A stretch of 64,000 nt of DNA, taken from assembly GCA_041659325.1 (NCBI GenBank), contig JBAZYN010000001.1, positions 494,819 through 558,818 of the forward strand. The letters run 5' to 3'. The position numbers and the translations under genes were made by a program. Below the pieces are notes generated by a model, which worked only from the letters and a program-made list of their open reading frames with translations, was not told the DNA's origin and did not search any database. The DNA is from Candidatus Shapirobacteria bacterium (GTDB lineage Bacteria; Patescibacteriota; Microgenomatia; UBA12405). Positions 1-64,000 of this stretch are shown here, one piece after another. The first letter of the stretch is position 1. The number at the start of each line of letters is the position of its first letter.

Positions 1-1
1 T

Positions 2-637
2 TCCGGCAATACTGTTTTCAATGCTCTTGACGGAGTTTCGGTCTGTATCCGTCAGGGAGAATTTGTTTCCATCACCGGACCTTCAGGATCCGGCAAATCG
101 ACTCTCATGCATATAATCGGCCTTCTTGACAACCCCACCACCGGCCAAGTCCTGCTCGAGGGGCAAGATATCTCTCACTTAAACGAAGAAGAGCTAGCCA
201 AAACCCGTAATATTACCCTTGGCTTTGTCTTTCAGCAATTCAATCTTTTACCAAAAACTTCTTCCCTGGAAAACACCACCTTGCCGCTTTTGTATTCTGA
301 CATCCCCAGATCCAAACACAGACAAATGGGGATAAACTTGCTGACAAAAGTCGGCCTGGCAGACAAGATAATCAACACTCCCGCCCAATTATCCGGTGGT
401 CAACAACAGCGGGTCGCCATCGCCCGGGCTCTGATCAACAACCCCAAAATAATTCTTGCCGATGAACCAACCGGCAATCTCGACTCAAAATCAGGTCTGG
501 AAATTATGTCCCTTTTCCGCCAACTCCACCATGAGGGCAATACCATTGTCCTGGTTACTCATGATATGGAATTGGCTCAACAAGCCCAAAGAATTATTAT
601 TATCAAAGACGGCAAAGTCACCGGCAAATCATGCTAA
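2..637 (+). CDS. ABC transporter ATP-binding protein (MacB/LolD/FtsE-like); 5' end runs off the window
   Basis: Frame is open from base 2. Walker [13 protein letters not shown] signature [15 protein letters not shown], Walker B ILADEPT, H-loop VTHD. Overlaps the downstream permease by 7 nt. Confidence 0.9.
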
Positions 638-1848
638 AACCCTCCATCAACGATCTTATCAAAAGCAGTATCCGCAGTATTTTAAAAAATAAAAGCCGGA
701 CCGTACTAACTTCCCTGGGAGTCATTATCGGCGTTACCTCCGTCATCATGCTAACCTCAATCGGCAATGGTCTAAAAATTTTTGTCAATCAACAGTTTGA
801 GGCCTTAGGAAGTAATACGATATTTGTCAGCCCGGGTAAAATTTTTAACGACGAAGGTGGCTTCAGCAACAACCGCAGCGGTCTCATCACCAACTCTTTT
901 ACCCAAAAAAATATCACCGATCTCAAACGCGGCCTTAAAACCAACATGGTCATGCCCCTCAAAACATCTTCTGTGGAAGCCAAATCAAATACCATAAAAA
1001 AAACTGTCACCATTATCGGCACCAATTACTTATATGGTCCCAACAACAATTCTTCACCATCTACCGGCAACGGCCGTTGGTTCACCAAAGAGGAAGAAGA
1101 CAAAAATAGCACTGTCGCCATTTTAGGCGCCGTCATCGCCAAAGATCTTTTCCCCAATAGCTCCGCCTTGGGGAAAAAAATTGTTCTGGGCAGTAAAAAT
1201 ATAAAAATTATCGGCGTCAACGACAATAAAGGCAGCAGTTTTGGCGGTCCGAGTGTTGACGAGTACGTTTTTCTTCCTTTTGGGATTGTCGCCGACCTAA
1301 CCGGTGATGAAAACATCCAGCAAATCATAATAAAAGCCCCAACCAAAGATCAAATAGATTCTACCAAAGAAAAAACCACCGACATTCTTTTAAAACATTT
1401 CGACAAAGATGCTTTTTCCGTCTTTGATTCTGCCCAACTTTTAAGCTCCATTAACTCCATCATCAGCACTCTGACCATTGCCCTCACCGGCATTGCCGCC
1501 ATCTCTCTGATAGTCGGTGGAATAGGCATCATGAATATAATGCTAGTTACCGTTTCCGAAAGAACCCGCGAAATTGGCCTTCGAAAAGCTATCGGTGCTT
1601 ATCCTCGTGCCATCCTGCTTCAGTTCCTTTTTGAGGCCATTATCCTATCCGGAATTGGCGGCATTGTTGGAATTATTCTTGGTTCTCTTGGAACCTTAGG
1701 CATCAACAGCTTCTTTCCGGCCAGAGTCACTCTTTCCTCAGTCGCCCTGGCTTTTGGTGTTTCCTTTATGGTTGGAATTATTTTTGGTGTTGCCCCGGCC
1801 CGCAAAGCCAGCCGGCTATCTCCGATCGAAGCCCTACGATACGAATAA
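631..1848 (+). CDS. ABC transporter permease, MacB/FtsX family
   Basis: N-terminal TM helix, large extracytoplasmic domain, C-terminal FtsX-type 3-TM bundle. Translationally coupled to the upstream ATPase. Confidence 0.8.
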   Translation: MLKPSINDLIKSSIRSILKNKSRTVLTSLGVIIGVTSVIMLTSIGNGLKIFVNQQFEALGSNTIFVSPGKIFNDEGGFSNNRSGLITNSFTQKNITDLKRGLKTNMVMPLKTSSVEAKSNTIKKTVTIIGTNYLYGPNNNSSPSTGNGRWFTKEEEDKNSTVAILGAVIAKDLFPNSSALGKKIVLGSKNIKIIGVNDNKGSSFGGPSVDEYVFLPFGIVADLTGDENIQQIIIKAPTKDQIDSTKEKTTDILLKHFDKDAFSVFDSAQLLSSINSIISTLTIALTGIAAISLIVGGIGIMNIMLVTVSERTREIGLRKAIGAYPRAILLQFLFEAIILSGIGGIVGIILGSLGTLGINSFFPARVTLSSVALAFGVSFMVGIIFGVAPARKASRLSPIEALRYE

Positions 1849-1872
1849 TCCCGTCTTTGCTATTATTAAAGG

Positions 1873-2436
1873 GTGAGACAAGAACTTAGGCATCATTTAT
1901 TACCACTCCTCGGGATTTTTATCCTGGTTTCCATCGTCTGGATAATATACAAAGTTTCCCCTATAAACTTCGTTGCACTATTCTTTGGCTTAGCTATTGG
2001 CGCCTTTGCCCTAGACACCGATCATTTCATCTATTGGTTTTTTCTCTACCCCAATCTGGACGAAAGTCAGCAGGCGAAAATATTTTTAACCAACAAAAAA
2101 TATAAAAAATTATTAAAATTGCTAGAAAATACTCACAAAAACCATACCAGTCTCGTCTTTCATCATTATTTTTTCCAGGCTATTCTTCTGCTTATTACCT
2201 TTTTTGTCTTTACCTCCACCACCAGTGTCTTTCCCAAAGCTATTTTGTTGGCTCTCAACATTCACCTTCTGGTCGACGAAATAGTTGACTTTAGAGTCGA
2301 CAAAAAGCATCTCCAGGATTGGCTTTTTGCCCGCGAAGAAAAACAACTTGCCCTCAACTCCCTAACATATTACATCGGCACTTTTGTCCTGGTAAATGTC
2401 GTATACCTTTTTATCCTGATAAATTCAAAATTATGA
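1873..2436 (+). CDS. hypothetical membrane protein
   Basis: 187-aa ORF with several hydrophobic segments; no recognisable motif. Confidence 0.5.
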   Translation: MRQELRHHLLPLLGIFILVSIVWIIYKVSPINFVALFFGLAIGAFALDTDHFIYWFFLYPNLDESQQAKIFLTNKKYKKLLKLLENTHKNHTSLVFHHYFFQAILLLITFFVFTSTTSVFPKAILLALNIHLLVDEIVDFRVDKKHLQDWLFAREEKQLALNSLTYYIGTFVLVNVVYLFILINSKL

Positions 2437-2939
2437 GTCTGTTAACCGACCTAGTTTTTTTCGAAGCAAAAAACTTCCTGCCAAAAGAACAAATAATGCT
2501 TTTAGACGACACCCAATACGTTCTAAAAATATTGCCAAAAAACCACATTAACGATTATTCTTTCCTCGTTTCTTCCATCTCAAAAGCCTACGAGGGGTAT
2601 CTGAAAAACTTCTTCTTCAATATCGGTATTATCAGTGAGGAAGAACACGCCAGCGACCGTTTCCGTGTCGGTAAAACGCTCAACCCATCACTTCGGTACA
2701 AACGCTTCTCCGTTTTCCAAAAATTGTCAGATCTCGATTCCACCGGCGAAGAGCTAGCCGAGACCCTCTGGGATGCCTGGAAATTCGGTCGTAATGAAAT
2801 ATTTCACTATTTCCCGGGAAAAATAAAGTATCTCAACCGTGAAGAAGCCGAAGACAGAATCTATTTGTTACTAAACGCCATTATCAAATCGGGCAAATTC
2901 CTAAAAGCCAACAAGCATTATTGCGACATTGTCCAATAG
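2433..2939 (+). CDS. hypothetical protein (possible HEPN-like R-x4-H motif GRNEIFHY)
   Basis: ORF from the ATG at 2433 (MSLLTDLVFF...). Predicted all-alpha. R-x4-H motif near the C-terminus. Confidence 0.45.
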   Translation: MSLLTDLVFFEAKNFLPKEQIMLLDDTQYVLKILPKNHINDYSFLVSSISKAYEGYLKNFFFNIGIISEEEHASDRFRVGKTLNPSLRYKRFSVFQKLSDLDSTGEELAETLWDAWKFGRNEIFHYFPGKIKYLNREEAEDRIYLLLNAIIKSGKFLKANKHYCDIVQ

Positions 2940-3004
2940 CCTCTCGTGTTAAAATCAAAAAGACAATTGACATTACAAATTTTTCCGTTAAGATTATTCC
3001 TATT

Positions 3005-3202
3005 ATGAAAAAAATTATCGTCAACCAGGACAAATGCATCGGCTGCAATACCTGCCCATTAATAGATCCCGAGGTATTCGCCCTTGATCAACAAACTTAC
3101 AAAGCCATCGTCATAAAACAGCCAGAAACTATCGATGAAAAAGTAGACTCCGCTGTCGCTTCCTGTCCGGTAGGCGCCATTACAATTGAAGAGCAGTTAT
3201 AA
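3005..3202 (+). CDS. small 4Fe-4S ferredoxin
   Basis: CIGCNTCPLIDP ... ASCPVGAI cysteine pattern typical of single-cluster ferredoxins. ATG at 3005. Confidence 0.6.
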   Translation: MKKIIVNQDKCIGCNTCPLIDPEVFALDQQTYKAIVIKQPETIDEKVDSAVASCPVGAITIEEQL

Positions 3203-3246
3203 ATTAAATTTCTCCGTTTTTAACGAAAATTATATATTTTAAAATT

Positions 3247-4236
3247 ATGCCCGAAACCAATAGCAACAAAAATAAATACGTCAAAGTCCCCACCGCCGGT
3301 GTTATCTTTTTCTCCCTTCTACTGGCCGGAGCTTCTTTTTACTCAGGAATTTCCTGGGCAAAGTCAAAAGGAGCCACTCCCGATACTACCACCAAAACTA
3401 CTAGCGACAATGTCTTTGCTGTCGACAAAACCGACCGCCCCGAATTAAAATTCTTTGTCATGAGTTTCTGCCCCTATGGCAATCAAATAGAAGACATCCT
3501 TCGGCCCGTGGCTGATCTTCTCGGAGACAAGGCCGACATCCGACCTCAATATATCTTTGGCAAGGTTGCAAATCTGGGCGACTACTGCAAACAAAGATCA
3601 GGCGATCCCTCGCAATGTTCAAGTTACGTTACTAGCGGCTACTTCAAAACCGAAGCCGAGTGCAAAACTACCATCGCCGCCAATGCAAAAACTTGTCTCG
3701 ACGAGAAAAACTATATCAAAGCCAGTGACGGAACCTTCTATGACTCCCTGCATGGCCGGATAGAGGCCAATCAGGATATCCGCGAAATTTGCGCCTGGAA
3801 TCAGACCCAAGACAAAAAACTCTGGTGGAATTTTGTCGACAATGTCAACAAAAGCTGTACCTCCGAAAACGCCGATACCTGTTGGGAAGAACAGGCCAAA
3901 AAAGCCGGATTTGATACCAGCAAAATCACTGAGTGCTTCAACAAAGAGGCCATCAGCCTAATAGAAAAAGAAGTTGCCGAAACCACCAAATACCAGGTCA
4001 GCGGCTCTCCCACCGTTCTCGTAAACGGCTCTCTCTTCCCGCCCGAAGCCGCCTACGCCCAAGACGGCAATGGCACCCTAAAAATCGGTGACAAGGTGGC
4101 CGAGCAGGCAAAATATCGTACTCCAAATGTTATCAAGCAGGCAGTCTGTTCCGCCTTCAAAAAAGAACCAAAAGAATGCGATACCGTCCTCAATGAACTG
4201 AGCGGTCAGGCCCCCGCCGCCGGTGGTTGCAACTAA
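3247..4236 (+). CDS. secreted Cys-rich thioredoxin-fold (DsbA-like) protein with atypical CPYG active-site position
   Basis: N-terminal TM/signal. FVMSFCPYG sits where the CxxC motif lies in DsbA. C-terminal cis-Pro loop SGSPTVLVNG is typical of the DsbA/Trx fold. Many additional cysteines. Confidence 0.55.
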   Translation: MPETNSNKNKYVKVPTAGVIFFSLLLAGASFYSGISWAKSKGATPDTTTKTTSDNVFAVDKTDRPELKFFVMSFCPYGNQIEDILRPVADLLGDKADIRPQYIFGKVANLGDYCKQRSGDPSQCSSYVTSGYFKTEAECKTTIAANAKTCLDEKNYIKASDGTFYDSLHGRIEANQDIREICAWNQTQDKKLWWNFVDNVNKSCTSENADTCWEEQAKKAGFDTSKITECFNKEAISLIEKEVAETTKYQVSGSPTVLVNGSLFPPEAAYAQDGNGTLKIGDKVAEQAKYRTPNVIKQAVCSAFKKEPKECDTVLNELSGQAPAAGGCN

Positions 4237-4242
4237 AAATCA

Positions 4243-4420
4243 CGTCATTGCGCCTGTCCTTTTACCCGCCGAGGCGGACCTATGGCGGAAAGAGTGGAAC
4301 AAGGTGTCAACCTTACGCCCGTCATTGCGAGGAGCAGTTGTTTAGGCGACGTGGCAATCTTCACGGCAAGAAATATAAAATCGCCACATTCACTTCGTTT
4401 ATTCGCGATAACGTTCAGTA
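4243..4420. repeat. MITE-like repeat family, composite/partial copy A (two CGTCATTGCG heads, CCGCC-N-GGCGG palindrome, GACGTGGCAATCTT module)
   Basis: Shares terminal and internal modules with copies at 16324, 45969, 49920, 53894 and 57290. Confidence 0.45.
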
Positions 4421-4530
4421 TCCCTCCTTTTTTTATCAAAGGAGGGATTAAGGGTAGATTTTAACTAAACAATTTCCCCTCTTTATCCCTGTCCGCCTAT
4501 GGCGGAAAAGAGGGGTTAGGGGAGATTTAA

Positions 4531-4557
4531 CCCCCTAGCTCATCGAAGGGGTTTTTT
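4531..4557 (+). terminator. rho-independent terminator (CCCCT-loop-AGGGG followed by T6)
   Basis: Stem-loop cccctagctcatcgaagggg followed by tttttt, downstream of the DsbA-like gene. Confidence 0.5.
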
Positions 4558-4860
4558 GGTAAAATATCTTATGGAGTTCCTTTTTATACGGAGAGGGTAT
4601 AAAGCTATTTGCTCCGAACACAAGAACGAATTTCCAAGACAAAACAGCCAATTCGGCATCAGGTTACCCCTCATTCCCTTGCGACCACGTAAGAATGATT
4701 TATGCCTTTGCGAACACGAAATGTGTAAAATCCGAGGGTGGGATGGGTGTACGGGTCGCGGCGTCTTCACTGAAATTTATCATGGTCAAACAAATCCAGT
4801 CGGAGTTATTGTTCCGGAGATCCCGACTGCAAAGGCACCAAGATTGGGACGCAGAGCTAT

Positions 4861-5406
4861 TTGAAAACAATGCCAACCAAACTAAATTCTCATCAGCTTC
4901 GTAAAAGTAGGGTAGGGGAGTCAAAAAAAAATCAATCCCTTATCAAACGCAACCCGATTGTCTTGGTCCTCGACAACGTTCTTGATACCTACAATATCGG
5001 TTCTTTTTTTCGGCTTGCCGATGCCATTGGCGCGCAAAAATTATGCCTTTGTGGACCGGTCGTCACTCCGCCAAACATCAAAATTCACCGTAGCTCAATT
5101 GGCACCTGGAAATGGGTTCCCTGGCAGCATTACACTTCCACCCGGGAATGCCTTGAAGAACTTAAAAAAAATGGTTATCAAATTATTGTGTGTGAACAAC
5201 ATCCCAAAAGCGTCAACTATCAACAAGCTAATTATAAATTTCCCGTCGCCATCATTGCCGGTAGTGAATCAACCGGCGTCTCAAAAGAAGCTATTACCGC
5301 CGCCGATATGATTGTCGAAATTCCAATGTACGGAATCAACATTTCCCTAAACGTTTTGGTGGCTACCTCCGTCGTCTGTTTTCACTCCCTTTCTGTCCTA
5401 AAATAA
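4861..5406 (+). CDS. SpoU/TrmH-family RNA 2'-O-methyltransferase
   Basis: SPOUT motifs: YNIGSFFRLADAIG, IIAGSESTGVS, EIPMYGINISLNV. Confidence 0.75.
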   Translation: MKTMPTKLNSHQLRKSRVGESKKNQSLIKRNPIVLVLDNVLDTYNIGSFFRLADAIGAQKLCLCGPVVTPPNIKIHRSSIGTWKWVPWQHYTSTRECLEELKKNGYQIIVCEQHPKSVNYQQANYKFPVAIIAGSESTGVSKEAITAADMIVEIPMYGINISLNVLVATSVVCFHSLSVLK

Positions 5407-5478
5407 GGGCTAATTTTGACGATATTTTTGGCTTTTTTTATAAATTTATATTGCCTATCTTAGGGCTTTATTTGCTTA

Positions 5479-5506
5479 TTGTAAAGCTATTTTAATTTGT
5501 TAGAAT
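5479..5506 (+). promoter_or_regulatory. candidate sigma70-type promoter for gyrB (TTGTAA - 16 nt - TAGAAT)
   Basis: Hexamers seen upstream of the gyrB ATG at 5530; spacing is acceptable. Confidence 0.35.
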
Positions 5507-5529
5507 GGAACTGTACGCAATAATTATCT

Positions 5530-7473
5530 ATGGCAGACACAAACAACCAATACACCGGAAAACAAATTGTCGTCCTCGAGGGGCTTGAGCCCGTCCGCAA
5601 GCGCCCGGCTATGTATATCGGTTCCACCGACGTCACCGGGCTTCATCACTGCATCACCGAAATCATCGACAATTCCATCGACGAAGCCCTGGCTGGGTTT
5701 GCCAAAAACATCTGGGTAATAATCCATCCCGACAATTCAGCTACTATCGCCGACGATGGCCGCGGTATCCCCATCGATATCATGCCCAAATACAACAAAC
5801 CGGCCCTGGAAGTCATCATGACCACTCTTCACTCCGGCGGCAAGTTCGAAGGTGCCGCCTACAAAGTTTCCGGCGGTCTCCATGGTGTCGGCGCCGCCTG
5901 CGTTAATGCTCTTTCCACACTCTACCGGGTTGAAGTCCGGCGTGATGGCAAAATTCATGCTATGGAATTTGCCCGGGGCAAAGTCAAAACCAAGCTTTCC
6001 GAAATCACCGAAACCAATGTCGCCAAGTTAAAAGAATTAATCCCTCAAAACATTTCCGGCACCACTACCACCTTCTTTCCCGACAAAGAAATTTTTAAAG
6101 ACACCCTCGAGTTTGACAACAAAACCATTATCAAATCCCTCAAAGACCGTGCTTATCTGACATCAAAAATTTATTTTCATTATTTTGACGAAAGAAACAA
6201 CACCGAACACAACTATTATTTTGAGGGCGGAATTGTCTCACTGCTACGCGAGACCAACAAAAATAAGGTCGTTGTCCACGAGCCTATTTATCTTCACAAA
6301 GCCGAAAATGATGTCGATGTTGAAGTCGCCATTCAATACAACGATACTTTCCAAGAAAATACCCCGTCATTTGTCAACATTATAAACACCCACGAGGGCG
6401 GCGCCCATCTTTCCGGGTTCAAAACCGCCCTCACCAAAGTCATCAAGGACTATGCCGCCAAAAAAGAACTGTTAAAGGGCAAAGATGACATCATTACTGG
6501 CGACGATGTCCGCGAGGGCTTAACCGCCGTTATTTCCATCAAAATGCCCAGCAAGGATCTTCAGTTCGAAGGTCAAACCAAAGGCAAATTGGGCAACAGT
6601 GAAGTCACCCCGATTGTTACCAAAATCGTCCGCGAAGAATTGGAAATGTATTTCGAAGAGCATCCCGATGTCGCCAAAGCCATCGTCGGCAAATCAATCC
6701 TGGCCATTCAAATCCGCAAAGCCGCCAAGGCCGCCAAAGATGCAATTATGCGCAAAGGGGCTTTTGATTCTCTCGGACTTCCCGGCAAACTGGCCGATTG
6801 CCAATCCCGTAAGCCCGAAGAATGTGAAATTTTTGTCGTCGAAGGAGACTCCGCCGGTGGCAGCGCCAAGCAGGGGAGAGACCGCAAGTTTCAGGCCATT
6901 CTTCCGCTTTGGGGAAAAGCCATCAACACCGAAGGTATGCGCATCGACAAAATTGTTGGTTCCGAAAAACTCAAAGATCTAATAATTGCCCTCGGCATGG
7001 GAATAGGGGAGAGCCTAAATCCCGAAAAGCTCCGTTATCACCGCATAATTCTAATGTCCGATGCCGACGTCGACGGCGCCCACATCTCAACCCTTCTTTT
7101 GACTTTTCTCTATCGCCACATGCCATATACCATCGAACACGGTCACGTCTACCTATCCATGCCACCGCTGTACCGCATCAAAACCGGAAAGGTCACAAAA
7201 TATGTCTATACCGACGAAGAAAAAGAATCCTATCTCAAAACTCTCCCCGACATCAAAGGCATAGATATCCAGCGCTTCAAAGGTTTGGGGGAAATGAACC
7301 CTCAACAGCTTTGGGACACCACCATGAACCCCGAAACCAGAATGCTGAAAAAAATAAACATCGAAGATGCTGAAAAAACCGACGAAATTTTTAGAATCTT
7401 AATGAGCGAAGATGTCCCACCCCGCAAAAAATTTATTACTTCTCATGCCCATCTGGCTACCCTTGATTTATAA
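5530..7473 (+). CDS. gyrB: DNA gyrase subunit B
   Basis: GHKL ATPase motifs, Toprim [20 protein letters not shown]-like LPLWGKAIN. Compact 647-aa form. Confidence 0.97.
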
Positions 7474-7475
7474 AA

Positions 7476-10160
7476 ATGGCAAACGATATAAAAACACTAC
7501 CGACCGCTCCCCAAAATCCTATCGGTAAAATTCTCAATGTCAACATAGTTCCCGAAATGGAAAAATCGTATCTCGATTACGCCATGAGCGTTATCGTTCA
7601 GCGGGCTCTGCCCGATGTCAGAGACGGGCTAAAACCTGTTCACCGGCGCATCATCTATGCCATGGACAAAATGGGTTTATCCGCAAGCGGAAGGAACGTC
7701 AAATCAGCTGCTGTTGTCGGCGACGTCCTAAAATCCTATCACCCCCACGGCGACATGTCTGTTTATATGGCCCTGGTCCGTATGGCCCAGGATTTTTCTC
7801 TTCGCTACCCACTGGTCAAAGGCCAGGGGAATTTTGGTTCCATCGACGGGGATCCACCCGCTGCCATGAGGTACACCGAAGTCAGAATGTCCCGTCTCAC
7901 CCCGGAAATGGTCGCTGATATCGGAAAAGAAACCATTGAAATGATGGACAACTACGACGGCTCCACCAAAGAGCCCACTGTTCTTCCTTCCCGTATTCCC
8001 AATCTCCTTTTAAATGGCGCCGATGGTATCGCCGTTGGTATGGCCACCAGAATCCCACCCCACAACCTCAAAGAAATTTGTCAGGCCATCAGTCATATTC
8101 TGGACCACTGTCATCTCGAAAAAATTGAAACCCCCCTGGAAATTTCCCACATCAAGCCCAAAACAACTGAGGAGTTAGTTTTACAGCCGGTTTATCATCT
8201 TACCAACCAGCATTTTAATCTGGAAACTGCCGCCACAGTAGAGGAGTTGACTAAATATGTTCAAGGCCCGGATTTCCCCACCTCCGGAGAAATATACGGT
8301 AAAACCGGAATTATCGAAATGTACACTTCCGGTCGTGGTAAATTCGCTATCCGTGGGAAAACCGCCATCGAAGAAACAAAATCCGGAAAAATCAGAATCA
8401 TCATCACCGAGCTACCATATCAGGTAAACAAAGCCGAATTCGTAAAAAAGATAGCCGACCTGGTTCGCGACAAAAAAATTGTTGGCATCTCTGATCTCCG
8501 CGACGAATCCGACCGGCATGGTATCAGGGTGGTGGTCGAAATCAAAAAAAACGGTAAACCAAAATCGGTGCTCAACAAGCTTTTCAAGTACACTCCCCTC
8601 CAAAGCTCTTATTCCGCCAATATGTTGGCTCTGGTCGACGGCGTTCCCCAAACCCTAAATCTTCGTCAGTTTTTGCTTCTTTTCCTCCGCCATCGTGAAT
8701 CAATAGTCCGCGCCAGAACAATTTTCGATCTAAAAGGTAATTATATGAGGGCTCATATTCTGGAAGGTCTCAAAAAAGCCCTGGATATCATAGATGAGGT
8801 TATAAAAACCATCAGAGCCTCCAAGAGTACCGACGATGCCCGGGACAATCTTATTTCAAAATTTTCCTTTACCGATCTTCAGGCCAATGCTATTTTGGAA
8901 ATGCAGCTTCGCCGTCTTGCCGCTCTCGAACGGCAAAAGCTCGACGAAGAATACGACTCCATCAAAAAGCTAATAGACGAATTAACCTCTATCCTTACGG
9001 TAGAAGCAAAAATGGTTTCCGTTTTAAAAACCGAAAACGACGAAATCAGCCAAAAATATGGCGACACCAGAAAAACAAAAATTTATGTCCGGGGCTTAGA
9101 TGATTTCAGCGAGGAAGATCTGATTCCAAACGAGCCTACCATCGTCACCCTCACCAAAACCGGATATGTCAAAAGGGTTCCAAAAGACACCTACAAAACC
9201 CAACACCGCGGCGGCGTCGGTATCGTCGGCATGTCCACCAAGGCCGAGGATGAAATAGAAAACGTCATGTCCGTCGAAACTCACGACGACCTTTTATTCT
9301 TTACCAACAAAGGCCGTGTCTTTAGAATCAAAGTTTGGGATATCCCCGAAGCCAACCGTCAATCCAAAGGTCAGGCTCTGATTAATCTTATCAATACCGT
9401 TCAGGGCGAAACTGTCCAAACCGCTCTCCCACTTAGCAAAGACGAAAAAAACAAATTCATTCTTCTGGCCACCAAAAAGGGTATCGTTAAAAAAACTTCC
9501 TTAGAAAAATTCAAAAACATCCGCCAAAATGGTCTAGCCGCCATCAAGCTCGATCTAAACGATGAGCTGATTTGGGCCAAAACTACCACCGGTGGCTGTC
9601 AGGTTTTTCTCGTCACTCACGACGGCAAATGCATCCGCTTTGACGAAAAAGACACCCGTCCCATGGGCCGGCAAACCAGAGGAGTCAGGGGAATTCTTCT
9701 AAAAGAAAACGACTACCTGGTCAGCATCGGCATCATTCCCAGTACCATCACCAAGGTCGGCCAGGTCAACGGCTTCAGACATCTTTTGGTTGTCACCGAA
9801 AACGGCGTCGGCAAACGCAGCAATGTTTACCTTTATCCTCTCCAAAAACGCGGCGGAGTCGGTGTCAAAGTCGCCGCTCTCACCCCCAAAACCGGTAAAA
9901 TCGCCGCCGCCCAGGTGGTTTCCGAAATCCACAACCAGGTAATTTTGGTCTCAAAAAAGGCCATAACTATCAAGCTCCCGTTAAAAAATATTCCCACTCT
10001 AAACCGAAACACCAAGGGCGTCATCCTGATGAGGTTCAAATCAGCCGACGACAAACTTAATGCCATGACTGTTCTAGAAATTAACGACACCGACAAGGAA
10101 AATCCAGCCTCGGATAGGGCAGGGGAGTCAGCCAAGAAATCAGCAGACAAAGTGGTCTAG
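7476..10160 (+). CDS. gyrA: DNA gyrase subunit A
   Basis: [25 protein letters not shown] with active-site Tyr region; C-terminal beta-pinwheel repeats. Follows gyrB directly. Confidence 0.97.
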
Positions 10161-10242
10161 TGATAACAGGATGCCAAAGTGTACTTTTGGCCAAAGATTG
10201 GGACATTTTGCTCACTTTACTATACACACTGGATACTAAAGA

Positions 10243-11181
10243 CTATTTCCGATTTCCGCTATGATATTTCTCGTGTACTTCCCTCAATCTTGCATCTGTT
10301 ACGTGAGTATAAATTTGAGTAGTGGCAATGTTTTTGTGGCCAAGCAATTCCTGAACCGACCGAAGATCAGCCCCGCTTCTTAGAAGATCAGTCGCCATCG
10401 AGTGCCGTAAAGTGTGGGGGGTGGCACCAACCGGTATCTTTGCCTGACGCGTAAATCTTTTTACCATATACTGAATCGCCCTCGAAGACAGCCTGGCTTT
10501 TTCTTCACTGGCCGTAATGTCCTTTCTTTTCTTCAAATTTACAAATAGCGGCCTAAACTTATCGGTCCTGCTTCTCAAATATCTCTCTAAAATCACCTTG
10601 GCCGATTGGGAAATAAAAACCAGTCTGGATCTTCCACCCTTGCCGATTATCCCAAATTCCCTGGTCTTCAAATCAATCTGATCTCGATTCAAAGCCACCA
10701 ATTCCGATACCCGCAATCCGGCCGAAAACAGCAATTCCAAAATCGCCCTGTCCCGCAACCCGGCGGGCGTAGACAACAAAGGTTGGTTAAATAGTCTGGC
10801 TATCTGCTCTCCATTCAAAAACTTCAAAGAGTGTTCGCTGTTTTTTGGGACGTCAATTTTTTCCGGCTGCATCGATTTCAAGTCATTTTTAATTGCCCAC
10901 TTCAAAAAAGCCCGCAAAACTATCACATAATATCCTTGGGTCACACTTTTCAGGTCTCCGTTTAAGCCCGGTTGTCTTGCCAAAAATAATCGAAATTTTC
11001 TTACGCTTTCAGAATTAATATCCGACAGAGTTGGGTATTCAATTTTTAGCTCCTCCCTAAAAAAGGCCTCCAGTTTCCCCAGGTAATGTTTATATTTCAC
11101 CACTGTCAGTCGCGAGCAATTTCTTTCAATTTCCAAATGTTCAATAAATCTCGTAAATAGCGTGATTAAATCATCATTCAT
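10243..11181 (-). CDS. xerC: tyrosine site-specific recombinase, XerC/XerD family
   Basis: C-terminal catalytic motifs [12 protein letters not shown] ... [15 protein letters not shown] (R-H-R-Y tetrad). Confidence 0.85.
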
Positions 11182-11410
11182 GACCTATCTTATCATAGCC
11201 AAGGGCATAAAAATCGATTCTAGGGCCTCTGGTGAGGCTATATATAACTTTTCCCTATTCTTAGGCCTTTTCCTACCGGTCCTCCCGATTTTTACCCTGA
11301 GGGGAGTCAATGTCCAATTTTATGCCTGACAAACCGGTTCGACCGACTGGGGCAACCGATAGGCGAAACGGGGTTATCTATTAACATTCAGTTGTCGCCA
11401 CATAACATTA

Positions 11411-11446
11411 TCTGAATAAATAATTCGTAATTCGTAATTGTTAATT
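11411..11446. repeat. tandem heptamer array (TAATTCG/TAATTGT/TAATTAT)
   Basis: Five consecutive 7-nt units; in the 680-bp intergenic region next to xer. Confidence 0.4.
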
Positions 11447-11821
11447 ATTAATTAAGTGACTCCTCCCCTCCACTTCCACTTCAGAGTACTTCGTGAAAGA
11501 TACATTCTACGAAGTTACAAATATGCCACCTACCCGCCGGGGTAGAATAAACAAATGTTTTACTCACTTCCCCATAATTTACTCTAATCATTTATTAATT
11601 CGAAATTGATAATTCTTAATTGGTTCAACCCTTCCCCTGGGCTACACCTGCCCCTCTCGTGATACATTGGCGTTTTGTAAGTTTTCCACACAGACTATAT
11701 CACTCTATATCACGGTAATTGTGAAAACTATAGGACATTATGTGAAAATTATAGGATATTATAGGACTATATATTATAGGTCTAGCACTTCCCTCCTCCC
11801 CTGCCAACCCCCTCACAAAAA

Positions 11822-11856
11822 AATTACCGATTACTGATTACAAATTACTAATTACA
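11822..11856. repeat. tandem heptamer array (GATTACT/GATTACA/AATTACT)
   Basis: 7-nt periodicity immediately 3' of the minus-strand membrane-protein gene. Confidence 0.4.
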
Positions 11857-11864
11857 AAATTTGA

Positions 11865-12671
11865 TTATCTCCACCTGGTCATCACAATAATTGCCAAAAA
11901 TATAGCCACTCCCACCCAGACGAATCCCATCCACGTCTTCCGAAACAGTCTCCCCCGAATATCGCCCTGCAACAACCCCGATATAATATAAATCACAGAC
12001 ACCAGGTACATCGACCCTCTAAAAATTCCCACTGGCCAAAACGAAAATATCATTCCCAATTGGCCCAAAATTAATCCGGGAGCCAAAACATAGGCCATCC
12101 GGTTTTTATCCTTGCCGTCATCAGGTAGCTCAATCGCAATTGCCCAAAATTGATACAAAAATAGCAAAGTCGACACCGCAAAGATCACCAGTCCGTTTAT
12201 CCAATAATCCCATCTGAAAGAAAATATGGTATCAAACAAAAAAAACGCCGCCAATAACAAGATTATCAAGCTAACCGTATACGCCGCCCGATACAAAGGT
12301 ACCGTTTTATAGCCTATTGCCACCAAAAATACATTTTCAACCAAAAAAATAATATAGCAAAGCCCCCCAAAAAATACACTCATCGCCAATGAACCGACAA
12401 ACGAAGCAGGCAATATGGCCGCAAACAAGCCAAAGCCAATAAACAGCGCCGACGGCAACAAAATTGCCATCAGTCTAAGATAAATGCTATCGGCAAATAT
12501 TATCCCCAATCCAAACCAAAAACAAAAAATAACCAAAAGCGTCCCTACAATTAATCCGTAATACCGCGATTCATAAGGTAGGGAAATAAACATAAAAAAA
12601 CCAACCGCCGATAAAATCGATGAGACCAGATACTTAAACCTTTTGGACATAGTCAAACCCGGTAAAAACAT
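11865..12671 (-). CDS. hypothetical polytopic membrane protein
   Basis: 268-aa ORF with about 7 hydrophobic helices; no motif recognised. Confidence 0.6.
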   Translation of the reverse strand: MFLPGLTMSKRFKYLVSSILSAVGFFMFISLPYESRYYGLIVGTLLVIFCFWFGLGIIFADSIYLRLMAILLPSALFIGFGLFAAILPASFVGSLAMSVFFGGLCYIIFLVENVFLVAIGYKTVPLYRAAYTVSLIILLLAAFFLFDTIFSFRWDYWINGLVIFAVSTLLFLYQFWAIAIELPDDGKDKNRMAYVLAPGLILGQLGMIFSFWPVGIFRGSMYLVSVIYIISGLLQGDIRGRLFRKTWMGFVWVGVAIFLAIIVMTRWR

Positions 12672-13347
12672 TAATCACATCATCACTTTCCTCCAATTCT
12701 CCCACCAGATCAAGCACATCAGCCACATCTTCCTCGCGGGAAAGCATTAAAGGCATTTTTGGCACCATTACTATTTCATACCGAACAACTTTTATCCCCA
12801 TATTTTTAATTTTTTCCGCCACCTCGGTCAGATTCCCTGGGTCAACATATATCCTGTTTTCCGATATATCCTCAGCTCCGGCGTCAATCAAATCAAGCTC
12901 CCTGTCTACTGGTATTTGTTCAACCTCTATCTCTCCCCTTTTATCAAATTGATACAGCACCGATCCTCCCTCCACCAAACTTCCTCCGCAATTTCTAAAC
13001 ATTAATTTCAGTTCCGTCAAAGTTCTATTTTTGTTATCTGTTTCCGCTTCAATGATAAATGGGACCGAGTGGGGACCGTAGCCCTCAAAAACATAGTTTC
13101 CCATATTCGCTTTTTTTTCCTCAAAATTAGCGATTAACCGCTCGATATTGTCTTTCGGCATATCGACATCTCGGGCCGCGACAATTGCCGTCTTGAGATG
13201 TAAGTTAGCCTCCCTATTTGTATTCCCCCCACCCGTCCGAATTGCCGTCAGGATATTCTTGGCTGCCTTAGTAAAAACTTCGCTTCGCTTTTTATCTTGC
13301 GCTCCCTTTCTGTTTTTGATATTCGACCACTTAGAATGACCGGACAT
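12634..13347 (-). CDS. yebC: YebC/PmpR-family probable transcriptional regulator
   Basis: N-terminal MSGHSKWSNIKNRKGAQDKKRSEVFTKAAKNI is the YebC/TACO1 signature. Confidence 0.85.
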   Translation of the reverse strand: MSGHSKWSNIKNRKGAQDKKRSEVFTKAAKNILTAIRTGGGNTNREANLHLKTAIVAARDVDMPKDNIERLIANFEEKKANMGNYVFEGYGPHSVPFIIEAETDNKNRTLTELKLMFRNCGGSLVEGGSVLYQFDKRGEIEVEQIPVDRELDLIDAGAEDISENRIYVDPGNLTEVAEKIKNMGIKVVRYEIVMVPKMPLMLSREEDVADVLDLVGELEESDDVINVFTGFDYVQKV

Positions 13348-14197
13348 AATTACTATATTTTATCATCCGGCCAAAGGTATCACCGAAATATAAATATATT
13401 TCGTTTTCGCCCAAATTACTGTCTGTCCGAATTGTACAACTAAATAGTTCCTTTAATGCCAACAGTCCCCATCTCTCCTCCAAACCATGGTGATATACCA
13501 TCAAGCACTTATCGACTATTTCCTCCGCATCATCAACTTCCATTACTGAAAACCCCGCCCATTCCAACCTCTCCGACATAAAACCGGCAAGCCCACTTTC
13601 TGCCGATGCGTTGTAAACCGATAGCCTCATATCATCAACCAAAATTCTGTCATCCCCAAAGTCCCTCATCATTATTTCTCCCAATACAAGCTTGTTTTGC
13701 TCAATGGCACCATTAATCTCCTCACTGCTTACAATCATACTGTTTTGCCATAAGACATATTTAATCCACCCAAATATTCCCAACTCCGAGATCAAATTTT
13801 TATTGCTGCTCCAATCCTCATATTTTTCCAGAAATACCACCTCATCGGCCATAAAGCCAAAATTATAAAAAAATATCGGTTTATAATCCGCAAAATTCAC
13901 CTCCTGTTTTAGTAACCGCATGATCTTATCACCCTTGTACCACCCCAATCCTCCTGGCACCCAAATCGGCACACTTCCCCCCACCTCAAGCACATTTACC
14001 ATATCCCTCACCGGACTTATCGAAACCATTACTAACCGATCGGGAGAAATAATTGCCAGTTTCACATCGGTTTTACCATTCCAGCCAGCCGACCAGACAG
14101 TAATTCCTAGCCCCCCCGCCACCACCAATACTCCCAATATTACCAGCCAAAGCCATCCCCTATTTTTAACCCGTTTTTTCATATTCCGCCAAAACAT
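13331..14197 (-). CDS. membrane-anchored protein with LytR_C-like C-terminal domain
   Basis: N-terminal TM. C-terminal RLSVYNASAESGLAGFMSERLEWAGFSV resembles the LytR_C pattern. Confidence 0.5.
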   Translation of the reverse strand: MFWRNMKKRVKNRGWLWLVILGVLVVAGGLGITVWSAGWNGKTDVKLAIISPDRLVMVSISPVRDMVNVLEVGGSVPIWVPGGLGWYKGDKIMRLLKQEVNFADYKPIFFYNFGFMADEVVFLEKYEDWSSNKNLISELGIFGWIKYVLWQNSMIVSSEEINGAIEQNKLVLGEIMMRDFGDDRILVDDMRLSVYNASAESGLAGFMSERLEWAGFSVMEVDDAEEIVDKCLMVYHHGLEERWGLLALKELFSCTIRTDSNLGENEIYLYFGDTFGRMIKYSNYVRSF

Positions 14198-14900
14198 CTT
14201 TTAGATCACTAGGTATTTCCGATTCAAATGACACAACTTTCCCGTTTACATCGGTAAAACTAATCTGGTGGGCATGTAGAAACGGCCTCCCGCCGGAAGC
14301 TCTGAGCTTGTCGAAGGGCTCCCCGCCATACAACACATCTCCCACCAACGGCCATCTCAAGTTACTAAAATGAACTCTAATCTGATGAGTTCTCCCGGTC
14401 AAAAGATCAATATCCACCAAGCTATAGATTCGGTTACCCCTTTTATACTTTGAAATCAGCCGAAATCGGGTTTCCGCCTTCTTGCCGTCCGGATCAACTC
14501 CAAATTTCCCAAAGCCAAAACGGCTGCGACCTATCGGCACTTTCATTCCCCCCTCTCTTGGCAAATCTCCGCAAATTAACGCAATATATTTTTTTTGTAC
14601 TTTCCTTTTTTTAAACTGACTTTTCAAATAATCCAGGGCTTTTTTAGTTTTTGCCACCACTATCAATCCCGAGGTCCCCTTATCCAATCGGTGCACTATC
14701 CCCGCTCTTTCTAAATTATTTGACTTTTTATCCCTCAGCCAATCCTCTAGAGTCGCCTGCCGGTTCGTCCGTCCCTCATTAGTTACCACCAATCCTCCCG
14801 GTTTATCTAAAACCATCATCTCCTCGCCTTCAAAAACTATTCCGATCTTTTCATCCATAAGTTTATTATAAATACCCCCGCACCCAAAACTATCATCCAA
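14166..14900 (-). CDS. RluA-family pseudouridine synthase (RluD-like, no S4 domain)
   Basis: Catalytic motif HRLDKGTSGLIVVAKT. Neighbour of lspA, as in many bacteria. Confidence 0.8.
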   Translation of the reverse strand: MDDSFGCGGIYNKLMDEKIGIVFEGEEMMVLDKPGGLVVTNEGRTNRQATLEDWLRDKKSNNLERAGIVHRLDKGTSGLIVVAKTKKALDYLKSQFKKRKVQKKYIALICGDLPREGGMKVPIGRSRFGFGKFGVDPDGKKAETRFRLISKYKRGNRIYSLVDIDLLTGRTHQIRVHFSNLRWPLVGDVLYGGEPFDKLRASGGRPFLHAHQISFTDVNGKVVSFESEIPSDLKDVLAEYEKTG

Positions 14901-15220
14901 TCTGCCAGGTTATTATATAACCCAAAAAATAATTCCCAATAATCCCTTACATATCCAAATCTTATCCGGTCAACCAGGTTTAACCCTCCACCCCAAAACA
15001 CCGCCGCCAGCCCTCCCCCCTCTCCCCTCCAAATCACTTTATATCCCAAAATCAAAAATACGGCTATATTTAGTAATATACCACCTATATTAAACCCAAA
15101 ACTGACTCCATAGTTTCGGACCATCACCCCAAAAAATCCCGCCAACACCTCATTTACAAAAACCAACAAAACCAATCCGGTTGTAAACCACAAAACTCTA
15201 GAACTCTGACTCTTTCTCAC
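14837..15220 (-). CDS. lspA: lipoprotein signal peptidase II
   Basis: NYGVSFGFNIGG and GGGLNLVDRIRFGYVRDYW ... NLAD match LspA conserved boxes; 4 TM helices. Confidence 0.8.
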   Translation of the reverse strand: MRKSQSSRVLWFTTGLVLLVFVNEVLAGFFGVMVRNYGVSFGFNIGGILLNIAVFLILGYKVIWRGEGGGLAAVFWGGGLNLVDRIRFGYVRDYWELFFGLYNNLADWMIVLGAGVFIINLWMKRSE

Positions 15221-15584
15221 ATTTAATACAAACGGTTGCTTCAGGCTTAATTGCTAACCGGTCTGTATCTATCATCTTCCCGCACTTCTCGCAAGTTCCA
15301 TACTTCCCAATCCTTAGATAAGTCAAAGCCTTTCTGACCTGAACAATCTGTTTTTTAATAAAATTAGCCTTTACCACCGTTTCAAAATGCCCCACCTGTT
15401 CATCCACATCCTCCTCAATCGAATTTTCCGTCGACCTGGCTGCATCCATAAACGGATCAGACTGCTTTATGTCTTTCTCTCTGCGCTTTAAGCGGACAAT
15501 CTCTCCCTCAAGGAAATGTTTTATCGGTGCTACCAATCTGCCGGGAAATTTAATACTCTCCGCCGGCTTCGTTTCTGATTTCAT
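15198..15584 (-). CDS. DksA/TraR-family C4 zinc-finger protein
   Basis: C-terminal CEKCGKMIDTDRLAIKPEATVCIKCEK four-cysteine finger. Confidence 0.7.
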   Translation of the reverse strand: MKSETKPAESIKFPGRLVAPIKHFLEGEIVRLKRREKDIKQSDPFMDAARSTENSIEEDVDEQVGHFETVVKANFIKKQIVQVRKALTYLRIGKYGTCEKCGKMIDTDRLAIKPEATVCIKCEKESEF

Positions 15585-16249
15585 GATTTCTTCCTTTTTA
15601 TCTTAACCAATAACGGATCAAGCACTTCTCCAAGAATAAACAATCCTCCCAGATTTATCAAGCCGGCAAACAAAAGTACCCCAAAAAAAACCCACTTGTT
15701 AATTATCAAAAAATATACCGCAAGGAGCATGAAAAACACCATATTGGCAAAGAAAAACCTAAATCCCTTCCGGCCACTTCTATACCAAACAAAGGACCGA
15801 TACCGATTTTTCACCCACGTCGAAATCAAAAGACTCAAAACAAATATTGCCGCTATCGCCCCCTCCGTTACCCCAATCTTCCCAAAATCCACCCCCGCCA
15901 ACCATACCCCCATCACCAAAATCAACATATTGTTGGTCATATCTTCAAGAAATGGCCATAATTTCCAACTATACTTCTGCGCTAGCACGGTTACAATCAT
16001 TAGTAATATCACATAACCACCGGCCAAATTTAATCCCCGATTTTTATAAAATATTACCCAATCACCAAGCGTACTCCACTCCCCCCAATTAGCCAGTCCA
16101 TAAGTTACCCTCCCCCCTATCAAAAAAGCCAACACCGCCAACCATGAAAAAGTAATCAAATCATCAACCCGATAACTATCTCTCAAATTTCTCCAGGTTA
16201 AATACAGAAACAATACAATTCCGATTATTGATAAGAACGGAAAAACCAT
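15581..16249 (-). CDS. probable prolipoprotein diacylglyceryl transferase (Lgt-like)
   Basis: Polytopic membrane protein; GGRVTYG and YKNRGLNLAGGYV loosely match Lgt motifs; operon context with lspA. Assignment is tentative. Confidence 0.45.
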   Translation of the reverse strand: MVFPFLSIIGIVLFLYLTWRNLRDSYRVDDLITFSWLAVLAFLIGGRVTYGLANWGEWSTLGDWVIFYKNRGLNLAGGYVILLMIVTVLAQKYSWKLWPFLEDMTNNMLILVMGVWLAGVDFGKIGVTEGAIAAIFVLSLLISTWVKNRYRSFVWYRSGRKGFRFFFANMVFFMLLAVYFLIINKWVFFGVLLFAGLINLGGLFILGEVLDPLLVKIKRKKS

Positions 16250-16323
16250 ACCCTATTATAATCTATATTCATCGCACAAATTGCGATCCCTTCATAGCGC
16301 CAAAGAACGAAATTGTATCTGTA

Positions 16324-16477
16324 CGTCATTGCGCTTGTCCGCCTTTGGCGGAAGGAGTAAAACGACGTGGCAATCTTTACAGAATTTGACTATACAAATC
16401 TCTCCACTCCGGGTTAATGCAATTGATTATGTCTAACGTTAAAGATTGCCACAGTCAATCCTTCCTTCGCAATGACG
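16324..16477. mobile_element. MITE-like element copy B (154 bp; TIR CGTCATTGCG / CGCAATGACG)
   Basis: Perfect 10-nt terminal inverted repeats. Internal CCGCCTTTGGCGG palindrome. Inverted GACGTGGCAATCTTT / AAGATTGCCAC modules. Confidence 0.55.
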
Positions 16478-16532
16478 CGAATCATCTGGTGCTCGTTTTT
16501 GGAAAAATTCGAACGCATTTCAAACAAAATTG

Positions 16533-17612
16533 TTAAAGTGTTAGGTCTTTAAACAAAATTATATTATTTTTTTGACCACGAATCAAAACAAATACTTTGT
16601 CTAATAAATCACCATGCTGAAGTACCATTTCTTTCTGTTGAAAAGTCATTTTATCAAAAATGTCTTTGGTGATTACAATCTTTTCTGTCTCTTCTGGCTT
16701 CCATCCACCCATAACGTGTGATTCAACATACCAACCTCCTGGAAATAGTTTTTGGTAGACTCTTGCCAATTCCGCTCCTTCCCAATTAAAAACATGGCTT
16801 TGAATTATTACATCGGGATGCATCCCCAAGCCACCTTGAGATCCTGAATCAACGTCACAAAAAATTGTTTTTCTCTCAAAAGCTCTTCGAGAACCAATCA
16901 AATAAACTCCAAGGTCGGAGAAAAATGGCTGTTTCGCAGTTAAGTCTTCAATCCAATCGTCAGTTAAAATGCCATACAACACAGAGGGATCTTCGGCAAT
17001 ATCCATTGCTCTTGTTCCCAATTTTGCTTCCAACGCGCGTATCTGAACTTCTGGTCTCTGTATTGTCCCTCTGCCCCATAACTCACCAGTTTGAAGAAAA
17101 TCAATTAACCTTTCAACAGAATAAATATTTTTTGCAACATATGTCTGACCTTGTATTTTATCTTCCGTGGTACTTAATTGTTCTTCTGCCAATACCCTAT
17201 CAACATTGCCTTCTGCCATTAGTCTTGAGACTATCGCTTCTTTTTTTCTTGGAATATTAGCGGAAGCAAATATATCTGCCTGTTCAAGCGCTTGTTGTCG
17301 TCTGGCTACTGGAGTTAACGTAAGAACGTCTTGAAATAATAAACCCGGCGCGGCGTCAATCTCCTGCCACCAACTTTTTAATTTGGCGTCAATCGCCATT
17401 TCTACCGACCATTTTAAACGCAGTTCATCAGGAGGAAGAAGATTTTTTGCCCATCCGGCATATTGATCCAAAAATGCTATTCCATTTTGTTCAACCCTTT
17501 TGTCATCCATATTGAATAGTATATTGCAAATTAAGAAGTAACTGCTTTCTGTCAGCACCCTTTGCACATAGATTTTTCCCTGTTCCGTTTCTAACCTTGG
17601 GCATATTCCCAC
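16533..17612 (-). CDS. hypothetical protein with a candidate Pol-beta-type nucleotidyltransferase motif (LIGSRRAFERKTIFCDVDSG)
   Basis: 359-aa ORF. AT-richer than its neighbours. hGS-x(11)-DxD pattern about 100 aa from the C-terminus. Lies between MITE copy B and tRNA-Leu. Confidence 0.6.
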   Translation of the reverse strand: MGICPRLETEQGKIYVQRVLTESSYFLICNILFNMDDKRVEQNGIAFLDQYAGWAKNLLPPDELRLKWSVEMAIDAKLKSWWQEIDAAPGLLFQDVLTLTPVARRQQALEQADIFASANIPRKKEAIVSRLMAEGNVDRVLAEEQLSTTEDKIQGQTYVAKNIYSVERLIDFLQTGELWGRGTIQRPEVQIRALEAKLGTRAMDIAEDPSVLYGILTDDWIEDLTAKQPFFSDLGVYLIGSRRAFERKTIFCDVDSGSQGGLGMHPDVIIQSHVFNWEGAELARVYQKLFPGGWYVESHVMGGWKPEETEKIVITKDIFDKMTFQQKEMVLQHGDLLDKVFVLIRGQKNNIILFKDLTL

Positions 17613-17728
17613 AAAAATCTACCCACACAAACAGTTGGTCCATGATATTCTTCCTCGACAACATCTAACTGTCCACGATATAAATCCGTCATATAAAAAA
17701 TTTATGTTTTATGATACGATTTCCTTTT

Positions 17729-17816
17729 TGGTGCCGAAGGACGGAATCGAACCGTCACGGTTTTTAAGGCCACAGGTTTTTGAGACCTGCGTGTCTACCA
17801 ATTCCACCACTTCGGC
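17729..17816 (-). tRNA. tRNA-Leu(CAA), type II with long variable arm, CCA encoded
   Basis: Acceptor GCCGAAG/CTTCGGC (7 bp). Anticodon stem CAGGT/ACCTG with loop CTCAAAA. T-arm GACGG-TTCGATT-CCGTC. Discriminator A then CCA. Confidence 0.85.
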
Positions 17817-17841
17817 AAATTTCAAACTTTATTTTATTATT

Positions 17842-17898
17842 GTCGGCCTCGGTAGTCTACCAATGAAATTTATCCGCCGGCAGGCGGACCACTTCGGC
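17842..17898 (-). pseudogene. tRNA-Leu 5'-half duplicate interrupted by a CCGCCTGCCGGCGG palindrome insertion
   Basis: GCCGAAGTGGT ... ATTGGTAGAC copies the acceptor and D-arm of the adjacent tRNA, with a 23-nt palindromic insert. No anticodon or T-arm. Confidence 0.35.
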
Positions 17899-17950
17899 TT
17901 TCAAACTCTTCTATTATCTCACGACAAACCCCTAATTTTAAACCCAAAAC

Positions 17951-18014
17951 AATTACTAATTACAGATTACAGATTACTGATTACAGATTACTGATTACAG
18001 ATTACCAATTACCA
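17951..18014. repeat. tandem heptamer array (AATTACT AATTACAG ATTACAG ATTACTG ATTACAG ATTACTG ATTACAG ATTACCA ATTACCA)
   Basis: Nine 7-nt units immediately 3' of dnaB. Confidence 0.6.
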
Positions 18015-18016
18015 TC

Positions 18017-19321
18017 TCACCCTTTCTTCTCCACATCAAAAAAACTCACCTGCTTACCGTTAAAGTACAGATTAAAAGTTCCAGTCGGACCATTCCTGTG
18101 TTTTTCGATCCCACAGGTCACAATTTCCCGAACCTCCTCGTCCTCCCGGTGTAAAAACAGTACCACGTCAGCATCCTGTTCAATACTTCCCGATTCCCGC
18201 AGATCCGACAGTCTCGGTTTCCCCCCCCTGGCTTCCATTGCCCGGGAAAGTTGAGCCGCCGCCACAATTGGCACCTTTAGCTCTCTTGCCAAATTTTTTA
18301 ATCCCTGGGAAATTTCCGACACCTCCTGAACCCGATTATCTCTGGTAGTTCCATGCATCAGTTGCAAATAATCAACCACAATAAATCTTATCCCCTTATC
18401 CGACTGCAGTCTCCTTGCCTTCGTCCTCAGTTCCGTCACCGTCAGCCCGGGAGTATCGTCAATATAAAGCGGGGCCTCAGCTAGTACCCCCATTGCCTCC
18501 GACAACGACGCAAAGTCATCTTCCGACAGTTGTCCAGTCTTTAGCTTCCAGGCGTCAATCAGCCCCTGACGAACTAGCAATCTGTCTACTAGTTCCTCCT
18601 TGCTCATTTCCAAAGAAAATACACACACCGGTTTCTTTTCTTCAACCGCCACATGTCTGGCAATATTCAAAACAAAAGCCGTTTTTCCCACTCCCGGCCT
18701 GGCTGCCAAAATTATTAAATTACTATCCTGCATTCCGGCAAGCATTCCATCCAACGACTTAAAACCGGTCCCGATTCCCCTCAAACCACTTCCCAATTTC
18801 TGCAACTCATCCAGGCGGTCAAAACTGGCCGTCAAAACTTCCTTCAGCGAAGATGGCACCGATTTCAAATGTTTTTGCGACAGCGAATATATTTCCTGCT
18901 CGGCATAATCCAAAAGCTCCTCCGACTTCAATCCATCATCAAAAGCTCTCTCGGAAATCCTGGCCGCCGCCGAAATCAGCTCCCTTTTAGCCGATAGCGA
19001 CTTAATAATCCGACCATAACTCTCAACATTGGCCGAAGTCGGCACCTCGTTTGCCAACCTGGCCAAAAACGTCTTCCCTCCCACCCTCTTTAACAACTTA
19101 AGCTCCTTAAGCCTTTCCGAAACAGTCACGATGTCTAAGGGCTCCCTCTTTTCATACAAATCAATCATTGCCTGATACACCTGGGCATAGTTTTCATTGT
19201 GAAAATGTTCGGGACGAAGAAAATCCGACACTTCAACAATCCCATCGTTATCTATCAAAATCGACCCCAAAACCGATATTTCGGCTTGCTCAGAACTCGG
19301 CGGTATCTTTAATGTATCCAT
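18017..19321 (-). CDS. dnaB: replicative DNA helicase DnaB
   Basis: N-terminal DnaB domain. Walker A ARPGVGKT, Walker B and arginine finger; SEISQGLKNLARELKVPIVAAAQLSR. Confidence 0.95.
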   Translation of the reverse strand: MDTLKIPPSSEQAEISVLGSILIDNDGIVEVSDFLRPEHFHNENYAQVYQAMIDLYEKREPLDIVTVSERLKELKLLKRVGGKTFLARLANEVPTSANVESYGRIIKSLSAKRELISAAARISERAFDDGLKSEELLDYAEQEIYSLSQKHLKSVPSSLKEVLTASFDRLDELQKLGSGLRGIGTGFKSLDGMLAGMQDSNLIILAARPGVGKTAFVLNIARHVAVEEKKPVCVFSLEMSKEELVDRLLVRQGLIDAWKLKTGQLSEDDFASLSEAMGVLAEAPLYIDDTPGLTVTELRTKARRLQSDKGIRFIVVDYLQLMHGTTRDNRVQEVSEISQGLKNLARELKVPIVAAAQLSRAMEARGGKPRLSDLRESGSIEQDADVVLFLHREDEEVREIVTCGIEKHRNGPTGTFNLYFNGKQVSFFDVEKKG

Positions 19322-19893
19322 ACAATTTCAAGCCCCTCAGGCAGACTTTCAGAATCTACCTTTAACGACTCAACCGGCTGCAAATCCTCCCTGTCAACCT
19401 CATCCATAAATTTCTTCATCTCTCCGGTGTCCGCCTGCCCTCCGACGGGAATCAGGTAATTTGCTCCCCACTTTTTCGCCCACGACAATACAATTTTTCC
19501 ACCCACCACTTTTTCTCCTCCCACCGATGCCATCAATACATCAACGGCGTTAATCCGCTCGATTTTTTTATCGGTCAAAACTTCAGATATCTCACCCAAA
19601 ATTCCAATTGTTACTCCATCTACATTAATTACATACACCGTGTCTCCGCTGCCGGCACCGACTCCCAATACTTCCACCCCCCCGACTTCATATTCTCCCG
19701 GACCTCTCAATATCACTTTTTCCCCGTCATTTAGCCCCAACCAATCGTATTTTTTGAAGTAAATATTATTACCCTACCTATGGCCTTATTAGCTCCAATA
19801 ACTTCCTTTGTCGGATTAATCAAAACACTCTCTTTTTTGCCTTTTAACAAAACCGTTTGACTTCCCATACATCTTATTTCCATATATGCAATT
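19309..19893 (-). pseudogene. frameshifted gene; N-terminal 50 codons resemble the start of MBL-fold hydrolases
   Basis: ATG at 19883 gives MEIRCMGSQTVLLKGKKESVLINP..., which stops at 19731. The long ORF 19309-19740 starts on TTG in the +1 frame. The two frames overlap at an A6 run (19752-19757 on the minus strand). No HxHxDH motif in either piece. Confidence 0.4.
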
Positions 19894-19938
19894 CTATCAT
19901 CACTTTTTAGCTCTTTGTGATATCATCTCTAAATCAAT

Positions 19939-20406
19939 ATGTTTAAAGAATTTGTGCTCGCCATCATCTTGGGCGCTCTTCTCGGATTCGGACTTACGGG
20001 AGGTTATTTTGCCCTAAACGCCAACAAGAAAAATAACCAACTCCCCGCCATCACCCCATCTCCGATCCCGCTTGTTTCCCAGGCCGTCGATTCAAAAATC
20101 AGCCCTGAGCCTTCGGAAAAACCCACCATCCAAAACCCCGACAATCTAACCGTTGACAGCCCCAAAAACGAATCGGTAGTCAACAACTCCAAAACCACAG
20201 TATCCGGTAATAGTTCACCCCAAAGTACAATAATAATTACCACTGCTCAAAAAACATACAGCCAAACGGCCTCCGAAGACGGCGCTTTTTCTATCGATAT
20301 CGAGCTCGAGTCAGGCGCCAACAAAATCAACGTCTCGTCCATAGGTACCGGCGACAGCCAAACTGATATACAACTAATTATTACCTATTCAACCGCAAAG
20401 ATATAA
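19939..20406 (+). CDS. hypothetical membrane-anchored or secreted protein
   Basis: N-terminal TM helix, Ser/Thr/Pro-rich linker, then beta-rich C-terminus. Confidence 0.55.
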   Translation: MFKEFVLAIILGALLGFGLTGGYFALNANKKNNQLPAITPSPIPLVSQAVDSKISPEPSEKPTIQNPDNLTVDSPKNESVVNNSKTTVSGNSSPQSTIIITTAQKTYSQTASEDGAFSIDIELESGANKINVSSIGTGDSQTDIQLIITYSTAKI

Positions 20407-21143
20407 TGACTATTCTTCTCCTGCTTTTCTTTCTCTTTCGTCCTCTAAATATTTTCGCTGCCACCCCAACTCCCACCTCAGTTGCCAACGACCCTACCCC
20501 GGCGGCAGATCCGACCAAAACATCCGGACTTGACGAAATAAAAAAAATCCGCGAGGCAGTCCAACAAAAAGTTCAGGAAAAACTAGCCGAGATATCAAAT
20601 CCCGAAGTCAACCAAAAAAGAGGTATCATCGGAAAAATCACCAAAATTGATGGACTTGAAATTACCCTTGAAGACAATCTCCTTACCAGTCGAAAACTAT
20701 CCCTTACTAACGACACGGTGGTCATTGGTATCAACAAAAATAAATCAAATCTAGAAAGTCTTAAAGTAGGCGTTGAAATCCTGGCCATGGGATATACCAC
20801 TGAAGACGGTTCCCTCGATACCAAAAGAATTGTCATAGTTGACCTCAAAACAATAGCTGATCCCCTAAACGTCACCGTCGGCAAAATTGTCGATATTTCC
20901 CGAGCCTCTCCGGTCTTTGTCCTCATCCCCTCTTCCGACAAAAACACCCAATATCAAATCAAAACCGATGCAAAAACAGAAATTACTCAGCTCCAAAAAA
21001 ACAAAATATCTTTTTCGGATCTCAAAAACGGCCAAAGAACTATTTTGGTTTTTAAGCCAGAAAGTAAAACCAGCAAATCCTTCTATGCCACCAAAATTAT
21101 AAACCTCGACTATCAGACCCCTACCCCCACCCCCAAAAGCTAA
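20406..21143 (+). CDS. hypothetical secreted protein
   Basis: Signal peptide MTILLLLFFLFRPLNIFAATP, Thr/Pro linker. Tandem with the upstream gene (start overlaps its stop). Confidence 0.6.
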   Translation: MTILLLLFFLFRPLNIFAATPTPTSVANDPTPAADPTKTSGLDEIKKIREAVQQKVQEKLAEISNPEVNQKRGIIGKITKIDGLEITLEDNLLTSRKLSLTNDTVVIGINKNKSNLESLKVGVEILAMGYTTEDGSLDTKRIVIVDLKTIADPLNVTVGKIVDISRASPVFVLIPSSDKNTQYQIKTDAKTEITQLQKNKISFSDLKNGQRTILVFKPESKTSKSFYATKIINLDYQTPTPTPKS

Positions 21144-21850
21144 AAACCGGAAATTCCGAATTTCTGATACAACTTTAGTGTTTCTCCACTTTTTAAAAAC
21201 GATTCCCTATTCTCAATAAATTCCTCTCTGCCCCTTACGGGTTCGATACATACATAATTCTTGTCCCCCTCACTTACCCACAACTTTGAATATTGAAATC
21301 CTCCTATTTCCCAGTCCATCATTCCCCGTCCCGGAACAAAAATCTCGTTTTGGGGCTTTAGGGCAATATAGCCACTTTTCTTAACTTTTTCATTCATGTT
21401 TTCTCCGTTAATTTTCAGGTCTTTCCAGCCCTGGGGCATTTCAAAATAGTTGTGTATCCCCACATTTACAGGTGATTTTGCCCCAAGATTTTTAACTTCT
21501 ATCTCATGCAATAAATTATTGCCCTCAAGGCGATATTTTTGCTGCACTTCAATATGTCCCGGATACGCGCCCACGTTTTGAAATTCAAAAGATATCTGAA
21601 AACAATTTTTATTCCCTTTCGCTACTCTCCACAATCCATTTCTTACCGGCCCATGAGCCGGCAGTTGAAATTTACCTACCCCCTCATTGGCAAAATTCGG
21701 TACACACAAATGGGTATTGGCAATTTTTCCGTCATTCCGATGATATGTCCCCAATACTACCTTATCCCCGTATCTCAATTCTTTAATCCTGCCCCCCATC
21801 AAATCAATCTCTAATTTCCAATCACCAAAACCTATATTAATCTCCGTCAC
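21140..21850 (-). CDS. aldose 1-epimerase family protein (galactose mutarotase-like fold)
   Basis: PAHGPVRNGLW, NVGIHNYFEMP and VCIEPVRG match the conserved His/Glu boxes of aldose-1-epimerase or D-hexose-6-phosphate mutarotase. Confidence 0.7.
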   Translation of the reverse strand: MTEINIGFGDWKLEIDLMGGRIKELRYGDKVVLGTYHRNDGKIANTHLCVPNFANEGVGKFQLPAHGPVRNGLWRVAKGNKNCFQISFEFQNVGAYPGHIEVQQKYRLEGNNLLHEIEVKNLGAKSPVNVGIHNYFEMPQGWKDLKINGENMNEKVKKSGYIALKPQNEIFVPGRGMMDWEIGGFQYSKLWVSEGDKNYVCIEPVRGREEFIENRESFLKSGETLKLYQKFGISGF

Positions 21851-22138
21851 AAACTAAGTATACCAAAACAAAACCACAAAGAATTTACCCCTCTATATAC
21901 CGGATTTCATTCGATACGTATAATATATTTATTCTTTAATTTCGGTTATTTATTCCCCGAATAAGCCACCCTTAAAACATATCCGAATAATTCAAACATG
22001 TACATATATTTAATAGTCTGTTATCATCCTCACATGTTAGTTAATTCTCTCGTCCTCCTTATTTTGGTCGTCCTCCTTATTACGAAGGGGGCACTTTCGG
22101 AGGCAAGAGGAAGCTAATTTTTTCTCAAATTAATTCTC

Positions 22139-22167
22139 AAAAACCCCTCCGAAACGGAGGGGTTTTT
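22139..22167. terminator. bidirectional rho-independent terminator (A5-CCCCTCC-GAAAC-GGAGGGG-T5)
   Basis: Perfect 7-bp GC stem flanked by an A-run and a T-run. No protein gene ends here on either strand. Confidence 0.5.
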
Positions 22168-22431
22168 AGTGGAATATTATTTATTAATAAAATATGGAAA
22201 GAATATCTAGGGATCGCATAGAAGTTGACCCCTGTGGATTCCGGGTTGAAGAATTAGATACCGTCGGGGTGATCCCTCCCCGATATTACATAGATGGTTG
22301 GGATAAATTACCGGGAGGAGCAACCGTTTATTGGTCCCATACGGACAGACGTATTCCACCGCGCGAAGTTATACTTCGACCCTCCCAAGGTGTCATAAAG
22401 CCAACCAAAAACAGCAAAACCTAACATTTTT

Positions 22432-22440
22432 TGCTATAAT
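22432..22440 (+). promoter_or_regulatory. extended -10 promoter element (TGcTATAAT), 8 nt upstream of the rpmE ATG
   Basis: TGnTATAAT seen directly in the sequence; implies a very short or leaderless rpmE transcript. Confidence 0.35.
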
Positions 22441-22448
22441 CTATTCCT

Positions 22449-22709
22449 ATGAAACAAGGAATTCATCCAAAATATTTTGCTGATTGCCAGGTAAGCTGTG
22501 CCTGCGGCAATAAATTTACCACCGGCTCAACCCTGGAAAAAATCGAGGTAGACGTTTGTTCCAAATGTCATCCTTTTTTCACCGGCCAACAAAAGTTTGT
22601 CGACGTCAAGGGTAGAATTGACAAATTCAACCAAAAAGTCCAACAGGGCAAGGCTTATGCTGTCAAAAAAGCCGCAACCCCCAAGAAAAAAACTGCTAAA
22701 ACCAATTAG
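22449..22709 (+). CDS. rpmE: 50S ribosomal protein L31 with Lys-rich C-terminal tail
   Basis: CxxC ... [13 protein letters not shown] zinc-ribbon L31 signature. Confidence 0.9.
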
Positions 22710-22727
22710 CTTGTTTTTTTCTTAAAT

Positions 22728-23453
22728 ATGCCAACTATAAACCCAAACATTGCCATTTTGGAGTTTCACACCGGACCGGGTGGGCAGGAAGCCACTATTT
22801 GGTCTCAGGACTTAATGAACATGTATAGCCGTTATGCCAATCGTATCGGCTGGAAAGTCTCCCAAATTGACGACAATATCATAAAAATTTCCGGCTTTGA
22901 TGCCTTCAGTCAGCTAAAGCACGAAACCGGTACCCACCGGGGCCAAAAAATCCCCATAACCGAAAAGCGCGGTCGTATCCAAACATCAACCGCCTCAGTC
23001 GTTGTCCTGCCCCAAATCGATTCCGCTGATATAGTAATTAATCCCGATGATGTTGAGATCACCGCCTGTCGGGCCGGCGGACATGGCGGCCAAAATGTCA
23101 ACAAAGTCAGTACCGCCGTCAGGTTAGTCCACAAACCCACCGGTCTAGCTTTTTCCGTCCGTCAGGAACGATATCAGCAGCAAAACCGGGAAATCGCCAT
23201 GAATCTCTTAAAATCAAAACTTTGGCAAATCGAAGAAGACAAAAAAATGTCTCATATCAGCGGCTCTCGGGCTATTGCCACCCAATCCCATCGGGCAGAC
23301 AAAATCAGAACCTACAATTATTCCCGAAACCAGATCAAAGATCATCGTATCAACGTTTCCTTCAACAACCTCGATCGTATGATGCAAGGCGAGCTCGAAG
23401 ACTTGATTCTCGAACTTTCAGTTCTCGATACTCACAAAGAAAACAATAACTAA
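22728..23453 (+). CDS. class I peptide chain release factor, RF1-type (PxT = PIT, GGQ), lacking N-terminal domain 1
   Basis: The protein starts exactly where RF1 domain 2 begins ([13 protein letters not shown]...MYSRYA). [19 protein letters not shown] carries a PxT tripeptide. [23 protein letters not shown] is the GGQ motif. Only 241 aa. Confidence 0.8.
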
Positions 23454-23458
23454 CTAGT

Positions 23459-25024
23459 CTACGCCATCGCTTGATATCCTCCCAACTGAAGCCCCTTTTT
23501 ACTATAGCGTTGATATAAACCTTTCAGAATTGTACCCACATAATTATCAGGAAACTCCCTTAACTGACCGGCATATTCTAGTATTAGTCTACAAAAGTTA
23601 TCATATGCTCCAACTCTCGCTTCCTCGTATTGCAAAAAATCAACTGTTCCCGATAGACACAATTGTCTGGCCTCTTCACCCCTCCGCAAAACTTCAATTA
23701 TCTTAGCAAAACCAATTTTCCCACAAAAATCCTCCCACCCCGGCAAAACATTTTCCACAAAACCAGTTCCAACCACTCCCGGCAATAAACTTAATTGCCA
23801 TCCCGCCTTTTCTCCCAACATAAAAACATTTAATGGATTTATATTTAAAGCCATCCAATACGCATTCCAAGCATTATGAAACCGATCCACATCCTCTGAA
23901 GCAGACAAACTTTTTCCCAGTGGTTTCCATACCTTATCATTTAACCACCACGCAGACTCGCCTAAACTATTTAATAATTGGTCAGTAGTCTCTATTCTGA
24001 CTTCTGATAATTGTTGTCCTCTATCTCCGACTACCAGGGGCATTATCTGAAAAGGCCAAACTGCCCTAAATTCATGCAATGCTGTCCGAAAACCAGCCAC
24101 TGGAACAAATTGGTTGAAAGCAATCTCCGGCCAAAGGTATTCATTTCCGACAAAGTTAATTATCCCCTTATTTGCCACTGCGACCTCTTTTCTCCCGGGA
24201 TAAAAATTCATTTGTACCCCTAACAATTGCCCATCAGCGCCCGGCACTATTAAACACGGTTGGCAAACCGTTCCTCTGGCCATTAAAAATGGTGCCAGTC
24301 CCAAATTACTATCTGATGGTCCATCAATCCCAAATGGGCTCATCACATGAAGCAAAGGATGACCAAAATATAGCTTCCTTACTGTCTCCACTTCATTTTC
24401 TCCATTACCATCAACTTCCATCCCCAACCTCCTTCGACTCATTTGCCATTGAATTCTGTCTCCAGTATCACTCCTCACTTTTACCATTTCCGCCCATAAG
24501 TTCTTACCCGCCACATCACCAAATACCTCTTCCGCCTCGCCGGTCTGCCCTATTGCCAATAGGTCCACATCAGCATTATTTAAACATGGACGCTCTCCCG
24601 CCATTTCCATCCTCGCTAACTCCGTTGGTGAAAACCTCCATCTGGGAGTTATTCCCCGAACAAAAGCCGGATCTTTCGCTCTTGAAAGATCCAAAGCTGC
24701 CCCCTCCACCGCCATTAATATAAGTTCTGGTTTTCTCACCAAGACTTCACGGATCAACTCCCCGACCTCTGTCATCGCCACCCTTCCATCTTCTTCGTAA
24801 CCATATATACCCCGTATCCTATCGAATTCTATCAACCTTAGACCCACTCCTCCATACTCCTCAAGAGTCGATCCTCCTTTTAGTATTTGCCCTTGTCTGG
24901 CCATTTTTGCCACTCTATTACAAAGATCTATCGATCCTTCTCTCTCCAATAAAACACTCCAACCTTCATGCCCGGCTTGGTCCAAACCCTTTTTGTAAAT
25001 ACCCATCATCTCCTGTTTGTCCAC
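23459..25024 (-). CDS. hypothetical protein, 521 aa, function unknown
   Basis: Long ORF with somewhat higher GC. No motif recognised. Distal gene of a 2-gene operon with the upstream wHTH protein (2-nt gap). Confidence 0.6.
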   Translation of the reverse strand: MDKQEMMGIYKKGLDQAGHEGWSVLLEREGSIDLCNRVAKMARQGQILKGGSTLEEYGGVGLRLIEFDRIRGIYGYEEDGRVAMTEVGELIREVLVRKPELILMAVEGAALDLSRAKDPAFVRGITPRWRFSPTELARMEMAGERPCLNNADVDLLAIGQTGEAEEVFGDVAGKNLWAEMVKVRSDTGDRIQWQMSRRRLGMEVDGNGENEVETVRKLYFGHPLLHVMSPFGIDGPSDSNLGLAPFLMARGTVCQPCLIVPGADGQLLGVQMNFYPGRKEVAVANKGIINFVGNEYLWPEIAFNQFVPVAGFRTALHEFRAVWPFQIMPLVVGDRGQQLSEVRIETTDQLLNSLGESAWWLNDKVWKPLGKSLSASEDVDRFHNAWNAYWMALNINPLNVFMLGEKAGWQLSLLPGVVGTGFVENVLPGWEDFCGKIGFAKIIEVLRRGEEARQLCLSGTVDFLQYEEARVGAYDNFCRLILEYAGQLREFPDNYVGTILKGLYQRYSKKGLQLGGYQAMA

Positions 25025-25025
25025 C

Positions 25026-26174
25026 TTAGTTTATCAACCGATATCCCCTACCTCTAACAGTCTGTATTCTGTTCCCGATACTTTCCTCAGCCATCTTTTT
25101 CCGTAAACTTCCCACCATTTTATCTATTGCCCAGTCAGAATACTTAACATCCGCCCTTTTCCCCCAAAGCACCCGAGCCACTTCCTCTCTACTAATCACC
25201 CGGCCTCTGCTCTCCAGAAAGCCCCTCAACAACTGATATTCATTCAAGCTAAATATGTCAGAAACTACCACTCCTCCCGCCACTATTTCTCCCCTTTTTT
25301 CATCAAATTCCAACCTCATTTTATCTATTAATTTTTTATTTTTTATATATTCTTCAAACATCCTCAAAAATAACTTTCCCTTTTTTACCAACCCGTTCTG
25401 TCTCACAAAATCCGAAAAATATTTGTCCTCTACTTTTCCCCCCGCTGCCAGTAACCCCATCAACCGTTTATCTTTTCCCCCAACTGATTCCAGTATGTCA
25501 TTAAATACTTTTTTCACCTCCCAACAGGATTTCAAAGATAAACCTCTCAAAAAAACCTTTATCAAATATGGATGCCCTCCGGTAATTTTCCAGATTGCTT
25601 CTCCTTTTTCTTTTTTTATTTTATAACCATATCTTCTTACAAAATCAGCTATAACCCCATTTGATTCCTCTTTTGAATATAGCGGATAATATATTTTGTT
25701 CTGGCCAACCAGTTCTGCCACCTTTCCTAATTTAGTCAAGCTCTCCCCGTCAAAAATATCCCGATTGACTCCAAAAATATAATGTATCAAAACTTTATTC
25801 TTTCGCCACAAATAAACCATATTATTCCACACCGATAGCGGGTAATGTAAACTCTCAAAATCGACTAATATTATTATTATTTGAATCCCTCCACTTAGAA
25901 GTCTTTTTATTTCCGCCTCAATTTTATTAAATATGCTTCCCAAATCATCTCCGGCTCCAACAATCCCCAATTCTTCCGCCATCAATCGATAAAAATCAAC
26001 TGAATCCTCCGATATCAGCCTTTCTTTCTCAATTCTAATTACTTTATATTTCCCCGGTTCTCCAAAATCCAATCGAGACATTACCCAATTCCTACCAGCA
26101 TTTGGGACAAAAATTAAGGTTGCATTTTCCCCCCTGTTTATCACAGACAGCACCTTACTGTTTATATCTCTCAT
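25026..26174 (-). CDS. protein with C-terminal OmpR/PhoB-type winged-helix DNA-binding domain and an unrecognised 300-aa N-terminal domain
   Basis: C-terminal LNEYQLLRGFLESRGRVISREEVARVLWGK ... IQTVRGRGYRL matches the trans_reg_C pattern. No REC and no P-loop in the N-terminal part. Confidence 0.65.
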   Translation of the reverse strand: MRDINSKVLSVINRGENATLIFVPNAGRNWVMSRLDFGEPGKYKVIRIEKERLISEDSVDFYRLMAEELGIVGAGDDLGSIFNKIEAEIKRLLSGGIQIIIILVDFESLHYPLSVWNNMVYLWRKNKVLIHYIFGVNRDIFDGESLTKLGKVAELVGQNKIYYPLYSKEESNGVIADFVRRYGYKIKKEKGEAIWKITGGHPYLIKVFLRGLSLKSCWEVKKVFNDILESVGGKDKRLMGLLAAGGKVEDKYFSDFVRQNGLVKKGKLFLRMFEEYIKNKKLIDKMRLEFDEKRGEIVAGGVVVSDIFSLNEYQLLRGFLESRGRVISREEVARVLWGKRADVKYSDWAIDKMVGSLRKKMAEESIGNRIQTVRGRGYRLIN

Positions 26175-26304
26175 CCGTCAGGATTATATCAAACTATCGC
26201 TATTCCTCCCACTTTCTCCAACTTTTCCGGCTTCCGCTCAGATAAAAATCAAGCTTCTCTCCTCCAACCCAAATAAACTCCCCTTATTACAAATCAAAAT
26301 CATT

Positions 26305-26703
26305 ATGTCTCTTAAAGAAACAAAAAAACAAGTTGCCCTCTTTGATGACAGTCCAGACATCCAAGCTAGCCTTGGCATGTTATTAGATATGAATGACTAC
26401 GGAGTACATCCGGCCACTTCAATGTCAGAAGCTTTAGAGCTTATCCCCCAATTACCTAAACTAAAAGTTAGATTTGCCATCGTTGATGGAAATTTGTCCC
26501 CTGGAGGTTGGGGAGACAACCGAGACGGAGCCGAAATTGTGAGTAAAATACAGCAAAACCCCTATCAGACAATAACCATCGGGTATGCCTCTCGGGGAGA
26601 TGTCCCGGGTGCCGACTACCAATCACCCAAAAACAAAGGACCCATAAACTTATTAAATACAATGAGATTGGCTATTCTCCCCTCTTCTAGAGCCCCACGC
26701 TAA
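26305..26703 (+). CDS. stand-alone CheY-like receiver (REC) domain protein
   Basis: VALFDDSPDIQASL ... LKVRFAIVDGNL resembles the REC beta1 acidic pair and the phospho-acceptor strand. Divergent from the wHTH gene. Confidence 0.55.
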   Translation: MSLKETKKQVALFDDSPDIQASLGMLLDMNDYGVHPATSMSEALELIPQLPKLKVRFAIVDGNLSPGGWGDNRDGAEIVSKIQQNPYQTITIGYASRGDVPGADYQSPKNKGPINLLNTMRLAILPSSRAPR

Positions 26704-26723
26704 TCACTAGCCCCCATTTTCTC

Positions 26724-26752
26724 TTGACAAAACCGGCACCCCGTGATATATA
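26724..26752 (+). promoter_or_regulatory. near-consensus sigma70 promoter (TTGACA - 17 nt - TATATA)
   Basis: Hexamers seen directly. No plus-strand protein gene downstream for more than 15 kb. Confidence 0.5.
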
Positions 26753-26759
26753 TACCCCA

Positions 26760-27100
26760 TGGTTACGCCTGAAAAGCACTTTCAAGAATGCGCTGTCCCG
26801 GGCCGTCTGACTTGCGACCAGCCCGGTCGCTTACGGGGTCGATGCTCTATTTGCACCCCCGCAAAAAATTTGGTTCTACACCATGCTACATCCTTTGCCC
26901 AAGCCAACATCCGCTCAATCTCAAAAATCAGCTCCTCCTACGGGATAATATTAGTACGACAGAACCCTTGCACAGTGGAATCCCAAATCACAATAAATAC
27001 AGAACCAACGCCGATAACCATACCGGTCGTTCGTATCGCCTCTGGCCAATTCGAGGTTGCACTTCCAGAATCTTGGATGGATATAATTCCCACCTCAAAA
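26760..27100 (+). ncRNA. candidate structured non-coding RNA of unknown class downstream of the strong promoter
   Basis: GC-rich relative to surroundings. Multiple perfect hairpins (GCGACC-AGCCC-GGTCGC; CGGGG...CCCCG). The only ORFs are short and overlapping. Identity not established. Confidence 0.25.
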
Positions 27101-27104
27101 AATT

Positions 27105-28277
27105 CTACCCCGTCCTCTTCTCCAGCTTCACTTTAAGGTTCATCTCTTTATCATCCCGCCAAATTTTCAGGTCAACACTATCCCCTATTTTCTTTTTATT
27201 AATAATTGAAACCAAAGAGTCAGCTTTATCATCATTCATCTTCACCCCGTCAATTTCCATAATTATATCTCCCCCTTTAACTCCATATTTCTCAGCCGGG
27301 CTGCCGGCAATAATTTCCTGGACATAAACTCCGGCCGGAACACCGTTTTGCAAGGCCAAATTTTTTGAAATTACTCTATACGACACCCCCAAATACGGTC
27401 GCTCAAATTCACCCGTAGCTTTAAAATTATCAATTGAAGCCTTGACCAGGTTAATAGGTAGGGCAAAGCCAATACTCTGCCCTCCCTGTGACACCGCTAC
27501 GTTAACCCCGATCACCTGGCCTGAGGAGTTAAAAAGCGGCCCGCCGGAATTCCCGGGGTTTATTGCCGCATCAGTCTGAATTACTCCGTCCAGTTTTTCC
27601 GTCCCAATTAAACTGCCTCCGGCCACAATTCCCCTTCCCAATCCGGAAATTACCCCCTTGGTTACCGTCGACCGAAATTCGCCCAGTGCTGTCCCAATAG
27701 CAATCACCGTCTGCCCCACCTTCAGTCTGTCGGAATCCCCCAACTTCACCGGCGTTAATCCGCTCCTGTCAATTTTCAAAATTGCCAAATCATTAACCGG
27801 ATCCCTATATATCTCTTTTACCTCTATCACGTCGTCTTTCCCAACTACCACCTTATATTTCGCCTCCGTATCAGACACTACATGCTTATTGGTCACAATC
27901 AGTCCGTCAGGGGTAATAATAAATCCGCTGCCAATATCCTGTTCAATTTTTTCTTCTCTGTTTACCTCCTGCCGGGGAACCCCAAAGCCAAACATTCCTC
28001 CCCAAAAACCATTATCGGAAAAAGGGTCGCTAATCACCGTAGTCTTACTAATTGATACTGTCACTACACTTGGTGTCGCCTCCTCCACCACCTTCGTTAC
28101 CACCGACTCCTCGTCAATCACCTGCAACTTGGTAATCTCCGAAACTTTTTCTACCGTCCTGTCCAAAAACTTGGATTTTACCGTTCTTCCCAACACTACT
28201 CCGATAAACAGTAATAGTGAAATTACCAAAACTACCGCCACCGATATGCCCGCAATTTTTAGCGATTTTCCCCTCAT
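27105..28277 (-). CDS. htrA: HtrA/DegP-family serine protease with PDZ domain
   Basis: Catalytic triad context HVV ... DLAIL ... GNSGGPLFNSSGQVIGVN; C-terminal PDZ; N-terminal TM anchor. Confidence 0.9.
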   Translation of the reverse strand: MRGKSLKIAGISVAVVLVISLLLFIGVVLGRTVKSKFLDRTVEKVSEITKLQVIDEESVVTKVVEEATPSVVTVSISKTTVISDPFSDNGFWGGMFGFGVPRQEVNREEKIEQDIGSGFIITPDGLIVTNKHVVSDTEAKYKVVVGKDDVIEVKEIYRDPVNDLAILKIDRSGLTPVKLGDSDRLKVGQTVIAIGTALGEFRSTVTKGVISGLGRGIVAGGSLIGTEKLDGVIQTDAAINPGNSGGPLFNSSGQVIGVNVAVSQGGQSIGFALPINLVKASIDNFKATGEFERPYLGVSYRVISKNLALQNGVPAGVYVQEIIAGSPAEKYGVKGGDIIMEIDGVKMNDDKADSLVSIINKKKIGDSVDLKIWRDDKEMNLKVKLEKRTG

Positions 28278-28300
28278 GATTTTCTATTGTAAATCTTCAC

Positions 28301-29512
28301 TTATTTTTTTGTCAATACTTCAATCGCCTTTTTAAGTTGCATGTCCTCTTCATCCACGGACGAATATTTTACCTCAACATCAGGCATAATTCCGTCTTTG
28401 TGAATATTTTTCCCACTCGGCAGCAACCATTTGGCTACCGTTACATGAAGCCCCGAGCCGTCACTAAAATCTTCCGGCTGCTGGACTGTGCCCTTTCCAA
28501 AGGTTTTTTCTCCCACCAGTGTTCCCCGGCCATAATCCCTCAGCGCCCCCGCCAAAATTTCAGATGCTGAGGCTGATCCCCCATTCACCAAAACCACCAA
28601 GTTATCCGAAAGCAGTTTCCTTCTCGATCTGTCAACCTCATACGATTCCACTTTCCCATCCGACGATTCCTGTTTCACAATCACTCCGCTCTCAACAAAA
28701 TCAGATGCCACCAACACACTCGCCTGTAAATACCCGCCCGGGTTATTTCTCAAATCGAGCACTATTCCCGCCACGCTGCCTTTGGCCTTTTCCTCATTTA
28801 TTTTATTCACCAGACCGGGCCAATCCGTATACAACTGTTCAGTAAATTTGTACAGTTTTATCCACGCCACTTTCTTGTTACCTTCCTGCCTCCATTCAAG
28901 TTCCAAACTGGCAACCACAATGTTGTCTCTTTTTAAAACCACGTCAAAAGTTTCCTTTTCTCCCTCTCTGAATAGTTTCAATGTCACCTCCGTTCCGATT
29001 TTCCCCCGGATTAGATTCACCGCTTCATCCAAAGCCATCCCGGCCGTATCTTTGTCAATATTTTTTTCCTTATCAGTAATTTTCAAAATCAAATCCCCCG
29101 CCCTAACTCCGGCTTTTTCCGCCGGTGTCTTTGGCAAAGGCGACATCACCGATATCGTTTTATCCTTATACCCAAGCTGTATTCCCACTCCGCCAAATTC
29201 ACCCGCCAGATCTTCATTGGCACTTTTATTTTCTGATGGCGGTAGATAAACCGTATACGGATCATCCAAAGACGACACCATCCCCGAAATCGCCCCGTAA
29301 ACCATATTTTTATCATCGATTTTTTCTTTATCAAGATACAGCTGTTGCAACCGGTCCTTCACCCTCCACATCATCGTCAAATCCAAGGGTTCCCTTCCGC
29401 TGCTACCCGGAGCATCTTCCACACTTTTTCTGCCGGCATAAAAGCTTATCAGAGAAAACACCGAAATAACCGCCAATATTAAGGTAATATTCCTCAGGGT
29501 CTTAATCCTCAT
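28301..29512 (-). CDS. ctpA: carboxyl-terminal processing (S41, tail-specific) protease
   Basis: PDZ domain, then VLVNGGSASASEILAGALRD and the catalytic Ser/Lys region of the S41 family; N-terminal TM. Confidence 0.85.
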   Translation of the reverse strand: MRIKTLRNITLILAVISVFSLISFYAGRKSVEDAPGSSGREPLDLTMMWRVKDRLQQLYLDKEKIDDKNMVYGAISGMVSSLDDPYTVYLPPSENKSANEDLAGEFGGVGIQLGYKDKTISVMSPLPKTPAEKAGVRAGDLILKITDKEKNIDKDTAGMALDEAVNLIRGKIGTEVTLKLFREGEKETFDVVLKRDNIVVASLELEWRQEGNKKVAWIKLYKFTEQLYTDWPGLVNKINEEKAKGSVAGIVLDLRNNPGGYLQASVLVASDFVESGVIVKQESSDGKVESYEVDRSRRKLLSDNLVVLVNGGSASASEILAGALRDYGRGTLVGEKTFGKGTVQQPEDFSDGSGLHVTVAKWLLPSGKNIHKDGIMPDVEVKYSSVDEEDMQLKKAIEVLTKK

Positions 29513-29516
29513 TCTT

Positions 29517-30299
29517 CTATTGTACTACCAAAAGTAATCTGCCAACCTTTGAATTTAGCAATATCCTTCTCTCTCCCTCATCTGTTTGATTATCCACCAA
29601 TTGATCCCACACCGATCTCTCCAAAGACATCACCGGAAACCCCACCTCAATCTCTTTAAAATCCATCTCCACCGGTTCCGGCACCACCAAACCGGCCACC
29701 CCTAGTACCTCCGCCTTAATAATATACGCCACACTGGGTTCTGTTGAAAAGATAATCTTACCGTTTAGAGCGCTAGTTAACTCCGTTAGTTTATTCCGAA
29801 TCCTTAGGTCGCTCTCACCCCACACCTTACCATCCACCAACCCGACTCCCTCATACTTCAGAGACTCAAATTCCAGCACCATTTTCTCCTTTTCCACCTT
29901 CAAAACTTCCGAATCAACCGGCGAAACAATCTCTCTTCTTTTGCTTACCACAGTCTGGAACTGAATATTTAAAAACTCATCAATCCCGCAAAACTTACCG
30001 CTGCATGGAGAATATAGCTTTTTGGGAAACAGTCCTCCGTCGACAAACAACAAGTCCCCCTCCTTAAATTCCTTATCGCTCAAGCTACTATATAATTCCT
30101 GAAGTTTACCCTTAGACATTCTCGACAACATCCACGAGGCGTCATAAGAATCCACTCCGACCTCTTCACAGGTCAACAAAAGTTGCCCTTTCTTCACCTT
30201 CACACCCTCCGATACCTCTACCTTTGCCCCATTGGGAATCATCACCACCCACTTTGACTTCACCGTCGCTAACTTTGATTTTTTTTTCTTCACCGCCAT
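29517..30299 (-). CDS. hypothetical protein
   Basis: 260-aa ORF in an operon with ctpA; no motif recognised. Confidence 0.55.
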   Translation of the reverse strand: MAVKKKKSKLATVKSKWVVMIPNGAKVEVSEGVKVKKGQLLLTCEEVGVDSYDASWMLSRMSKGKLQELYSSLSDKEFKEGDLLFVDGGLFPKKLYSPCSGKFCGIDEFLNIQFQTVVSKRREIVSPVDSEVLKVEKEKMVLEFESLKYEGVGLVDGKVWGESDLRIRNKLTELTSALNGKIIFSTEPSVAYIIKAEVLGVAGLVVPEPVEMDFKEIEVGFPVMSLERSVWDQLVDNQTDEGERRILLNSKVGRLLLVVQ

Positions 30300-30348
30300 A
30301 ACCTCATCAGAAATTATAGCAGTTCAGAGACCAAAATCCCGTCTGTCT

Positions 30349-30648
30349 TTAATTCTGAGTCGTAAATGGCACCAATCCCAAGTGTCTCGCCTGCTTGATA
30401 ACATCCGACAATTTTCTTTGATGCTTCACGCAAACACCCGAGTACTGGGCTCCGATTATCCTACCTCGGGGGGATAAATATTCTTTCAAACCCTCATAAT
30501 CTTCCCATCTCGGTATGGTCTTGGTCTTACAAAAAGAACAGCCCTTTTCTCTTCCGCGAATCTTTGCGGCTAAAAGCGAATCTTTCTTGGATTTTTTAAT
30601 CATAAACTCACCAAAAATTTTAAAACGGCATCTCCTCTTTCGGAGCAT
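30349..30648 (-). CDS. rpsR: 30S ribosomal protein S18 (start codon uncertain; possible N-terminal extension)
   Basis: KGCSFCKTKTIPRWEDYEGLKEYLSPRGRIIGAQYSGVCVKHQRKLSDVIKQARHLGLVPF matches S18. The long ORF overlaps the ssb 3' end; the true start may be the internal MIKKSKK. Confidence 0.85.
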   Translation of the reverse strand: MLRKRRCRFKIFGEFMIKKSKKDSLLAAKIRGREKGCSFCKTKTIPRWEDYEGLKEYLSPRGRIIGAQYSGVCVKHQRKLSDVIKQARHLGLVPFTTQN

Positions 30649-31144
30649 CAGTTGATTTTGCCGAAGTTTCTGCGTCCATTATTTCATCCGGAATCACAAT
30701 ATCTTCAAGCTTACCGTCCTCAGGCACGAATTCTTCTGCAGGAGCTGGAGCAGAGGCGCCGCCAGCCGGGGCGAAATTCTGAGCCGTATTTTGTCTGTCG
30801 CCGACACCTTTGTTGTCCAAAATTATCATATCATCAATTACAATCTCTGCAATCTGTCTTCTACTATTTTCGGCATCGACCATATCCCGATACTGAATCC
30901 TGCCCTCTACATATATTCTGCGGCCTTTTGCCAATAATTGCGAACACAACTCTGCTAGTTTATTCCAAGCCACAATCCTATGAAATTGAGCATCTTCTTT
31001 TCTTTCGCCCTGTTTGGTTACCCAAACCCGATTGGTGGCCAATCCAAAAGAAACAACTGCCATCCCTGCCGGGGTATACCTTAATTCAGGATCCCTGGTT
31101 AGATTACCAATTAACAAAACACGATTTAGACACCTACTGGGCAT
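30620..31144 (-). CDS. ssb: single-stranded DNA-binding protein
   Basis: OB-fold N-terminus (VLLIGNLTRDPELRYTPAGMAVVSF), Gly/Pro/acidic tail ending EEMPF. Confidence 0.9.
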   Translation of the reverse strand: MPSRCLNRVLLIGNLTRDPELRYTPAGMAVVSFGLATNRVWVTKQGERKEDAQFHRIVAWNKLAELCSQLLAKGRRIYVEGRIQYRDMVDAENSRRQIAEIVIDDMIILDNKGVGDRQNTAQNFAPAGGASAPAPAEEFVPEDGKLEDIVIPDEIMDAETSAKSTDAPKEEMPF

Positions 31145-31154
31145 TTTGACTCCT

Positions 31155-31451
31155 TTACTTTTTTAATATTAAATAACGTATAATTTTCGGCTCTCTGTTC
31201 AAAAATAAATTAAATTCCTTAAATTGAATCGGTTTTTCGCCTTCCACGTCCAAAACCCAAAAATCACCTTTTCCAAAATCCCTTATTTTATAAACCATAT
31301 CAATCATTCCCAAATGATTTTTGGAAACTACTTTGGCCTTGGCATCATCAACCCAACCCTCTATCTTTACCAAAACCTCTTCTTTTTCTTTTTCTTCGAT
31401 TTTTGGATTCAAAACCGAAACAATCTGATATTTATATTTATTGTCTTTCAT
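31155..31451 (-). CDS. rpsF: 30S ribosomal protein S6
   Basis: Size, ferredoxin-like pattern and the conserved rpsF-ssb-rpsR synteny. Confidence 0.8.
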   Translation of the reverse strand: MKDNKYKYQIVSVLNPKIEEKEKEEVLVKIEGWVDDAKAKVVSKNHLGMIDMVYKIRDFGKGDFWVLDVEGEKPIQFKEFNLFLNREPKIIRYLILKK

Positions 31452-31509
31452 GAACGTACTAGGTTATCACACACCCCTTTGTTTTACAATAATAAACTTG
31501 CCCATATTT

Positions 31510-31710
31510 TCATACAATATCTTCTATCGGCTCTGTCTTCAGAGCCTCAGTATCAGCTTCCTTGTCAATAATTGCCAATATCCTGTCAATCTCTTCGTTT
31601 GTCAGATTATCCGAATCCGCCACCGACTCCAAAATAGAATTTGCCTGGGCCAGTGCCTCCAAAGGCAGCTCCATCGACTCGATTATTTGCTTTGCTTCTT
31701 TTATATCCAT
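31510..31710 (-). CDS. hypothetical small acidic protein (66 aa)
   Basis: Only ORF in the rpsF-cysS gap; low complexity; may not be real. Confidence 0.25.
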   Translation of the reverse strand: MDIKEAKQIIESMELPLEALAQANSILESVADSDNLTNEEIDRILAIIDKEADTEALKTEPIEDIV

Positions 31711-31722
31711 ATTCTCATCAAT

Positions 31723-33117
31723 CTATATTTTCCTAATTATATATCCCTCTTTCGTATCTTCAACTATATATCCCAATTCCCTAATCTCATTTCTAATCGT
31801 ATCTGCTTCCGCCCATTTCTTTTCTTCCTTGCACCTCTGTCTATTTTTGGCCATCACCACCACCGCCTCCGGCACCTTTTCTTCAATCGACTCCCTATCC
31901 AATTTCAGGCCCAACACTTTATCAAAGTCCAATATCGTTGCCAGCTTATCGCCGTCCGCCAAATCCGACTTTGCTAATTTCCAAACAACCGCCATCGCCT
32001 CCGGCATTGCCAAATCATTCTCAATTGCTTCCACAAACTGCTGTTTAAAATCTTTGCTTACCTTCCCCCCGGGAGTTCCATTCTGTTTCCATCTTAAAAC
32101 CATCGACAACAACTTCCGGTACGACAATTCCGCCGTCGCCATACCATCCAGGCTAAAAGTCATCCCCTTTCTGTAATGAGAATTAATCGCCAAATACCTG
32201 TACACCATCGGGTCAAAACCTTTCTCTTTTAACGCTCGTATCGTATACACCTCTCCAACTGATTTACTCATTTTACCCTGTCCTATCGTAATAAAGGCAT
32301 TATGTATCCAATAATTGGCTGTTTGATGTCCGAATGCTCCGCATCCCTGAGCAATTTCATTAGTATGATGTATTGGAATATGGTCTTCCCCTCCCGTATG
32401 AATATCAAAAGTTTCCCCCAAATATTTTGTCGACATCGCCGTACATTCAATATGCCACCCCGGGAATCCCACTCCCCACGGGCTTTCCCACTCCATTTGC
32501 CTCCGGGCTTGCCCTGAGTTTACGCAAGGACTAAATTTCCACAAGGCAAAATCACAGGGGCCCCTTTTCTCCCGGTTCTCTTCCACTCTGGCCCCTTCTT
32601 TAATTTTGTCCGGATTCAACCTGGCAAAATCACAATAGCCCGGAAACTTTGCCGTATCAAAATAAATTCCGTCACTGATTTGATAAGTAAAGCCGTTTTT
32701 CTCTAACCTTTCTATTAGCTCAATCTGATCTTTAATATGATCAGTTGCCCGACAAAAAACCAAAGGTTTCACAATATTAAGCATTTCCAGGCTTTCCATA
32801 AATTCGCTCTCATATTTTTTGGCAATCTCCCACACACTCACCCCCTCTCTTTTTGAGCCCTTTTCCATCTTGTCCTCCCCCTCATCGGCATCTGAGGTCA
32901 AGTGTCCCACATCAGTAATATTCATTACCTGATTAACCTCGTATCCGACATATTTTAAAGTCCTAACCAAAATATCCCAGGCGATATAGGCATACATATT
33001 TCCAATATGTGGACTGGAATAAACCGTCGGACCACAGCTATAAATCCCTGCCTTCCCCTCCTCTCTAGGCTTAAACTCCTCCTTAGACCTCGTCAGTGTA
33101 TTGTAAAACTTGATCAT
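31723..33117 (-). CDS. cysS: cysteine--tRNA ligase
   Basis: Class I motifs HIGNMYAY (HIGH) and KMSKSVGEV (KMSKS); Zn-binding Cys early in the protein; CysRS-type anticodon-binding C-terminus. Confidence 0.95.
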   Translation of the reverse strand: MIKFYNTLTRSKEEFKPREEGKAGIYSCGPTVYSSPHIGNMYAYIAWDILVRTLKYVGYEVNQVMNITDVGHLTSDADEGEDKMEKGSKREGVSVWEIAKKYESEFMESLEMLNIVKPLVFCRATDHIKDQIELIERLEKNGFTYQISDGIYFDTAKFPGYCDFARLNPDKIKEGARVEENREKRGPCDFALWKFSPCVNSGQARRQMEWESPWGVGFPGWHIECTAMSTKYLGETFDIHTGGEDHIPIHHTNEIAQGCGAFGHQTANYWIHNAFITIGQGKMSKSVGEVYTIRALKEKGFDPMVYRYLAINSHYRKGMTFSLDGMATAELSYRKLLSMVLRWKQNGTPGGKVSKDFKQQFVEAIENDLAMPEAMAVVWKLAKSDLADGDKLATILDFDKVLGLKLDRESIEEKVPEAVVVMAKNRQRCKEEKKWAEADTIRNEIRELGYIVEDTKEGYIIRKI

Positions 33118-33134
33118 ACCAGATTATATCAATA

Positions 33135-33614
33135 TTAATCCGGTTTTTTGGCTTGCTCCATACTCTGATCAACCATGCTAGGTTTCCTCTTACCCTGTCG
33201 CTGTGGACCTTTTTTCTTTTTATTCCCTTCAGATCCGTATTGCGCCGCCATCTCTTCCTGCTCCCGCTTTTCTGCTTCTCTCTGTCTCTTTAAATTTTCC
33301 AAAAACTGTCGTTCTTTCTCGTCTTCGTCCTGTTTTTTTTGATCTTGTATCTGCTTAATTTCCGCCCCCACATTTCTTCCCTGCCCCATTTCTCCTCTGA
33401 TCCTTTCTGCCTCTTCCTGTCTCTTTTTATCGTCCTCAGCCCGCTTTTGTTGCAATTGCCCCTCAGTCATCGGCGTTATGTCCCCCAAAAGCTCCTTGCC
33501 GGTAATTATTGTATTACCAATTTGCGCCACCTGCTTTACCCCTTGTTCTACTGTCTCCATTCCTATTTGTTTTATCGCCTGCAACACTTGTTTTGGAATA
33601 TTATTATCTGTCAT
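33135..33614 (-). CDS. hypothetical highly charged (K/E/Q-rich) coiled-coil protein
   Basis: 159-aa ORF; low-complexity charged repeats. Confidence 0.5.
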   Translation of the reverse strand: MTDNNIPKQVLQAIKQIGMETVEQGVKQVAQIGNTIITGKELLGDITPMTEGQLQQKRAEDDKKRQEEAERIRGEMGQGRNVGAEIKQIQDQKKQDEDEKERQFLENLKRQREAEKREQEEMAAQYGSEGNKKKKGPQRQGKRKPSMVDQSMEQAKKPD

Positions 33615-33646
33615 TTTATTTGAATTCTATAATTTCTAATTACAGA

Positions 33647-33672
33647 TTACTAATTACTGATTACAGTTTACC
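33647..33672. repeat. tandem heptamer array (TAATTACAG ATTACTA ATTACTG ATTACAG)
   Basis: Immediately 3' of recR. Confidence 0.5.
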
Positions 33673-33677
33673 AACTC

Positions 33678-34277
33678 TTATATCTCCCTTCTTCCCTCCA
33701 TTGCCCGGCTCAGGGTGGCCTGGTCTGCAAACTCCAAGTCAGCCCCCATCGGCAAACCACTCCCGATTCGGGAAATTTTAAGACCTGATTTTCTCTCTTC
33801 AATTTTCCGCTTTATATAAAGTGCCGTTGCCTCACCCTCCATAGTTGAATTGGTGGCGATTATCACCTCCTCCACCCCGTCAATCCTGGCCAATAATTCA
33901 TCAATCTTTAGGTCATCCGGACCAACATGATCCAGCGGATTGATCACTCCTCCCAACACGTGATAAACCCCCCTATACCCTCCCATATTTTCAAGCGCCA
34001 TCATGTCAATCGCCCTCTCCACCACACAAACCAGTTTATGGTCTCTCTTTTCATCCAGACAAACCACGCACTCATCCTCTTCACTCACCGAAAAACACTT
34101 TTTACAGACTTTGATATCTTTCTTTACATTTATCAAAGCCTGAGCTAGTTCCACCACAAAAGAAGCGGGCGTATTCAAAAGGTAAAAAGCCAGACGAGTC
34201 GCACTTTTGGGCCCAATCCCCGGTAGCCTCTCAAAACCGGTAATCAAATCTCTCAGCGCCTTTGGGAATTGAACCAT
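33678..34277 (-). CDS. recR: recombination protein RecR
   Basis: HhH N-terminus, C4 zinc finger CKKCFSVSEEDECVVC, Toprim domain. Confidence 0.9.
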   Translation of the reverse strand: MVQFPKALRDLITGFERLPGIGPKSATRLAFYLLNTPASFVVELAQALINVKKDIKVCKKCFSVSEEDECVVCLDEKRDHKLVCVVERAIDMMALENMGGYRGVYHVLGGVINPLDHVGPDDLKIDELLARIDGVEEVIIATNSTMEGEATALYIKRKIEERKSGLKISRIGSGLPMGADLEFADQATLSRAMEGRREI

Positions 34278-34282
34278 GATTA

Positions 34283-34531
34283 TTAAAACAAACCTTCCAA
34301 ACCGCCCATGTCTTTCATTTTTCTGGCGGCGGCTTCCTGTGATTTTTTCAATCCCTTATTAATAGTATCCACCAGTAGCTTATTTTCTACCCCGTTTATC
34401 GACAAAAATTTCACCTTCTGGTCCCCCGACACCGTAACCCTTACTCCTCCCTCTTCAACCTCTACTACTTCCGCCTCCACCGCTTTTTTTAACTTGAAAG
34501 CCTGAGCCAACATTTTTGCTTTATCAAACAT
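34283..34531 (-). CDS. ybaB: YbaB/EbfC-family nucleoid-associated protein (short form)
   Basis: MFDKAKMLAQAFKLKKAVE ... GGVRVTVSGDQKV pattern; canonical dnaX-ybaB-recR synteny. Confidence 0.8.
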   Translation of the reverse strand: MFDKAKMLAQAFKLKKAVEAEVVEVEEGGVRVTVSGDQKVKFLSINGVENKLLVDTINKGLKKSQEAAARKMKDMGGLEGLF

Positions 34532-34574
34532 ATTTTTTAAATAACTTTTAATCCGCCCTTATTCTATCGAAAAT

Positions 34575-36140
34575 CTACCCAAAAATCTCTTTGGCCACTT
34601 CATATATATCTTTTGTACTGTTATCAGCATTGTTTTTCTCCAAAGATAACTCACTGCTCACCGCCTCAAGGGGCGTGTCGTTTTTTATTACCAGAGGCTC
34701 CTTTTTGCCCTTACTTAGGACACATTCAAACGCCATATCCACCCCGTAAACTTTCGACAAGCCCATTTCTACCACCTTACGGTTTTTTGCTTCTTCAAGT
34801 CTATCCTTATGAAACGGATAAAAAACCTCCAAAATTAATGTCTTTCCCCGCACTAATTTTGGCCGGGCTGCCCTCAAAAACGCCTCTACCGAATGATTAA
34901 ATGGCTTGACCGCTGACAGCATTTTTGACCACTCTTTTTCCACTTTTTCCAGCTCCAAGCTACCACCCGCAACTTTGAGCTCAGCCTCCTCCCTTTCTTC
35001 CGGCTCACTTACCATCTCAGTCCTGATTTCTTCGACTCTCAGTACGGTTTCCGTCACCACCGTCGTCTCGACTTTGCTGTCACCCGCCATCGGGGCCTTT
35101 CCCACCCCCAAGAATTCCGCCACCGCTAGCTGTAATGGCAGCTGATCAATATTTACTTCTTTCTCCTGTTTACTGGCAGCTATCAGCAAATTTATAAGTC
35201 GGGAAACTTCCTTCAACCCCAATCCCGTATCCTCCGACAAGCCCACTTCATTTTCAAAAAAAGCCACCAACCTTTTTTGCAGATACTCCAATAACTTTTC
35301 TCTAAATACCGAAAAGTCGGCCCCTTCCCCAGCCATTTTCTCCAGTCTTTCCATAATCTTTCTCCCGTCTCCCAAAACCAAATCAGCACAAATTTCCTTC
35401 TCCCCATACTCTCCCGAAATAGTCTCCATATATTTCTTTGCCTTATCGTATGTAATTTTATTACCCAACTGAAGATACAATTCGTTAAACTTTCTTTGCA
35501 AATTTCTAAAACTTCCATCGCTTTCCGACACCAACAAATCTATCGTTTTATCGTCAATCTCAATCCCTTCTCCGATTATTATTTTCTTCAAAGAACTCAC
35601 TAGCTCCTTCTTTGCTCCCTTGCCAAAATCAACCCTCATCAACCTCGACAAAACCGTTTCGGGGATTTTTTGAGGATCAGTTGTACACAAAATAAAAATA
35701 GTATTTTTGGGTGGTTCTTCAATCAGCTTTAACATGGCGTTAAACGCCTCTTTAGTCAACATATGAACCTCATCGATTATGAAAACCTTTTGTTTGAGTT
35801 TGCTTGGCAACAGATATGCCCTATCCTTCAATACCCTGATATCATCAATTCCCCGATTTGATGCCGCATCAATTTCAATGATATCCATACTGCTCCCCCG
35901 GCTAATTTCCTCACAGTTTTCACAAATATTACACGGCTCCACTCCTTGCGGTTTTAAACAATTTACCGCCCTGGCCATAATTCTGGCCGCCGACGTCTTT
36001 CCCGATCCTTTTGGGCCGGAAAACAAAAAGGCCTGAGGGGTGTCTTTCGACTTTAAAATTTTGGTCAAGCTTCCACCCACCCGTAATAAATCAAGATCAG
36101 AAATCCTCTGCGGCCGATATTTTAGATGAAAAACAGACAT
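34575..36140 (-). CDS. dnaX: DNA polymerase III subunit gamma/tau
   Basis: AAA+ clamp-loader motifs GPKGSGKTS, Zn module CxxC...C, DEVHMLT (Walker B), sensor motifs. Confidence 0.9.
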   Translation of the reverse strand: MSVFHLKYRPQRISDLDLLRVGGSLTKILKSKDTPQAFLFSGPKGSGKTSAARIMARAVNCLKPQGVEPCNICENCEEISRGSSMDIIEIDAASNRGIDDIRVLKDRAYLLPSKLKQKVFIIDEVHMLTKEAFNAMLKLIEEPPKNTIFILCTTDPQKIPETVLSRLMRVDFGKGAKKELVSSLKKIIIGEGIEIDDKTIDLLVSESDGSFRNLQRKFNELYLQLGNKITYDKAKKYMETISGEYGEKEICADLVLGDGRKIMERLEKMAGEGADFSVFREKLLEYLQKRLVAFFENEVGLSEDTGLGLKEVSRLINLLIAASKQEKEVNIDQLPLQLAVAEFLGVGKAPMAGDSKVETTVVTETVLRVEEIRTEMVSEPEEREEAELKVAGGSLELEKVEKEWSKMLSAVKPFNHSVEAFLRAARPKLVRGKTLILEVFYPFHKDRLEEAKNRKVVEMGLSKVYGVDMAFECVLSKGKKEPLVIKNDTPLEAVSSELSLEKNNADNSTKDIYEVAKEIFG

Positions 36141-36185
36141 CAGACAGATTTAACCAAAACGAGTCTGACTTTACAATGGCTTTAA

Positions 36186-36548
36186 CTATATCACCAAATT
36201 ATTTACCCCGTGTTTCAACCATTCAAGCAACACTTTCTCGAGCCTGCTTTTTTGGAAAACAACCTCATACTTCAACTTTTCAGTACATATAACTATATCA
36301 CCCAACCTTATTCTTCCATCTGCCATGGGCTCTTTCGACATTGGGAAGCCCAAAACTTGCGGGATATAGTTCTTCTTTCTGTATTCCATGTTATATTTTT
36401 TCGCCTTTTCCCTACCCACAAATAATATACTTAGCTCCACCCCTCTCGGATACCCAAAACTTTTCAGCGCCTTTTCTGCCACTCTCAAAACCATTACCTC
36501 ATCCAACCCCCAATTCTTCGGGTGCTTTATCAGAATAACATTATTCAT
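36186..36548 (-). CDS. YbeY-like endoribonuclease homologue with degenerate H3xH5xH metal site (likely inactive or truncated)
   Basis: Aligns with YbeY through LGFP ... LGDIVICTE. The expected HGxLHLxGYDH is KHGVNNLVI followed by a stop. No extension in other frames. Confidence 0.6.
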   Translation of the reverse strand: MNNVILIKHPKNWGLDEVMVLRVAEKALKSFGYPRGVELSILFVGREKAKKYNMEYRKKNYIPQVLGFPMSKEPMADGRIRLGDIVICTEKLKYEVVFQKSRLEKVLLEWLKHGVNNLVI

Positions 36549-36578
36549 ATTTATAAGTCTCCCTTGTCAAAGGGAGAT

Positions 36579-37016
36579 TTAGAGGGATTTGGTCCTTTCT
36601 TTCACCATCTTTGAAATCATCTCTCCGCCTGCTCTCCCTGCTACCTTAATCATCACGTTTTTCATCACCAACCCAAAGTTACCCCCAAATTCAGCCACAA
36701 CTTCATCAACAATCTTTTCCACCTCCGACTCGGACATCTCTTGTGGTAGATATTCGTTTACCACTTCAATCTCATAATCCTGCTGTTTTACCAAATCCTC
36801 CCTTCCGGCTTTCAAAAACATTTCTCTCGACTCTTGTTTATTTTTTAGTTCCTTACGCAAAACAGAAATTTCTTCCTTGTCAGTCATTCCCCCGGGTGGT
36901 AATTGCATTTCTCTCTTATCAATCAAAGATATCAAAAACCGCAACACATCCACCCGGGCGGAATCCCGATTTTTCAAAGCCAAAACACTATCAGATTTTA
37001 GTTTGTCTCTAAGCAT
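36579..37016 (-). CDS. yqeY: GatB/YqeY domain protein
   Basis: ALKNRDSARVDVLRFL ... KQESREMFLKAGREDL ... EYLPQEMSESE pattern of YqeY. The start was chosen at the internal MLRDKL to limit overlap with rpsU. Confidence 0.75.
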   Translation of the reverse strand: MLRDKLKSDSVLALKNRDSARVDVLRFLISLIDKREMQLPPGGMTDKEEISVLRKELKNKQESREMFLKAGREDLVKQQDYEIEVVNEYLPQEMSESEVEKIVDEVVAEFGGNFGLVMKNVMIKVAGRAGGEMISKMVKERTKSL

Positions 37017-37224
37017 GCCTTCTGGAATTTTTAGCTCTTTTCCGGCACTTTTCACGCCAGATTATGATTTTCTTTTTTGCGTACCTTTCTTCCGAGGGTT
37101 TGGTATAAGCCGCCCTTTTTCTTACTTCCTCAGTAATATCCTCCTCAATACACAACCGCCGAAACTTACCAATCACATCATCTTTGGACTCGCCCTTTTT
37201 TTTCTTTACAATTATTGGCATCAA
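37009..37224 (-). CDS. rpsU: 30S ribosomal protein S21
   Basis: MPIIVKKKKGES ... KFRR ... YTKPSEERYAKKK ... RRHA, typical of S21. Confidence 0.85.
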   Translation of the reverse strand: MMPIIVKKKKGESKDDVIGKFRRLCIEEDITEEVRKRAAYTKPSEERYAKKKIIIWREKCRKRAKNSRRHA

Positions 37225-37259
37225 TTCACCTCCTTTATTGACATAAGGTGTATTCTATC

Positions 37260-37913
37260 TTATTTTTTCTTAGACTTCAAACACTCAATCACGTCTATAC
37301 TGTTAGATATTTTCTTCCCGTTAAAAGTGTCCCCAACTCCGCAACCCGTTGAAGTCGGAACCGGCGCTCTCGAAGTTTTGGGCTGGGCCTTCAGGCATTC
37401 AACCACGTCCAGACTGTTTGCTATTTTTTTACCGTTGTAAGTACTCCCCACCACACATCCCGGGGGGGCAGTCACTGTGGGGACAATCACCATATTTGGC
37501 GTCGCTACCGGCTCCGGTGCCGCCATTGTTTTAAAGGAGTATGGGATACCGTTGTTATCAAAAACCTCTTCTCCTACCCTGATTCTAAAATAATAGTTTG
37601 CTCCTTGTTTTAGAGGGGTCAAAGTCATCTTATGACTTACTACCGATTCTGTTTCCACTGCCCTCAAAAGTAAACTTGCCGGAGTCGATCCGTATTCCAC
37701 TACCCCCATAGACGCCTTATCAGAAGTCCAGGAAATCACAGCACTCTTCCCGTCGGCCAATGGTTTTGCCAACACATCTTTTGGTGCCGTATCAGCCGCC
37801 GCCCCGCTCATATATGTCCTCACAGTATTTATCCCCAACACCCCCAACACCCCTACCAATAAAATAATTACCAGAACAACAATCGATTTTACATTCACCG
37901 CCCCTCTCATTTT
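37260..37913 (-). CDS. secreted protein with FN3-like domain and two C-terminal Cys-containing 24-aa repeats
   Basis: Signal/TM MRGAVNVKSIVVLVIILLVG; VISWTSDKASMGVVEYGST ... YYFRIRV; repeats GCxxGxTxNGKKIxNSxDVxECLK x2. Confidence 0.55.
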   Translation of the reverse strand, partial: KMRGAVNVKSIVVLVIILLVGVLGVLGINTVRTYMSGAAADTAPKDVLAKPLADGKSAVISWTSDKASMGVVEYGSTPASLLLRAVETESVVSHKMTLTPLKQGANYYFRIRVGEEVFDNNGIPYSFKTMAAPEPVATPNMVIVPTVTAPPGCVVGSTYNGKKIANSLDVVECLKAQPKTSRAPVPTSTGCGVGDTFNGKKISNSIDVIECLKSKKK

Positions 37914-38637
37914 ATAACCATCCAAGTAATAGTATGGAAAGTATACTGACACTGCCAAAAACTAATAAGCCCATCGTCGGACCAAAACCACCGGTCCGTG
38001 GCAACTCAGCCTCTGTACTCGTTGTGGTAGTCGTTGTCGTAGAAGTCGAAGTTAACGGAGTTGGAGTCGCGGCAGGATTGGAAGTCGGTGTAGGCCCACT
38101 GGCAGCCTCAACAATAGTATAGGACCCGCTCTGGTTTGCCGCACAGCTGACCACATCAGCCCCATCTTGGTTAGCAATATTTGTATCTCTAGTATTCCCC
38201 TGAGTACAGGCCAAATTAACAATTGCCGTCCCCACCGCTTTTGTCCTAAAAGTGAATGTCAGTAAAGGCCCAGAGACAGTGGCCGAATCGTACAGACTTG
38301 TTGAAGTCGGTGCCAAGGTCATCTCAAAAGTACCAGAGTCGTTTTGAATTTTTGCCGTTCCCGCATCAAAGGTAAAGTTAAAAGCCGGCGCCGAAACCCT
38401 TTCCACCGATAGCAACTCCAGTTTAGTCGCATCAAAGCTCCCCATCACATCCATTGCCAAAACCTTTTCCGCATCCGATTCAGCCCCCAGAACAACTACA
38501 ATGTTTGAACCCACCGTATATGTTCCCGTTGCCGGGGTAAATGTAAATCTCGGAGCCGCAAAAGCTTTTACCGGAGTCACCACCAACATCAGAAACGCAA
38601 CCAGGGAAACCAGTAAAAACTTTACTTTTAGATTCAT
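37912..38637 (-). CDS. cohesin-domain surface protein with Thr-rich linker and C-terminal LPRTG sortase signal
   Basis: Signal peptide; cohesin-like beta-sandwich pattern; T-rich stalk; ELPRTGG followed by a hydrophobic tail. Confidence 0.65.
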   Translation of the reverse strand: MNLKVKFLLVSLVAFLMLVVTPVKAFAAPRFTFTPATGTYTVGSNIVVVLGAESDAEKVLAMDVMGSFDATKLELLSVERVSAPAFNFTFDAGTAKIQNDSGTFEMTLAPTSTSLYDSATVSGPLLTFTFRTKAVGTAIVNLACTQGNTRDTNIANQDGADVVSCAANQSGSYTIVEAASGPTPTSNPAATPTPLTSTSTTTTTTTSTEAELPRTGGFGPTMGLLVFGSVSILSILLLGWL

Positions 38638-39231
38638 TTATTTTATTACCTCAATAGTTAATTTGCTGCCTGAATAAGGTAACGCCTTAGCAGTAGCATT
38701 CTCTACAAACATAGTAGCAGACTCGTTTGTACCGTTTCCAGTACTTACTTCAAAACTAAAATCCCCAACTACTTTTGGAGTTGCTTCAAAGCTCACCAGG
38801 TTCAAAACATCACCCTCGGCCAATTTCATCCCCTGAGTATCCGAAATCAAAAAGTTTACTACTATCATTCCCTTTGTAGTACTGACCTTACTAAATGTCG
38901 GACTAGGCAACTTCGGATCAAAAGTTAAGCTATCAATATCAAATGATTTCGGGTCATATTTAACATACAAATTTAACGAATCAAGAGATCTCTCGTTCTT
39001 CGCAAGCATATTAACTTCCACCATCGACGGCTTTCCTGCCTGCATCTGGCTCTCCCCTGCAAAAACCAAGCTAAAATCAGGGTTGGAAACCACTTCTGAC
39101 GGAATCAGGGCAACATCTCCACCCGGAGGAGTCACCACCAGATTCTTCTTTGCCAGACCTGAAAATAAAATAATACTTTCGGCAATCACCAAAACTGCCG
39201 CAATTGGTACTAATATTTTAAAATAATTCAT
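38638..39231 (-). CDS. secreted cohesin-like domain protein
   Basis: N-terminal TM/signal. Beta-rich domain resembling the cohesin regions of the neighbouring genes. Confidence 0.5.
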   Translation of the reverse strand: MNYFKILVPIAAVLVIAESIILFSGLAKKNLVVTPPGGDVALIPSEVVSNPDFSLVFAGESQMQAGKPSMVEVNMLAKNERSLDSLNLYVKYDPKSFDIDSLTFDPKLPSPTFSKVSTTKGMIVVNFLISDTQGMKLAEGDVLNLVSFEATPKVVGDFSFEVSTGNGTNESATMFVENATAKALPYSGSKLTIEVIK

Positions 39232-39293
39232 ATTTTTCCTCCGTTTGTTTTTTTATAATTTCTTCTAATTTAAAGATAACACAGAACTTCCAA

Positions 39294-40934
39294 CTAATAC
39301 AATTGCTCTAATTTATCTTTTAATGTTTGTTTAAACAAAGCTGTATCAATTCCGTTAACCTTACAGTTCCCGTCCATATCGGCCTGTAAGTAGCCACCGT
39401 CATCTACCTCGTCAATTCTGGTTGCGGCTGATTTCACATAAGAGTAATCAAGACCGTCAACCACCCCATCGGGTACTCCAACCGTCGCTCCGGTCACATC
39501 ACCCGGCATTACCGGATATCTCGAAAAATCATAAAGTGGTGTTGTGTCTGCATCATCGGTCAGAGCTAAATTACCCCATGTCGAAGCAAAATATTCAGAT
39601 TGGTTATCAATCCCATACTTCACCTGAAGATGCTTTGGTCCCTTAAAAAATACGGCTATTCCCTCATAATATGGGAAGTCCGTCAAAACTACTTGGCCTC
39701 CATAAACAACCCTCTCGCTTATTGACGTGTTCAGTACCGGTATCTGCCCGGGATATATCTTAATAGTCCCCTCCGGTGCCAAAACTGTCACCGTCACCGG
39801 CCAATTTACCGCACACATATTGCCCGCCAGTACATCCCTGTAAGAAATCATGTATTTCAAAATCGGCCAACCGGCTGTCATTGGTGGCGTCTCTGTCGGC
39901 AAAAGAGTGTTGGTTGGCCTTAACGTATTTGTCGGCCTCGGTGGCGTCTCTGTCGGCACATCGGCCAGTGGTGTTTCTGTGGGCATCAGGGTATTTGTTG
40001 GTTTTAGTGTATTCGTTGGTCTCACTGGCGTGTTAGTTGGGACGAGGGTATTGGTCGGTCTCAATGTATTCGTTGGCTTCACTGGTGTTTGTGTAGGCCT
40101 CAGCGTATTGGTGGGAATAAGCGTTCCTGTCGGTCTCAATGTATTCGTTGGTCTCACTGGTGTGTTAGTTGGGACGAGGGTATTGGTCGGTCTCAATGTA
40201 TTCGTTGGCTTCACTGGTGTTTGTGTAGGCCTCAGCGTATTGGTGGGAATAAGCGTTCCTGTCGGTCTCAATGTATTTGTTGGTTTTGGTGTAATAGTCG
40301 GGGTCACTTCCGACTGGCTGCCATCTTCAATCACATAACTCATCCCGGTAACTCTATCTATCGACATCGCCGTATCGGTAGTCGTTGAATTACCCGACAC
40401 AACCGATTTACTCTTATCAAGAGTTATCATCCCCGTCGTTGTCGATCCGCCCGCCGTAAACATCAATTTGGCCACATTTACCACTCCGGAGCTCAAATCC
40501 GCTTCCGGCTTGTTAGAAGTCACCGATAAATTAATACATCTATTAATCCCCGCAGGGTAATTGCTGCCACCAACCGCTACCATCATCGACAATGGCACCT
40601 CATTAAACGAGCTCGTTTCTTTATTTACAATTATCACTTTGTCCAAATCAGTCTCATCAACCGAAAGCTTAGTACTGTCATAACAAACCTGAGTGGTTAC
40701 CCCCACTACTTTCGCCTTTTCCGACCCACCCGTTACGTTCCCCGTTTCAACCCACAACTGCACTGGAAAAGCCTCATTCATTTTCAATACTCTGTTCTCG
40801 GGTAAAAGAAATAATTTTGATCCGGCAAAGTACGCCCCGCTTCTGGTATCCCTGCTCCTGCCGGTCAAAAACACTGCCCCGGCAAGAGCGATCAGCAAGA
40901 CCACCCCAAAAACAATGGTCCCTGCCTTTTTCAT
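39294..40934 (-). CDS. secreted protein: cohesin-like N-domain, Thr/Pro-rich tandem repeats, C-terminal type-I-like dockerin
   Basis: Signal peptide. PTNTLRPTGTLIPTNTLRPTQTPVKPTNTLRPTNTLVPTNTPVR repeated. Dockerin duplicated segment GVPDGVVDGLDYSYV ... ADMDGNCKVNGIDTALF. Confidence 0.7.
   Translation of the reverse strand: MKKAGTIVFGVVLLIALAGAVFLTGRSRDTRSGAYFAGSKLFLLPENRVLKMNEAFPVQLWVETGNVTGGSEKAKVVGVTTQVCYDSTKLSVDETDLDKVIIVNKETSSFNEVPLSMMVAVGGSNYPAGINRCINLSVTSNKPEADLSSGVVNVAKLMFTAGGSTTTGMITLDKSKSVVSGNSTTTDTAMSIDRVTGMSYVIEDGSQSEVTPTITPKPTNTLRPTGTLIPTNTLRPTQTPVKPTNTLRPTNTLVPTNTPVRPTNTLRPTGTLIPTNTLRPTQTPVKPTNTLRPTNTLVPTNTPVRPTNTLKPTNTLMPTETPLADVPTETPPRPTNTLRPTNTLLPTETPPMTAGWPILKYMISYRDVLAGNMCAVNWPVTVTVLAPEGTIKIYPGQIPVLNTSISERVVYGGQVVLTDFPYYEGIAVFFKGPKHLQVKYGIDNQSEYFASTWGNLALTDDADTTPLYDFSRYPVMPGDVTGATVGVPDGVVDGLDYSYVKSAATRIDEVDDGGYLQADMDGNCKVNGIDTALFKQTLKDKLEQLY
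40021..40284. repeat. near-perfect 132-bp tandem duplication inside the dockerin-protein CDS
   Basis: Unit beginning CTCACTGGCGTGTTAGTTGGGACGAGG recurs 132 bp later with only a few substitutions. Confidence 0.7.
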
Positions 40935-40935
40935 T

Positions 40936-43900
40936 TTAATTTCCTCCCGAAGTCATCAACTCGCTAAAATACTTGTGCCACAAAGAATAGTCAAAGACAT
41001 TAACGACACCATCGCACTTTCCGTCACTACCGGTAAAGTCGGCGTCCCAGTTTGTACTTACTTCCGGCACTCCGGCACTCAGGTCTACGAACTCTCGTCG
41101 CCATACGGCATAATCGGTTACATCAATCGAACCGTCGCAATTGGCATCACCTTTTGACTTACCTTTAAAGGTAGGTTTCGGTACATTAGAGCCCGTACAG
41201 TTATCATCTACATCTCTTACGAAACCATTCATCACATAGCCAGGTACAAACCACCGATACTCCCCTCCGGTATTCAGCTTATAACATTCAAAAGTGGTTG
41301 GGCATTCCTTACAACTTGAAGCTGCACCTTCTGCTACCGTAATCCAGTGTATACAATTTGTACTGTTACAGTTCCTGCCGCTTACCGGTTCATAATACCC
41401 CGGGCAGCTATTAGTCTGGTTCTGATACAGTTTCCCATCCGCCGTACACAATTGAGAACACTGATTGTTACAGGCCGATTTTAACTCTACTGCAAAAACC
41501 CCCACTTCGTTCATCTGATAGGCCGCTTTCGGATAATACGCTCCGCTAGCACCACCAATCGCAAAGCTATTCGCGCTTGGTTGTGCCCCTACCGATGAAA
41601 CCTTGCTCATATAAATTATTCCCCAATTAGAAACGGTTCCGGTCATATTGACGATTTCACCTTTTTTAACGGTGATATTCCCGTTTGCATTATTCAAAGT
41701 CAAACCGTTACATGAGAAATTCTGGTTGCAGGTCGCCGTCGGAATCGGTGTCAGAGACGGTACCGGCACTCCGGTCGGGATCCCGCACCTACAGCTCAAA
41801 TCACCGGCACAACTTGGATTCCGGCAAAAATTCCCCGGTTTCCCCTGGCTATCAAAATAACCCGAGGTACACACCAATCCTAAACTGCGATCACACATAT
41901 CCTGACCCTGGATCATTGTGCAGGATTCATTGCACCCAGCCGCAGCGGTGGCAACGTTAAATGTCGCATTATCGGTCGACGCACACGACACAAAGCCCGT
42001 GCACGGCAGACTGCCTCCCTTATAACTACAGGCCGGATTACCGGTACATTTACCCACCGGTGCTGTCGGCACATCACAATGCGCTACATAGTTGCCAGCC
42101 GGCAAACCCGCAAACTGAAAACTATCATTGCAAGCTGCCCCATTAATGCTATTGCACTGTTTAACTCTGGTGTAATAGAACCCTTCTTCTCCGGGAACAC
42201 TGGAATTAGCTGCCAATGGCGCCGGCGACATTTTCGAAGTATCAATCTGTTTATAATCCCTTCTTTCTATCCACAATCTCACCGGATAAGTCCCCGAAGC
42301 GTTAGCATTACCTTCATAAGTAATGGTTATTGCCCCTCCCGGAGCTGATTGAGGAATCAAGCCGGTAATTCGGCAATATGCTTTACTTTCCGTCCCCGTC
42401 GGTACCACCGTCGGGACCACACTGCCCGAACAACATCGATAAGTCGGCGCCCAACCGCAGCCATTGGCCGCCGCTGTCGCTGTATCGCCAAATCTGGTAC
42501 AAGCCTTACCGCAATTAGTAGTGCAGTTGGCCTCGTTGGAATAGCATCCGCCGGTACAACTTGTCGGCGCGCTACCTGTCGGCACCGTTGTTGGTCTGAC
42601 TGTTGGCGTTACAGAAGAGCCGCAACTCGAAGAACTAACACAGCTAGTCGCTCCATTAAAGCTCCTTGCTCCATCCCATCTGGTACAATACACCCCATCA
42701 TTTCTCAAAAATTGGTTAGCAGGACAGCTAGTACTCACACCCGGGTTAGATACAAAACCAGTGTTGCAGCTCGAACCCGCTCTACACCAATTCATTCCCG
42801 ACCACCCGCACGACATATCCCAAACACTATCCTGACAACTGGGCGCTATAGTCGGGGCAGGCGTCGTCCCGGAACAATTCGTGGATGTAATACAAGTAGA
42901 CGAACCATTAAAGCTCTTAGCCCCATCCGATCTGGTACAGTAAGTCCCCTGATTTCTCATAAACTGATTCGGGGCACAACCGGTGGCAACCAACGGCCCG
43001 GAAATATAACCGGTATCACAACTGGTCCCAACTTTACACCAATTTAATCCCGTCCATCCACAGGCCATATCCCAAGTACCATTAGCCTGACAGCTTCCGG
43101 GAGCCGAGGTTACTGTAGCTGCTTTCACCGTAAACTTAATAAGCAGTTGGCAATTGTTACTGCCTGATTCTGCCATTCTAAAACTGGCTACTCCACCCGT
43201 ACCCGAAAATTTTACCGTATTACTATTCCATGCATCGACTACTTTCCAACTTACCCCCTCTACACTTCCTCCTACGGTCACCTTAACATCACCACCCCCG
43301 CCACCTACATTTAATCTTTTGACTTTAAAATACCTACCACCCGGGTTAGAAAATCCACATGTTCCGGTTGAACTAGTATTACCGGGGTTCTCCCAAGATT
43401 CAAATGAACCGCTGGTTGATTGAACCGTTATTTTTACTCCGTTTCCATCAGACAGCACTTTTCCTGCACTGTCCACTACTATCCCCCCGTAATCAACATA
43501 ATGCCCCTCGCCGGTTCCGCCACACGACCACCAGTCAACATAGTTATTGTTGCTATCACAACACGCCTGTTTATCAGGATTCCCGTCAGCCGAAGGACAG
43601 CTGTGGTAAGAATTGGGTATTGCCGTAGGAGTCAAAGTCGGACCCACGGTTGGAACCATAGTTGGCACTCTAGTCGGAGCCACTGTCGGTCTTACCGTCG
43701 CAGTCGGAACCACGGTTGATCTTTTACAATACCCCGAGCTAGTAGTGCTGCTACAAACAAACCCGCTACAACACCTATTATCAGAGTCACAATAATCACC
43801 ATCACAAGTATACTGCGGAGTCGGTGTTCTAGTGGGAACCACCGTCTTGGTCGGTGTAACCGTCGTTCTGGTTGGCGTTGCCGTTACCCTAATAGTTGGA

Positions 43901-44406
43901 GTAGAAGTCCCATACGGCTTTACTGTCGGCTTTACGGTCGATGTCGGAGACGTTGTAGATGTATATTTGCAACAATTTTGTCCCGTTGGACACCATCCCG
44001 ACCCTTCTCCGATAAATGTTTTTCCCGCAACTCCATAATTCAAACTACAAGCTTTATAATTATCCATACACATTTGAGACAAACCAGCGCTCTCGCAATG
44101 TTGGGTCGGAGTATTAGTCGGTCTCAGAGTGTCCGTCGGTACTGGCCTTATACAATATTCCTCACCATATGGGTTACCGGGAGACGTCTGGCAGACTAAA
44201 CCGGCACAACAATTATTGTATCTTGAGTCACCACTGACACACCCACGATCCTGGGCTATACAAGCACCGCTTGTTGGTGTTACTGCTGGCTCCGACGGCA
44301 TTGCCGCCCTGTTTCTAATATCCTGGTTCTGTTGGCTTAATTTGGTAACCATCGGCAGTGCCACTGCCATTATCACCAAACCTATAATCAATGGTATCTG
44401 AGCCAT
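40936..44406 (-). CDS. giant secreted Cys-rich multi-domain protein with C-terminal dockerin (ORF extends to 44517; probable start at the MAQIPLIIG signal peptide)
   Basis: Signal/TM. Thr-rich linkers. Two copies of a 70-aa Cys-rich module (WDMxCGWxGxNWC ... NQFxRN ... YCTR). C-terminal dockerin pair DANCDGSIDVTDYAVW / SDGKCDGVVNVFDYSLW. Confidence 0.75.
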   Translation of the reverse strand: MAQIPLIIGLVIMAVALPMVTKLSQQNQDIRNRAAMPSEPAVTPTSGACIAQDRGCVSGDSRYNNCCAGLVCQTSPGNPYGEEYCIRPVPTDTLRPTNTPTQHCESAGLSQMCMDNYKACSLNYGVAGKTFIGEGSGWCPTGQNCCKYTSTTSPTSTVKPTVKPYGTSTPTIRVTATPTRTTVTPTKTVVPTRTPTPQYTCDGDYCDSDNRCCSGFVCSSTTSSGYCKRSTVVPTATVRPTVAPTRVPTMVPTVGPTLTPTAIPNSYHSCPSADGNPDKQACCDSNNNYVDWWSCGGTGEGHYVDYGGIVVDSAGKVLSDGNGVKITVQSTSGSFESWENPGNTSSTGTCGFSNPGGRYFKVKRLNVGGGGGDVKVTVGGSVEGVSWKVVDAWNSNTVKFSGTGGVASFRMAESGSNNCQLLIKFTVKAATVTSAPGSCQANGTWDMACGWTGLNWCKVGTSCDTGYISGPLVATGCAPNQFMRNQGTYCTRSDGAKSFNGSSTCITSTNCSGTTPAPTIAPSCQDSVWDMSCGWSGMNWCRAGSSCNTGFVSNPGVSTSCPANQFLRNDGVYCTRWDGARSFNGATSCVSSSSCGSSVTPTVRPTTVPTGSAPTSCTGGCYSNEANCTTNCGKACTRFGDTATAAANGCGWAPTYRCCSGSVVPTVVPTGTESKAYCRITGLIPQSAPGGAITITYEGNANASGTYPVRLWIERRDYKQIDTSKMSPAPLAANSSVPGEEGFYYTRVKQCNSINGAACNDSFQFAGLPAGNYVAHCDVPTAPVGKCTGNPACSYKGGSLPCTGFVSCASTDNATFNVATAAAGCNESCTMIQGQDMCDRSLGLVCTSGYFDSQGKPGNFCRNPSCAGDLSCRCGIPTGVPVPSLTPIPTATCNQNFSCNGLTLNNANGNITVKKGEIVNMTGTVSNWGIIYMSKVSSVGAQPSANSFAIGGASGAYYPKAAYQMNEVGVFAVELKSACNNQCSQLCTADGKLYQNQTNSCPGYYEPVSGRNCNSTNCIHWITVAEGAASSCKECPTTFECYKLNTGGEYRWFVPGYVMNGFVRDVDDNCTGSNVPKPTFKGKSKGDANCDGSIDVTDYAVWRREFVDLSAGVPEVSTNWDADFTGSDGKCDGVVNVFDYSLWHKYFSELMTSGGN

Positions 44407-44590
44407 GCCCAAATTTTCTCTAAAATTAAAAAATCCAATTATCTTCCGTATTTTTGGGCTCATTTTCTGTTTTTTTATATAAAAATATACGCAAATACTA
44501 ATAGAAAAGTAAAACACTTGGCATCACCTGAGTCAATACGTCAAATGTTAAAACACCCAATAATCATTACTTTTCTTCTATACTTAAACT

Positions 44591-45967
44591 ATGGCTAACA
44601 AGAATTTAAACCTATTAAAAACCATTTTCCCTCTTGTCGCCCTGCCATTCATAATCCTGGCCATAAAAACGGTTTTAGATATCCGCAAAGGTGCTGCTGG
44701 TATCCCCGCCGCCATTATCATCGACACCCAAAGTCCTCAGGGTAATATCCCCTCTTCCCTATGGCAAAACATTTCTCAGGGTGGCGAAGAGCCTACCGAT
44801 ATGATTGCTCCTGTTTTATACCAAACCAAGCCCCTCCGGCTCCAACTGATACGAATCGACCACCTATTCGATTACTATCAGGTTTACGCCGGTCCCGGAA
44901 ACTACAACTTCGAAAAGCTCGATCGTATTATAAATAGTATCCTGTCAACCGGCGCCAAGCCGATGCTTTCCGTTTCCTACACCACTTCCTCTATGTCCAA
45001 AAACGGTCAAAACGCCGGCGAGCCATCAGACTGGAACCAATGGTACCAATTAGTCAAGGCCACCGCCAACCGTTATTCCCGGGAAAAAAATATCTCCGGT
45101 ATTTATTACGAAGTCTGGAACGAGCCCGACCTTTTTGGCGGTTGGCACTATGCCAAAAGCCCCGATTACTCCACCCTTTACGTTCAAACTGCCAGAGCAA
45201 TTGTCGACGGTGCCGGCAATTCCGATTACAAAATCGGCGGCCCGGCTACTACCGGCTTTTATGAAAACTGGATTAAATCCTTATTTAAAACGGCCACCGA
45301 AAATCGCCTCCGCCTCAATTTCATCTCCTGGCACAAATATTCCAAAAACATTATCGATTACGAAAAAGACTTTAATAACTTAAACAAAATTTTATCTGAC
45401 TTTCCTCAATATTTCGGCATTGAAAGGATTATCACCGAAACCGGCCCCTCTCCAGAAGCCGACGCCTGGTACGACAATAAGCTTTCCGGAATTCATCTTA
45501 TTTCCCTCTGTACTCAAATGGCCGGCAAAATCCACCGTCTTTTCCCATTTGAACTCGTCGACGGCCCCTCCCCAAGATCCCCAAACTCAACCGGTTGGGG
45601 TATAATCACTCACCACACCAACGGCTCTGTCCCAAAACCCCGCTATTATGCTCTCCAGTTCCTAAACCAACTCCAGGGCCAACGTTTATCCTCAACCGGT
45701 GATGGCAGTTGGGTTACTTCGCTTTCGGCCAAAAATGGCTCAATAATCTCCACCCTATTAGTAAACTACGACAGTTTAAATTTACATCCCGAAACCGTCC
45801 CGGTCACCTTCCGCGGCATTAGCCCCGGCAATTATCGGCTAGTTAGCACCATTTATATGGGCAAAGAAAATTCCAAAAATATAACCGTCCCCTCATTCAA
45901 TTACACCGAAAACGTCTACCTCGAGCCCAATTCTGCCATCATTCTCAAACTCACCCCGCTAAATTAA
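44591..45967 (+). CDS. membrane-anchored clan GH-A glycoside hydrolase (GH39/GH5-like)
   Basis: N-terminal TM. Acid/base box YYEVWNEPDLFGGW and nucleophile box ERIITETGPSP, typical of clan GH-A (beta/alpha)8 hydrolases. Confidence 0.7.
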   Translation: MANKNLNLLKTIFPLVALPFIILAIKTVLDIRKGAAGIPAAIIIDTQSPQGNIPSSLWQNISQGGEEPTDMIAPVLYQTKPLRLQLIRIDHLFDYYQVYAGPGNYNFEKLDRIINSILSTGAKPMLSVSYTTSSMSKNGQNAGEPSDWNQWYQLVKATANRYSREKNISGIYYEVWNEPDLFGGWHYAKSPDYSTLYVQTARAIVDGAGNSDYKIGGPATTGFYENWIKSLFKTATENRLRLNFISWHKYSKNIIDYEKDFNNLNKILSDFPQYFGIERIITETGPSPEADAWYDNKLSGIHLISLCTQMAGKIHRLFPFELVDGPSPRSPNSTGWGIITHHTNGSVPKPRYYALQFLNQLQGQRLSSTGDGSWVTSLSAKNGSIISTLLVNYDSLNLHPETVPVTFRGISPGNYRLVSTIYMGKENSKNITVPSFNYTENVYLEPNSAIILKLTPLN

Positions 45968-45968
45968 G

Positions 45969-46108
45969 CGTCATTGCGATCCGCCAACTGGCGGAGTGGC
46001 AATCCCTGCCTGCCGGCAGGCAATCTTTACAGGATTAAAATAGTCAAGCTGTTTCAAGATTGCGGAGCCTGTCCCGAGAAACGAGGGATCGTTTCTCCTC
46101 GCAATGAC
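45969..46108. mobile_element. MITE-like element copy C (140 bp; TIR CGTCATTGCGA / TCGCAATGAC)
   Basis: Begins 2 nt after the GH stop codon. Internal CCGCCAACTGGCGG, GTGGCAATC and CCTGCCTGCCGGCAGGCAATCTTTAC modules. Confidence 0.55.
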
Positions 46109-46126
46109 AAAACAGTTCTCACTCTT

Positions 46127-46213
46127 AATTCGTAATTAGTAATTAGTAATTTTGGAATTTTATTACAGGTTACAGATTACTTATTACAGATTACCAATTA
46201 CAGGTTACCAATT
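46127..46213. repeat. tandem heptamer array (TAATTCG TAATTAG TAATTAG ... TTACAGG TTACAGA ... ATTACCA ATTACAGG TTACCAA)
   Basis: About 12 units directly 3' of rseP; overlaps its stop codon. Confidence 0.6.
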
Positions 46214-47258
46214 ATTTGAATATCCTCACCACATCACCGGCTGTGATCAAAAATATCAAAAACAACAACACCACCATTCCGAAATTATTAATAGCCGTTT
46301 CAAACTTTTGGTTGACCCGTTTTCTGAAAATCATTTCATAAACCACAAAGATTATCCTTCCTCCGTCCAAAGCCGGAAAAGGTAAAATATTTACCACCGC
46401 CAAATTTACAGATACTATCGCAAAAAAATGTACCACCGCCAACATCCCCTGGTTTTGTTTGATACTACTTGTCGCCTGAAACATCCCAATTGGCCCGCTC
46501 ACATCTTTTGGCACTCTGCCCTGAAATAGTTCACTCACCATGCCGATCACTCCGCTTCCAATAATTTTTCCCCAATAATAAGCCTCTCGAAAACCAGCCC
46601 CAATCCCTTTATGTATCTCATACCACTTCATTGGCACCATTTCCGTGTTAGATACCGTCACCCCCATTCCGCCCTCACCTGCCGGAGGATTTTCCCTTAC
46701 AAAAACTTTTACTTCTCTTTCGACTTTTAGACTTTCGACTTCTAGACTAATTTCTTGTCCCTTATATTTTGCCACTTCATCTGTCATCTCTCTTGCGCTA
46801 AAAACCGGTTTACCCTCAACTTCGACCACCGAATCTCCTTCTTTAAGCCCTGCCATTTCCGCCGGGCTACCCCCGGTAATTCCTATTATCTTCACCACCT
46901 TTATATCCGTCGGCACACCGGAAACGGAATAAACAAACGAAAAAATCGCTATTGCCAAAACCAGATTCATCAACACTCCCCCCAAAACCACCATCATCTT
47001 CTGCCACGGTTTTTTATTATTAAACGCCACCCCACCCTTTCCGTCTCCATCTTCGCCATACAATTTACAAAACCCTCCGATCGGCAGCCAATTCAAACTA
47101 AAAATTGTTCCGCCAAATTTTTTCCCCACGATTCTCGGTGGCAAACCCAATCCAAATTCTTCCACCTTTACCCCGGTTTTAATCGCCGCAAAATAATGGC
47201 CAAACTCATGAACCAAAACCAAAATAGAAAGCGCAATTATAAAAATTAAAATATCCAT
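46212..47258 (-). CDS. rseP: RIP metalloprotease RseP (site-2 protease) with PDZ domain
   Basis: HEFGHYFAA HExxH motif in TM1, PDZ domain, C-terminal LDG motif. Contains an in-frame 30-nt CTTTCGACTTTTAGA x2 repeat. Confidence 0.9.
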   Translation of the reverse strand: MDILIFIIALSILVLVHEFGHYFAAIKTGVKVEEFGLGLPPRIVGKKFGGTIFSLNWLPIGGFCKLYGEDGDGKGGVAFNNKKPWQKMMVVLGGVLMNLVLAIAIFSFVYSVSGVPTDIKVVKIIGITGGSPAEMAGLKEGDSVVEVEGKPVFSAREMTDEVAKYKGQEISLEVESLKVEREVKVFVRENPPAGEGGMGVTVSNTEMVPMKWYEIHKGIGAGFREAYYWGKIIGSGVIGMVSELFQGRVPKDVSGPIGMFQATSSIKQNQGMLAVVHFFAIVSVNLAVVNILPFPALDGGRIIFVVYEMIFRKRVNQKFETAINNFGMVVLLFLIFLITAGDVVRIFK

Positions 47259-47265
47259 CTTTATG

Positions 47266-47298
47266 TGATCTGTAACCGGTAATCTGTAATCAGTAATT
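47266..47298. repeat. heptamer array in inverted orientation (CTGTAAC CGGTAAT CTGTAAT CAGTAAT)
   Basis: The only array in the opposite orientation; lies between the rseP start and the four-helix-bundle gene. Confidence 0.45.
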
Positions 47299-47399
47299 TA
47301 AAACTATTTTTGACTCTCAACAGATTTAATTAAACCATTAATTAATTTTTCAGCAACTTTACTTTGGACCCAAATTTTCTTGCAGGAATCAGAATCTAT

Positions 47400-47705
47400 C
47401 TATTTTAGATCTTTTGCTAACAAAATAAAATTTTGAACTTCCTTTAGCGATCCTCTTGCTTGAAAATAGAATTTAATTTTATCATTAAAATGATATCTAC
47501 CAAATCCCTCTGCTATATTAGCACTAATTGAGCTCGCAGCCCTCCTTAGCTGATCACAAACTCCATATTTCTCAACTCGAGGGAACTTATCCAATATTTT
47601 ATAAACAGAAATCACCAAGGCGTGTGATTCCTTCCATGAATTTAAATCATAAAAATCCAATATTCTCCCCATCTTCCTATCACATTCTACCAGTTTGATT
47701 ACCAA
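47400..47705 (-). CDS. four-helix-bundle protein (23S rRNA intervening-sequence protein family)
   Basis: KFPRVEKYGVCDQLRRAASSISANIAEGFGRY ... ARGSLKEVQNFILLAKDL is the signature of the TIGR02436-type family. Confidence 0.75.
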   Translation of the reverse strand: MVIKLVECDRKMGRILDFYDLNSWKESHALVISVYKILDKFPRVEKYGVCDQLRRAASSISANIAEGFGRYHFNDKIKFYFQARGSLKEVQNFILLAKDLK

Positions 47706-47770
47706 TTACAGGTTACCAATTACAGGTTACCAATTACAGGTTACCAATTACTGATTACTGATTACTGATT
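47697..47770. repeat. tandem heptamer array (GATTACC AATTACAGG TTACCAA TTACAGG ... ATTACTG ATTACTG ATTACTG)
   Basis: About 10 units between frr (3' end) and the four-helix-bundle gene start. Confidence 0.65.
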
Positions 47771-48322
47771 TTATCCCCTTATCTCCCCTTCCTTCTTACT
47801 GGCCACCATTTCCAATTTCTCAATATATTGGTCAGTCACCTTTTGCAACTCTGCCTCATCTACCTTAAATTCATCCTCGGAAACTGTTTTTTCTTGCTTT
47901 GCCGACTGTAATTCTTTCCGGAAATCTGCCCGGGCATCCCGGATCATCACTCTCGCCGCTTCAAGTTTCCTCCCCAAGATTTTTATATAATCCTCTCTTT
48001 GTTCTGTTGTTAGCATCGGCAAGCCCATCCGGATTATTTGCCCGTCAACTGCCGGGTTCATGCCAATATTGGCCGCCGCAATCCCATTGGCAATTTCCTT
48101 TACCAAAGTCCCATCCCACGGTTGAAAAGTCAATGTTCTTACGTCGGGCACTCCAATCGATCCAAGCTCAATCAGTCTCATTTTTTGTCCGCCATACACA
48201 GTTACCACCACATTCTCTATCAACCCCGGCGTTGCCCTGCCGGTCCGAATCGATGAAATATCATCAACAAAAATTCCTACAATCTTATCCATTCTCGCTT
48301 TTACGTTTGGGATATTTATCAT
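47771..48322 (-). CDS. frr: ribosome recycling factor
   Basis: Full-length RRF pattern (MINIPNVKARMDK ... VRTGRATPGLIENVVV ... MGLP). Confidence 0.92.
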   Translation of the reverse strand: MINIPNVKARMDKIVGIFVDDISSIRTGRATPGLIENVVVTVYGGQKMRLIELGSIGVPDVRTLTFQPWDGTLVKEIANGIAAANIGMNPAVDGQIIRMGLPMLTTEQREDYIKILGRKLEAARVMIRDARADFRKELQSAKQEKTVSEDEFKVDEAELQKVTDQYIEKLEMVASKKEGEIRG

Positions 48323-48341
48323 ATCGTTATTTTACCAAACT

Positions 48342-48379
48342 AATTACCAGTTACAGATTACAGATTACAGGTTACCAAT
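48342..48379. repeat. tandem heptamer array (AATTACC AGTTACAG ATTACAG ATTACAGG TTACCAA)
   Basis: Directly 3' of tsf. Confidence 0.55.
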
Positions 48380-48838
48380 CTATATCTCAAATCTACCAAT
48401 TCTTCCAAGTTTTATATTCTCCCCAAATTTTGCCACCAGTGCTTTTATCAGATCCGATACGGTTTTGGACGGATCCTTAATAAAATCCTGTTTTAGCAAA
48501 GCCTTTGCATCTTTGGGATTCATCGCCGCCACCTGCAAACACAAATCCTTTGCCAGGGCCATATATTCTTCATTTTTTGCCACAAAATCAGTCTCACACA
48601 ATAGTTCCACCATTACCCCGATTTTACCGGTTGCATGAGTATAAGTGGCCACCCTGCCCTGATGAGTTTCCCTATCGGCCTTTTTCTCCGCCTTTTGAAA
48701 TCCTTTTTCTTTCAATATTTCTCTTGCCTTCGACTCGTTGCCCTCGGCCTCTTCCAGAGCCGCCTTAATTTCCATCATTCCTAATCCCAATTCTTCCCTC
48801 AATTTTTTAACTAGCTCAATTAATTTTTTAGTCTCCAT
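48380..48838 (-). CDS. tsf: elongation factor Ts (short form)
   Basis: UBA-like N-terminus LVKKLREELGLGMMEIKAALEEAEGN and TDFVAKNEEY core. Confidence 0.85.
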   Translation of the reverse strand: METKKLIELVKKLREELGLGMMEIKAALEEAEGNESKAREILKEKGFQKAEKKADRETHQGRVATYTHATGKIGVMVELLCETDFVAKNEEYMALAKDLCLQVAAMNPKDAKALLKQDFIKDPSKTVSDLIKALVAKFGENIKLGRIGRFEI

Positions 48839-48861
48839 TTTTTTATTTTAATATTAATTTA

Positions 48862-48897
48862 CAATTACAGATTACTGATTACAGATTACTGATTACC
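48862..48897. repeat. tandem heptamer array (AATTACAG ATTACTG ATTACAG ATTACTG ATTACCA)
   Basis: Directly 3' of rpsB. Confidence 0.55.
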
Positions 48898-48900
48898 AAC

Positions 48901-49818
48901 TCATTTCACCCCCGCCGCTTTTATCGCCTTCCCGATTTCTTCAACAATTATCGTGATGCTTTTAACATTATCATCGTTGGTCGGAATGGCAAAGTCCACC
49001 TTAAAAGGATTACTATCTGTATCTACCATCGCCAGAGTCTTTACCCCCCTCATCGTCGCTTCTTTAATGGTCGTTTTTTCAAACCCGGCATCAACCGCAA
49101 AGACCATATCAAATAATTTATCGAGTTTAACCAGTCCCCCCACTATCTTTTCCAATCTAATCACCTCTTTTTTCATCTCAAGGATTTCTTTTTTAGTGCT
49201 TTCGGTAAATTTCCCCTTCTCCAACCCGTCTTTAAGATCAACTAGTTTTTTTATATCTTTTCGGATCTGATCCCAATTAGTAATTGTCCCTCCCAACCAT
49301 CTGTCTGTTACATAAGGTACGCCGGCTTCAGTCGCCACTCTCCGGACCACTTCACGGGCCTGGCGCTTGGTTCCAACCAATACTATCTGTTTACCGTTCC
49401 TTTTAGCGTTGTATATGTAATTACACGCCGCTTCCAGTCCGTCTAGAGTTTTAACCAAATCAATCACCTGAATTCCGTCTTTGGCCGCATAAATCGACTC
49501 TCTCGCCTTTGGATGAGTTTTAGAAATTTTGTGACCCAAATGACATCCGGCATCCAGTAAATCTTTTAGCCCGATTGTCAGAGTATATTTTTTGTCAGCC
49601 TTGGCATCTGCAGCTACTTTTTCTGCCAAAACCACTGCCTGCAATTCCTGTTTCTTGGACAAAGCATCTTTTTTTGCTCTGAGATCTTCATTAATCTTTT
49701 TAATCTTATCTGCCGTTACCGCCGTCTGTTTCTTGGCTTTTACTACTAACGCTTTTTTTACCAAACTTTTACCGGTTCGGTTTACGGTTTTTACGATCGT
49801 CTTTTTCTTTTCTTCCAT
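48901..49818 (-). CDS. rpsB: 30S ribosomal protein S2 with about 75-aa Lys-rich N-terminal extension
   Basis: LLDAGCHLGHKISKTHPKARESIYAAKDGIQVIDLVKT and VGTKRQAREVV match S2. The extension is low complexity; the start codon is uncertain. Confidence 0.9.
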   Translation of the reverse strand: MEEKKKTIVKTVNRTGKSLVKKALVVKAKKQTAVTADKIKKINEDLRAKKDALSKKQELQAVVLAEKVAADAKADKKYTLTIGLKDLLDAGCHLGHKISKTHPKARESIYAAKDGIQVIDLVKTLDGLEAACNYIYNAKRNGKQIVLVGTKRQAREVVRRVATEAGVPYVTDRWLGGTITNWDQIRKDIKKLVDLKDGLEKGKFTESTKKEILEMKKEVIRLEKIVGGLVKLDKLFDMVFAVDAGFEKTTIKEATMRGVKTLAMVDTDSNPFKVDFAIPTNDDNVKSITIIVEEIGKAIKAAGVK

Positions 49819-49919
49819 TTTGTTTTGTCCTTACTAATAATCTTGGGTGGGCCAACGGCCAGGACAAACACCCGCCAATTAACTAATAACTATTCAATCG
49901 GAAATTATAACACACTCTC

Positions 49920-50010
49920 CGTCATTGTGTCTGCCCGTTTACCCGCCTTTGGAGGGAGAATCCTCGACGCTAATCGGGACGACGTGGCAATCTTTCGGCT
50001 CTTGCCGTCT
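49920..50010. repeat. MITE-like family, partial copy D (CGTCATTGTG head, CCGCCTTTGGAGGG, GACGTGGCAATCTTT)
   Basis: 5' modules present; no matching 3' inverted repeat; followed by the perfect hairpin GAGACACCCCGCGGGGTGTCTC. Confidence 0.4.
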
Positions 50011-50602
50011 GGATTTTCCTTGTAGAGACACCCCGCGGGGTGTCTCAATACAAAAATAAAAAAAAGGTGAATTGAAAAAAACAACAACCCAGGAAAACAC
50101 AAAAAACAAAAACAAAACAAAAAAAATAAAAAAACGTAACCCCATGGTTACTAACAAAGGGGGCATTCCCCTTTGCTTTTTCTTTTTTCTTTTTTTTCTT
50201 ACCATCCCTCGGGGTGGGCCATAGAAGACAGCGATGTCCTCTGATCTTTTTCGGCCCACCCCGAGAACCCCTTACACCGGGGCTACGACTGGCGTGTGAA
50301 AGGGCCGCCGCAATTGGGGTATGCCTTCACGCACCCACTCCTCAGACGGTTGCACTGCGAGCAGAAACTCGACTTGTTACCCACCACCAGCAGAATCAGA
50401 AAAGACAAAAGACGTTCCACGTCGCCTCCTTTGGGCAGTCATAAAAAACCCATGGAACCCCACGGTGAAAACAACGCGACACGCTATTTTTTTAAAAATT
50501 AAGAACCTAACTCTCACACAATCATATTCGCTTCTCCTCTCTAAATAGAATCAACCAATCCACCAAAAGATGAACTCGTTGATCCCATTTAAAAAGGGTT
50601 TA

Positions 50603-50650
50603 ACTACAGATTACAAGTTACAGGTTACCAATTACTGATTACCAATTACC
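50603..50650. repeat. tandem heptamer array (CTACAG ATTACAAG TTACAGG TTACCAA TTACTGA TTACCAA TTACC)
   Basis: Lies inside the ORF-poor 1.8-kb region. Confidence 0.55.
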
Positions 50651-51595
50651 AAAATTTTTTCCTGGGTTGTTAACGAACAGGAACGTTTAAACGACATTTG
50701 TCGTTTATTACGTTCAGGACAGGAACAAAATCATCTCAAAACCGCATTGGTTCCTAATAATTTTGTTACGAAAAACAATCCGATTATATCACACTATACT
50801 AGTCCTTGTCCCTGGGGACACTATTCCCCACAAAACCTTCTTCCCTAGGTCCATATCGCTTCAACCATCGCCCCAACTTGGCCGTCCTCTTTAACCCTTC
50901 GGCTCTTTCCTCTGGACTTTCCCTGGCAACAACTACAACTGCCGGTGGTATCTCTTCCGCCACTGTTACCATAACTTCCCTTGCTTTTGCCCCCAATCCG
51001 GGCATTGGCATCTGAATCGTCAGGGCCTCCAACGTTTTTCCCATTAACCTATTTTAATCCATATTTAAAAAATAAAAACAACAAGACAACTCAAAACACC
51101 AAAAAACAAACAAAGTGGAGTGACCACCATCGTGCATGGTCACCCCACCCGTTGTCTTCGCCCTCGGCGATCTTTGGGACTTACCCAATGACCGCCGATA
51201 TTAGCGACAGAAAACCCCAGCTAGCCAACGCGGTGGGGATCAGGACAAACAAAAGGCAAAACCCCCCACCCTCCGAAGCAGGCTGGTCGTCGTTCTTCTG
51301 CGTAGCCGCTAGCTGAAAGAAGGACAATGCCGCACAAAGTGCGAGCAAAGAGCTAGCCGCAACCCACCTGATTTTCATCTTCATGCGATTTTCCTTTCTG
51401 GCCAATGGCCATGAGTTGTCTTGTTGTCAACGAACCAGTCTTCAGCAAACCGCCGCTTACAGATATAAATCTTTGGCAATCTGCTAAAACTATATCTTAT
51501 AATATCACATATCATCGAAAAATACAACAATATATTTACATAACAGACAAAATCATAAACCCTGTTTCCGTCCAATATTAGTGTAAAATCAAACT

Positions 51596-53872
51596 ATGCC
51601 CGACAGTGTTCAAAGCCAGTTCACCATTCTTGAAATCCGTCTGCCACAAAACAACGAATACACTCTGGAGTCTATGTCCTCTCTTTTTTCCAATTTCACC
51701 CAATTTTCCAGTCTTGGATTTTTCGAGAAACTCCTCGGCAAAAAGAAAACTATTGCCTCAATTGAAATCGCCCTGATAAACGGCCAGATTAGATTTTTTG
51801 TCGTCACCAACACCCGTGACGCCGATTTTTTCCGGGCCCAAATTTTAGCCCAATACCCCACTGCCATCACCCGCAACCCCGATGATTATCTAACCCCTTT
51901 TTTAGTCGGGTCGCACTGCCCCGTTACCCCAGGCCAAGATTCCACTCCAAAAACAGAAATAACCCCCCAGCGCCTCAGTTTCATCCAGCTTGGTCTTTCC
52001 CGCATGTCTGATTACCCTCTAAAAATCGCCAAAGACTTTCGCGATACCGATCCTCTAAATTCCATCCTGGCCCCGCTCTCCCGATCAAACAGCCGCGATG
52101 ATTTTTTCCTCTATCAAATAATTCTTTCCTCCGCCCCCAAAAACTGGCAGGGTCCAATTATCGACGTTATTCAAAACGGCACGGTAGTCGACAAAGAAAA
52201 AGGCTATCACCAAGCTCATCCCGACAAAGCCGTCTTTGAGCAAAAAATCCAGTTCCCCGGGCTTCTGGCCCAAATCAATCTTTTCTCCAATAATCCCGGG
52301 TTAATTACCGGCGTTTCCTCCTCCTTTGGCATCTACACCAGCCCCCGCGGTAATCTTATCAAAACCTTTACCCCTGGTTTTTTTCACAAAAATAAACTCC
52401 CAACCGCAATATTCTCCAGGGAAATCAAAAAAGGTCTCAAAACTCAGATTCTAAACACCGAGGAACTCGCTGCCCTCTGCCATTTTCCCAATAAACTCAC
52501 AAAACTTCCTAACATCGCCTGGGGCAAAAAACTTTATGCCGAACCCCCGGAAAATCTCCCCATAATCGAAGGTCTCTCCGAAGAAGAAAAAAACAAAATT
52601 ACCGTTTTCGGTCGCACAGAATTCCGCAACAAAGACGCCATTTTTGGTATCAAAGAGGGGGAAGACCGTCGCCGCCATACCTATATTATCGGTAAATCCG
52701 GTACCGGAAAAACCACCCTCATTGCCAACATGGCCATTGATGACATCAGAAAAGGCCGTGGCGTCGCTATCATCGACCCTCACGGTGATCTTTGCAACAC
52801 CATTCTTGACTATATTCCCAGCAACCGCATCAACGACTGTTGTTATTTCAACCCCGCCGATCCGGAATACGTCTACCCGTTAAATGTTCTCGAGGCCAAA
52901 AACGAGTCCCAAAAAGAATTAGTCGCTTCCGGTGTCCTCTCCATCTTCAAAAAACTCTATGGTACTGTTTCCTGGGGACCGCGTCTCGAGCACATCCTCA
53001 GAAACACCGTCCTGACTCTTGTAAATACTCCCGACTCCAACCTAACCCATGTTATCGAAATCTTAACCAACAGAAACTATCGAAATCGGGTTATTGAAAA
53101 GTTAAACAATCAAACTCTCAAAAACTTCTGGCTCAACGAATTTGACCGAATGGACCCAAAATTCCAAAACGAAGCCATTGCCCCGGTTCTAAACAAAGTC
53201 GGTCAGTTCATTTCCTCCACCAAAATCAGAAACACTCTTGCCCACTCCAAATCAAAAGTCGATATTCAAAGCATCATGGACCAAAAAAAGATCCTTATAG
53301 CCGATCTCTCCACTGGCCGCCTCGGAGAAGACAATTCATCTCTTCTAGGCGCTATGTTAATCACCCAAATCCAGCTTTCCGCCATGAACCGTGTTTTTCA
53401 AACGGTAGAAGAAAGATCTGATTTCTATCTTTACGTCGACGAATTTCAAAACTTTGCCACAGAAGCTTTCATCAAAATCCTCTCCGAAGCCCGTAAATTT
53501 AAGCTTAATCTAATCGTCGCCAATCAATACATGAACCAGTTGGAACGTCCGATTCAGGATGCTATTTTCGGCAACGTCGGTTCCCTTATCTCCTTTGTCG
53601 TTGGCAACCAGGATGCCGCTATCCTCCAAAAAGAATTCGGAGCCGAGTTCCCCTCAGATGACCTTGTGAAACTTGGTAGATATCAGGTCATTTGCCGTCT
53701 CTCCATTGACTCAGAAACAACCCAGCCTTTTTATTCCAACACCCTTCCGCCGCTCCTGTGCAAAAATCAGCATCGCGATAAAGTAATTAGAACTTCCCAG
53801 GAAAGATGGGGCAAAAAACTAAAAGACGCCTTTCCCCCACCCAATTCCCTGCCAGTCATTCCACAACCCTAA
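51596..53872 (+). CDS. P-loop ATPase of the VirB4/VirD4(TraG/TrwB) type IV secretion or conjugation family, no TM segments, 350-aa unknown N-terminal domain
   Basis: Walker A IIGKSGTGKTT, then IDPHGD. Walker B LYVDEFQNF. Family-typical ARKFKLNLIVANQYMNQL (RK...Q..QL) box. Confidence 0.6.
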   Translation: MPDSVQSQFTILEIRLPQNNEYTLESMSSLFSNFTQFSSLGFFEKLLGKKKTIASIEIALINGQIRFFVVTNTRDADFFRAQILAQYPTAITRNPDDYLTPFLVGSHCPVTPGQDSTPKTEITPQRLSFIQLGLSRMSDYPLKIAKDFRDTDPLNSILAPLSRSNSRDDFFLYQIILSSAPKNWQGPIIDVIQNGTVVDKEKGYHQAHPDKAVFEQKIQFPGLLAQINLFSNNPGLITGVSSSFGIYTSPRGNLIKTFTPGFFHKNKLPTAIFSREIKKGLKTQILNTEELAALCHFPNKLTKLPNIAWGKKLYAEPPENLPIIEGLSEEEKNKITVFGRTEFRNKDAIFGIKEGEDRRRHTYIIGKSGTGKTTLIANMAIDDIRKGRGVAIIDPHGDLCNTILDYIPSNRINDCCYFNPADPEYVYPLNVLEAKNESQKELVASGVLSIFKKLYGTVSWGPRLEHILRNTVLTLVNTPDSNLTHVIEILTNRNYRNRVIEKLNNQTLKNFWLNEFDRMDPKFQNEAIAPVLNKVGQFISSTKIRNTLAHSKSKVDIQSIMDQKKILIADLSTGRLGEDNSSLLGAMLITQIQLSAMNRVFQTVEERSDFYLYVDEFQNFATEAFIKILSEARKFKLNLIVANQYMNQLERPIQDAIFGNVGSLISFVVGNQDAAILQKEFGAEFPSDDLVKLGRYQVICRLSIDSETTQPFYSNTLPPLLCKNQHRDKVIRTSQERWGKKLKDAFPPPNSLPVIPQP

Positions 53873-53893
53873 GGTTTTTCCACCCCGCTAGTT

Positions 53894-54000
53894 CGTCATT
53901 ACGATCCGCCAACTGGCGGAGTGGCAATCATTACAAGACTTAGTTAGTCAAGTTGTTTCAGAATTACTTCTCCCGACGTAACGTCGGGATCGCAATGACG
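53894..54000. mobile_element. MITE-like element copy E (107 bp; TIR CGTCATTACGATC / GATCGCAATGACG)
   Basis: Fills the convergent gap between the ATPase gene and topA. Contains CCGCCAACTGGCGGAGTGGCAATC and a CCCGACGTAACGTCGGG hairpin. Confidence 0.55.
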
Positions 54001-54004
54001 GGTT

Positions 54005-56044
54005 TTAAGGTTTCTTCCACCCTGCCCACTTACACTCCGGATATTTCGAGCAGCCATAAAATTTCTTGCCGCTCCGGGTTCTCTTTATTACCACCGGCGC
54101 CCCACACGTCGGACAGTCAAATCCGGCCACTTCCTGATACTGTTTAGTATACCTACACTCCGGAAACCGGCTACAAGAAATAAACTTCCCGAATTTCCCC
54201 AGTCTAATAACCAGCTCCCCCTCCTTACACTCCGGACATTTTTCCCCCAATTTTTCCGTCTCCACCTTCACTCTCTCTGCCCCGGCTTCGGCTATTTTTA
54301 CATCCTTCTCAAATCTGTTCCAAAATGTTTTCATCATTTTTTTCCAATCCAATTTTCCCGCCGCAATTTTGTCCAAATTACCCTCCATGTCAGCCGTAAA
54401 CGGCAACGACAAAACTTCAGAAAAATTCCTTACCAAAAATTCATTGGCCGCCTTGCCCAATGCTGTTGGGATAAATTTCCCCTCATCCTTTTCCACATAC
54501 TGTCGAATCTGAATAGTCGAGATAATCGGCGCATAAGTACTTGGTCGCCCGATTCCCTGTTTTTCCAGGCTCGATACCAAACTTGCCTCGGTATATCTTG
54601 GCGGTGGGTTAGTTTCCGACTCCTCAAACCATATCTTTGTAGCCGAAATCATCTCTCCTTCTTTTAAAGCCGGCAATATCTGATCTTCAAATTTCTCTCC
54701 ATTAATCTTCAAAAACCCATCAAAAATCATCCTTACTCCTTTTGACTGAAACAGACCGCCTCCGTCTCGCAGATTAACCACCGTACTTCCTGTTATCGCC
54801 GCTGCCCCCTGTGTTGCCACTGCCCGTTTCCAAATCATTTGGTATAGTCTATTCTCCCTCGGGTCTGCATCCGCCAGTTCTGTCCTATTTACGTCTGTCG
54901 GCCTGATAGCCTCATGCGCCTCCTGGGCATTCTTGGCCGTATTTTTATAGTACCTGATCTTTGCCGATATATACTTTTCTCCGTATGTTTTGCCGATATA
55001 TTTTCTGAAATCATTTATCGTTTTTTCGGCAATATAGACCGAATCAGTCCGATGGTATGTTATAAAGCCTCTTTCAAACAATCTTTGCGCCACACTCATT
55101 GTCGTTTTCCCTGGCCATCCAAACCTCCTGGCCGCTGCCTGTTGAAGTTTTGATGTTGTAAAAGCCGGCAGCGGCGTTCTGTTAATTTCTTTCTCTGTTA
55201 CTTTCTCGACCACCATTTGGTTTGATAGGTCATTCACGAATTTCGTCACCTTCTGCCTATCCTCAAAAATCGACTTGGTAAAAGAATAAACCCCGTCAAA
55301 TAGTTTGATCTTTTCCGTTTTAAACGCCGACTTTTCTTCCACCTTTATCAGATCAGCGTCAAACTTTTCCCTCCCCTTTTTCAATTCCGCCAATACCTTA
55401 AAAAACACTTCTTTTTTAAATGCCTCAATCTCTTTTTCCCTTTCGCACACCAGTCTCACCGCCACCGACTGCACCCGCCCACCGGACAAACCTCTCCTTA
55501 CTTTTCTCCACAAAACCGGAGATAAAGTATAACCCACCACCCGGTCAAGAATCCTTCTCCCCTGCTGCGCGTTTACCAAATCCATATCCACCGCCCGTGC
55601 TTTTCCCATCGCATCAGAAATTGCGTCCTTAGTAATTTCATGAAATGTTATTCTGCTGATATCAAGCTTCTTTCCCACTTTCAAACTTTCAGACTTTCCC
55701 ACTTTCAGACTTTTAGACTTTAAGACTTTTGACTCATCTGGATGCGTCAGCAACCACTCCACATGCCACGATATTGCTTCCCCTTCCCGATCCGGATCTG
55801 TCGCCAACAATACTCTTTTAACTCTGGCCGCAGTTCTAATAAGGTCCTCTACCACATTTTTTTTCTTGGGATCGATCTTGTAATCCGGCTCAAAACCGTG
55901 TTTAATATCCACCGACATCTTATTCCCCGGCAAATCTCTCAAATGACCCACGGTCGCAATCACCTCAAAATCTTTTCCCAAATATTTCCCTATAGTTTTC
56001 GCTTTCGTCGGCGATTCCACTACCAATAAACTCTTGTCTCCCAT
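54005..56044 (-). CDS. topA: DNA topoisomerase I with C-terminal zinc ribbons
   Basis: Toprim N-terminus LLVVESPTKAKTIGKYLG ... GHLRDL, active-site Tyr region, several C4 ribbons (CPECKEG ... CSRFPEC; CPTCGA ... CSKYPEC). Carries an in-frame SLKVGK low-complexity repeat insertion. Confidence 0.95.
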   Translation of the reverse strand: MGDKSLLVVESPTKAKTIGKYLGKDFEVIATVGHLRDLPGNKMSVDIKHGFEPDYKIDPKKKNVVEDLIRTAARVKRVLLATDPDREGEAISWHVEWLLTHPDESKVLKSKSLKVGKSESLKVGKKLDISRITFHEITKDAISDAMGKARAVDMDLVNAQQGRRILDRVVGYTLSPVLWRKVRRGLSGGRVQSVAVRLVCEREKEIEAFKKEVFFKVLAELKKGREKFDADLIKVEEKSAFKTEKIKLFDGVYSFTKSIFEDRQKVTKFVNDLSNQMVVEKVTEKEINRTPLPAFTTSKLQQAAARRFGWPGKTTMSVAQRLFERGFITYHRTDSVYIAEKTINDFRKYIGKTYGEKYISAKIRYYKNTAKNAQEAHEAIRPTDVNRTELADADPRENRLYQMIWKRAVATQGAAAITGSTVVNLRDGGGLFQSKGVRMIFDGFLKINGEKFEDQILPALKEGEMISATKIWFEESETNPPPRYTEASLVSSLEKQGIGRPSTYAPIISTIQIRQYVEKDEGKFIPTALGKAANEFLVRNFSEVLSLPFTADMEGNLDKIAAGKLDWKKMMKTFWNRFEKDVKIAEAGAERVKVETEKLGEKCPECKEGELVIRLGKFGKFISCSRFPECRYTKQYQEVAGFDCPTCGAPVVIKRTRSGKKFYGCSKYPECKWAGWKKP

Positions 56045-56057
56045 GTTTATAAAATTT

Positions 56058-56178
56058 ATTTACTAAATTACTAATTACAGACTTGCCTGCCGGTAGGCAG
56101 GTTACCAGTTACTGATTACAGATTACCAGTTACCGGTTACAGATTACCATTTACCAATTACTGATTACCAGTTACAAG
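56058..56178. repeat. long tandem heptamer array with embedded palindrome GACTTGCCTGCCGGTAGGCAGGTTAC
   Basis: About 15 heptamer units (ATTACTA ATTACAG ... TTACTGA TTACAGA TTACCAG ...) between the 133-aa gene and the topA start. Confidence 0.6.
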
Positions 56179-56210
56179 TCTATATATTATCACCACCTGT
56201 CAAGCTTTCA

Positions 56211-56612
56211 CTACCATCTTACCCTCGGCAAGCATACAGTTTCTCCGGTCGCCAACGATAGCACCACCCTGGACTCTTCTCCGGGCTGAATACCCTCTAA
56301 GCTACTTCTATACAACTCCGACGCCCTCCCATCCCCCGCAATTAGAGAGTTAGAATTCCGAATCTCTTTCCCCCGTCCATCGGTTCTCATCACAGTCATC
56401 GACCACCCCAATCCCGGGATACCATCAACAATTCCCAATGCCATTCTCGTCACCACCTGTCGCGCAAAACTAGTTACTTTGGTAATTCTTTCCTCCATAT
56501 CATCCGCCGCTACCTTCGGAATCCCCTCATAAGCTATCGTACTTCGCCAATAACCCGTTGGCCTATTTTCTTTGGAACTTGGTCCTTCAGCCCCCCTTTC
56601 TCCTGATAACAT
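56211..56612 (-). CDS. hypothetical protein (133 aa)
   Basis: GC-richer ORF upstream of topA; no motif recognised. Confidence 0.45.
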   Translation of the reverse strand: MLSGERGAEGPSSKENRPTGYWRSTIAYEGIPKVAADDMEERITKVTSFARQVVTRMALGIVDGIPGLGWSMTVMRTDGRGKEIRNSNSLIAGDGRASELYRSSLEGIQPGEESRVVLSLATGETVCLPRVRW

Positions 56613-56626
56613 TGACCACTACTTTA

Positions 56627-57295
56627 CTACAATCCTTCTAAATCTTCAATCCCCGTTACAATATTCGCCCCGTTTTTAATCAGATAATTTGGCGCTGCCG
56701 AATTGGTATCTGTCATTCTCCCTGGCACTGCCCATACCTCCCGCCCCTGCTCCGCCGCCAGCCTTGCTGTTACCAAAGTTCCGCTTCTTTTCGACCCCTC
56801 AATTACCACTACCCCCCTCGAGATTCCGGAAATTATTCTGTTTCTTGCCAAAAATTTTTCCGGGGCCGGCAATACTCCGTTTGCATATTCTGAAACTATC
56901 AACCCTCCACTAGCCAAAATCAATTCATAAAGCCACTTATTCGACCTCGGGCTAACCACGTCCACTCCCGAAGCCAAAACCGCAATTGTTTTCCCGCCCC
57001 TCTCAGTACAAACCCTTTGCACTTGAGCATCTACCCCAAAGGCCATCCCCGACACTACCACAATCCCGGTTCTGACCAGTTCCGGAACTAGCTTTTCCAC
57101 CACTTCTTTCCCGTATTCACTGATATTTCTGCTCCCCACCACCGCCAGGGCTTTCTTTTCTCTTAGCAACTCCGTATTCCCAAGACAATACAGTCTATCG
57201 GGGCAATCCGGTATCTGCCGCAGTAAATACGGAAAACTGTCACTATCTTTACAAATTACTTTTATTTCCACTCCTAAATCATATACTAACGTCAT
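56627..57295 (-). CDS. dprA: DNA processing protein DprA (Rossmann-fold core only)
   Basis: ALAVVGSRNISEYG ... VVSGMAFGVDAQ ... IISGISRGVVVIEGSKRSGTL DprA core motifs. The ATG start lies inside the CGTCATTGCG head of MITE copy F. Confidence 0.85.
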   Translation of the reverse strand: MTLVYDLGVEIKVICKDSDSFPYLLRQIPDCPDRLYCLGNTELLREKKALAVVGSRNISEYGKEVVEKLVPELVRTGIVVVSGMAFGVDAQVQRVCTERGGKTIAVLASGVDVVSPRSNKWLYELILASGGLIVSEYANGVLPAPEKFLARNRIISGISRGVVVIEGSKRSGTLVTARLAAEQGREVWAVPGRMTDTNSAAPNYLIKNGANIVTGIEDLEGL

Positions 57296-57362
57296 TGCGA
57301 TCCGCCAACTGGCGGAGTGGCAATCTTTTCTAGTCCTCCCTTCTTCAAGGGAGGGAATTAAA
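57290..57362. repeat. MITE-like family, partial copy F (CGTCATTGCGATCCGCCAACTGGCGGAGTGGCAATC plus a CCTCCC ... GGGAGG hairpin)
   Basis: The first 36 nt match copies C and E almost exactly; no 3' TIR found. Confidence 0.4.
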
Positions 57363-57385
57363 GGGTGGGTTTTAATTTAATTAAA

Positions 57386-57457
57386 ATTACAGATTACAGA
57401 TTACAGACCTGCCTGCCGGTTTACCCGCCGTGGTGGGCAGGCAGGTTACAAATTACA
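57386..57457. repeat. tandem heptamer array with embedded palindrome CCTGCCTGCCGG ... GGGCAGGCAGG
   Basis: AATTACAG ATTACAG ATTACAG then palindrome then TTACAAA TTACATT; overlaps the PBP2 stop codon. Confidence 0.6.
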
Positions 57458-59102
57458 TTTTTATCCCCGGTGTTGGTGTCCCATATCTTGGCACCACCGT
57501 TTCCGGTTCCTCAAACCATTCTTTCAAAATATCCCCCACAATCGGCGCCGCCACATCAGACCCTTCCCCGCCTCTCTCCACCACAACCGTAATAGATATT
57601 TGTGGCTCATCAACTGGTGCAAAAGCAGTCAGCCAGGCATGTGTTTCTTTACTCCCGTCACCCACTTCCGCCGTCCCTGTCTTACAGGCAATCTCAGTCT
57701 TAAAGTTAAAAAGCGGCCACGCTGTCCCTCCACTTTTACAGGCTTCTTTCATTCCCCCAACTACTAACTTTATCGTCTCTTTCTTTATCCCCAAACTTTC
57801 GCACTCCGCTTTCCCGTTCCGAATCAAGGTCATTTTACACTTCACCCCCCCATTGGCTACCACATTCGTCATCTGGTTCACCTGAAGAGGTGTCACACTC
57901 AAATCTCCCTGTCCGATGGCCAAATGATAAGTATTTCCCAAAAACCACTTCTCCCCCTTATTTTCAATTTTCCATTTTTCATCCGGTAAAATCCCGCTAA
58001 TTTCCCCCGGTAACTCCACCCCCGCTTTTTTTCCAAAACCAAATTTATCCGCCCAGGTCACAATTCTCTCCAGTCCCATTCTCTCCCCCAATCTATAAAA
58101 AAATATATCATTAGATCTCTTCAGGGCTTTTACAATATTCACCATCCCATCTGTCCCGCCGCTTTTGTTCCACAGCCAATTCGAATAGGAATATTCACCC
58201 ACCTTTATCACCCCGGTATCCTCGATCAGAGTATTGCCATCAATTACACCCGTTTCCAGTCCGCCGGTTGCCATCGTCAGTTTAAACACCGAACCCGGAT
58301 GATATCTTGCCGCCACCGCCCTGTTCAGAAGCGGCAAATCTACCTTATCGTCCAGATAATTATTAATCGCTACATTATCCTGCTGAAATGAAAACACATT
58401 GGGGTCAAACCCGGGACTGGAAACCATGCTGACTATTTCTCCGTTTTGGGGGTTGCTGATTATTACCACCGCCTTTTTCCCTTCAAGCATTTTATAAATC
58501 TTTTCCTGCCAGTAAGCATCCAAACTTAAGGTAATTTTTTCCCCTATTTCCGGCTCCTGTCTCCCTAGCTCTCTGATATATTTCCCCTTTGCATCTACTT
58601 CTATCAACCGTTTACCGTCCACCCCCCGAAGATCACAATCAAAATACTCTTCAGTTCCTCCCCGTCCCAACACACTTCCAAATCCCAACCGCTCTTTGCA
58701 CTTATCCGTATTTATTTCCTTTTCATTTACTTGCCCCACATATCCGGTAATAAAAGACATCGATTCCCCATATGGGTATTGCCGCTTTAACTCATATGCC
58801 AAATCTTTACCCTCAAACCGATAGCCCAAAAAGTCCCCCTGGTCATCATAAACCCTGTTTCCGTCAACCATTTTAAAGTATTGATAAAAACTTTTCGCCA
58901 CCACCCTGTCTTTCCGGTCGACTATCAATCCCCTTCCGGCCGGGATTACCGTTTCAAAAATTCGGTTTTCCCTGGATAAACTATAGTAATATTTGTGTCT
59001 GATAATCGACAAATTGCAAAATCCGACAAACAATATCCCAAAGCTCAAAAACAGACCTACTTTCAAACCCCAATACCGCAAATTACCCTCGGTTTCCATC
59101 AT
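57453..59102 (-). CDS. mrdA: penicillin-binding protein 2-type peptidoglycan D,D-transpeptidase
   Basis: N-terminal TM, dimerisation domain, transpeptidase motifs SVFK, SNW-like, KTGTAEV. Directly downstream of mreB, which favours mrdA over ftsI. Confidence 0.8.
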   Translation of the reverse strand: MMETEGNLRYWGLKVGLFLSFGILFVGFCNLSIIRHKYYYSLSRENRIFETVIPAGRGLIVDRKDRVVAKSFYQYFKMVDGNRVYDDQGDFLGYRFEGKDLAYELKRQYPYGESMSFITGYVGQVNEKEINTDKCKERLGFGSVLGRGGTEEYFDCDLRGVDGKRLIEVDAKGKYIRELGRQEPEIGEKITLSLDAYWQEKIYKMLEGKKAVVIISNPQNGEIVSMVSSPGFDPNVFSFQQDNVAINNYLDDKVDLPLLNRAVAARYHPGSVFKLTMATGGLETGVIDGNTLIEDTGVIKVGEYSYSNWLWNKSGGTDGMVNIVKALKRSNDIFFYRLGERMGLERIVTWADKFGFGKKAGVELPGEISGILPDEKWKIENKGEKWFLGNTYHLAIGQGDLSVTPLQVNQMTNVVANGGVKCKMTLIRNGKAECESLGIKKETIKLVVGGMKEACKSGGTAWPLFNFKTEIACKTGTAEVGDGSKETHAWLTAFAPVDEPQISITVVVERGGEGSDVAAPIVGDILKEWFEEPETVVPRYGTPTPGIKM

Positions 59103-60211
59103 TCCCTATATCCCGAAACCAGTCTAACCTGACCGAGTAATTCTCTGTTTTCTATCAATGCCCCGCATCCAAAAATGACCGACATACCCGGATCCTCTGT
59201 CACCCGGGTTACTATTTTAGTCTCTTTTTCAATCTCTCTATCCAGACCTTTCAGCTTCGCTCCGCTCCCCACCAAAATAATTCCTCTTTTCAAAATATCA
59301 TCCATCAGCTCCGGCGGAGTTTCGTCCAACACCGTTTTCACCATCTTAACAATTTTTCCCACCTCAAGTCCCACCGCCTCCTGAATTTCCGAAGCACTTA
59401 GTTTAATACTCCGGGGCAGACCAGACTCCAGATCGCGACCCCTCACCAAAGAGTGGCTCCCTCCCTCACCATCAAAAATCCTTCCCGATTCAATTTTCAC
59501 CCGTTCCGCCGTACCCGGACCAATCAGCACCCCATATTTCATCCTTACATAATTCACAATATTATTATCCAATTCTATCCCCGCTACTTTACTCGCCCGG
59601 GTCAGCACGACCCCACCCATCGATACCAAACTTACTTCCGTTTTTCCTCCGCCAATGTCCACCACCAGCAACCCCGACGATTTATTAACCGGCATCCCCG
59701 CCCCAATTGCCGCCAAAATCGATTCCTCCACCAACATTACCTGGGCCGCCCCCGCCGCCAAAAAAATGGTCTTTACTGCCCGTTTCTGAACATCGGTCAC
59801 AAAACCCGGGACTCCCACCAATACCTTGGGTTTCAAAAACTTAGGATATTTACTGGGTATTTCATAAACCAACCGTAGATAGTAAGTAATCATATCTTCT
59901 GCCGACTCCATATCCGAAATTATCCCGTTTTTTATCGGGTTAACAACTTCGATATGGATAGGCTCACGGTTAACCATTTCTTTTGCCTTTGTCCCAAAAG
60001 CAATTGGCCGCAGATTAGACAATTTTGGCGCCGACAACCCGGTCCATCTTTTCTTTTTTGGTCGGGCCACCATGGCCGGCTCATCCACCACCACCCCCCG
60101 CTCTCGAAGATAAATCAAAACATTACTGCTGCCCAGGTCAACCCCAATATCCCACCTAAACGGCGCCAAAATTTTGTCCACAAAACCTCCAAAATCAAAA
60201 AGACTGATCAC
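59099..60211 (-). CDS. mreB: rod shape-determining protein MreB (with a small insertion)
   Basis: Actin-fold motifs GIDLGSSN, VVDIGGGKTEVSLV, LVGSGAKLKGLD ... ETKI. Confidence 0.9.
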   Translation of the reverse strand: MISLFDFGGFVDKILAPFRWDIGVDLGSSNVLIYLRERGVVVDEPAMVARPKKKRWTGLSAPKLSNLRPIAFGTKAKEMVNREPIHIEVVNPIKNGIISDMESAEDMITYYLRLVYEIPSKYPKFLKPKVLVGVPGFVTDVQKRAVKTIFLAAGAAQVMLVEESILAAIGAGMPVNKSSGLLVVDIGGGKTEVSLVSMGGVVLTRASKVAGIELDNNIVNYVRMKYGVLIGPGTAERVKIESGRIFDGEGGSHSLVRGRDLESGLPRSIKLSASEIQEAVGLEVGKIVKMVKTVLDETPPELMDDILKRGIILVGSGAKLKGLDREIEKETKIVTRVTEDPGMSVIFGCGALIENRELLGQVRLVSGYRE

Positions 60212-60246
60212 ATCAAATTATAGCAAGATACCGTTATACTATACCT

Positions 60247-62217
60247 ATGAAATTAATACCCAGGGCAATTATTTTTTGCTACCTCCTGCTTTTCTTTTTC
60301 ACCCCCCTGATTTTCACCTCCTTTAATTCAGAGCTGTTCGAATTACCCAAAACTTACTTTGTTTTTGCCATTACTATACTTGTTCTTTCCCTTCATTTAA
60401 TCAATCATTTTGTCAACGCCACTCCCCTCTATCGCCGCAGCTTCCTGGACATCCCTTTTGCACTATTTCTACTCTCCCAAGCCATTTCCACCATTATTTC
60501 CATCGATCCCCACACCTCTCTTTGGGGCTATTATTCCCGAATGAACGGCGGGCTTTTATCCACCGTCTCATATCTCACCCTTTTCTGGGTTTTCAATGTT
60601 TACCTCACCGATTCTCTAAAAAACAAGCTAGTCCACACTGCCCTGATTTCCGGATTAATAGTCTCTGTGTACGGAATTTTGCAGCATTTCGGTATCGACA
60701 AACACCTCTGGATTCAGGATGTCCAAAACCGGGTTTTCTCCACCCTCGGCCAACCAAATTGGTTGGCCGCCTATCTTTGTATCCTTATCCCTTTTGCCAT
60801 TTTGAAATTTCTTAATTCCAAATCAAAGTTACAGTTTACTGTTTACAGTTTACTGATTACCGTTTTTTATCTGTGTCTCCTTTTTACCAAATCCAAATCA
60901 GGTATTCTTGCCGCCATCATCACCATCTCTCTCTTTCTTATTATCTATTCCCAAAAAACAAAAAAAATTCTATTACCGATTATCGTTTCCGGCTTAGTGA
61001 TTATTTTTCTTTTTACCGTCAACAATCCCATTCAAAATCGCCTTTCCCCCTCCTCCCCCCAAACTCCCTCAGCCCTGTCAGAGGTTACCGCCGACACTAA
61101 TATTACTGCCTCAGAAGATATCAGAAAAATTGTCTGGCAAGGTGCCTTTGACCTCTGGAAACGTTTCCCCGTCCTTGGCACCGGAGTAGAAACTTTTGCC
61201 TATTCTTATTACTGGACCAGGCCGACCTCTCATAATCTCACCTCCGAGTGGGACTTTCTCTACAACAAAGCCCACAACGAATATTTAAACTACCTCGCTA
61301 CTACCGGCGCTCTAGGCTTACTTGCCTACCTCCTCATCATTTTCACCGTTCTCAAAAAATTAATCCCTAATCACCAATCCGATATAGAAAACCTGGCTAT
61401 CCTCTCCGGCTTCTCCGCCATTTTGATCACCAATGCCGCCGGTTTTACCGTCGTTGTCTCATCTTTATTTTTCTTCCTTCTTCCCGCCCTCATCAAAATC
61501 CCGCCACAGGTTATTACTCCAAAAGCCAAACTAAAAGATAATTTTTTTACCATTCCCCTTGTCATTTTTACCCTAATCTGTGGCAGCTATCTTTTCAACA
61601 CCATTACCGCCTATTATCTAGCCGATATCGCCTTCGCCCAATCCGAAAATACCGATGCCGACCAAGAGCCTCAAACTGCCTATGACTACATCGGCGCCGC
61701 CATTAAATTTCGACCCACCGAGCCCTTGTACCAAAGCAAGATGTCTACCATCGCCGTCAAACTCGCTTCCATCGACAAACAATCGCAAGACAACAACATC
61801 AAGATCGCCCTGGCCGCTTCTGACAAATCCGTTGCCGATTCTCCGGCCAATGTTAACTTTTGGAAAGAACGAGCCCAAATGTTTATTTACCTGTCCACCA
61901 TCGATTCAAAATATTTTACCGACTCCATCGAGTCCCTTCTCTCCGCCTCCCGTCTTGCTCCCACCGATGCCAAAATTTTTTATCTTATCGGTCGTTTTTA
62001 TCTTACTGCCGGCCAAACTCCAGAGGCCCTTTTGTACTTTCAAAAAGCCATCGACCAAAAACCAAACTATGATTTTGCCTATTTTGATATGGGGAAAATT
62101 TATTTGGATCAGAAAGACTATCAAAAAGCCAAAGAATCATTTGAAACCACCCTAAAAATCGCCCCAAAAAACACCGACGCCCAAAATTACCTTGATCAAA
62201 TCAACCTCCTTGACTAG
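60247..62217 (+). CDS. O-antigen ligase (Wzy_C) family membrane protein with C-terminal TPR repeats
   Basis: About 10 TM helices. Periplasmic loop WQGAFDLWKRFPVLGTGVETF ... NKAHNEYLNYL matches Wzy_C. C-terminal TPR-like helices. Contains an in-frame heptamer stretch at 60828-60865. Confidence 0.7.
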   Translation: MKLIPRAIIFCYLLLFFFTPLIFTSFNSELFELPKTYFVFAITILVLSLHLINHFVNATPLYRRSFLDIPFALFLLSQAISTIISIDPHTSLWGYYSRMNGGLLSTVSYLTLFWVFNVYLTDSLKNKLVHTALISGLIVSVYGILQHFGIDKHLWIQDVQNRVFSTLGQPNWLAAYLCILIPFAILKFLNSKSKLQFTVYSLLITVFYLCLLFTKSKSGILAAIITISLFLIIYSQKTKKILLPIIVSGLVIIFLFTVNNPIQNRLSPSSPQTPSALSEVTADTNITASEDIRKIVWQGAFDLWKRFPVLGTGVETFAYSYYWTRPTSHNLTSEWDFLYNKAHNEYLNYLATTGALGLLAYLLIIFTVLKKLIPNHQSDIENLAILSGFSAILITNAAGFTVVVSSLFFFLLPALIKIPPQVITPKAKLKDNFFTIPLVIFTLICGSYLFNTITAYYLADIAFAQSENTDADQEPQTAYDYIGAAIKFRPTEPLYQSKMSTIAVKLASIDKQSQDNNIKIALAASDKSVADSPANVNFWKERAQMFIYLSTIDSKYFTDSIESLLSASRLAPTDAKIFYLIGRFYLTAGQTPEALLYFQKAIDQKPNYDFAYFDMGKIYLDQKDYQKAKESFETTLKIAPKNTDAQNYLDQINLLD

Positions 62218-62227
62218 AACTTAGCCA

Positions 62228-62500
62228 TTGTTTACAATCTCACCAATTATGGCACCAGAACGACGATGTCGCGGAAATAGAATGACCTGGGGACTCGATT
62301 GCAAAAGATGTATTCACCTTGAAAAAGACCCAATAACCGGTGAGATCAAATACCCCGACGATTGTCATCATGGTAAAGAACGTTTCCGCATACCACCGGA
62401 AAGTACTTTCCGCGAATCTGGTACGAGCGGAGGTGATAGCCCAGATAGAGGTGGCTCCACGGAGTTTCCAGTTTCACCTCGCCGAGGAAGAGGAGATTAA
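62228..62500 (+). CDS. hypothetical small Cys/His-containing protein (90 aa), or possibly a non-coding region
   Basis: Only ORF in the convergent gap. CRGNRMTWGLDCKRC ... DCHHG could be a zinc ribbon. GC-richer and hairpin-rich. Confidence 0.25.
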   Translation: MFTISPIMAPERRCRGNRMTWGLDCKRCIHLEKDPITGEIKYPDDCHHGKERFRIPPESTFRESGTSGGDSPDRGGSTEFPVSPRRGRGD

Positions 62501-63069
62501 CCAATTTCCCCTTCCACCACCTTCCTCACCTCCCACACCACCATTTCCTTGTTTACTTCTTTATAAAATTTCCCTCCTTCCTCCAAAATCCTGTCCACAA
62601 ACAACACCCCGTTTAGATGATCCAGTTCATGCTGGAAAACAATGGCTTCAAATCCCGACATATCTTTTTTCCTTTTCACCAACTTTTCCCCTATCAGTTC
62701 CTCCCAGGAAGCGGTAATTTTTAAAAATCTTTTTACCGTTCCGTAATAATCCGGAAAAGACAAACATCCCTCCAAAAAATCCTCATCCTTTCCCCCTTCA
62801 ACCTTTATCTTGGGGTAAACCTTCTCCCCAAAAACCACCTCAATTTCGGGATTAATAAACACCTCCACCTCCTTTGTTTTTACGTCCTTCAATCCAAAAA
62901 ATCTCCTGTCCAAGCCTATTTGCGTCGCCGCCAATCCCGCTCCATTAGCGCTTGCCGACAAAACTTTTTTCAGCTCCGACACATCCCCCTTCAAACTCCC
63001 GTCCACTTTTTCAATTCTCGGAGTTGTCTGCCTCAGCACTTCAGCCGGATAGATCACAATTTTCTTCAC
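62497..63069 (-). CDS. def: peptide deformylase
   Basis: GLAATQIG (motif 1), EGCLSFP (motif 2), HELDHLNG (motif 3). Confidence 0.92.
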   Translation of the reverse strand: MKKIVIYPAEVLRQTTPRIEKVDGSLKGDVSELKKVLSASANGAGLAATQIGLDRRFFGLKDVKTKEVEVFINPEIEVVFGEKVYPKIKVEGGKDEDFLEGCLSFPDYYGTVKRFLKITASWEELIGEKLVKRKKDMSGFEAIVFQHELDHLNGVLFVDRILEEGGKFYKEVNKEMVVWEVRKVVEGEIG

Positions 63070-63116
63070 AGGCTATTTTATCAAATTTTTTCCCGAACTC
63101 AGGTTATAATTCTCTT

Positions 63117-63983
63117 ATGAAAATAGTATTCTTTGGTTCATCGGAGTATTCACTACTCATTCTAAAGTGTCTTCAAAAAATCCAGGGTTTTGACGTTTCC
63201 GCAGTAGTTACCAAGCCGGACAAAGCCACCGGCAGGGACAAGCAAATCACCCCCAATCCCGTCTCCCGGTTTTGTGCAGACAATCATCTCCCCCTACTTC
63301 AGCCCGAAGCTTTTGACGACCAATTTTCCGATACCTTTCGGTCGCTTAAACCCGATTTGGGCCTATGTGTCGCCTATGGTCCGCCCTACTTCTCCCAAGA
63401 GTTGATTGACATTCCCAAGTACAAAATTGTCAACATCCACCCCTCTCCTTTACCAAAATACCGGGGAGCAACACCCGGACCATGGCAAATAATTAACAAC
63501 GAAACCAAAAGCGCTGTCACCTTTTTCCAAATCGATATTCTCCCCGATCACGGCCCTGTCATTACCCAAATCCCCTTCACTATTTCACCAGACGAGACAT
63601 CCTCTTCGTTTTACCAAAAAGCCTTCAACCTCGCCGCTGATAGTCTGGAAACTGTTCTCACCTCCTATATCCAAAATCCTCAATCACTGTTGCCTCAAGA
63701 CCACTCAAAAAAATCTTATTTCCCCAAACTCTCAAAAGAATCCGCAAAAATAGACTGGTCTTGGAACATCAACAAAATAGAGCACTTCATCCGTGCCCTC
63801 GACCCCTGGCCTATCGCCTGGACCGAGGTAACCAATTCCAAAAACCAGATTTTAAAAATGAAAATCTTTTCCTCGACTTTTGACTTTCGACTTTCGACTT
63901 TAAGACTCGGTACAGTCCAGATAGAAGGCAAAAAACCGATCCCCTGGGCCGAGGTAAAAGACTACTACCGGATTATCAAATAG
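63117..63983 (+). CDS. fmt: methionyl-tRNA formyltransferase
   Basis: MKIVFFGSSEYS; formyltransferase core NIHPSPLPKYRGATP. Divergent from def. C-terminal domain carries an in-frame GACTTT(C/T) repeat insertion. Confidence 0.9.
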   Translation: MKIVFFGSSEYSLLILKCLQKIQGFDVSAVVTKPDKATGRDKQITPNPVSRFCADNHLPLLQPEAFDDQFSDTFRSLKPDLGLCVAYGPPYFSQELIDIPKYKIVNIHPSPLPKYRGATPGPWQIINNETKSAVTFFQIDILPDHGPVITQIPFTISPDETSSSFYQKAFNLAADSLETVLTSYIQNPQSLLPQDHSKKSYFPKLSKESAKIDWSWNINKIEHFIRALDPWPIAWTEVTNSKNQILKMKIFSSTFDFRLSTLRLGTVQIEGKKPIPWAEVKDYYRIIK

Positions 63984-64000
63984 TCAGTTGTCATATTACC

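Follow-up and report, generated by a model that had tools for sequence, protein, structure and literature searches.

The heptanucleotide array at positions 47698-47767 of the analyzed DNA (a 64,000-nt stretch of a Candidatus Shapirobacteria genome, hereafter the window) does not stand alone but forms one arm of a cassette: this array and an inverted one 400 nt away, at 47270-47297, bracket a PF05635 gene set between frr and rseP. The window, part of a CPR genome, thus carries heptanucleotide simple-sequence arrays of STRR/LSSR type. The reading that we favor, and consider rather probable, combines these observations: the arrays are of STRR/LSSR type, the one at 47698-47767 is an arm of a PF05635 cassette resembling a 23S rRNA intervening sequence (IVS), and the solo arrays are derived and have been resized by slippage.

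Heptamer arrays and their placement in the window

The window contains 13 arrays of one heptamer family and one array of an unrelated heptamer, with 3-11 head-to-tail units of 7 nt per array (TRF and regular-expression searches); period-7 tandem arrays were recovered at every location named by the original prediction, whose gene identities (dnaB, recR, rseP, frr, tsf, rpsB, and PBP2) were likewise upheld, and topA was identified as well. A motif-free period-7 detector returned 14 arrays vs. 0-1 in shuffled sequence, and the TTACHRRx3TTAC pattern matched 30 times against an expectation of 0. The periodicity is specific, as the neighboring periods yielded one array (period 8) or none (periods 9-12), and in relatives 45 period-7 arrays were found vs. 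7, 3, 0, 1, and 7 for other periods. The family consensus is YNGTAAY on the minus strand; among 94 units, cut by the motif-free array bounds, the GTAA core is conserved while positions 1, 2, and 7 vary, and some arrays have higher-order periods of 14 and 21 nt. Nearly all family arrays (14/15) are intergenic, and arrays occupy roughly 600 of the 6,376 intergenic nt of the window (about a tenth). The individual features are as follows.

11421..11455, plus strand: inverted array, TCGTAAT TCGTAAT TGTTAAT TATTAAT
11594-11622: degenerate inverted copy near the array at 11421..11455
11823..11857, minus strand: direct array, 5 units, 7 nt past the stop of gene 11865-12671; pairs with 11421-11455 in the predicted fold
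17952..18014, minus strand: solo direct array, 9 units, 2 nt past the dnaB stop, upstream of tRNA-Leu
33639..33673, minus strand: solo direct array, 5 units, 4 nt past the recR stop, 24 nt before the next ATG
46130..46150, plus strand: inverted array, TCGTAAT TAGTAAT TAGTAAT, 11 nt from 46162-46210, with which it forms a predicted ORF-less hairpin (fold z -2.0); in sense orientation relative to the convergent plus-strand gene 44591-45967
46162..46210, minus strand: direct array, 7 units, 1 nt past the rseP stop, in a convergent spacer
47270..47297, plus strand: inverted array, cassette 3' arm, CTGTAAC CGGTAAT CTGTAAT CAGTAAT, 6 nt past the PF05635 frame end and 11 nt before the rseP ATG
47307..47672, minus strand: PF05635 gene, by profile and tblastn homology (Pfam E 7.7e-28)
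47698..47767, minus strand: array forming the cassette 5' arm, 10 units, CAGTAAT x3, (TGGTAAC CTGTAAT) x3, TGGTAAT; begins 3 nt past the frr stop, with 25 nt between its end and the PF05635 ATG
48343..48377, minus strand: solo direct array, 5 units, 2 nt past the tsf stop; downstream of it TTTGGTAAAAT, 6 nt, then the frr ATG
48864..48898, minus strand: solo direct array, 5 units, 2 nt past the rpsB stop, 25 nt before the tsf ATG
50610..50651, minus strand: solo direct array, 6 units, within a 539-nt spacer
56060..56177, minus strand: direct array upstream of topA, 11 units, a 20-nt GC palindrome (56082-56101, within a unit) and 2-3 more units; ends 14 nt before the topA ATG
57386..57458, minus strand: direct array at the PBP2 stop, 2 units, a 38-nt palindrome (57408-57445), 3 units
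60828..60862, minus strand: 35-nt array-like patch that falls within the plus-strand Wzy_C/TPR gene

The palindrome reported earlier in the topA and PBP2 arrays and at 46005-46024 is present at these sites. In the patch at 60828..60862, the TTAC strand is the coding strand and encodes LQFTVYSLLIT; its length is unchanged relative to orthologues, whose DNA at this point is not repeat-like.

With 11 direct and three to four inverted arrays counted, the originally proposed strict shared orientation, with a single inverted exception, is to be relaxed to the statement that most arrays share one orientation, and the supposedly separate TAATTCG variant (11421-11455 and 46130-46150) belongs to this very family once the opposite strand is read (TCGTAAT). 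Each of the three clear inverted arrays lies 12-400 nt from a direct array with which it pairs in predicted folds. The view that the arrays form no hairpin and are not classical terminators holds for single arrays, which fold no better than shuffled sequence (z -1.2 to +1.5). Terminator-like sites occur at chance level in the window, none of them at an array, and promoter and terminator consensus scans around the arrays also gave counts at chance. Rfam searches of the whole window at the gathering threshold detected only tRNA-Leu and no rRNA, and at a permissive threshold they returned nothing beyond tRNA-Leu in the two long array-bearing spacers. A CRISPR array is ruled out, as the units are contiguous with no unique spacers between them.

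Location at gene 3' ends, the other element of the original prediction, captures one side of the arrangement. The arrays do abut stop codons, starting 1-7 nt past those of dnaB, recR, rseP, frr, tsf, rpsB, and the gene at 11865, and the PBP2 stop codon falls within the first unit of the array at 57386..57458, which thereby supplies that stop. They are, however, equally upstream of the next gene (rseP, frr, tsf, topA, or the 33614 gene), stopping 11-25 nt short of its ATG, and they occupy the whole spacer from the stop codon to the next gene's -10 box or ATG. Among spacers of at least 30 nt, arrays are present in 10 of 20 co-directional, 0 of 4 plus-plus, and 0 of 6 divergent ones. The window lies on one replichore; GC skew is negative throughout and, being of one sign, makes replication-related and transcription-related orientation inseparable within it. 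The GTAAY-sense strand has TAA in all three frames, and arrays would thus be expected to avoid coding sequence in that orientation. A general orientation rule across phyla was tried and rejected (relative to the flanking ORFs, opposite/opposite 32 vs. same/same 24); stop-adjacent arrays across phyla were GTAA-sense in 33 vs. 17 cases, a count that is biased, since an array in this sense necessarily terminates any ORF. The presence of stops in every frame was also rejected as a universal rule, given the AATTACG and CAATTTT arrays of relatives without a sense-strand stop. Finally, the suggestive idea that leaderless promoters give birth to arrays through their extended -10 box (TGGTAnAAT) was set aside, the divergent, promoter-only spacers being free of arrays (0/6). 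Hints toward a -10 box origin are that the first unit is TGGTAAY and that TAGATNN arrays of relatives run into TAGATAAT boxes.

The PF05635 cassette and its recurrence

The ORF enclosed by the two arms belongs to PF05635 ("23S rRNA-intervening sequence protein," IVP, an Avd-like four-helix bundle), with a score of 97 bits vs. a cut-off of 33.8. Homology covers the full length (about 121 codons; IVP homologues measure 120-127 aa), continuing to 47307 beyond an in-frame TAG at 47400-47402 that stands for a Tyr codon; judging from the reading frame, the product would be truncated or the gene a recent pseudogene. The MFE fold and the centroid fold agree in pairing one array with the other (z -3.2), and they do so too at another PF05635 locus, L209 (z -4.65). 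For the window, the energy models on which these stems rest predict that the arms join in a stem of about 27 bp and leave the ORF in its loop; in this predicted layout the cassette is built like a 23S rRNA intervening sequence, but set within a run of protein-coding genes. The site is the frr/rseP junction and not a 23S rRNA gene, in line with the Rfam result; the frr stop and the rseP ATG are separated by 0-2 nt in some ORF-less relatives (e.g., L126, L139, and L141). Other IVP gene remnants were not found in the remaining spacers of the window, nor were diversity-generating retroelement (DGR) parts, i.e., a reverse transcriptase or a TR/VR pair, at the immediate neighbors frr and rseP.

A sample of 20 PF05635 genes, taken regardless of repeats from CPR, Bacteroidota, cyanobacterial plasmids, and one Azospirillum 23S rRNA gene, revealed adjacent period-7 arrays at 17 (both sides 10, one side 7, none 3), whereas among 681 control ORFs the corresponding numbers were 3, 84, and 594 (two-sided arrays, 10/20 vs. 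3/681, Fisher p = 7e-15). Two of the sampled genes (L153 and L170) were without convincing arrays, and in Pseudanabaena L223 the flanks are direct, not inverted. Inverted arrays on both sides of a Pfam-checked IVP gene were seen in L006, L036, L127, and L198, while L064, L067, and L007 have an array on one side, the other side being beyond the locus end. All four homologues picked blind, before any DNA was viewed (P0139, P0189, P0216, and P0226), carry inverted arrays on both sides, and P0189 occupies the same place between frr and rseP with the same YNGTAAY family as the window. Adjacent arrays, as judged by eye, are present in 9-10 of 10 plasmid records (cyanobacterial or Azospirillum); in Azospirillum lipoferum AZO_p2 (L226) the gene is inside a 23S rRNA gene and the arms are period-7 repeats. 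Four-helix-bundle genes flanked by arrays in Nostoc/Anabaena are exemplified by NC_007412.1 60378-60743 and NC_010632.1 15234-15599. The succession of array, IVP gene, and array, usually inverted, is represented in Patescibacteria, Bacteroidota, Planctomycetota, Cyanobacteriota, and the Azospirillum 23S rRNA gene, with one-sided cases in Chloroflexota and Nitrospirota. Single-protein IVP scans of a viral collection gave one ambiguous locus in one scan and none in the other.

Closely related IVP genes, some of them orthologous, have the same unit family in their flanks. Thus, YNGTAAY flanks are common to the window, L209, and L217, whose IVP genes are 61-74% identical, although L209 is at a different genomic site; this tracking of the IVP clade by the unit family could simply reflect common descent of the gene plus its flanks. 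In the window, L127, L195, and L217, the units of solo arrays belong to the family also seen in the IVP flanks nearby. An IVP gene is present within 8 kb at only 6 of 120 array-selected loci, and arrays greatly outnumber IVP genes.

Turnover, origin, and competing explanations

Comparison of orthologous spacers for copy-number variation, one of the checks initially proposed, revealed whole 7-nt steps, of the size expected from slippage, between the window and a relative, L122 (TopA 83% identical). L122 carries arrays at both sites compared: upstream of topA it has 5 units (13-14 in the window) and lacks the palindrome, and at the PBP2 stop it has 6 uninterrupted units (5 in the window). In L121 (82%) and L123/L124 (68%), there are no arrays there and the genes abut. 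The arrays evolve quickly: close relatives are not alike in them, and relatives further away have none or other units. Across 80 loci of Frr relatives, obtained by a metagenome scan (Frr identity at most 89%), the units include AATTACG, TAGATNN, TCTAATN, TAGTAAT, and CAATTTT, and these often occupy identical spacers. Arrays of this type were observed in at least 120 stretches among the matches listed, from Cyanobacteria, Bacteroidota, Acidobacteriota, Chloroflexota, and Planctomycetota, as well as Saccharibacteria and Yanofskybacteria.

According to the favored reading, the arrays would serve as repeat arms for cassettes of IVS-like build, transcribed jointly with the host genes. Classical 23S IVSs are cut out by RNase III, and by analogy the cassette is probably excised from the transcript at its stem by a dsRNA nuclease (e.g., RNase III). 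The ORF-less inverted pairs (46130/46162 and 11421/11823) may represent derivatives or spread copies of arms, and we infer the same relation to the cassette for the solo arrays of this unit family. Replication slippage would maintain and resize such arm-derived arrays, most solo copies probably being near-neutral spacer DNA.

A simpler account, which we regard as unlikely but deserving of attention, takes the arrays for plain slippage microsatellites with no tie to IVP genes, the cassettes having landed in or near arrays, or long stems having evolved short-period repeats. It would fit the large excess of arrays over IVP genes, the shifts of copy number by whole units, the presence of different units at the same spacer in different lineages, and the occurrence of arrays where extra DNA is tolerated, as in half of the co-directional spacers of at least 30 nt. 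Insertion into an existing direct array, however, leaves direct flanks, whereas most of the two-sided cases are inverted; the YNGTAAY family recurs around the related IVP genes of the window, L209, and L217 even though L209 is elsewhere in the genome; and variation is confined to three of the seven positions across independent loci, which equal drift would not produce.

Quite doubtful, in our estimate, is a cis-acting RNA signal of operon transcripts, (YNGUAAY)n, by which an RNA-binding protein or the ribosome would keep cistrons apart, with a role in termination/re-initiation or RNA processing in a largely Shine-Dalgarno-free genome, as proposed for TAACTGA repeats. The tight spacing from stop codons and to the next ATG speaks for it, as do the unstructured sense strand with UAA in all frames, the low number of genes with an SD-like motif (8/55), the preference for TGGTAAY as the first unit past the stop (6 of 11 direct arrays vs. 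23% overall), and the first-units segment upstream of topA, which is 96.6% identical to that of L122 vs. 75-82% for coding sequence. Yet the rpsB-tsf and frr-downstream spacers of relatives hold other units and also arrays of the opposite sense (AATTACG on the sense strand), the abutting or overlapping genes of array-free relatives indicate that the element is dispensable, and orientation relative to genes is mixed in other phyla.

We find it very improbable that the arrays are a DNA-level, replication-strand-specific element or mutational product whose orientation follows the leading or lagging strand. Such a dependence would agree with the common orientation of 11 of the 14-15 arrays, the single sign of GC skew, and the lack of arrays in plus-plus and divergent spacers, but the effect is inseparable from transcription within the window, the numbers are small (0/4 vs. 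10/20), the inverted array at 46130 is sense for its convergent plus-strand gene, and inverted pairs are a regular feature. An assembly artefact, in the form of collapsed or chimeric repeats, is scarcely credible: short-read contigs do tend to break at arrays (L206 begins inside the rpsB-tsf array) and many IVP-bearing contigs are only 1-3 kb long, but the array flanks are unique, an independent Logan assembly of SRR18595301 has the recR and tsf-frr arrays base for base, orthologous arrays are present in a different sample (L122), and the same architecture is found in finished reference plasmids.

Relation to described systems and implications

The original prediction knew of no described system with this architecture, but dispersed heptanucleotide tandem arrays are already on record (STRR/LSSR, TAACTGA repeats, and Nostoc heptamers). 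STRR heptanucleotide sequences of heterocystous cyanobacteria were reportedly described by Mazel and colleagues in 1990; cyanobacterial heptanucleotide arrays have been fingerprinting targets since that year, and we know of no established origin or function for them. The window arrays resemble STRR/LSSR in being dispersed, mostly intergenic 7-nt tandem arrays with related units mixed within one array, lineage-specific unit sets, and copy numbers varying in 7-nt steps. They differ in their host, a CPR bacterium with about 6.4 kb of intergenic DNA in 64 kb, in their unit (YNGTAAY), and in the inverted pairs formed by three of them, one around a PF05635 gene; the original STRR definition (heterocystous cyanobacteria, units STRR1-3) does not extend to them. 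Our literature search found no report of inverted pairs or of a PF05635 gene enclosed by STRRs, and cassette-type inverted heptamer arrays around a PF05635 gene are new here.

A class of long simple sequence repeats with heptamer preference is attributed to Mrazek et al. (2007) in the summary given in PMC4679880. The TAACTGA direct repeats of marine Beggiatoaceae, Cyanobacteria, and Bacteroidetes (MacGregor, 2015; PMC4679880) are similar to the window arrays as intergenic heptamer arrays near starts, with few Shine-Dalgarno sites and related heptamers mixed in, patchily distributed across phyla and with shorter, repeat-free spacers in the closest relatives. However, no rotation of YNGTAAY gives TAACTGA, and TAACTGA arrays end about 1 nt before the ATG, whereas those of the window end 11-25 nt before it and abut the upstream stop; four-helix-bundle or IVS proteins are not mentioned by MacGregor (2015; PMC4679880). 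In Nostoc PCC 7120, heptamer repeats close to the recF and recO promoters and start codons were studied with experimental reporter data, and an unidentified binding partner was postulated (bioRxiv 10.1101/2022.06.06.494920). The likeness consists in contiguous heptamers within 30-100 nt of the starts of many genes; the Nostoc units are different, and they come with reporter data while the window arrays are known from sequence alone.

The 23S rRNA IVS with a PF05635 ORF shares with the window cassette a small four-helix-bundle ORF within two complementary, stem-forming arms, and the one 23S IVS examined (Azospirillum lipoferum AZO_p2) also has period-7 arms; the window cassette differs in its place between protein-coding genes, and its processing by RNase III is suggested by analogy. 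Stand-alone 23S-IVS/Avd-like proteins are, to our knowledge, uncharacterized. The related bAvd, a basic pentamer, binds both nucleic acid and the reverse transcriptase, and matches to PF22296 (bAvd) appeared among our IVP homologue searches. Avd is likewise a homologous small four-helix-bundle protein, but the window repeats are heptamer arrays and not TR/VR, and the immediate neighbors are frr and rseP. Avd, the accessory protein of diversity-generating retroelements, is related to PF05635 (PMC10053308).

These findings have several consequences. Heptamer arrays thrive also in a streamlined CPR genome. For annotation, it matters that IVS-like cassettes occur not just in rRNA but also within protein-coding operons and cas loci, and that they are places where contigs tend to break. 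The heptamer flanks of PF05635 genes, usually inverted and found in several phyla as well as in a 23S rRNA gene, link two unexplained features, and the PF05635/Avd-like protein is a concrete candidate reader for the polar cis element proposed at the outset. A bolder extension, advanced here tentatively and with low expectation, is that STRR-type arrays and PF05635/Avd-like proteins form one system in which each protein lineage recognizes its own heptamer on RNA or DNA. The recognized feature would be a core of 4-5 nt that recurs at 7-nt intervals, and the gene would move about as a cassette with inverted arrays of its own heptamer as arms. The solo arrays scattered through the genome would then either provide additional sites for binding or processing or have arisen through the action of the protein. 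If true, such a system would explain the abundance of both features in the same patchy phyla and would provide a molecular partner for the 35-year-old STRR repeats.

A PF05635 cassette at the flagged array

Together with an inverted partner array, the flagged heptamer array forms the arms around an Avd-like gene, which lies between frr and rseP and matches PF05635 ('23S rRNA-intervening sequence protein', IVP; E 7.7e-28). Arrays are termed direct where the unit YNGTAAY reads on the minus strand and inverted where it reads on the plus strand, and the cassette is composed as follows.

47698-47767, unit on minus strand: flagged direct array, 25 nt 5' of the IVP ORF
47400-47672, minus strand: IVP ORF
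47270-47297, unit on plus strand: inverted array, 6 nt past the ORF end and 11 nt before rseP

Homology to IVP runs in frame to 47307, beyond a TAG (47400-47402) that replaces a Tyr codon, which, given homologue lengths of 120-127 aa, indicates a recent truncation of the gene in the window. Folding of the 521-nt RNA (MFE and centroid) predicts that a stem of about 27 bp, formed by the two arrays, encloses the ORF (z -3.2). This anatomy is the same as that of the intervening sequences (IVS) of 23S rRNA, but the window's cassette lies between protein-coding genes; some relatives that have no IVP (L126, L139 and L141 among them) have 0-2 nt between the frr stop codon and the ATG of rseP.

Array-bracketed PF05635 genes in other genomes

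The array-bracketed architecture is strongly and widely tied to the PF05635 family, including a classical 23S IVS. Collected loci were searched with the IVP protein and then with a profile, and PF05635 matches were checked with Pfam.

Table. Arrays at PF05635 genes in collected loci
L006 (Planctomycetaceae), L036 (Bacteroidales), L127 and L198 (Shapirobacteria relatives): inverted arrays on both sides
L064 (Anaerolinea), L067 (Chitinophaga), L007 (Nitrospiraceae): array on one side; other side beyond the locus end
L195 (Shapirobacteria relative): arrays at 2 nt and 522 nt, on opposite sides
L153 (Shapirobacteria relative): single weak array
L012 (Bacteroidales): no array nearby; one side is a contig end
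L170 (Shapirobacteria relative): no array

Four homologues were also chosen from the protein search with their DNA unseen, and examination of their contigs revealed inverted arrays on both sides in 4/4. P0139, from another Patescibacteria MAG, has rpoD and a tRNA as neighbours and is flanked by CGGTAAT CAGTAAC TGGTAAT CGGTAAT up to its ATG and by ATTACTA ATTACTA ATTACCG ATTACTG ATTACGA on the other side, and these arms pair in the fold (z -4.65). P0189 (74% identity to the window IVP) occupies the same frr-IVP-rseP site with TGGTAAA/TGGTAAT arms. The arms are RCTGGTT / AACCAGY at P0216 (source name Chitinophagaceae) and at P0226, which occupies the same position before proS. PLSDB plasmids, searched by tblastn, yielded 24 records, nearly all cyanobacterial; period-7 arrays, most of them inverted, adjoin the IVP gene in 9-10 of the 10 records examined (by eye). 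Their units differ between hosts: TCAGGAG-type in Trichormus variabilis and Nostoc punctiforme, GGGAAAA / TTTTCCC in Geminocystis and GGTGACA / TGTCACC in Anabaena sp. 90. Pseudanabaena galeata pPg_01 (L223) is an exception, with direct flanks of (AAAAGCT) x18 and (AAAAGCC) x10. In Azospirillum lipoferum, the IVP gene is inside the 23S rRNA gene (Rfam LSU positions 877-1664).

By an automatic criterion (array <=60 nt from the gene), 20 PF05635 genes not picked via arrays had arrays on both sides in 10 cases, on one side in 7 and on neither in 3, vs. 3, 84 and 594, respectively, of 681 control ORFs (Fisher p = 7e-15 for both sides, 2e-12 for any side). Within the literature searchable here, we found no paper linking PF05635 or 'four helix bundle proteins' to heptamer arrays. 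As a separate observation, PF05635 genes occur among cas genes (cas6/cas4, cas10/cmr3), with long heptamer arrays alongside, in L223, Picosynechococcus PCC 7003 (L228) and Anabaena sp. 90 pANA02 (L229).

Heptamer arrays across the window

The tandem 7-nt arrays of the original prediction were recovered concordantly by Tandem Repeats Finder (period-7, 14 and 21 arrays at every predicted locus), by a regular expression for at least 3 NTTACNN units (11 arrays on the plus strand, 2 on the minus) and by a motif-free period-7 detector requiring at least 15 of 21 positions to match the base 7 nt away (14 arrays vs. 0-1 in shuffled copies). TTACHRRTTACHRRTTACHRRTTAC has 30 matches in the window vs. 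0 in 100 shuffles, and equivalent settings yielded one array at period 8 and none at periods 9-12. An assembler artefact is ruled out by 100% matches of the recR and tsf-frr arrays in Logan assembly contigs (run SRR18595301) and by orthologous arrays in a contig from a separate sample. Other repeats in the window include an unrelated heptamer array, (GACTTTY) x4 at 63869-63907, resembled by AAAGTYN arrays in relatives L131, L151 and L198, and in-frame coding repeats of 57 and 132 nt (39969-40284, gene 39294-40934) and of 8 and 24 nt near the topA start (55670-55729).

The minus-strand form of the unit is Y-N-G-T-A-A-Y, most frequently CTGTAAT (22), CAGTAAT (12), TGGTAAT (11) and TGGTAAC (7); within motif-free array bounds, information is concentrated in GTAA and only positions 1, 2 and 7 vary. 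The TAATTCG arrays, previously taken for a variant unit, consist of TCGTAAT (11421-11455 and 46130-46150), the same family on the opposite strand, so that orientation stands at 11 to 3-4 and its description as strictly shared was overstated. Plus-strand GC skew is negative throughout, which places the window on one replichore. The claim that the arrays form no hairpin holds for single arrays (fold z between -1.2 and +1.5); the three direct/inverted pairs (11823/11421, 46162/46130 and 47698/47270, the inverted member lying downstream in minus-strand reading) are instead predicted to base-pair.

NCBIfam bore out the gene identities originally proposed (dnaB, recR, rseP, frr, tsf, rpsB, PBP2) and identified topA. 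The dnaB, recR, rseP, frr, tsf and rpsB genes and the gene at 11865 are each followed, 1-7 nt past the stop codon, by the start of an array; the PBP2 stop codon lies within the first unit of its array, and 11-25 nt separate array ends from the next ATG. Among window spacers of at least 30 nt, arrays occupy 10/20 minus-minus and 1/4 convergent spacers, and 0/4 plus-plus and 0/6 divergent ones. The unit TGGTAAY recurs first, beside stop codons.

Shine-Dalgarno-like motifs occur in only 8/55 window genes and a TGnTAnAAT box lies 6-9 nt 5' of the ATG at many, which suggests that leaderless mRNAs are widespread in this lineage; a TTTGGTATAAT box precedes frr in most relatives (L126-L205). The 539-nt spacer 50260-50798, with a good promoter-like site (50812-50783, minus strand), a terminator-like hairpin (50465-50450) and no Rfam match, may hold an unannotated RNA that includes array 50610-50651. 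The 683-nt spacer 11182-11864, adjoining a tyrosine-recombinase gene (10243-11181), contains CCTATAAT x3 and TTTTCACA x2 and has no Rfam match; in the predicted fold, the arrays at either end base-pair and enclose about 370 nt of cargo, which has no homology to IVP.

Turnover, repeat class and interpretation

Array turnover was followed in relatives, where synteny is kept, and at the palindromes of the window.

54005-56044: topA, with a product identical to a protein from a Candidatus Shapirobacteria MAG
45969-46004, 53894-53929 and 57290-57325, minus strand: 36-nt palindromic MITE-like element GATTGCCACTCCGCCAGTTGGCGGATCGCAATGACG, 0-1 mismatch
46005-46024, 56082-56101 and 57408-57445: small GC-rich palindrome CCTGCCTGCCGGCAGGCAGG, the third copy with a 16-nt centre

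L122 (TopA 83% identical) carries arrays in both spacers it has in common with the window. It has 5 units 5' of topA where the window has 13-14 and a 20-nt palindrome, and 6 at the PBP2 stop where the window has 5 and a 38-nt palindrome. The 58 nt containing the first units 5' of topA are 96.6% identical between the two, vs. 75-82% in coding sequence. L121 (82%) and L123/L124 (68%) have no arrays in the topA and PBP2 spacers compared; their topA either overlaps the gene before it or begins 7-8 nt past a -10-like box. As originally noted, a palindrome is embedded in two arrays (56058-56178, 57386-57457): both CCTGCCTGCCGGCAGGCAGG copies sit exactly between unit positions A6 and T7 and, since the orthologous L122 arrays do not have them, were inserted into pre-existing arrays. 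Two of the three GATTGCCACTCCGCCAGTTGGCGGATCGCAATGACG copies lie within about 60-120 nt of heptamer arrays. In the Wzy_C/TPR gene, a 35-nt heptamer-array patch (60828-60862) encodes LQFTVYSLLIT; orthologues have the same length and DNA that is not repeat-like. The patch has the look of a templated replacement, not of an insertion, and suggests copying between loci besides local slippage.

Across 80 loci of Frr relatives (Frr identity 69-89%), period-7 arrays are common but patchy, with varying units (AATTACG, TAGATNN, TCTAATN, TAGTAAT, CAATTTT), often in the same spacers (rpsB-tsf and downstream of frr) and at times in opposite sense. Four TTAC-core units, sought in one genome of each species, gave at least 120 stretches; among the matches listed, most are from Cyanobacteria, Bacteroidota, Acidobacteriota, Chloroflexota and Planctomycetota, two more CPR lineages are represented, and orientation relative to flanking ORFs is mixed. 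In L061, L101 (Saccharibacteria MAG) and L111, intergenic TTAC-core arrays in direct and inverted orientation are separated by about 30-35 nt and look like ORF-less hairpins akin to window 46130/46162.

The window arrays are STRR-like heptamer simple-sequence repeats (SSRs) that turn over in whole units, STRRs being heptanucleotide SSRs of cyanobacteria. Also described are a heptamer-rich LSSR class and TAACTGA repeats (PMC4679880), as well as heptamer repeats near start codons in Nostoc (bioRxiv 10.1101/2022.06.06.494920). The behaviour described for all of these matches the evolution of the window arrays; the class is thus already known, and the original view that no described system has this architecture was wrong. 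We found no literature report of the class from CPR, and the window arrays are a known kind of repeat in a new host. Variation confined to three unit positions, the recurrent first-unit TGGTAAY and the conserved first units at topA point beyond pure drift to some sequence-specific constraint or recognition.

We propose that the cassette arms would form a dsRNA stem processed like an IVS, and that arrays of the same unit family that lie solo or in ORF-less pairs may derive from, or spread with, cassettes, most solo copies probably being near-neutral. In the window and in L127, L195 and L217, ORF-less pairs or solo arrays share their unit family with the cassette. A tight array-IVP link is opposed by the large excess of arrays over IVP genes and by the broken state of the IVP gene in the window. 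Overall, the unexpected result is that PF05635 genes are bracketed by usually inverted heptamer arrays, a cassette that joins two long-unexplained features and is readily testable.

Follow-up and report, generated by a model that had tools for sequence, protein, structure and literature searches.

A variable island between a TraD/VirD4-like ATPase gene and rpsB in Candidatus Shapirobacteria contains two small gene units with predicted long-range closing RNA helices

Introduction

Type I toxin mRNAs have been characterized by descriptors that include 5′–3′ long-distance interactions, SD/anti-SD pairs, and terminal stem-loops (PMC8594479). These mRNAs were used here as one of the reference systems for an intergenic region of a Patescibacteria genome. 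In Patescibacteria (Candidate Phyla Radiation), genomes are tiny and regulation has hardly been studied by experiment. We analyzed a 64-kb stretch of DNA from Candidatus Shapirobacteria (referred to as the window), in which a preliminary description had drawn attention to an ORF-poor region of 1.8 kb (49819–51595). This region is more aptly viewed as an island that holds small transcription units than as a gene for an RNA. Two small self-contained gene units (cassettes A and B) lie in the island. A long-range RNA helix is predicted to close each of them, an organization without a counterpart among catalogued families of RNAs, proteins, or mobile elements.

The cassettes share several features with type I toxin mRNAs such as hok/Sok (fbi-tac) and Helicobacter aapA/IsoA, namely, a small ORF on an autonomous transcript of short length, an mRNA enclosed by pairing of its 3′ end with a 5′ segment, an SD sequence sequestered by an anti-SD, and terminal stem-loops, all predicted in our case; the short upstream frame of cassette B can be compared with mok of hok/Sok. 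Unlike in type I toxin mRNAs, the 5′ arm is internal and follows a leader of ~70–115 nt, the 3′ arm comes after a long U/G tract and a proximal terminator, copies are confined to one chromosomal locus, no antisense RNA gene was detectable in the cassettes, and many cargoes are hydrophilic and Cys-rich.

Other systems are similar in part. As with phage or prophage morons, what is gained or lost among relatives is a whole promoter-to-terminator module with host-unlike GC content between conserved genes, but it has neither phage context nor phage similarity, and no frame in the form of a conserved long-range helix is known for morons. The 13–19-bp inverted repeats bounding a few hundred bp resemble those of MITEs and other elements with terminal inverted repeats (TIRs), from which the cassettes differ in their single locus, the lack of a target-site duplication, indel edges that fall off the repeats, and the strand-specific tolerance of G·U pairs. 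Complementary segments hundreds of nt apart also enclose RNA in the RNase III stems of rRNA precursors and some phage mRNAs, and the cassette helix could likewise excise or insulate the enclosed part of a longer transcript; however, classical RNase III substrates are ~20 bp or more, whereas the cassette helices span 13–19 bp and the enclosed RNA is a small mRNA. The long ORF-poor stretch with strong predicted structure is reminiscent of OLE, GOLLD, ROOL, HEARO, tmRNA, RNase P, SRP, and 6S RNAs, but the framing is modular around ORFs, the interior is not conserved among relatives, and no covariance model was matched at E ≤ 10.

Locus, composition, and assembly

The spacer between the divergent core genes for a TraD/VirD4-like ATPase (plus strand) and rpsB (minus strand) was found to be a lineage-variable island in Candidatus Shapirobacteria. 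Read on the minus strand, it consists of cassette A (~51507–51066), an 81-aa ORF, cassette B (~50791–50075), a palindrome, a REP-like element, and the rpsB promoter and leader. At the expected places, for cassette A, cassette B, and rpsB, the scan gave three extended −10 promoters on the minus strand. The neighbouring ORFs are rpsB, the 81-aa ORF, and the ATPase, and neither the ORF list nor the domain search revealed a transposase, an integrase, or an RT domain among the flanking ORFs.

The GC content was 0.59 at 50200–50399 and 0.55 at 51100–51299, compared with 0.44 for the whole window. The earlier statement that the composition is unlike the flanks was thus confirmed for the GC-rich parts, which look foreign, but some of the flanking coding DNA also has a GC content of 0.50–0.53. 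ORFs contained entirely in the region do not exceed 111 aa (ORF list), and the 74-aa and 81-aa ORFs reported previously were recovered at the same coordinates. The view that no convincing long ORF is present needs qualification, as each of the three small ORFs is preceded by an SD sequence, GC3 is raised in two of them, and the 45-aa and 81-aa ORFs have positional relatives; the region is not a decayed protein gene. A separately assembled Logan contig (SRR18595301) was 100% identical to the window over 2367 bp spanning both boundaries of the region, and two relatives (L009 and L023) were colinear with the window over both boundaries. Within the reach of the tools, misassembly is ruled out.

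Organization of the cassettes

Cassettes A and B are paralogous closed cassettes on the minus strand. Their common plan begins with an extended −10 promoter, a leader of ~70–115 nt, an A/C-rich arm of 15–16 nt, an optional hairpin, and an SD sequence, and continues with a small ORF of foreign composition. A GC-rich hairpin or terminator comes next, and then a U/G-rich tract, the second arm, complementary to the first, and a U-run.

The putative promoter of cassette A (51499–51527; TTGTAT, a 17-nt spacer, and the extended −10 TGATATTAT) was obtained from the extended −10 scan, and its motif GATATTATAAG.TATAGTTTT is also located upstream of cassettes in L023 and L024. The leader (51428–51498), delimited by alignment and sequence comparison, has the motifs GCGGTTT and GGTTCGTTGACAA in common with L023-A and the leader of cassette B. 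It is followed by the A/C-rich 5′ arm of 16 nt (51412–51427; sense ACAACAAGACAACUCA), which is 100% complementary to 51078–51093 and was paired in the MFE and centroid structures alike. Cassette A has no counterpart of the P2 hairpin described below, and the space between its arms is nearly all ORF. This 67-aa ORF (51181–51384; 74 aa from TTG at 51405; ORF list) is preceded by the SD sequence AAAGGAA 8 nt upstream, and its translation has a signal-peptide-like N-terminus and a hydrophobic segment at the C-terminal side. Its GC3 was 0.65, compared with 0.42–0.51 in core genes, and its body was not unusually structured relative to shuffles (z = +0.18). The protein is an orphan; an exhaustive HMMER search of 1.84 billion representatives retrieved only itself and one spurious match. 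Downstream are a GC-rich hairpin predicted to be an intrinsic terminator (51113–51150; 15 pairs followed by TGTTTGTTTT; terminator scan), a U/G-rich low-complexity tract (51094–51112; T/G tract scan), and the 3′ arm (51078–51093) with a U-run (51066–51077), which were defined by the inverted-repeat search and the folds.

The cassette B promoter (50783–50812; GGGACA, 18 nt, and TG-TATAAT), predicted by both the promoter scan and the extended −10 scan, is near-identical in L009 and L023. Alignment and folds placed a conserved hairpin (AAAAUUAU..GGAACC..GGUUUU..GAUGAUUUU) in the leader (50674–50781), which is 88% identical to that of L009 over 75 nt and contains an extra, window-specific hairpin (50682–50715). 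The 15-nt 5′ arm (50657–50671; sense AACAACCCAGGAAAA) is 100% complementary to 50083–50097; the arm pair is identical in L009 and L023 and measures 13 nt in L006. A heptamer array (50605–50650; GTAATCN on the sense strand; TRF 50605–50649) follows at a position where L009 and L023 have a single TAATCTATAG, and the array appears to have been inserted or expanded within cassette B. The array had been listed among the anomalies of the region; it is real but not peculiar to the region, because at least 12 such arrays are present in the window.

The P2 hairpin (50542–50591; conserved ACGAGUU...AUUGGUU) was predicted by RNAalifold from five genomes, with 22 pairs, 10 of which had compensatory changes. 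It is followed by an SD sequence (GGAG, 50534–50537) and a mini-ORF encoding MIV* (50514–50525). In the five-genome comparison, the ATG of the mini-ORF was invariant and a GGAG-type SD (GGGG in L023) was located 8–14 nt upstream in all five, while the peptide was not conserved in the relatives (MKWH*, MI*, MLPP*, or 32 aa). The terminator scan and the fold revealed an anti-SD (50467–50479) and a terminator-like hairpin T1 (50450–50465) with a U-run (50443–50479 in total), and the anti-SD was predicted to pair with the SD and start codon of the cargo ORF (50417–50429), with an analogous prediction for L023.

The cargo of cassette B (50283–50433; ORF list) consists of the SD AAAGGAGG (50425–50433) and a 45-aa ORF starting from GTG at 50420. 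Its product has a hydrophobic N-terminus and the pattern C-x2-C...C...C, which is also found in small ORFs that occupy the corresponding position in L023 (46 aa, 43% identity) and L006 (35 aa, 41%); the first three Cys residues and a GP are invariant among the three. The ORF has a GC3 of 0.70 and an unstructured body (z = +1.6). An exact look-up of the product returned no record, and a profile search from the three Cys-rich peptides returned no candidates. The motif CCCACCACCA at 50381–50390, on which the preliminary description had remarked, is present but is the antisense of codons (LVVG) of this ORF. Its reading as a tRNA-like 3′ end (CCACCA) was rejected on this ground and from the negative ARAGORN result.

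A large GC hairpin (50208–50265, z = −5.0) with a 13-bp perfect stem and an inner stem is located 3′ of the 45-aa ORF. The stem, CTCGGGGTGGGCC/GGCCCACCCCGAG, had been reported previously and is real, but lies at 50208–50220/50253–50265, to the right of the ~50196–50262 given for it; the counterpart in L023 is GCGGGGTGGGCG...CGCCCACCCCGA. A purine-rich tract (50172–50200) and two hairpins (50155–50175 and 50136–50151) form a putative terminator (50136–50200; terminator scan and fold), in which GGUUACGUUUUUUU is kept in L009 and L023. On the plus strand, the hairpin at 50155–50175 also reads as a terminator, and this terminator-like hairpin is not retained in L023. Duplicated terminator hairpins flank the ORF module of cassette B. 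The U/G-rich low-complexity tract (50098–50135, A/C-rich on the plus strand; tract scan) precedes the 3′ arm (50083–50097; inverted repeats and folds), which is followed by a U-run (50075–50081). A tract before the 3′ arm is also present in L007, L009, L021, L023, and L024, with a T+G fraction of 0.87–1.00. The A/C-rich tract (50047–50135, GC 0.20) and the T-rich tract (~50172–50200) of the preliminary description are both present.

Predicted closing helices

In the 64 kb, perfect inverted repeats of 15 bp or more at a distance of 120–1400 nt occur only twice, at 51078–51093/51412–51427 and 50083–50097/50657–50671. Among 13 loci with an ATPase–rpsB spacer longer than 700 bp (the window and 12 relatives), one or more helices of at least 13 bp were identified in 12, and the exception, L027, has a 12-bp candidate; the six loci with a spacer shorter than 510 bp had no closing helix. 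Across 238 kb of related loci, both strands included, helices with an A/C-rich 5′ arm and a T-run after the 3′ arm were confined to the ATPase–rpsB spacer and were all in the rpsB sense, except two matches on the other strand that were near-palindromic or of low complexity. No cassette copy was found outside the spacer in the 64 kb or in the 238 kb of related loci. Within the 64 kb, cassettes A and B are the only places with non-coding T/G tracts of 24 nt or more. The sole other T/G tract (12504–12538) was considered as the site of a third cassette and rejected, as it is inside a membrane-protein gene. Both perfect long-range inverted repeats had been overlooked in the preliminary description.

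The 12 distinct arm pairs were 37% alike between cassettes, with 100% pairing to their own partners and 48% to others. This comparison was made directly and not from an alignment, as MAFFT lost the register of the closing helices. The arms were found as inverted repeats, and thus the complementarity to their own partners holds by construction; independent support for arm pairing is limited to the G·U bias (n = 7), the context signature, and the locus specificity. In the orthologous B cassettes (window, L021, and L007), the inner part of the helix was changed on both sides. All seven independent internal mismatches in the arms were G·U or U·G on the sense strand and none was A·C (binomial 0.008), as counted from a helix search blind to the mismatch type, compared with ~1 wobble per 14 mismatches in chance helices elsewhere in the window. 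This bias points to pairing of the arms as RNA. The TTGACA/TTAACA of the arms was also considered as a −35 box and was rejected because inspection found no −10 at the right spacing.

For cassette A, cassette B, and the compact unit of L009, both the MFE fold and the centroid fold contained the closing helix (z = −8.0, −6.7, and −7.7, respectively), these predictions being thermodynamic models only. The excess of RNA structure in the region was significant (z = −4.6 to −8.0), in agreement with the structured RNA suspected earlier, and the structure is conserved. However, it was limited to the framing elements, namely, the closing helices, the P2 hairpin, and the terminator or SD-sequestering hairpins, and the bodies of the three small ORFs folded no better than shuffles (z = +0.2, +1.6, and −0.6). 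The proposal of a single large ornate ncRNA was not supported.

Conservation in relatives

Cassettes of the same plan were found at the same locus in relatives, with different arm sequences and retained complementarity. L009, L023, and L006 have modules in common with the window in the same order or place. The arms do not coincide with insertion or deletion boundaries; the indel between L009 and L023 reaches beyond the arms and takes in promoter and leader. The cargo between the arms is swapped wholesale between close relatives (window-A and L023-A), and cassette B of L009 retains the promoter, leader, P1, P2, and U/G tract with no ORF longer than 4 codons. The cargo of relatives is hydrophilic, basic, or Cys-rich (82 and 46 aa in L023, 35 and 68 aa in L006, and 66 aa in L024), and the 45-aa and 67-aa products of the window carry hydrophobic segments (two in the 67-aa product).

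Database searches

Known RNA families were rejected as an explanation of the region, as none in Rfam 15 (including OLE, GOLLD, ROOL, HEARO, r-protein leaders, and riboswitches) reached the gathering threshold. Scans of both strands at the gathering threshold and at E ≤ 10 retrieved only low-complexity or miRNA noise, in line with the earlier failure to match the region to a known RNA. The best match in 49600–51800 was a low-complexity one to Plasmodium RNase P (34.5 bits versus a threshold of 100), four relatives scanned at E ≤ 0.1 gave nothing beyond noise, and the sole family above the gathering threshold in the window was tRNA-Leu (17732–17816). ARAGORN was negative for tmRNA.

Searches of Pfam, PHROGs, NCBIfam, and PADLOC with the small ORFs of the window, and of Pfam and PHROGs with ten small ORFs of relatives, returned nothing significant. 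A phage origin was rejected, as blastn against 50,697 phage records gave no match, and a prophage moron was rejected for the same reason together with the lack of a PHROG match for any cargo. A scan of IMG/VR for the 15-mer arm yielded 50 single matches attributable to chance, and the sole IMG/VR locus with the partner arm nearby was discarded because it is inside a tail-protein gene. No reverse transcriptase or RT domain is adjacent, which argues against a retron, in which a1/a2 inverted repeats frame msr-msd. An integron gene cassette was rejected on account of the missing flanking integrase and of the repeats, which are long-range arms and not a local attC hairpin; each unit has its own promoter. 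Nothing relevant was found in the literature on CPR small proteins and inverted repeats.

Interpretation of the cassettes

Our best explanation, which we regard as about equally likely to be right or wrong, is that the stretch is a variable island with small, autonomous minus-strand units that are small-protein mRNAs closed by a 5′–3′ long-distance helix. The sequence features, conservation, covariation, G·U bias, and strand and locus specificity were observed; transcription in this form, translation of the ORFs, and the role of the proteins are inferred. In the most likely mechanism, the two arms would pair in the mRNA and enclose the whole coding part, and, in cassette B, the local anti-SD helix would further sequester the ribosome-binding site of the 45-aa ORF. 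The closed mRNA would be shielded from exonucleases and its translation restrained until the 3′ tail (U/G tract and arm) is trimmed or the helix is opened, a principle familiar from type I toxin mRNAs such as hok and aapA. The closing helix and U-run may also serve as a back-up terminator or RNase III site, insulating rpsB-tsf from upstream read-through. Some observations speak against this reading. The terminator scan placed a strong local terminator ~23–55 nt before each 3′ arm, so that many transcripts may stop early and both arms may rarely be on one RNA; the 5′ arm is ~70–115 nt downstream of the promoter and not at the 5′ end of the transcript; the cargo proteins are orphans or nearly so, which makes translation of their ORFs presumptive; and the only ORF in cassette B of L009 has 4 codons.

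The alternatives differ in what they take to be the product. The conserved core of cassette B may itself be a structured ncRNA of a new class upstream of rpsB, comprising the leader, the closing helix P1, P2, the GGAG/mini-ORF hairpin, and the single-stranded U/G tract (~215 nt in L009), with the ORFs as tolerated insertions or chance frames in GC-rich sequence. The L009 unit, which holds the promoter, leader, P1, P2, and U/G tract with no ORF above 4 codons and folds with z = −7.7, fits such an RNA, as do the covariation in P1 and P2, the lack of database relatives for the cargo, and the fact that open frames of 45–80 codons are not rare at 55% GC. We nevertheless consider it rather unlikely, given the absence of an Rfam match, the conservation of SD and ATG after P2 in five genomes, the location of the least structured parts in the GC-rich ORF bodies, the retention of the Cys pattern where the DNA is not retained, and the organization of cassette A, which is devoid of P2 and has an interior that is almost all ORF; a functional RNA core is also unlikely because the content between the arms was replaced wholesale among close relatives. 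An assembly chimera or a contaminating foreign insert would explain the GC-rich blocks in AT-richer DNA but is barely conceivable, as the separately assembled Logan contig is identical through both boundaries and the modules recur, in matching order or place, in L009, L023, and L006.

The arms may also be the TIRs of MITE-like or recombinase-mobilized elements that bring foreign ORFs to a hot spot, as suggested by the perfect 15–16-bp inverted repeats around variable GC-richer cargo, the TTAACA or TTGACA at the start of the arms, the presence or absence of units among close relatives, and the cargo swap between window-A and L023-A. Such DNA-level mobility is improbable, since the indel boundaries miss the repeats and the unit missing from L009 includes the promoter and leader, the inner ORF module of cassette B is bounded by duplicated terminators, the arm ends have no target-site duplication, and no transposase or integrase is nearby. 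Further copies were not found in the 64 kb or in the 238 kb of relatives outside the spacer, the mismatches are solely G·U on one strand, and the units all point strictly the same way, with a T-run behind the 3′ arm. Similarly doubtful is a bona fide type I toxin–antitoxin locus, in which the small ORFs would encode membrane toxins and the antitoxin would be an unrecognised antisense RNA, encoded in cis or close by. Toxins of this type are small (usually under 60 aa), hydrophobic, and membrane-active. The predicted 5′–3′ closing helix, SD sequestration, upstream mini-ORF, and terminal hairpins fit the published descriptors (PMC8594479), and the 45-aa and 67-aa products of the window have hydrophobic segments. 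However, a plus-strand scan for promoters of the extended −10 type, which all three units here use, found none inside the cassettes and a single match in the 81-aa ORF, although a weak or atypical promoter may have escaped it; the cargo of relatives is hydrophilic, basic, or Cys-rich and not hydrophobic, and defence and toxin libraries gave no match; membership of the cassettes in a type I toxin family is not established.

Under a more far-reaching view that we consider quite unlikely, the site by the conserved TraD/VirD4-like ATPase of Shapirobacteria would be a dedicated landing pad on the chromosome where a portable RNA frame (promoter, leader, A/C arm ... U/G tract, arm, and U-run) captures, silences, and conditionally expresses foreign small proteins that are rapidly exchanged. 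If so, the small proteins, Cys-rich or membrane-active, might be episymbiotic effectors or toxins, and the cassettes would constitute a gene-cassette system of a new kind, set by an RNA closing helix and not by a recombination site.

If a long-range mRNA helix does frame small-protein genes, it would represent a form of post-transcriptional control in Patescibacteria of which we found no description. The cassette plan would then mark unannotated small proteins (Cys-rich or membrane-like) that are missed by gene callers and protein databases, and toxin-like or effector cassettes beside a TraD/VirD4-like ATPase would have a bearing on the interaction between episymbiont and host. The descriptor is simple (TGNTATAAT, 60–120 nt, an A/C arm 12 nt or more in length, 150–900 nt, a T/G tract, the complement of the arm, and a T-run) and can be searched for in thousands of MAGs and tested in existing metatranscriptomes.

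Other elements of the island

The 81-aa ORF between cassettes A and B (50799–51044, minus strand) was also called as a gene on the Logan contig. Its positional relatives in L023 and L009 are 34% and 31% identical, respectively, with MGK...PGL...AEE in common, and no family match was obtained. Between cassette B and the promoter of rpsB lies a perfect 22-nt palindrome (50025–50046) seen in both sequence and fold; it is the perfect hairpin GAGACACCCCGCGGGGTGTCTC of the preliminary description, exactly at that position, and is replaced by a different hairpin (TCTCCCTTTGACAAGGGAGA) in L009 and L023.

The predicted rpsB promoter (49904–49933, minus strand; CAGACA, 18 nt, and TG-TATAAT; promoter scans) and the 5′ leader (49819–49897) are conserved in L008, L009, and L023. 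The leader contains TTTGTCCT, a possible anti-SD, and its fold alone was not significant. The repeat that had been taken for a partial MITE copy is real, but belongs, as a copy of the long form, to a family of REP-like palindromes (49920–49992, plus strand; CGTCATTG...GGCAATC). The element is absent from the rpsB-side position in L008, L009, and L023. Pattern scans detected six copies of the family, compared with 0.01 expected by chance, and a further variant at 53894 shows up only in the repeat list.

Genomic setting of the ATPase–rpsB spacer

The island (49819-51595) separates rpsB on the minus strand (48901-49818; Pfam Ribosomal_S2, E = 5e-67) from a divergent plus-strand gene encoding a 758-aa P-loop ATPase (51596-53872), whose TrwB/DUF87/TraD/VirD4-like matches were weak and all far below curated cut-offs. 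ATPase and rpsB were adjacent in every related genome compared that had both on a contig, and the order topA, ATPase, spacer, rpsB, tsf was found in relatives with longer contig sequence. The island is not an assembly artefact: against the chimeric assembly considered in the preliminary description, the Logan contig, assembled separately from run SRR18595301, was 100% identical over 2367 bp and spanned both boundaries, and the relatives were colinear there.

The features listed in that description were genuine, and every one was found in the sequence. These include a 22-nt palindrome (50025-50046), an A/C-rich tract (50047-50135), a T-rich tract (approximately 50172-50200), two GC-rich blocks peaking at 0.59 and 0.55 versus a window GC of 0.44, and the 74-aa and 81-aa ORFs (51181-51405 and 50799-51044). 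The 13-bp perfect stem lies slightly to the right of its reported position, at 50208-50220 / 50253-50265. A heptamer array is present (50605-50649), but it is one of at least 12 in the window. What had been called a partial MITE is indeed a repeat element, identified here as a long-form copy of the REP-like palindromic family CGTCATTG...GGCAATC, of which pattern scans found six copies in the window versus 0.01 expected by chance. The CCACCA motif, considered as a tmRNA/tRNA-like end, was antisense to small-ORF codons, and ARAGORN found no tmRNA. On each strand, the predicted RNA structure of the island was far in excess of that of shuffled controls (z = -4.6 and -6.7). The suspicion of structured RNA is partly right: the conserved structure is real and matches no catalogued RNA family, but it frames small genes and is not one ornate ncRNA.

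The flanking ATPase (51596-53872, plus strand) and its homologues in five related loci (L024, L027, L029, L031, and L035) have a DUF8128 domain at the N-terminus together with a P-loop domain that is TrwB/TraD/VirD4/HerA-like, and the ATPase adjoins topA in the relatives with sequence covering its flank (L024, L025, L027, and L029-L031). The S2 sequence is identical to that of a protein annotated in a Candidatus Shapirobacteria MAG. Its N-terminus carries a Lys-rich extension of approximately 85 aa (49560-49818, minus strand) ahead of the Pfam S2 domain (from residue 87), and the Shapirobacteria relatives have this extension too. GC skew of the plus strand was strongly negative throughout 46000-55000 (-0.1 to -0.5), with no switch at the island; as it was alike over minus- and plus-strand genes, it is strand-wide and not tied to gene orientation.

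Two small-gene cassettes framed by long-range inverted repeats

Two perfect inverted repeats, both missed in the preliminary description, were found at 51078-51093 / 51412-51427 (cassette A; 16-nt arms 318 nt apart) and 50083-50097 / 50657-50671 (cassette B; 15-nt arms 559 nt apart). They were the only perfect pairs of at least 15 bp at a distance of 120-1400 nt in the 64 kb. The exact 13-mer TTCCTGGGTTGTT occurs twice in the window, both times in the cassette B pair, and likewise just twice in the related locus L006 (S2 63% identical), where the two copies also form an inverted pair ahead of rpsB.

Read on the minus strand, the sense of rpsB, cassette A comprises a putative promoter with the extended -10 element TGATATTAT (51499-51507), a leader, the 5′ arm (51427-51412), an SD, a 67-aa ORF (51384-51181) whose product would have an N-terminus resembling a signal peptide and a hydrophobic C-terminal segment, a GC hairpin of 15 pairs (51150-51113), a U/G tract, and the 3′ arm (51093-51078), directly followed by a U-run. 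The 81-aa ORF (51044-50799) lies between the cassettes. Cassette B has a putative promoter, TG-TATAAT (50812-50783), a leader with a conserved hairpin, the 5′ arm (50671-50657), the heptamer array, the long hairpin P2 (50591-50542), a GGAG with a 3-codon mini-ORF (50525-50514), an anti-SD with a terminator-like hairpin (50479-50443), and a 45-aa ORF (GTG at 50420, end at 50283) with the SD AAAGGAGG, a hydrophobic N-terminus, and the pattern C-x2-C...C...C. On the 3′ side of this ORF are the 13-bp-stem hairpin, a purine-rich tract, a two-hairpin terminator (50175-50136), a 38-nt U/G tract, and the 3′ arm (50097-50083), followed by a U-run, the palindrome, and the REP-like element. Non-coding T/G tracts of at least 24 nt were confined to the two cassettes in the window.

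For each cassette transcript, the MFE fold and the centroid fold both contained the closing helix (z = -8.0 and -6.7). The bodies of all three ORFs were no better folded than shuffles (z = +0.2, +1.6, and -0.6), and the excess structure therefore resides in the framing, not the coding, parts.

Downstream of cassette B, the palindrome, and the REP-like element are the putative rpsB promoter (49933-49904, minus strand) and leader (49819-49897, minus strand), in which an upstream UUUGUCCU could pair with the SD region AAGGACAAA. This motif is kept in three related loci (L008, L009, and L023), and the more distant L003 and L004 have a different hairpin. The leader may be an S2 autoregulatory leader; its fold alone was not significant (z = -0.4).

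Comparison with related loci

Spacer length was 344-505 bp in six relatives; in the window and the other twelve relatives it was 730-4683 bp. Using Watson–Crick seeds and admitting isolated mismatches regardless of type, at least one helix of at least 13 bp was found in 12 of the 13 long-spacer loci and in none of the six short spacers; the sole long-spacer exception, L027, had a 12-bp candidate. The plan was shared by the cassettes of the relatives: an A/C-rich 5′ arm, mostly with TTAAC or TTGAC ahead of it, leads to an SD with its small ORF, after which come a GC hairpin, a tract rich in T/G, and the complementary arm with a T-run behind it. When both strands of 238 kb of related loci were scanned, the signature helices were confined to the ATPase–rpsB spacer, and all were in the rpsB sense except for two near-palindromic or low-complexity hits. 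The architecture is reproducible, locus-specific, and testable, on the strength of sequence analysis covering about a dozen lineages within one candidate class.

The arms of twelve distinct pairs were 37% alike; each paired fully with its own partner, versus 48% with other partners. Among orthologous B cassettes, identified through their common P2 hairpin and common outer arm sequence, the inner closing helix was replaced on both sides in L021 and L007. P2 had compensatory changes in 10 of its 22 predicted pairs across five genomes.

The close relative L009 (S2 87% identical) is without cassette A, and the absent piece takes in the promoter and leader beyond the arms; its cassette B is compact (215 bp) and has no ORF module. 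Where this module is present, in the window and L023, it is delimited not by the arms but by a duplicated terminator hairpin (50465-50445 and 50151-50125). The cassette A unit of L023 lies between the imperfect direct repeats TTTTTTATAAATT (225-245) and TTTTTTAAAAAAATT (715-735), where L009 (55-80) has a single copy, TTTTTTGAAAAATT; this pattern is compatible with deletion through short homology as well as with insertion accompanied by duplication. The 4.7-kb spacer of L011 (5327-10010) contains three larger ORFs (429, 252, and 309 aa) beside one helix-closed cassette (5634-6232; 17-bp arms, 66-aa Cys-rich ORF), which is unlike all others in having an A/G-rich tract ahead of the 3′ arm and an A-run behind it.

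RNA pairing versus DNA repeat

Inverted repeats around a small gene could also mark a MITE-like element. The signature helices had seven independent internal mismatches, every one of them G·U or U·G on the sense strand and none A·C (p = 0.008, under a null in which the two kinds are equally frequent absent RNA-level selection); chance helices elsewhere in the window had approximately one wobble in fourteen mismatches. Since only G·U mismatches occurred and the arms were not insertion or deletion boundaries, pairing at the RNA level is favoured over a DNA repeat. A MITE-like element is further argued against by the lack of a target-site duplication flanking the arms, by the absence of a second locus from the 64-kb window and 238 kb of related loci, and by finding no transposase nearby.

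Small ORFs as candidate genes

The evidence that the small ORFs are genes is suggestive, not conclusive. It comprises good SDs at proper spacing, an orientation matching the predicted promoters and terminators, the unstructured ORF bodies, GC3 in the proposed frame (0.65 for the 67-aa ORF and 0.70 for the 45-aa ORF, versus 0.42-0.51 for core genes), the Cys pattern of the 45-aa ORF, kept in same-place small ORFs of L023 and L006 whose DNA is unalignable, and positional relatives of the 81-aa ORF with 31-34% identity. Against it, the longest frame in cassette B of L009 has just 4 codons, none of the small ORFs had a family or database relative, and the 67-aa protein matched only itself among 1.84 billion representatives. 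The cargo ORFs were higher in GC than the host rpsB in the window and most relatives, which is compatible with foreign DNA or with proteins of unusual amino-acid composition.

Possible mechanism and classification

Type I toxin mRNAs are described by a 5′–3′ long-distance interaction, SD/anti-SD pairing, and terminal stem-loops (PMC8594479). The cassettes share, by prediction, the long-distance helix, the terminal hairpins and, in cassette B, the SD/anti-SD pairing: an anti-SD located 40-60 nt upstream of the 45-aa ORF's SD and start codon is predicted to base-pair with both, and the prediction for L023 is alike. A conserved SD-plus-ATG with a non-conserved frame of 2-32 codons also lies upstream of the 45-aa ORF unit. 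The most likely model, to which we give about an even chance, is that the cassettes are small-protein mRNAs closed by the 5′–3′ helix. By analogy with type I toxin mRNAs, the closed mRNA would be stable with its translation restrained, and it would open when the 3′ tail (U/G tract and arm) was trimmed back to the GC hairpin; these steps of transcription, translation, and function are ones that we infer. The main weakness of the closed-mRNA model is a strong local terminator 23-55 nt ahead of each 3′ arm, so that both arms would be present in read-through transcripts only. The closing helix and U-run could also act as a back-up terminator or RNase III site insulating rpsB-tsf.

The function proposed for the cassettes is closest, by analogy, to type I toxin mRNAs, and their organisation to morons. 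They were not filed as type I toxin–antitoxin systems because no antisense promoter was found in cassette A or B and a good part of the relatives' cargo is hydrophilic. For MITEs, retrons, integron cassettes, and prophage morons alike, defining features were tested and found lacking, and the cassettes were therefore placed in none of these classes, nor did they belong to any Rfam family.

Repeats elsewhere in the window

REP-like elements lie at 4320-4359, 16324-16375, 16444-16477 (minus strand), 45969-46004, 49920-49992, and 57290-57325, with a variant copy at 53894-53937 beyond the six of the pattern scans. The ends CGTCATTG...GGCAATC are conserved, and the hairpin interiors are variable (34-73 nt). 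The copy at 49920 is absent in L008, L009, and L023.

The heptamer unit (plus strand, ATTACAG/ATTACCA/ATTACTG) forms arrays that occupy many of the short intergenic spacers, such as rpsB|tsf|frr: 11822-11858, 17952-18012, 33630-33671, 46160-46214, 47264-47297, 47697-47770, 48351-48375, 48859-48896, 50605-50650, 56098-56179, 57386-57407, and 60829-60865. As L009 and L023 have one TAATCTATAG at the site of the 50605-50650 array, the arrays seem to grow by expansion in situ.

Follow-up and report, generated by a model that had tools for sequence, protein, structure and literature searches.

Short tandem-repeat tracts of period 7 and 8 inside conserved genes of a Candidatus Shapirobacteria genome

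How do conserved genes of a reduced bacterial genome come to carry tandem repeats of seven or eight nucleotides, and how far do neutral DNA-level processes, as opposed to selection, write the loops, hairpins and membrane helices of the encoded proteins? Heptanucleotide families have been described from cyanobacteria, Beggiatoaceae and xanthomonads, where they pass mainly for intergenic curiosities, whereas here, in a reduced genome of the Candidate Phyla Radiation (CPR), the heptamer dominates among the tandem repeats of conserved housekeeping genes. The units change in concert within and between genes, which provides a natural experiment on the origin and homogenisation of period-7 sequence, with polymerase register, replication strand and ectopic conversion as the candidate drivers under question. 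The window referred to below is the whole stretch of DNA that was analysed, 64 kb from a Candidatus Shapirobacteria genome. It holds four coding tracts and, alongside them, 12 intergenic heptamer arrays. Gene identities were assigned with Pfam, and periods and copy numbers were taken from TRF. The features are as follows.

46212..47258, minus strand: rseP-like M50 site-2 metalloprotease with a PDZ domain, 348 aa (Pfam Peptidase_M50, PDZ_2)
46717..46748, minus strand: rseP coding repeat, on the plus strand CTTTCGACTTTTAGA / CTTTCGACTTCTAGA (TRF)
54005..56044, minus strand: topA, type IA DNA topoisomerase I, 679 aa (Pfam Toprim, Topoisom_bac, Zn_ribbon_Top1)
55670..55735, minus strand: topA coding repeat, about 7 units of 8 nt (TRF, translation, orthologue comparison)
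60247..62217, plus strand: Wzy_C (O-antigen ligase family) membrane protein with C-terminal TPR repeats, 656 aa (Pfam Wzy_C and TPR)
60829..60865, plus strand: Wzy_C coding heptamer tract, TTACAGT TTACTGT TTACAGT TTACTGA TTACCGT (TRF)
63117..63983, plus strand: fmt, methionyl-tRNA formyltransferase, 288 aa (Pfam Formyl_trans_N, Formyl_trans_C)
63873..63908, plus strand: fmt coding repeat, TCGACTT TTGACTT TCGACTT TCGACTT TAAGACTC (TRF)
56060..56179, plus strand: largest intergenic TTACNNN heptamer array, upstream of topA (TRF, pattern counts)
Starts at 11822, 17952, 33630, 46160, 47264 (reversed), 47697, 48344, 48859, 50605, 56060 and 57386: TTACNNN arrays
Starts at 11421 and 46126: TAATTNN arrays
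56086..56101, no strand assigned: GC-rich palindrome CCTGCCGGTAGGCAGG inside a heptamer array, with AGACTT just before it
46005-46020 and 57408-57445: sister copies of the GC-rich palindrome

TRF and translation bear out the existence and positions of the four coding tracts, which a preliminary description had reported, and the tracts lie beyond chance. The pattern GACTTN{2,3}GACTT occurs 7 times in the window against 0.14 expected, and TTAC-N3-TTAC-N3-TTAC has 52 matches in the window against 0 expected. Furthermore, in the window together with 83 related Shapirobacteria loci (about 0.8 Mb), period-7 arrays of at least three copies number 99 against 7.6 expected under a third-order Markov model, a 13-fold excess, and periods 5, 6 and 8 stay near the Markov expectation in the same sample. 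These three counts rule out a chance origin. Assembly artefact is likewise ruled out: the tracts are shorter than the read length, and a second assembly together with tracts at homologous sites in many independent metagenome assemblies indicates that they are real. The topA tract persists unchanged in that second assembly (L167, from the Logan collection of public sequencing runs, which may derive from the same reads), so that the reassembly check proposed earlier comes out in favor of the tract. No copy-number polymorphism was seen in this comparison, the sole one available for the strain, which shows 3 differences in 3886 nt, and any ongoing slippage is putative.

A scan of the window with Rfam and a tRNA search returned one tRNA-Leu only, with no known RNA family overlapping the arrays. 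The predicted folds of the topA, fmt and rseP tracts are no better than those of shuffled sequences (z = +1.5, +0.4 and +0.4, respectively). On this basis the GACTTT tracts were judged not to form hairpins or terminators, and the tracts are not palindromic mobile elements.

The GACTTT motif is present in three genes of the window, fmt, rseP and topA. It was claimed that it keeps the same plus-strand orientation although these genes lie on opposite strands, and this is borne out: all seven GACTT pairs, and 49 of the 52 TTAC triples, are on the plus strand, and in genes of the two orientations the motif encodes unrelated peptides. The plus strand is C-rich throughout the window (GC skew -0.12 to -0.41), whatever the direction of the genes. 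We infer a coupling to the replication strand from this one window, synteny and hence orientation being conserved among all relatives examined. With regard to a consistent A/T asymmetry of the units on the C-rich strand, the unit families are compositionally mixed, and all relatives have the same synteny.

The four tracts were originally described as lineage-specific in-frame insertions, which stands for topA and fails for rseP, fmt and the ligase gene. The topA product, which has PDB homologues at E=1e-127, matches P0001 (named Candidatus Shapirobacteria) at 100% identity in a homology search. TRF reports two periods for its tract, 8 with 6.6 copies (55677-55729) and 24 with 2.2 copies and 92% matches (55670-55721); the tandem repeat is therefore as claimed, but its unit, given as 7 or 8 nt, is mostly 8 nt, NNNACTTT on the plus strand and AAAGTNNN in sense. 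The repeat encodes KSKSLKVGKSESLKVGKK, within the context ...ESKVLKSKSLKVGKSESLKVGKK... in translation. The Toprim-domain loop that contains it has 36 aa here compared with 18 aa in 58 of 120 homologues, the two closest included, and against the closest orthologues, L001 and L002, the tract is a net insertion of 18 aa (54 nt). This gain is built on AAAGT quasi-repeats that pre-exist in the loops of relatives, which are K/S-rich and without clear repeats. Mapping onto an AlphaFold model, a check that had been suggested, places the insert in a loop predicted to be disordered (residues 107-124, coil, pLDDT <50). The topA tract is absent from close orthologues, lies in a surface loop and is internally repetitive, that is, it has all three features of the model first put forward.

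In rseP, by contrast with an insertion, the tract adds no net length, the protein having 348 aa as in its three closest homologues. TRF gives a period of 15 (8+7) with 2.1 copies and 94% matches, and the encoded SLEVESLKVE falls inside the Pfam PDZ match, in a part of variable length that probably corresponds to a beta-hairpin loop of the PDZ region. In a DNA-level comparison with the orthologues L163 and L164, 29 of 30 nt of the tract are identical in L164, a gene with 69% nucleotide and 68% amino acid identity. The tract is a local identity peak, since its flanks match L164 at only 10-24 of 30 positions, and nowhere is the gene less conserved than in the upstream flank; the tract is missing from relatives closer than L164. 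Long-segment homologous recombination of rseP between lineages was rejected because the peak covers merely about 30-45 nt. The equal length and the near-identical DNA in a 68%-identical orthologue thus speak against a lineage-specific insertion.

The Wzy_C tract, a TTACAGT-type unit of period 7, has 5.3 copies by TRF, so about five and not the three to four first counted. It belongs to the TTACNNN family, the same as the intergenic arrays. Its translation over 60829-60865 is KLQFTVYSLLIT, and it encodes LQFTVYSLLITV, a hydrophobic segment presumed to be transmembrane. It is no insertion either, as there is no indel against a 69%-identical orthologue, and 27 of 30 positions are identical to L158, which places it at the 97th percentile of windows in the gene.

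The fmt product matches P0241 at 100% identity. Its tract consists of 4.1 copies of period 7 (63873-63901; TRF) followed by one 8-nt unit, lies about 25 codons before the stop codon and encodes STFDFRLSTLRL. As for topA, the suggested mapping finds a predicted permissive context: the tract falls in a beta-hairpin of the C-terminal domain that many, shorter orthologues lack, with strands 253-256 and 261-264 in the AlphaFold model (pLDDT 91.6). The protein is 2 aa longer than the common form and has the same length as a widespread heptamer form; a near-identical peptide (STFNFKLSTLDL) is found in about 31 of 120 homologues at 62-72% identity, which does not support a lineage-specific insertion. 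Both the rseP and the fmt tracts therefore recur in distant orthologues, an observation that the preliminary description had itself named as evidence against its proposal.

The fmt units can be compared base by base. At their second base, units 1-5 have C,T,C,C,A in the window, in L095 and in L084, the closest relative with an fmt tract, and this common signature points to common ancestry of the array in the three. At the third base of units 1-4 the window has G,G,G,G, L095 has A,A,A,A and L084 has G,A,A,A, and in L114 units 1-5 have T,A,T,T,T. The third base spans codon positions 3, 1, 2 and 3, and its changes convert N to D and Q to R/L. Gain and loss of whole units as the sole mode of homogenisation is disfavored, as the C,T,C,C of the second base persists while the third base is homogenised. 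The quantitative comparison of fmt units is weak: the units have 5.60 of 7 bases in common within a lineage compared with 5.55 of 7 for same-position units across lineages. The case for homogenisation is built on one diagnostic base per lineage that was picked post hoc.

These observations bear on a protein-level explanation, that the tracts are ordinary low-complexity peptides favored by selection or composition, with the DNA periodicity as a by-product. The sites suit such peptides (the topA loop is rich in lysine, and the other tracts lie in beta-hairpins and a presumed transmembrane helix), the fmt peptide is widely conserved as STFNFKLSTL, and the K/S-rich topA loops of relatives have this character in the absence of clear repeats. 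However, repetition of codons cannot give a period of 7 nt, and the peptide shows nothing but the super-period of 21 nt; one motif gives unrelated peptides on opposite strands (KV/SLK and STFDFRL); the homogenised bases cover all codon positions and alter residues; and periods 6 and 9 are not enriched whereas period 7 is. We regard this explanation as very improbable and already largely refuted.

Among the tandem repeats of the related Shapirobacteria loci, period-7 arrays predominate, and most of those sampled are inside ORFs. In ORFs of at least 450 nt, arrays of period 7 occur at 110 per Mb, compared with 21 for period 6, 12 for period 8 and 3 for period 9. Diverse control bacteria, represented by loci that match universal topA patterns (DPDREGEA, KNAQEAHE) and with one Shapirobacteria locus (L003) among the matches listed, have period 7 at 10.9 per Mb in such ORFs, and 12 of the 25 control period-7 arrays, coding or not, come from two Patescibacteria loci. 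Across lineages the arrays recur at homologous permissive sites: the topA loop, the fmt beta-hairpin, a probable second beta-hairpin in rseP and a presumed transmembrane helix in the ligase.

The units themselves differ between genomes at the same site and are shared among unrelated genes within a genome. TTTCTAC is used in both the ligase and the fmt tracts of L114, and GAAAATTGTAAATTGAAAATTGAAAATTTA is common to ligase site L4 and fmt site A of L141; TGAAAAT (L095, L141) and TTAGAAA (L112, L147) co-vary across three sites in two genes, and a genome may have the same array of about 30 nt in more than one gene. Overall, cross-site unit pairs within one mismatch make up 20% within genomes compared with 11% between genomes, only about a twofold difference. 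At least seven unit families coexist (TTACNNN, TAATTNN, TGAAAAT, TTAGAAA, AATTATT, ATCTACN and NNACTTT). The periodic sequence mostly takes the place of equal-length non-periodic sequence, and there is no length change at the ligase and rseP sites or at fmt sites A, B and C. It was further proposed that selection retains only frame-preserving multiples. Super-units that keep the frame, 24 nt long in topA and 15 nt in rseP, fit this, but the tracts of relatives, at about 4.3-5.3 units, are not multiples of three units. What does gain support is the broader claim of a repeat-generating process acting on the DNA of coding regions, which the homogenised bases, the shared units, the period-7 excess and the presence of one motif on a single DNA strand in genes of both orientations all favor. 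Such a process appears to be widespread among the Shapirobacteria sampled, and the sequences support the view that it partly writes protein sequence at structurally tolerant spots.

The loops that host the tracts carry unrelated inserts in other lineages, palindromes among them. In the window, the GC-rich palindrome gives 5 overlapping pattern matches, equal to 3 sites, compared with 0 expected, with folding z = -2.75 and -3.45. The same palindrome is read in-frame within the topA loop of the relative L165 (SLACRQAG), and a GC-rich palindrome is in-frame in the ligase gene of L141; the fmt gene of L158 has a palindrome of roughly 90 bp (z = -3.7).

Could the tracts then descend from a small mobile or copy-paste element, similar to a MITE or a Rickettsia palindromic element, that entered permissive sites in-frame and was subsequently inherited? 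True insertions do occur in the same loops of relatives (L158 fmt, L165 topA, L141 ligase), the three CCTGCC...GGCAGG hairpins of the window adjoin heptamer arrays, one of them after AGACTT, the topA tract is a net insertion, and different genes of a genome share arrays of about 30 nt that are identical. Nevertheless, the GACTTT and TTACNNN tracts have no inverted repeats or predicted structure, inspection by eye revealed no target-site duplications, three of the four tracts add no length, and the position-specific signature of fmt across lineages favors in-situ evolution of an old array. We consider an element of this kind quite unlikely.

The intergenic arrays suggest another possibility. 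They have a strict TTAC core at period 7 and lie directly after the stop codons of minus-strand genes, where the sense of the transcript gives TAA in three frames. The heptamer arrays could be functional cis-elements, 7-nt-spaced sites to which a protein or RNA binds in order to act on the DNA or the transcript, with possible roles in termination, translational coupling, pausing or nucleoid organisation; in-gene copies would be kept or regenerated by selection on nucleotides, and genome-specific units would track co-evolution with the binding factor. The strict core and the position after stop codons agree with this, as does the DNA of the coding tracts, whose conservation is far higher than that of the whole gene between lineages with 54-68% protein identity. 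The co-variation of units across loci within a genome is also as expected with one trans factor, and a post-transcriptional role has been proposed for the TAACTGA heptamers of Beggiatoaceae (PMC4679880). On the other hand, at least seven coexisting unit families are hard to square with one reader, the absence of a tract at the same site in close relatives with length unchanged indicates that it is dispensable, the coding tracts are at arbitrary positions within genes, and no intergenic array of the GACTTT family was observed within the window. Both the binding-site role and the maintenance of in-gene copies by nucleotide selection therefore seem unlikely.

A further possibility is that of contingency loci, in which a 7-nt change in copy number would switch genes on and off or alter C-termini by phase variation. 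The heptanucleotide arrays at the 5' end of the E. coli neuO coding sequence, 'on' only at a copy number divisible by 3, set the example (PMC13001214); the neuO unit AAGACTC resembles the last fmt unit of the window, and the fmt tract has only some 25 codons between it and the stop codon. The arrays here are, however, short (4-7 units) and imperfect, mix 7- and 8-nt units, reside in housekeeping genes and keep their lengths across lineages, and the two assemblies of the strain are identical. Phase variation is hardly credible for these loci.

We therefore favor, with a probability of roughly 0.55, the hypothesis that the four tracts are coding members of the genome's dispersed families of short tandem repeats, with period 7 and sometimes 8, and that they are jointly best explained by misaligned strands at replication, with a probable contribution of inter-array conversion, and by subsequent selection on frame and peptide. 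Strand misalignment in a 7-8-nt register would create and homogenise quasi-repeats. Occasional slippage by an in-frame super-unit would add sequence (24 nt = 3x8 in topA, 15 nt = 8+7 in rseP), and more often transient misalignment or inter-array conversion would copy bases or short patches with the length unchanged, such that sequence turns periodic and units within one lineage change jointly. Selection would purge frameshifts and the orientations that create stops, and tracts would be kept only where the protein tolerates almost any peptide, as may be the case for the disordered Toprim loop, the stretch in the PDZ region, the dispensable C-terminal hairpin of Fmt and the presumed transmembrane segment of Wzy_C. 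Simple slippage does not easily explain length-neutral periodicity or the change of one unit at several loci, and an additional conversion or templating step must thus be assumed. The molecular mechanism, misalignment and/or ectopic conversion, is proposed with reserve, as is its link to the replication strand. The patchy phylogenetic distribution could also reflect one ancient origin followed by many losses.

A bolder version, which we think unlikely, is that Shapirobacteria possess an active genome-wide mechanism that writes or homogenises a genome-specific heptamer into arrays, those in housekeeping genes included. It may work through a template in trans or through conversion, or reflect co-evolution with some heptad-reading factor, and perhaps extends to other Patescibacteria. 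If such a mechanism exists, it could change the unit in concert at several loci and overwrite coding sequence at constant length, and loops, hairpins and transmembrane helices would owe part of their sequence to a repeat 'drive' instead of selection on proteins. In practice, the tracts give local peaks of DNA identity and convergent peptides, and for CPR genomes these can lead to errors in aligning orthologues, in detecting recombination and in phylogeny.

Units of the STRR (short tandemly repeated repetitive) type are also found inside the RNase P RNA gene of cyanobacteria, a precedent for arrays in functional genes. By their sequence, the tracts appear to be of the same kind as the STRR and TAACTGA heptanucleotide families and not members of the named families: the window units TTAC[ACT]NN, TAATTNN and GACTTTN match none of CCCCAGT, TTGGTCA, CAACAGT, GGGGAYT and TAACTGA, the closest described unit being TAACTGA, one mismatch from TTACTGA of the window, where units of the TTACTGA/TTACAGA type occur. 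The head-to-tail 7-nt unit is seen in the fmt, ligase and intergenic arrays, with topA at period 8 and rseP at 8+7. The literature searched does not mention heptamer tracts within coding sequences of Shapirobacteria or any other CPR lineage, an absence that is no proof of novelty. For the STRR heptamers of heterocystous cyanobacteria, polymerase slippage tied to the polymerase footprint has been proposed; heptanucleotide simple repeats are described as generally over-represented in bacteria, and the G-rich repeats of cyanobacteria and Xanthomonas as under-represented in coding regions (PMC4692102). STRRs share with the present arrays the head-to-tail 7-nt units, many dispersed arrays per genome, a mostly intergenic location and lineage-specific units, and differ in the units themselves, which here are TTACNNN, GACTTTN, TGAAAAT and others, not CCCCAGT, TTGGTCA, CAACAGT or GGGGAYT. 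Additionally, the host here belongs to the CPR/Patescibacteria, and most sampled arrays are in protein-coding ORFs, at homologous sites of housekeeping genes.

The TAACTGA direct repeats of Beggiatoaceae, Cyanobacteria and Bacteroidetes form arrays that adjoin gene ends (MacGregor 2015, PMC4679880), as do those of the window. One orientation has stops in three frames and thus only the reverse can code; a few arrays are within ORFs and encode the 7-aa repeat LSVISYQ (PMC4679880), which is comparable to LQFTVYS here. Those coding cases are rare and peripheral, in protein termini and hypothetical proteins, and neither recurrence at homologous sites nor inter-gene co-variation of units nor length-neutral replacement is described for them (PMC4679880). 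Furthermore, the arrays there lie just upstream of start codons, whereas here they are mainly just after stop codons.

Rickettsia palindromic elements are selfish or neutral repeats tolerated in-frame at permissive sites of housekeeping genes (PMC10969869), and relatives of the present genome carry palindromic in-frame inserts at the same fmt, topA and ligase sites. Those elements, however, are palindromic, about 150 bp long and always add length, whereas the tracts here are non-palindromic tandem arrays of 30-66 nt, three of four without added length. The neuO gene of E. coli K1 (AAGACTC) resembles our case in its 7-nt coding unit, three units making seven codons (PMC13001214), and in slippage as mechanism with frame as filter. 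Its arrays have 3-53 perfect units, differ greatly from strain to strain and switch a surface-modification gene on and off; ours are short, length-stable arrays of 4-7 imperfect units in housekeeping genes, identical in the one strain comparison, and no long perfect array of varying copy number was encountered. Finally, the tandem repeats of Borgs are a DNA-level phenomenon, intergenic and genic, with disordered protein segments and strong selection on frame (PMC9879509). Their genic units are divisible by 3, perfect, at least 50 nt in total and recent (PMC9879509), whereas the units here are of 7-8 nt and imperfect (tract matches 75-94%), only the super-units of 24, 15 and 21 nt are in-frame, and the fmt array is old, judging by the unit signature common to several lineages. 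What the two have in common is a genome-specific repeat process that acts at the DNA level in both genic and intergenic sequence.

The window belongs to a metagenome-assembled genome of Candidatus Shapirobacteria (CPR/Patescibacteria), and its topA, rseP and fmt products match proteins under that name at 100% identity. All four tandem tracts that the preliminary description placed inside genes were found in the sequence, and the gene identities are backed by Pfam.

Genes carrying repeat tracts in the window
54005-56044, - strand, topA; tract at 55670-55735, 8-nt units x 6.6 (equal to a 24-nt super-unit x 2.2)
46212-47258, - strand, RseP-like protease with M50/PDZ (rseP); tract at 46717-46748, 15 nt (8+7) x 2.1
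63117-63983, + strand, fmt; tract at 63873-63908, four 7-nt units and one 8-nt unit
60247-62217, + strand, Wzy_C/O-antigen-ligase-family protein with TPR repeats (ligase); tract at 60829-60865, about five TTACNNN heptamers

A chance origin of these tracts is excluded by unit counts in the window: GACTT pairs spaced by 7-8 nt occur 7 times against an expectation of 0.14, and TTAC recurs at period 7 in 52 instances (49 on the + strand) against an expectation of 0. Another assembly of this strain has the topA tract unaltered, and comparison of the window with that assembly revealed no copy-number polymorphism.

Five lines of evidence support a repeat process that acts on DNA and not on protein, as had been proposed: strand, period, homogenisation, unit sharing and absence of structure. 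First, GACTTT lies on a single DNA strand across genes of both orientations, with all seven GACTT pairs on the + strand, in agreement with the uniform orientation initially reported; its translation is KV/SLK/ES in topA and rseP versus STFDFRL in fmt. Almost all arrays, coding or not, have one orientation relative to the C-rich + strand, whose GC skew is very pronounced and even along 1-64000 (-0.12 to -0.41 per 4-kb bin). Because the skew is negative throughout, whichever way the genes run, the window lies in one replichore. Gene order, however, is conserved in every relative examined, and thus array orientation does not yet separate replication from other causes. Since TTACNNN on the - strand presents TAA in all three frames, the family is restricted, within coding sequence, to + strand genes like the ligase. 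Second, across the window and 83 Shapirobacteria loci there are 99 period-7 arrays versus 7.6 expected under a third-order Markov model, periods 5, 6 and 8 being close to expectation. Most lie in ORFs, at 110 per Mb versus 10.9 per Mb in control bacteria, and two Patescibacteria loci supply about half of all arrays in the control set. One control locus, L009, from a Patescibacteria group bacterium outside Shapirobacteria, has nine in 22 kb, among them a perfect AACTTTG x 4.1 within an ORF (15723-15751); as it too carries such arrays, the phenomenon may reach beyond Shapirobacteria.

Third, the fmt site holds a constant-length heptamer tract in seven lineages, each with its own unit, for example TCGACTT in the window and, in loci of relatives, TCAACTT (L095) and TCTACTT (L114). 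The window, L095 and L084 (the closest relative with the tract) share C,T,C,C,A as the second bases of units 1-5, which points to a single ancestral array. For the third base of units 1-4 the window has G,G,G,G, L095 has A,A,A,A and L084 has G,A,A,A; units 1-5 of L114 have T,A,T,T,T. This base falls at codon positions 3, 1, 2 and 3, and its changes replace Asn with Asp and Gln with Arg or Leu. Unit identity is marginally higher within lineages than between them (5.60/7 versus 5.55/7); because these values are nearly equal, the homogenisation argument at fmt rests on one diagnostic base. Fourth, units are shared between sites. Many lineages show heptamer periodicity at the ligase site following GQPNWLAAYLCIL, the units differing: TTACNNN in the window, L158, L124, L150 and L157, CTTTCTA in L114, TCTACGA in L095 and ATCTACA in L112, and the L114 ligase unit is the fmt unit of the same genome. 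Other lineages have further heptamer sites in the ligase gene (L2-L4) and fmt (A and B); one genome has the same 30-nt array at ligase L4 and fmt A, and the unit TGAAAAT versus TTAGAAA co-varies over three sites in two genes. Fifth, folding of the tracts is no stronger than for shuffled versions. In the window, L2 (60940-61000; TTACCGA TTATCGT TTCCGGC) and fmt B (63654-63690; ATCCAAA ATCCTCA ATCACTG), at which relatives have clear arrays, are degenerate remnants of heptamer periodicity.

The tracts had been regarded as lineage-specific insertions, which holds for topA and not for rseP, fmt or the ligase. The topA loop between DPDREGEAISWH and RITFHEIT has 36 aa in the window, versus 18 aa in 58 of the 120 Shapirobacteria homologues, among them the two nearest (82-83% identity), and the DNA alignment gives a 54-nt gain. 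This loop is a hot spot, lengthened by unrelated inserts to as much as 39-43 aa in other lineages. For rseP and fmt the claim fails because near-identical tracts or peptides occur in orthologues of 62-72% identity. The window rseP product has 348 aa, as do its three closest homologues (84, 80 and 77% identity); the first shares the repeat and the other two have non-repetitive sequence of equal length. In a 68%-identical orthologue 29 of 30 tract nucleotides are unchanged, making this the best 30-nt window of a gene with 69% overall identity, flanked by its least conserved stretch. Of 120 fmt homologues, about 31, with identities of 62-72%, have a near-identical peptide, SSTFNFKLSTLDLNQ; in others the form is 2 aa shorter or the hairpin is missing. 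The ligase tract shows no indel relative to a 69%-identical orthologue that lacks periodicity.

We infer that strand misalignment in a 7-8-nt register is the best-supported account of the tracts; an old proposal, as summarised in PMC4692102, ties the excess of heptamers to the footprint of the polymerase. Infrequent slippage by in-frame super-units would account for the topA gain (24 nt) and probably also for the duplications of 15 nt in rseP and 21 nt in fmt. For homogenisation at constant length, transient misalignment (templated substitution), conversion between arrays, or both would be needed. Selection would eliminate frameshifts and stop-creating orientations and limit tracts to tolerant sites; the retention of frame-preserving changes, already suggested, is judged to hold. 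Concerted unit change across loci is hard to obtain by local slippage alone, which leaves room both for a cis-element role, in which arrays are 7-nt-spaced binding sites for protein or RNA and the nucleotide sequence itself is selected, and for a more exotic templated process that writes the units.

The sites appear permissive, given their coil, hairpin, length-variable or hydrophobic contexts and the palindromic in-frame inserts that occupy the same sites in relatives. A surface-loop location is borne out in the AlphaFold model of TopA, where residues 107-124 form a coil (pLDDT <50), preceded by helix 86-105 and followed by strand 128-132; the alignment to solved TopA structures has a gap there. 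The Fmt tract is instead modelled as a short beta-hairpin of the C-terminal domain (strands 253-256 and 261-264; pLDDT 91.6), missing from many orthologues. Judged from the alignment, the rseP tract, a length-variable stretch inside the Pfam PDZ match, is probably a beta-hairpin loop, and, judged from sequence, the hydrophobic stretch of the ligase tract is probably a transmembrane helix.

Other repeats accompany the coding tracts.

Arrays and palindromes in the window
11822-11858, intergenic TTACNNN array
17952-18012, intergenic TTACNNN array
33630-33671, intergenic TTACNNN array
46160-46214, intergenic TTACNNN array
47264-47297, intergenic TTACNNN array (reversed)
47697-47770, intergenic TTACNNN array
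48344-48375, intergenic TTACNNN array
48859-48896, intergenic TTACNNN array
50605-50652, intergenic TTACNNN array
56060-56179, intergenic TTACNNN array
57386-57407, intergenic TTACNNN array
11421-11454, intergenic TAATTNN array (second family)
46126-46151, intergenic TAATTNN array (second family)
46005-46020, GC-rich palindrome
56086-56101, GC-rich palindrome
57408-57445, GC-rich palindrome

The intergenic TTACNNN variants (ATTACAG, ATTACTG, GTTACCA) are almost uniform in orientation; most arrays begin a few bases from the stop codon of a - strand gene and in transcript sense read ...GTAATCN..., with TAA in all three frames. The palindromes, CCTGCC(TGCC)GG...GGCAGG, lie in or beside heptamer arrays (3 window sites versus 0 expected), and the same palindrome is in-frame in the topA loop of L165 (10277-10354), read as SLACRQAG. 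A different one, GGGCGTATTGCAATACGCCC, is in-frame in the L141 ligase. Two Fmt homologues have in-frame inserts, LPAGRHD (P0304) and ATGWSASGR (P0311), suspected from protein sequences to be of the same kind. In L158 an in-frame fmt insert (9397-9528) with a palindrome of ~90 bp (DNA fold z = -3.7) lies at exactly the position of the hairpin, making the loop 44 aa long; the topA loop of this relative is also long (43 aa = 129 nt, - strand). Two intergenic spacers (45969-46005 and 57290-57325) share a dispersed, hairpin-containing element of ~36 nt, CGTCATTGCGATCCGCCAACTGGCGGAGTGGCAATC; a GC palindrome or heptamer array follows shortly downstream of each copy. In many relatives the DNA downstream of fmt carries a tract of 15-nt period (AAAAAAGTCGCCAAG-like, x 2-5; L114:7357-7432, L112:11239-11299, L095:9433-9479, L088:2613-2646, L123:11288-11318, L124:11137-11176), outside ORFs of at least 450 nt, which may encode a small Lys/Ala-rich repeat protein; the corresponding region falls past the window end. 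The gene-free stretch at 11400-11860 (~680 nt) contains C-rich runs and the direct repeats CTATATCACT x2, TGTGAAAACTATAGGACATTA (a 21-mer) x2 and ATATTATAGGACTAT x2, and Rfam and tRNA scans of it gave no match. A tandem of 132 nt x 2.1 (39969-40284; 98% matches, internal 57-nt period) in a - strand ORF (39294-40934, 546 aa) is a different repeat class, at protein-domain scale.

The literature that could be searched gave no account of coding heptamer tracts in Shapirobacteria or other CPR bacteria. Rickettsia palindromic elements (PMC10969869), which the L158 fmt insert resembles, differ from the window tracts, which are non-palindromic and mostly without added length. Phase-variable heptanucleotide VNTRs of the neuO type (PMC13001214) also differ, the window tracts being short, imperfect, stable and in housekeeping genes, as do Borg amino-acid repeats (PMC9879509), since units here are not divisible by 3. 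The Shapirobacteria heptamers are the same kind of repeat as the STRRs of cyanobacteria and the Beggiatoaceae TAACTGA heptamers; the latter contain stop codons when read in one orientation and are occasionally found within ORFs, encoding LSVISYQ (PMC4679880). TAACTGA is one base from the TTACTGA of the window. The window units differ from every described heptamer family, and the coding tracts of Shapirobacteria are neither peripheral nor rare.
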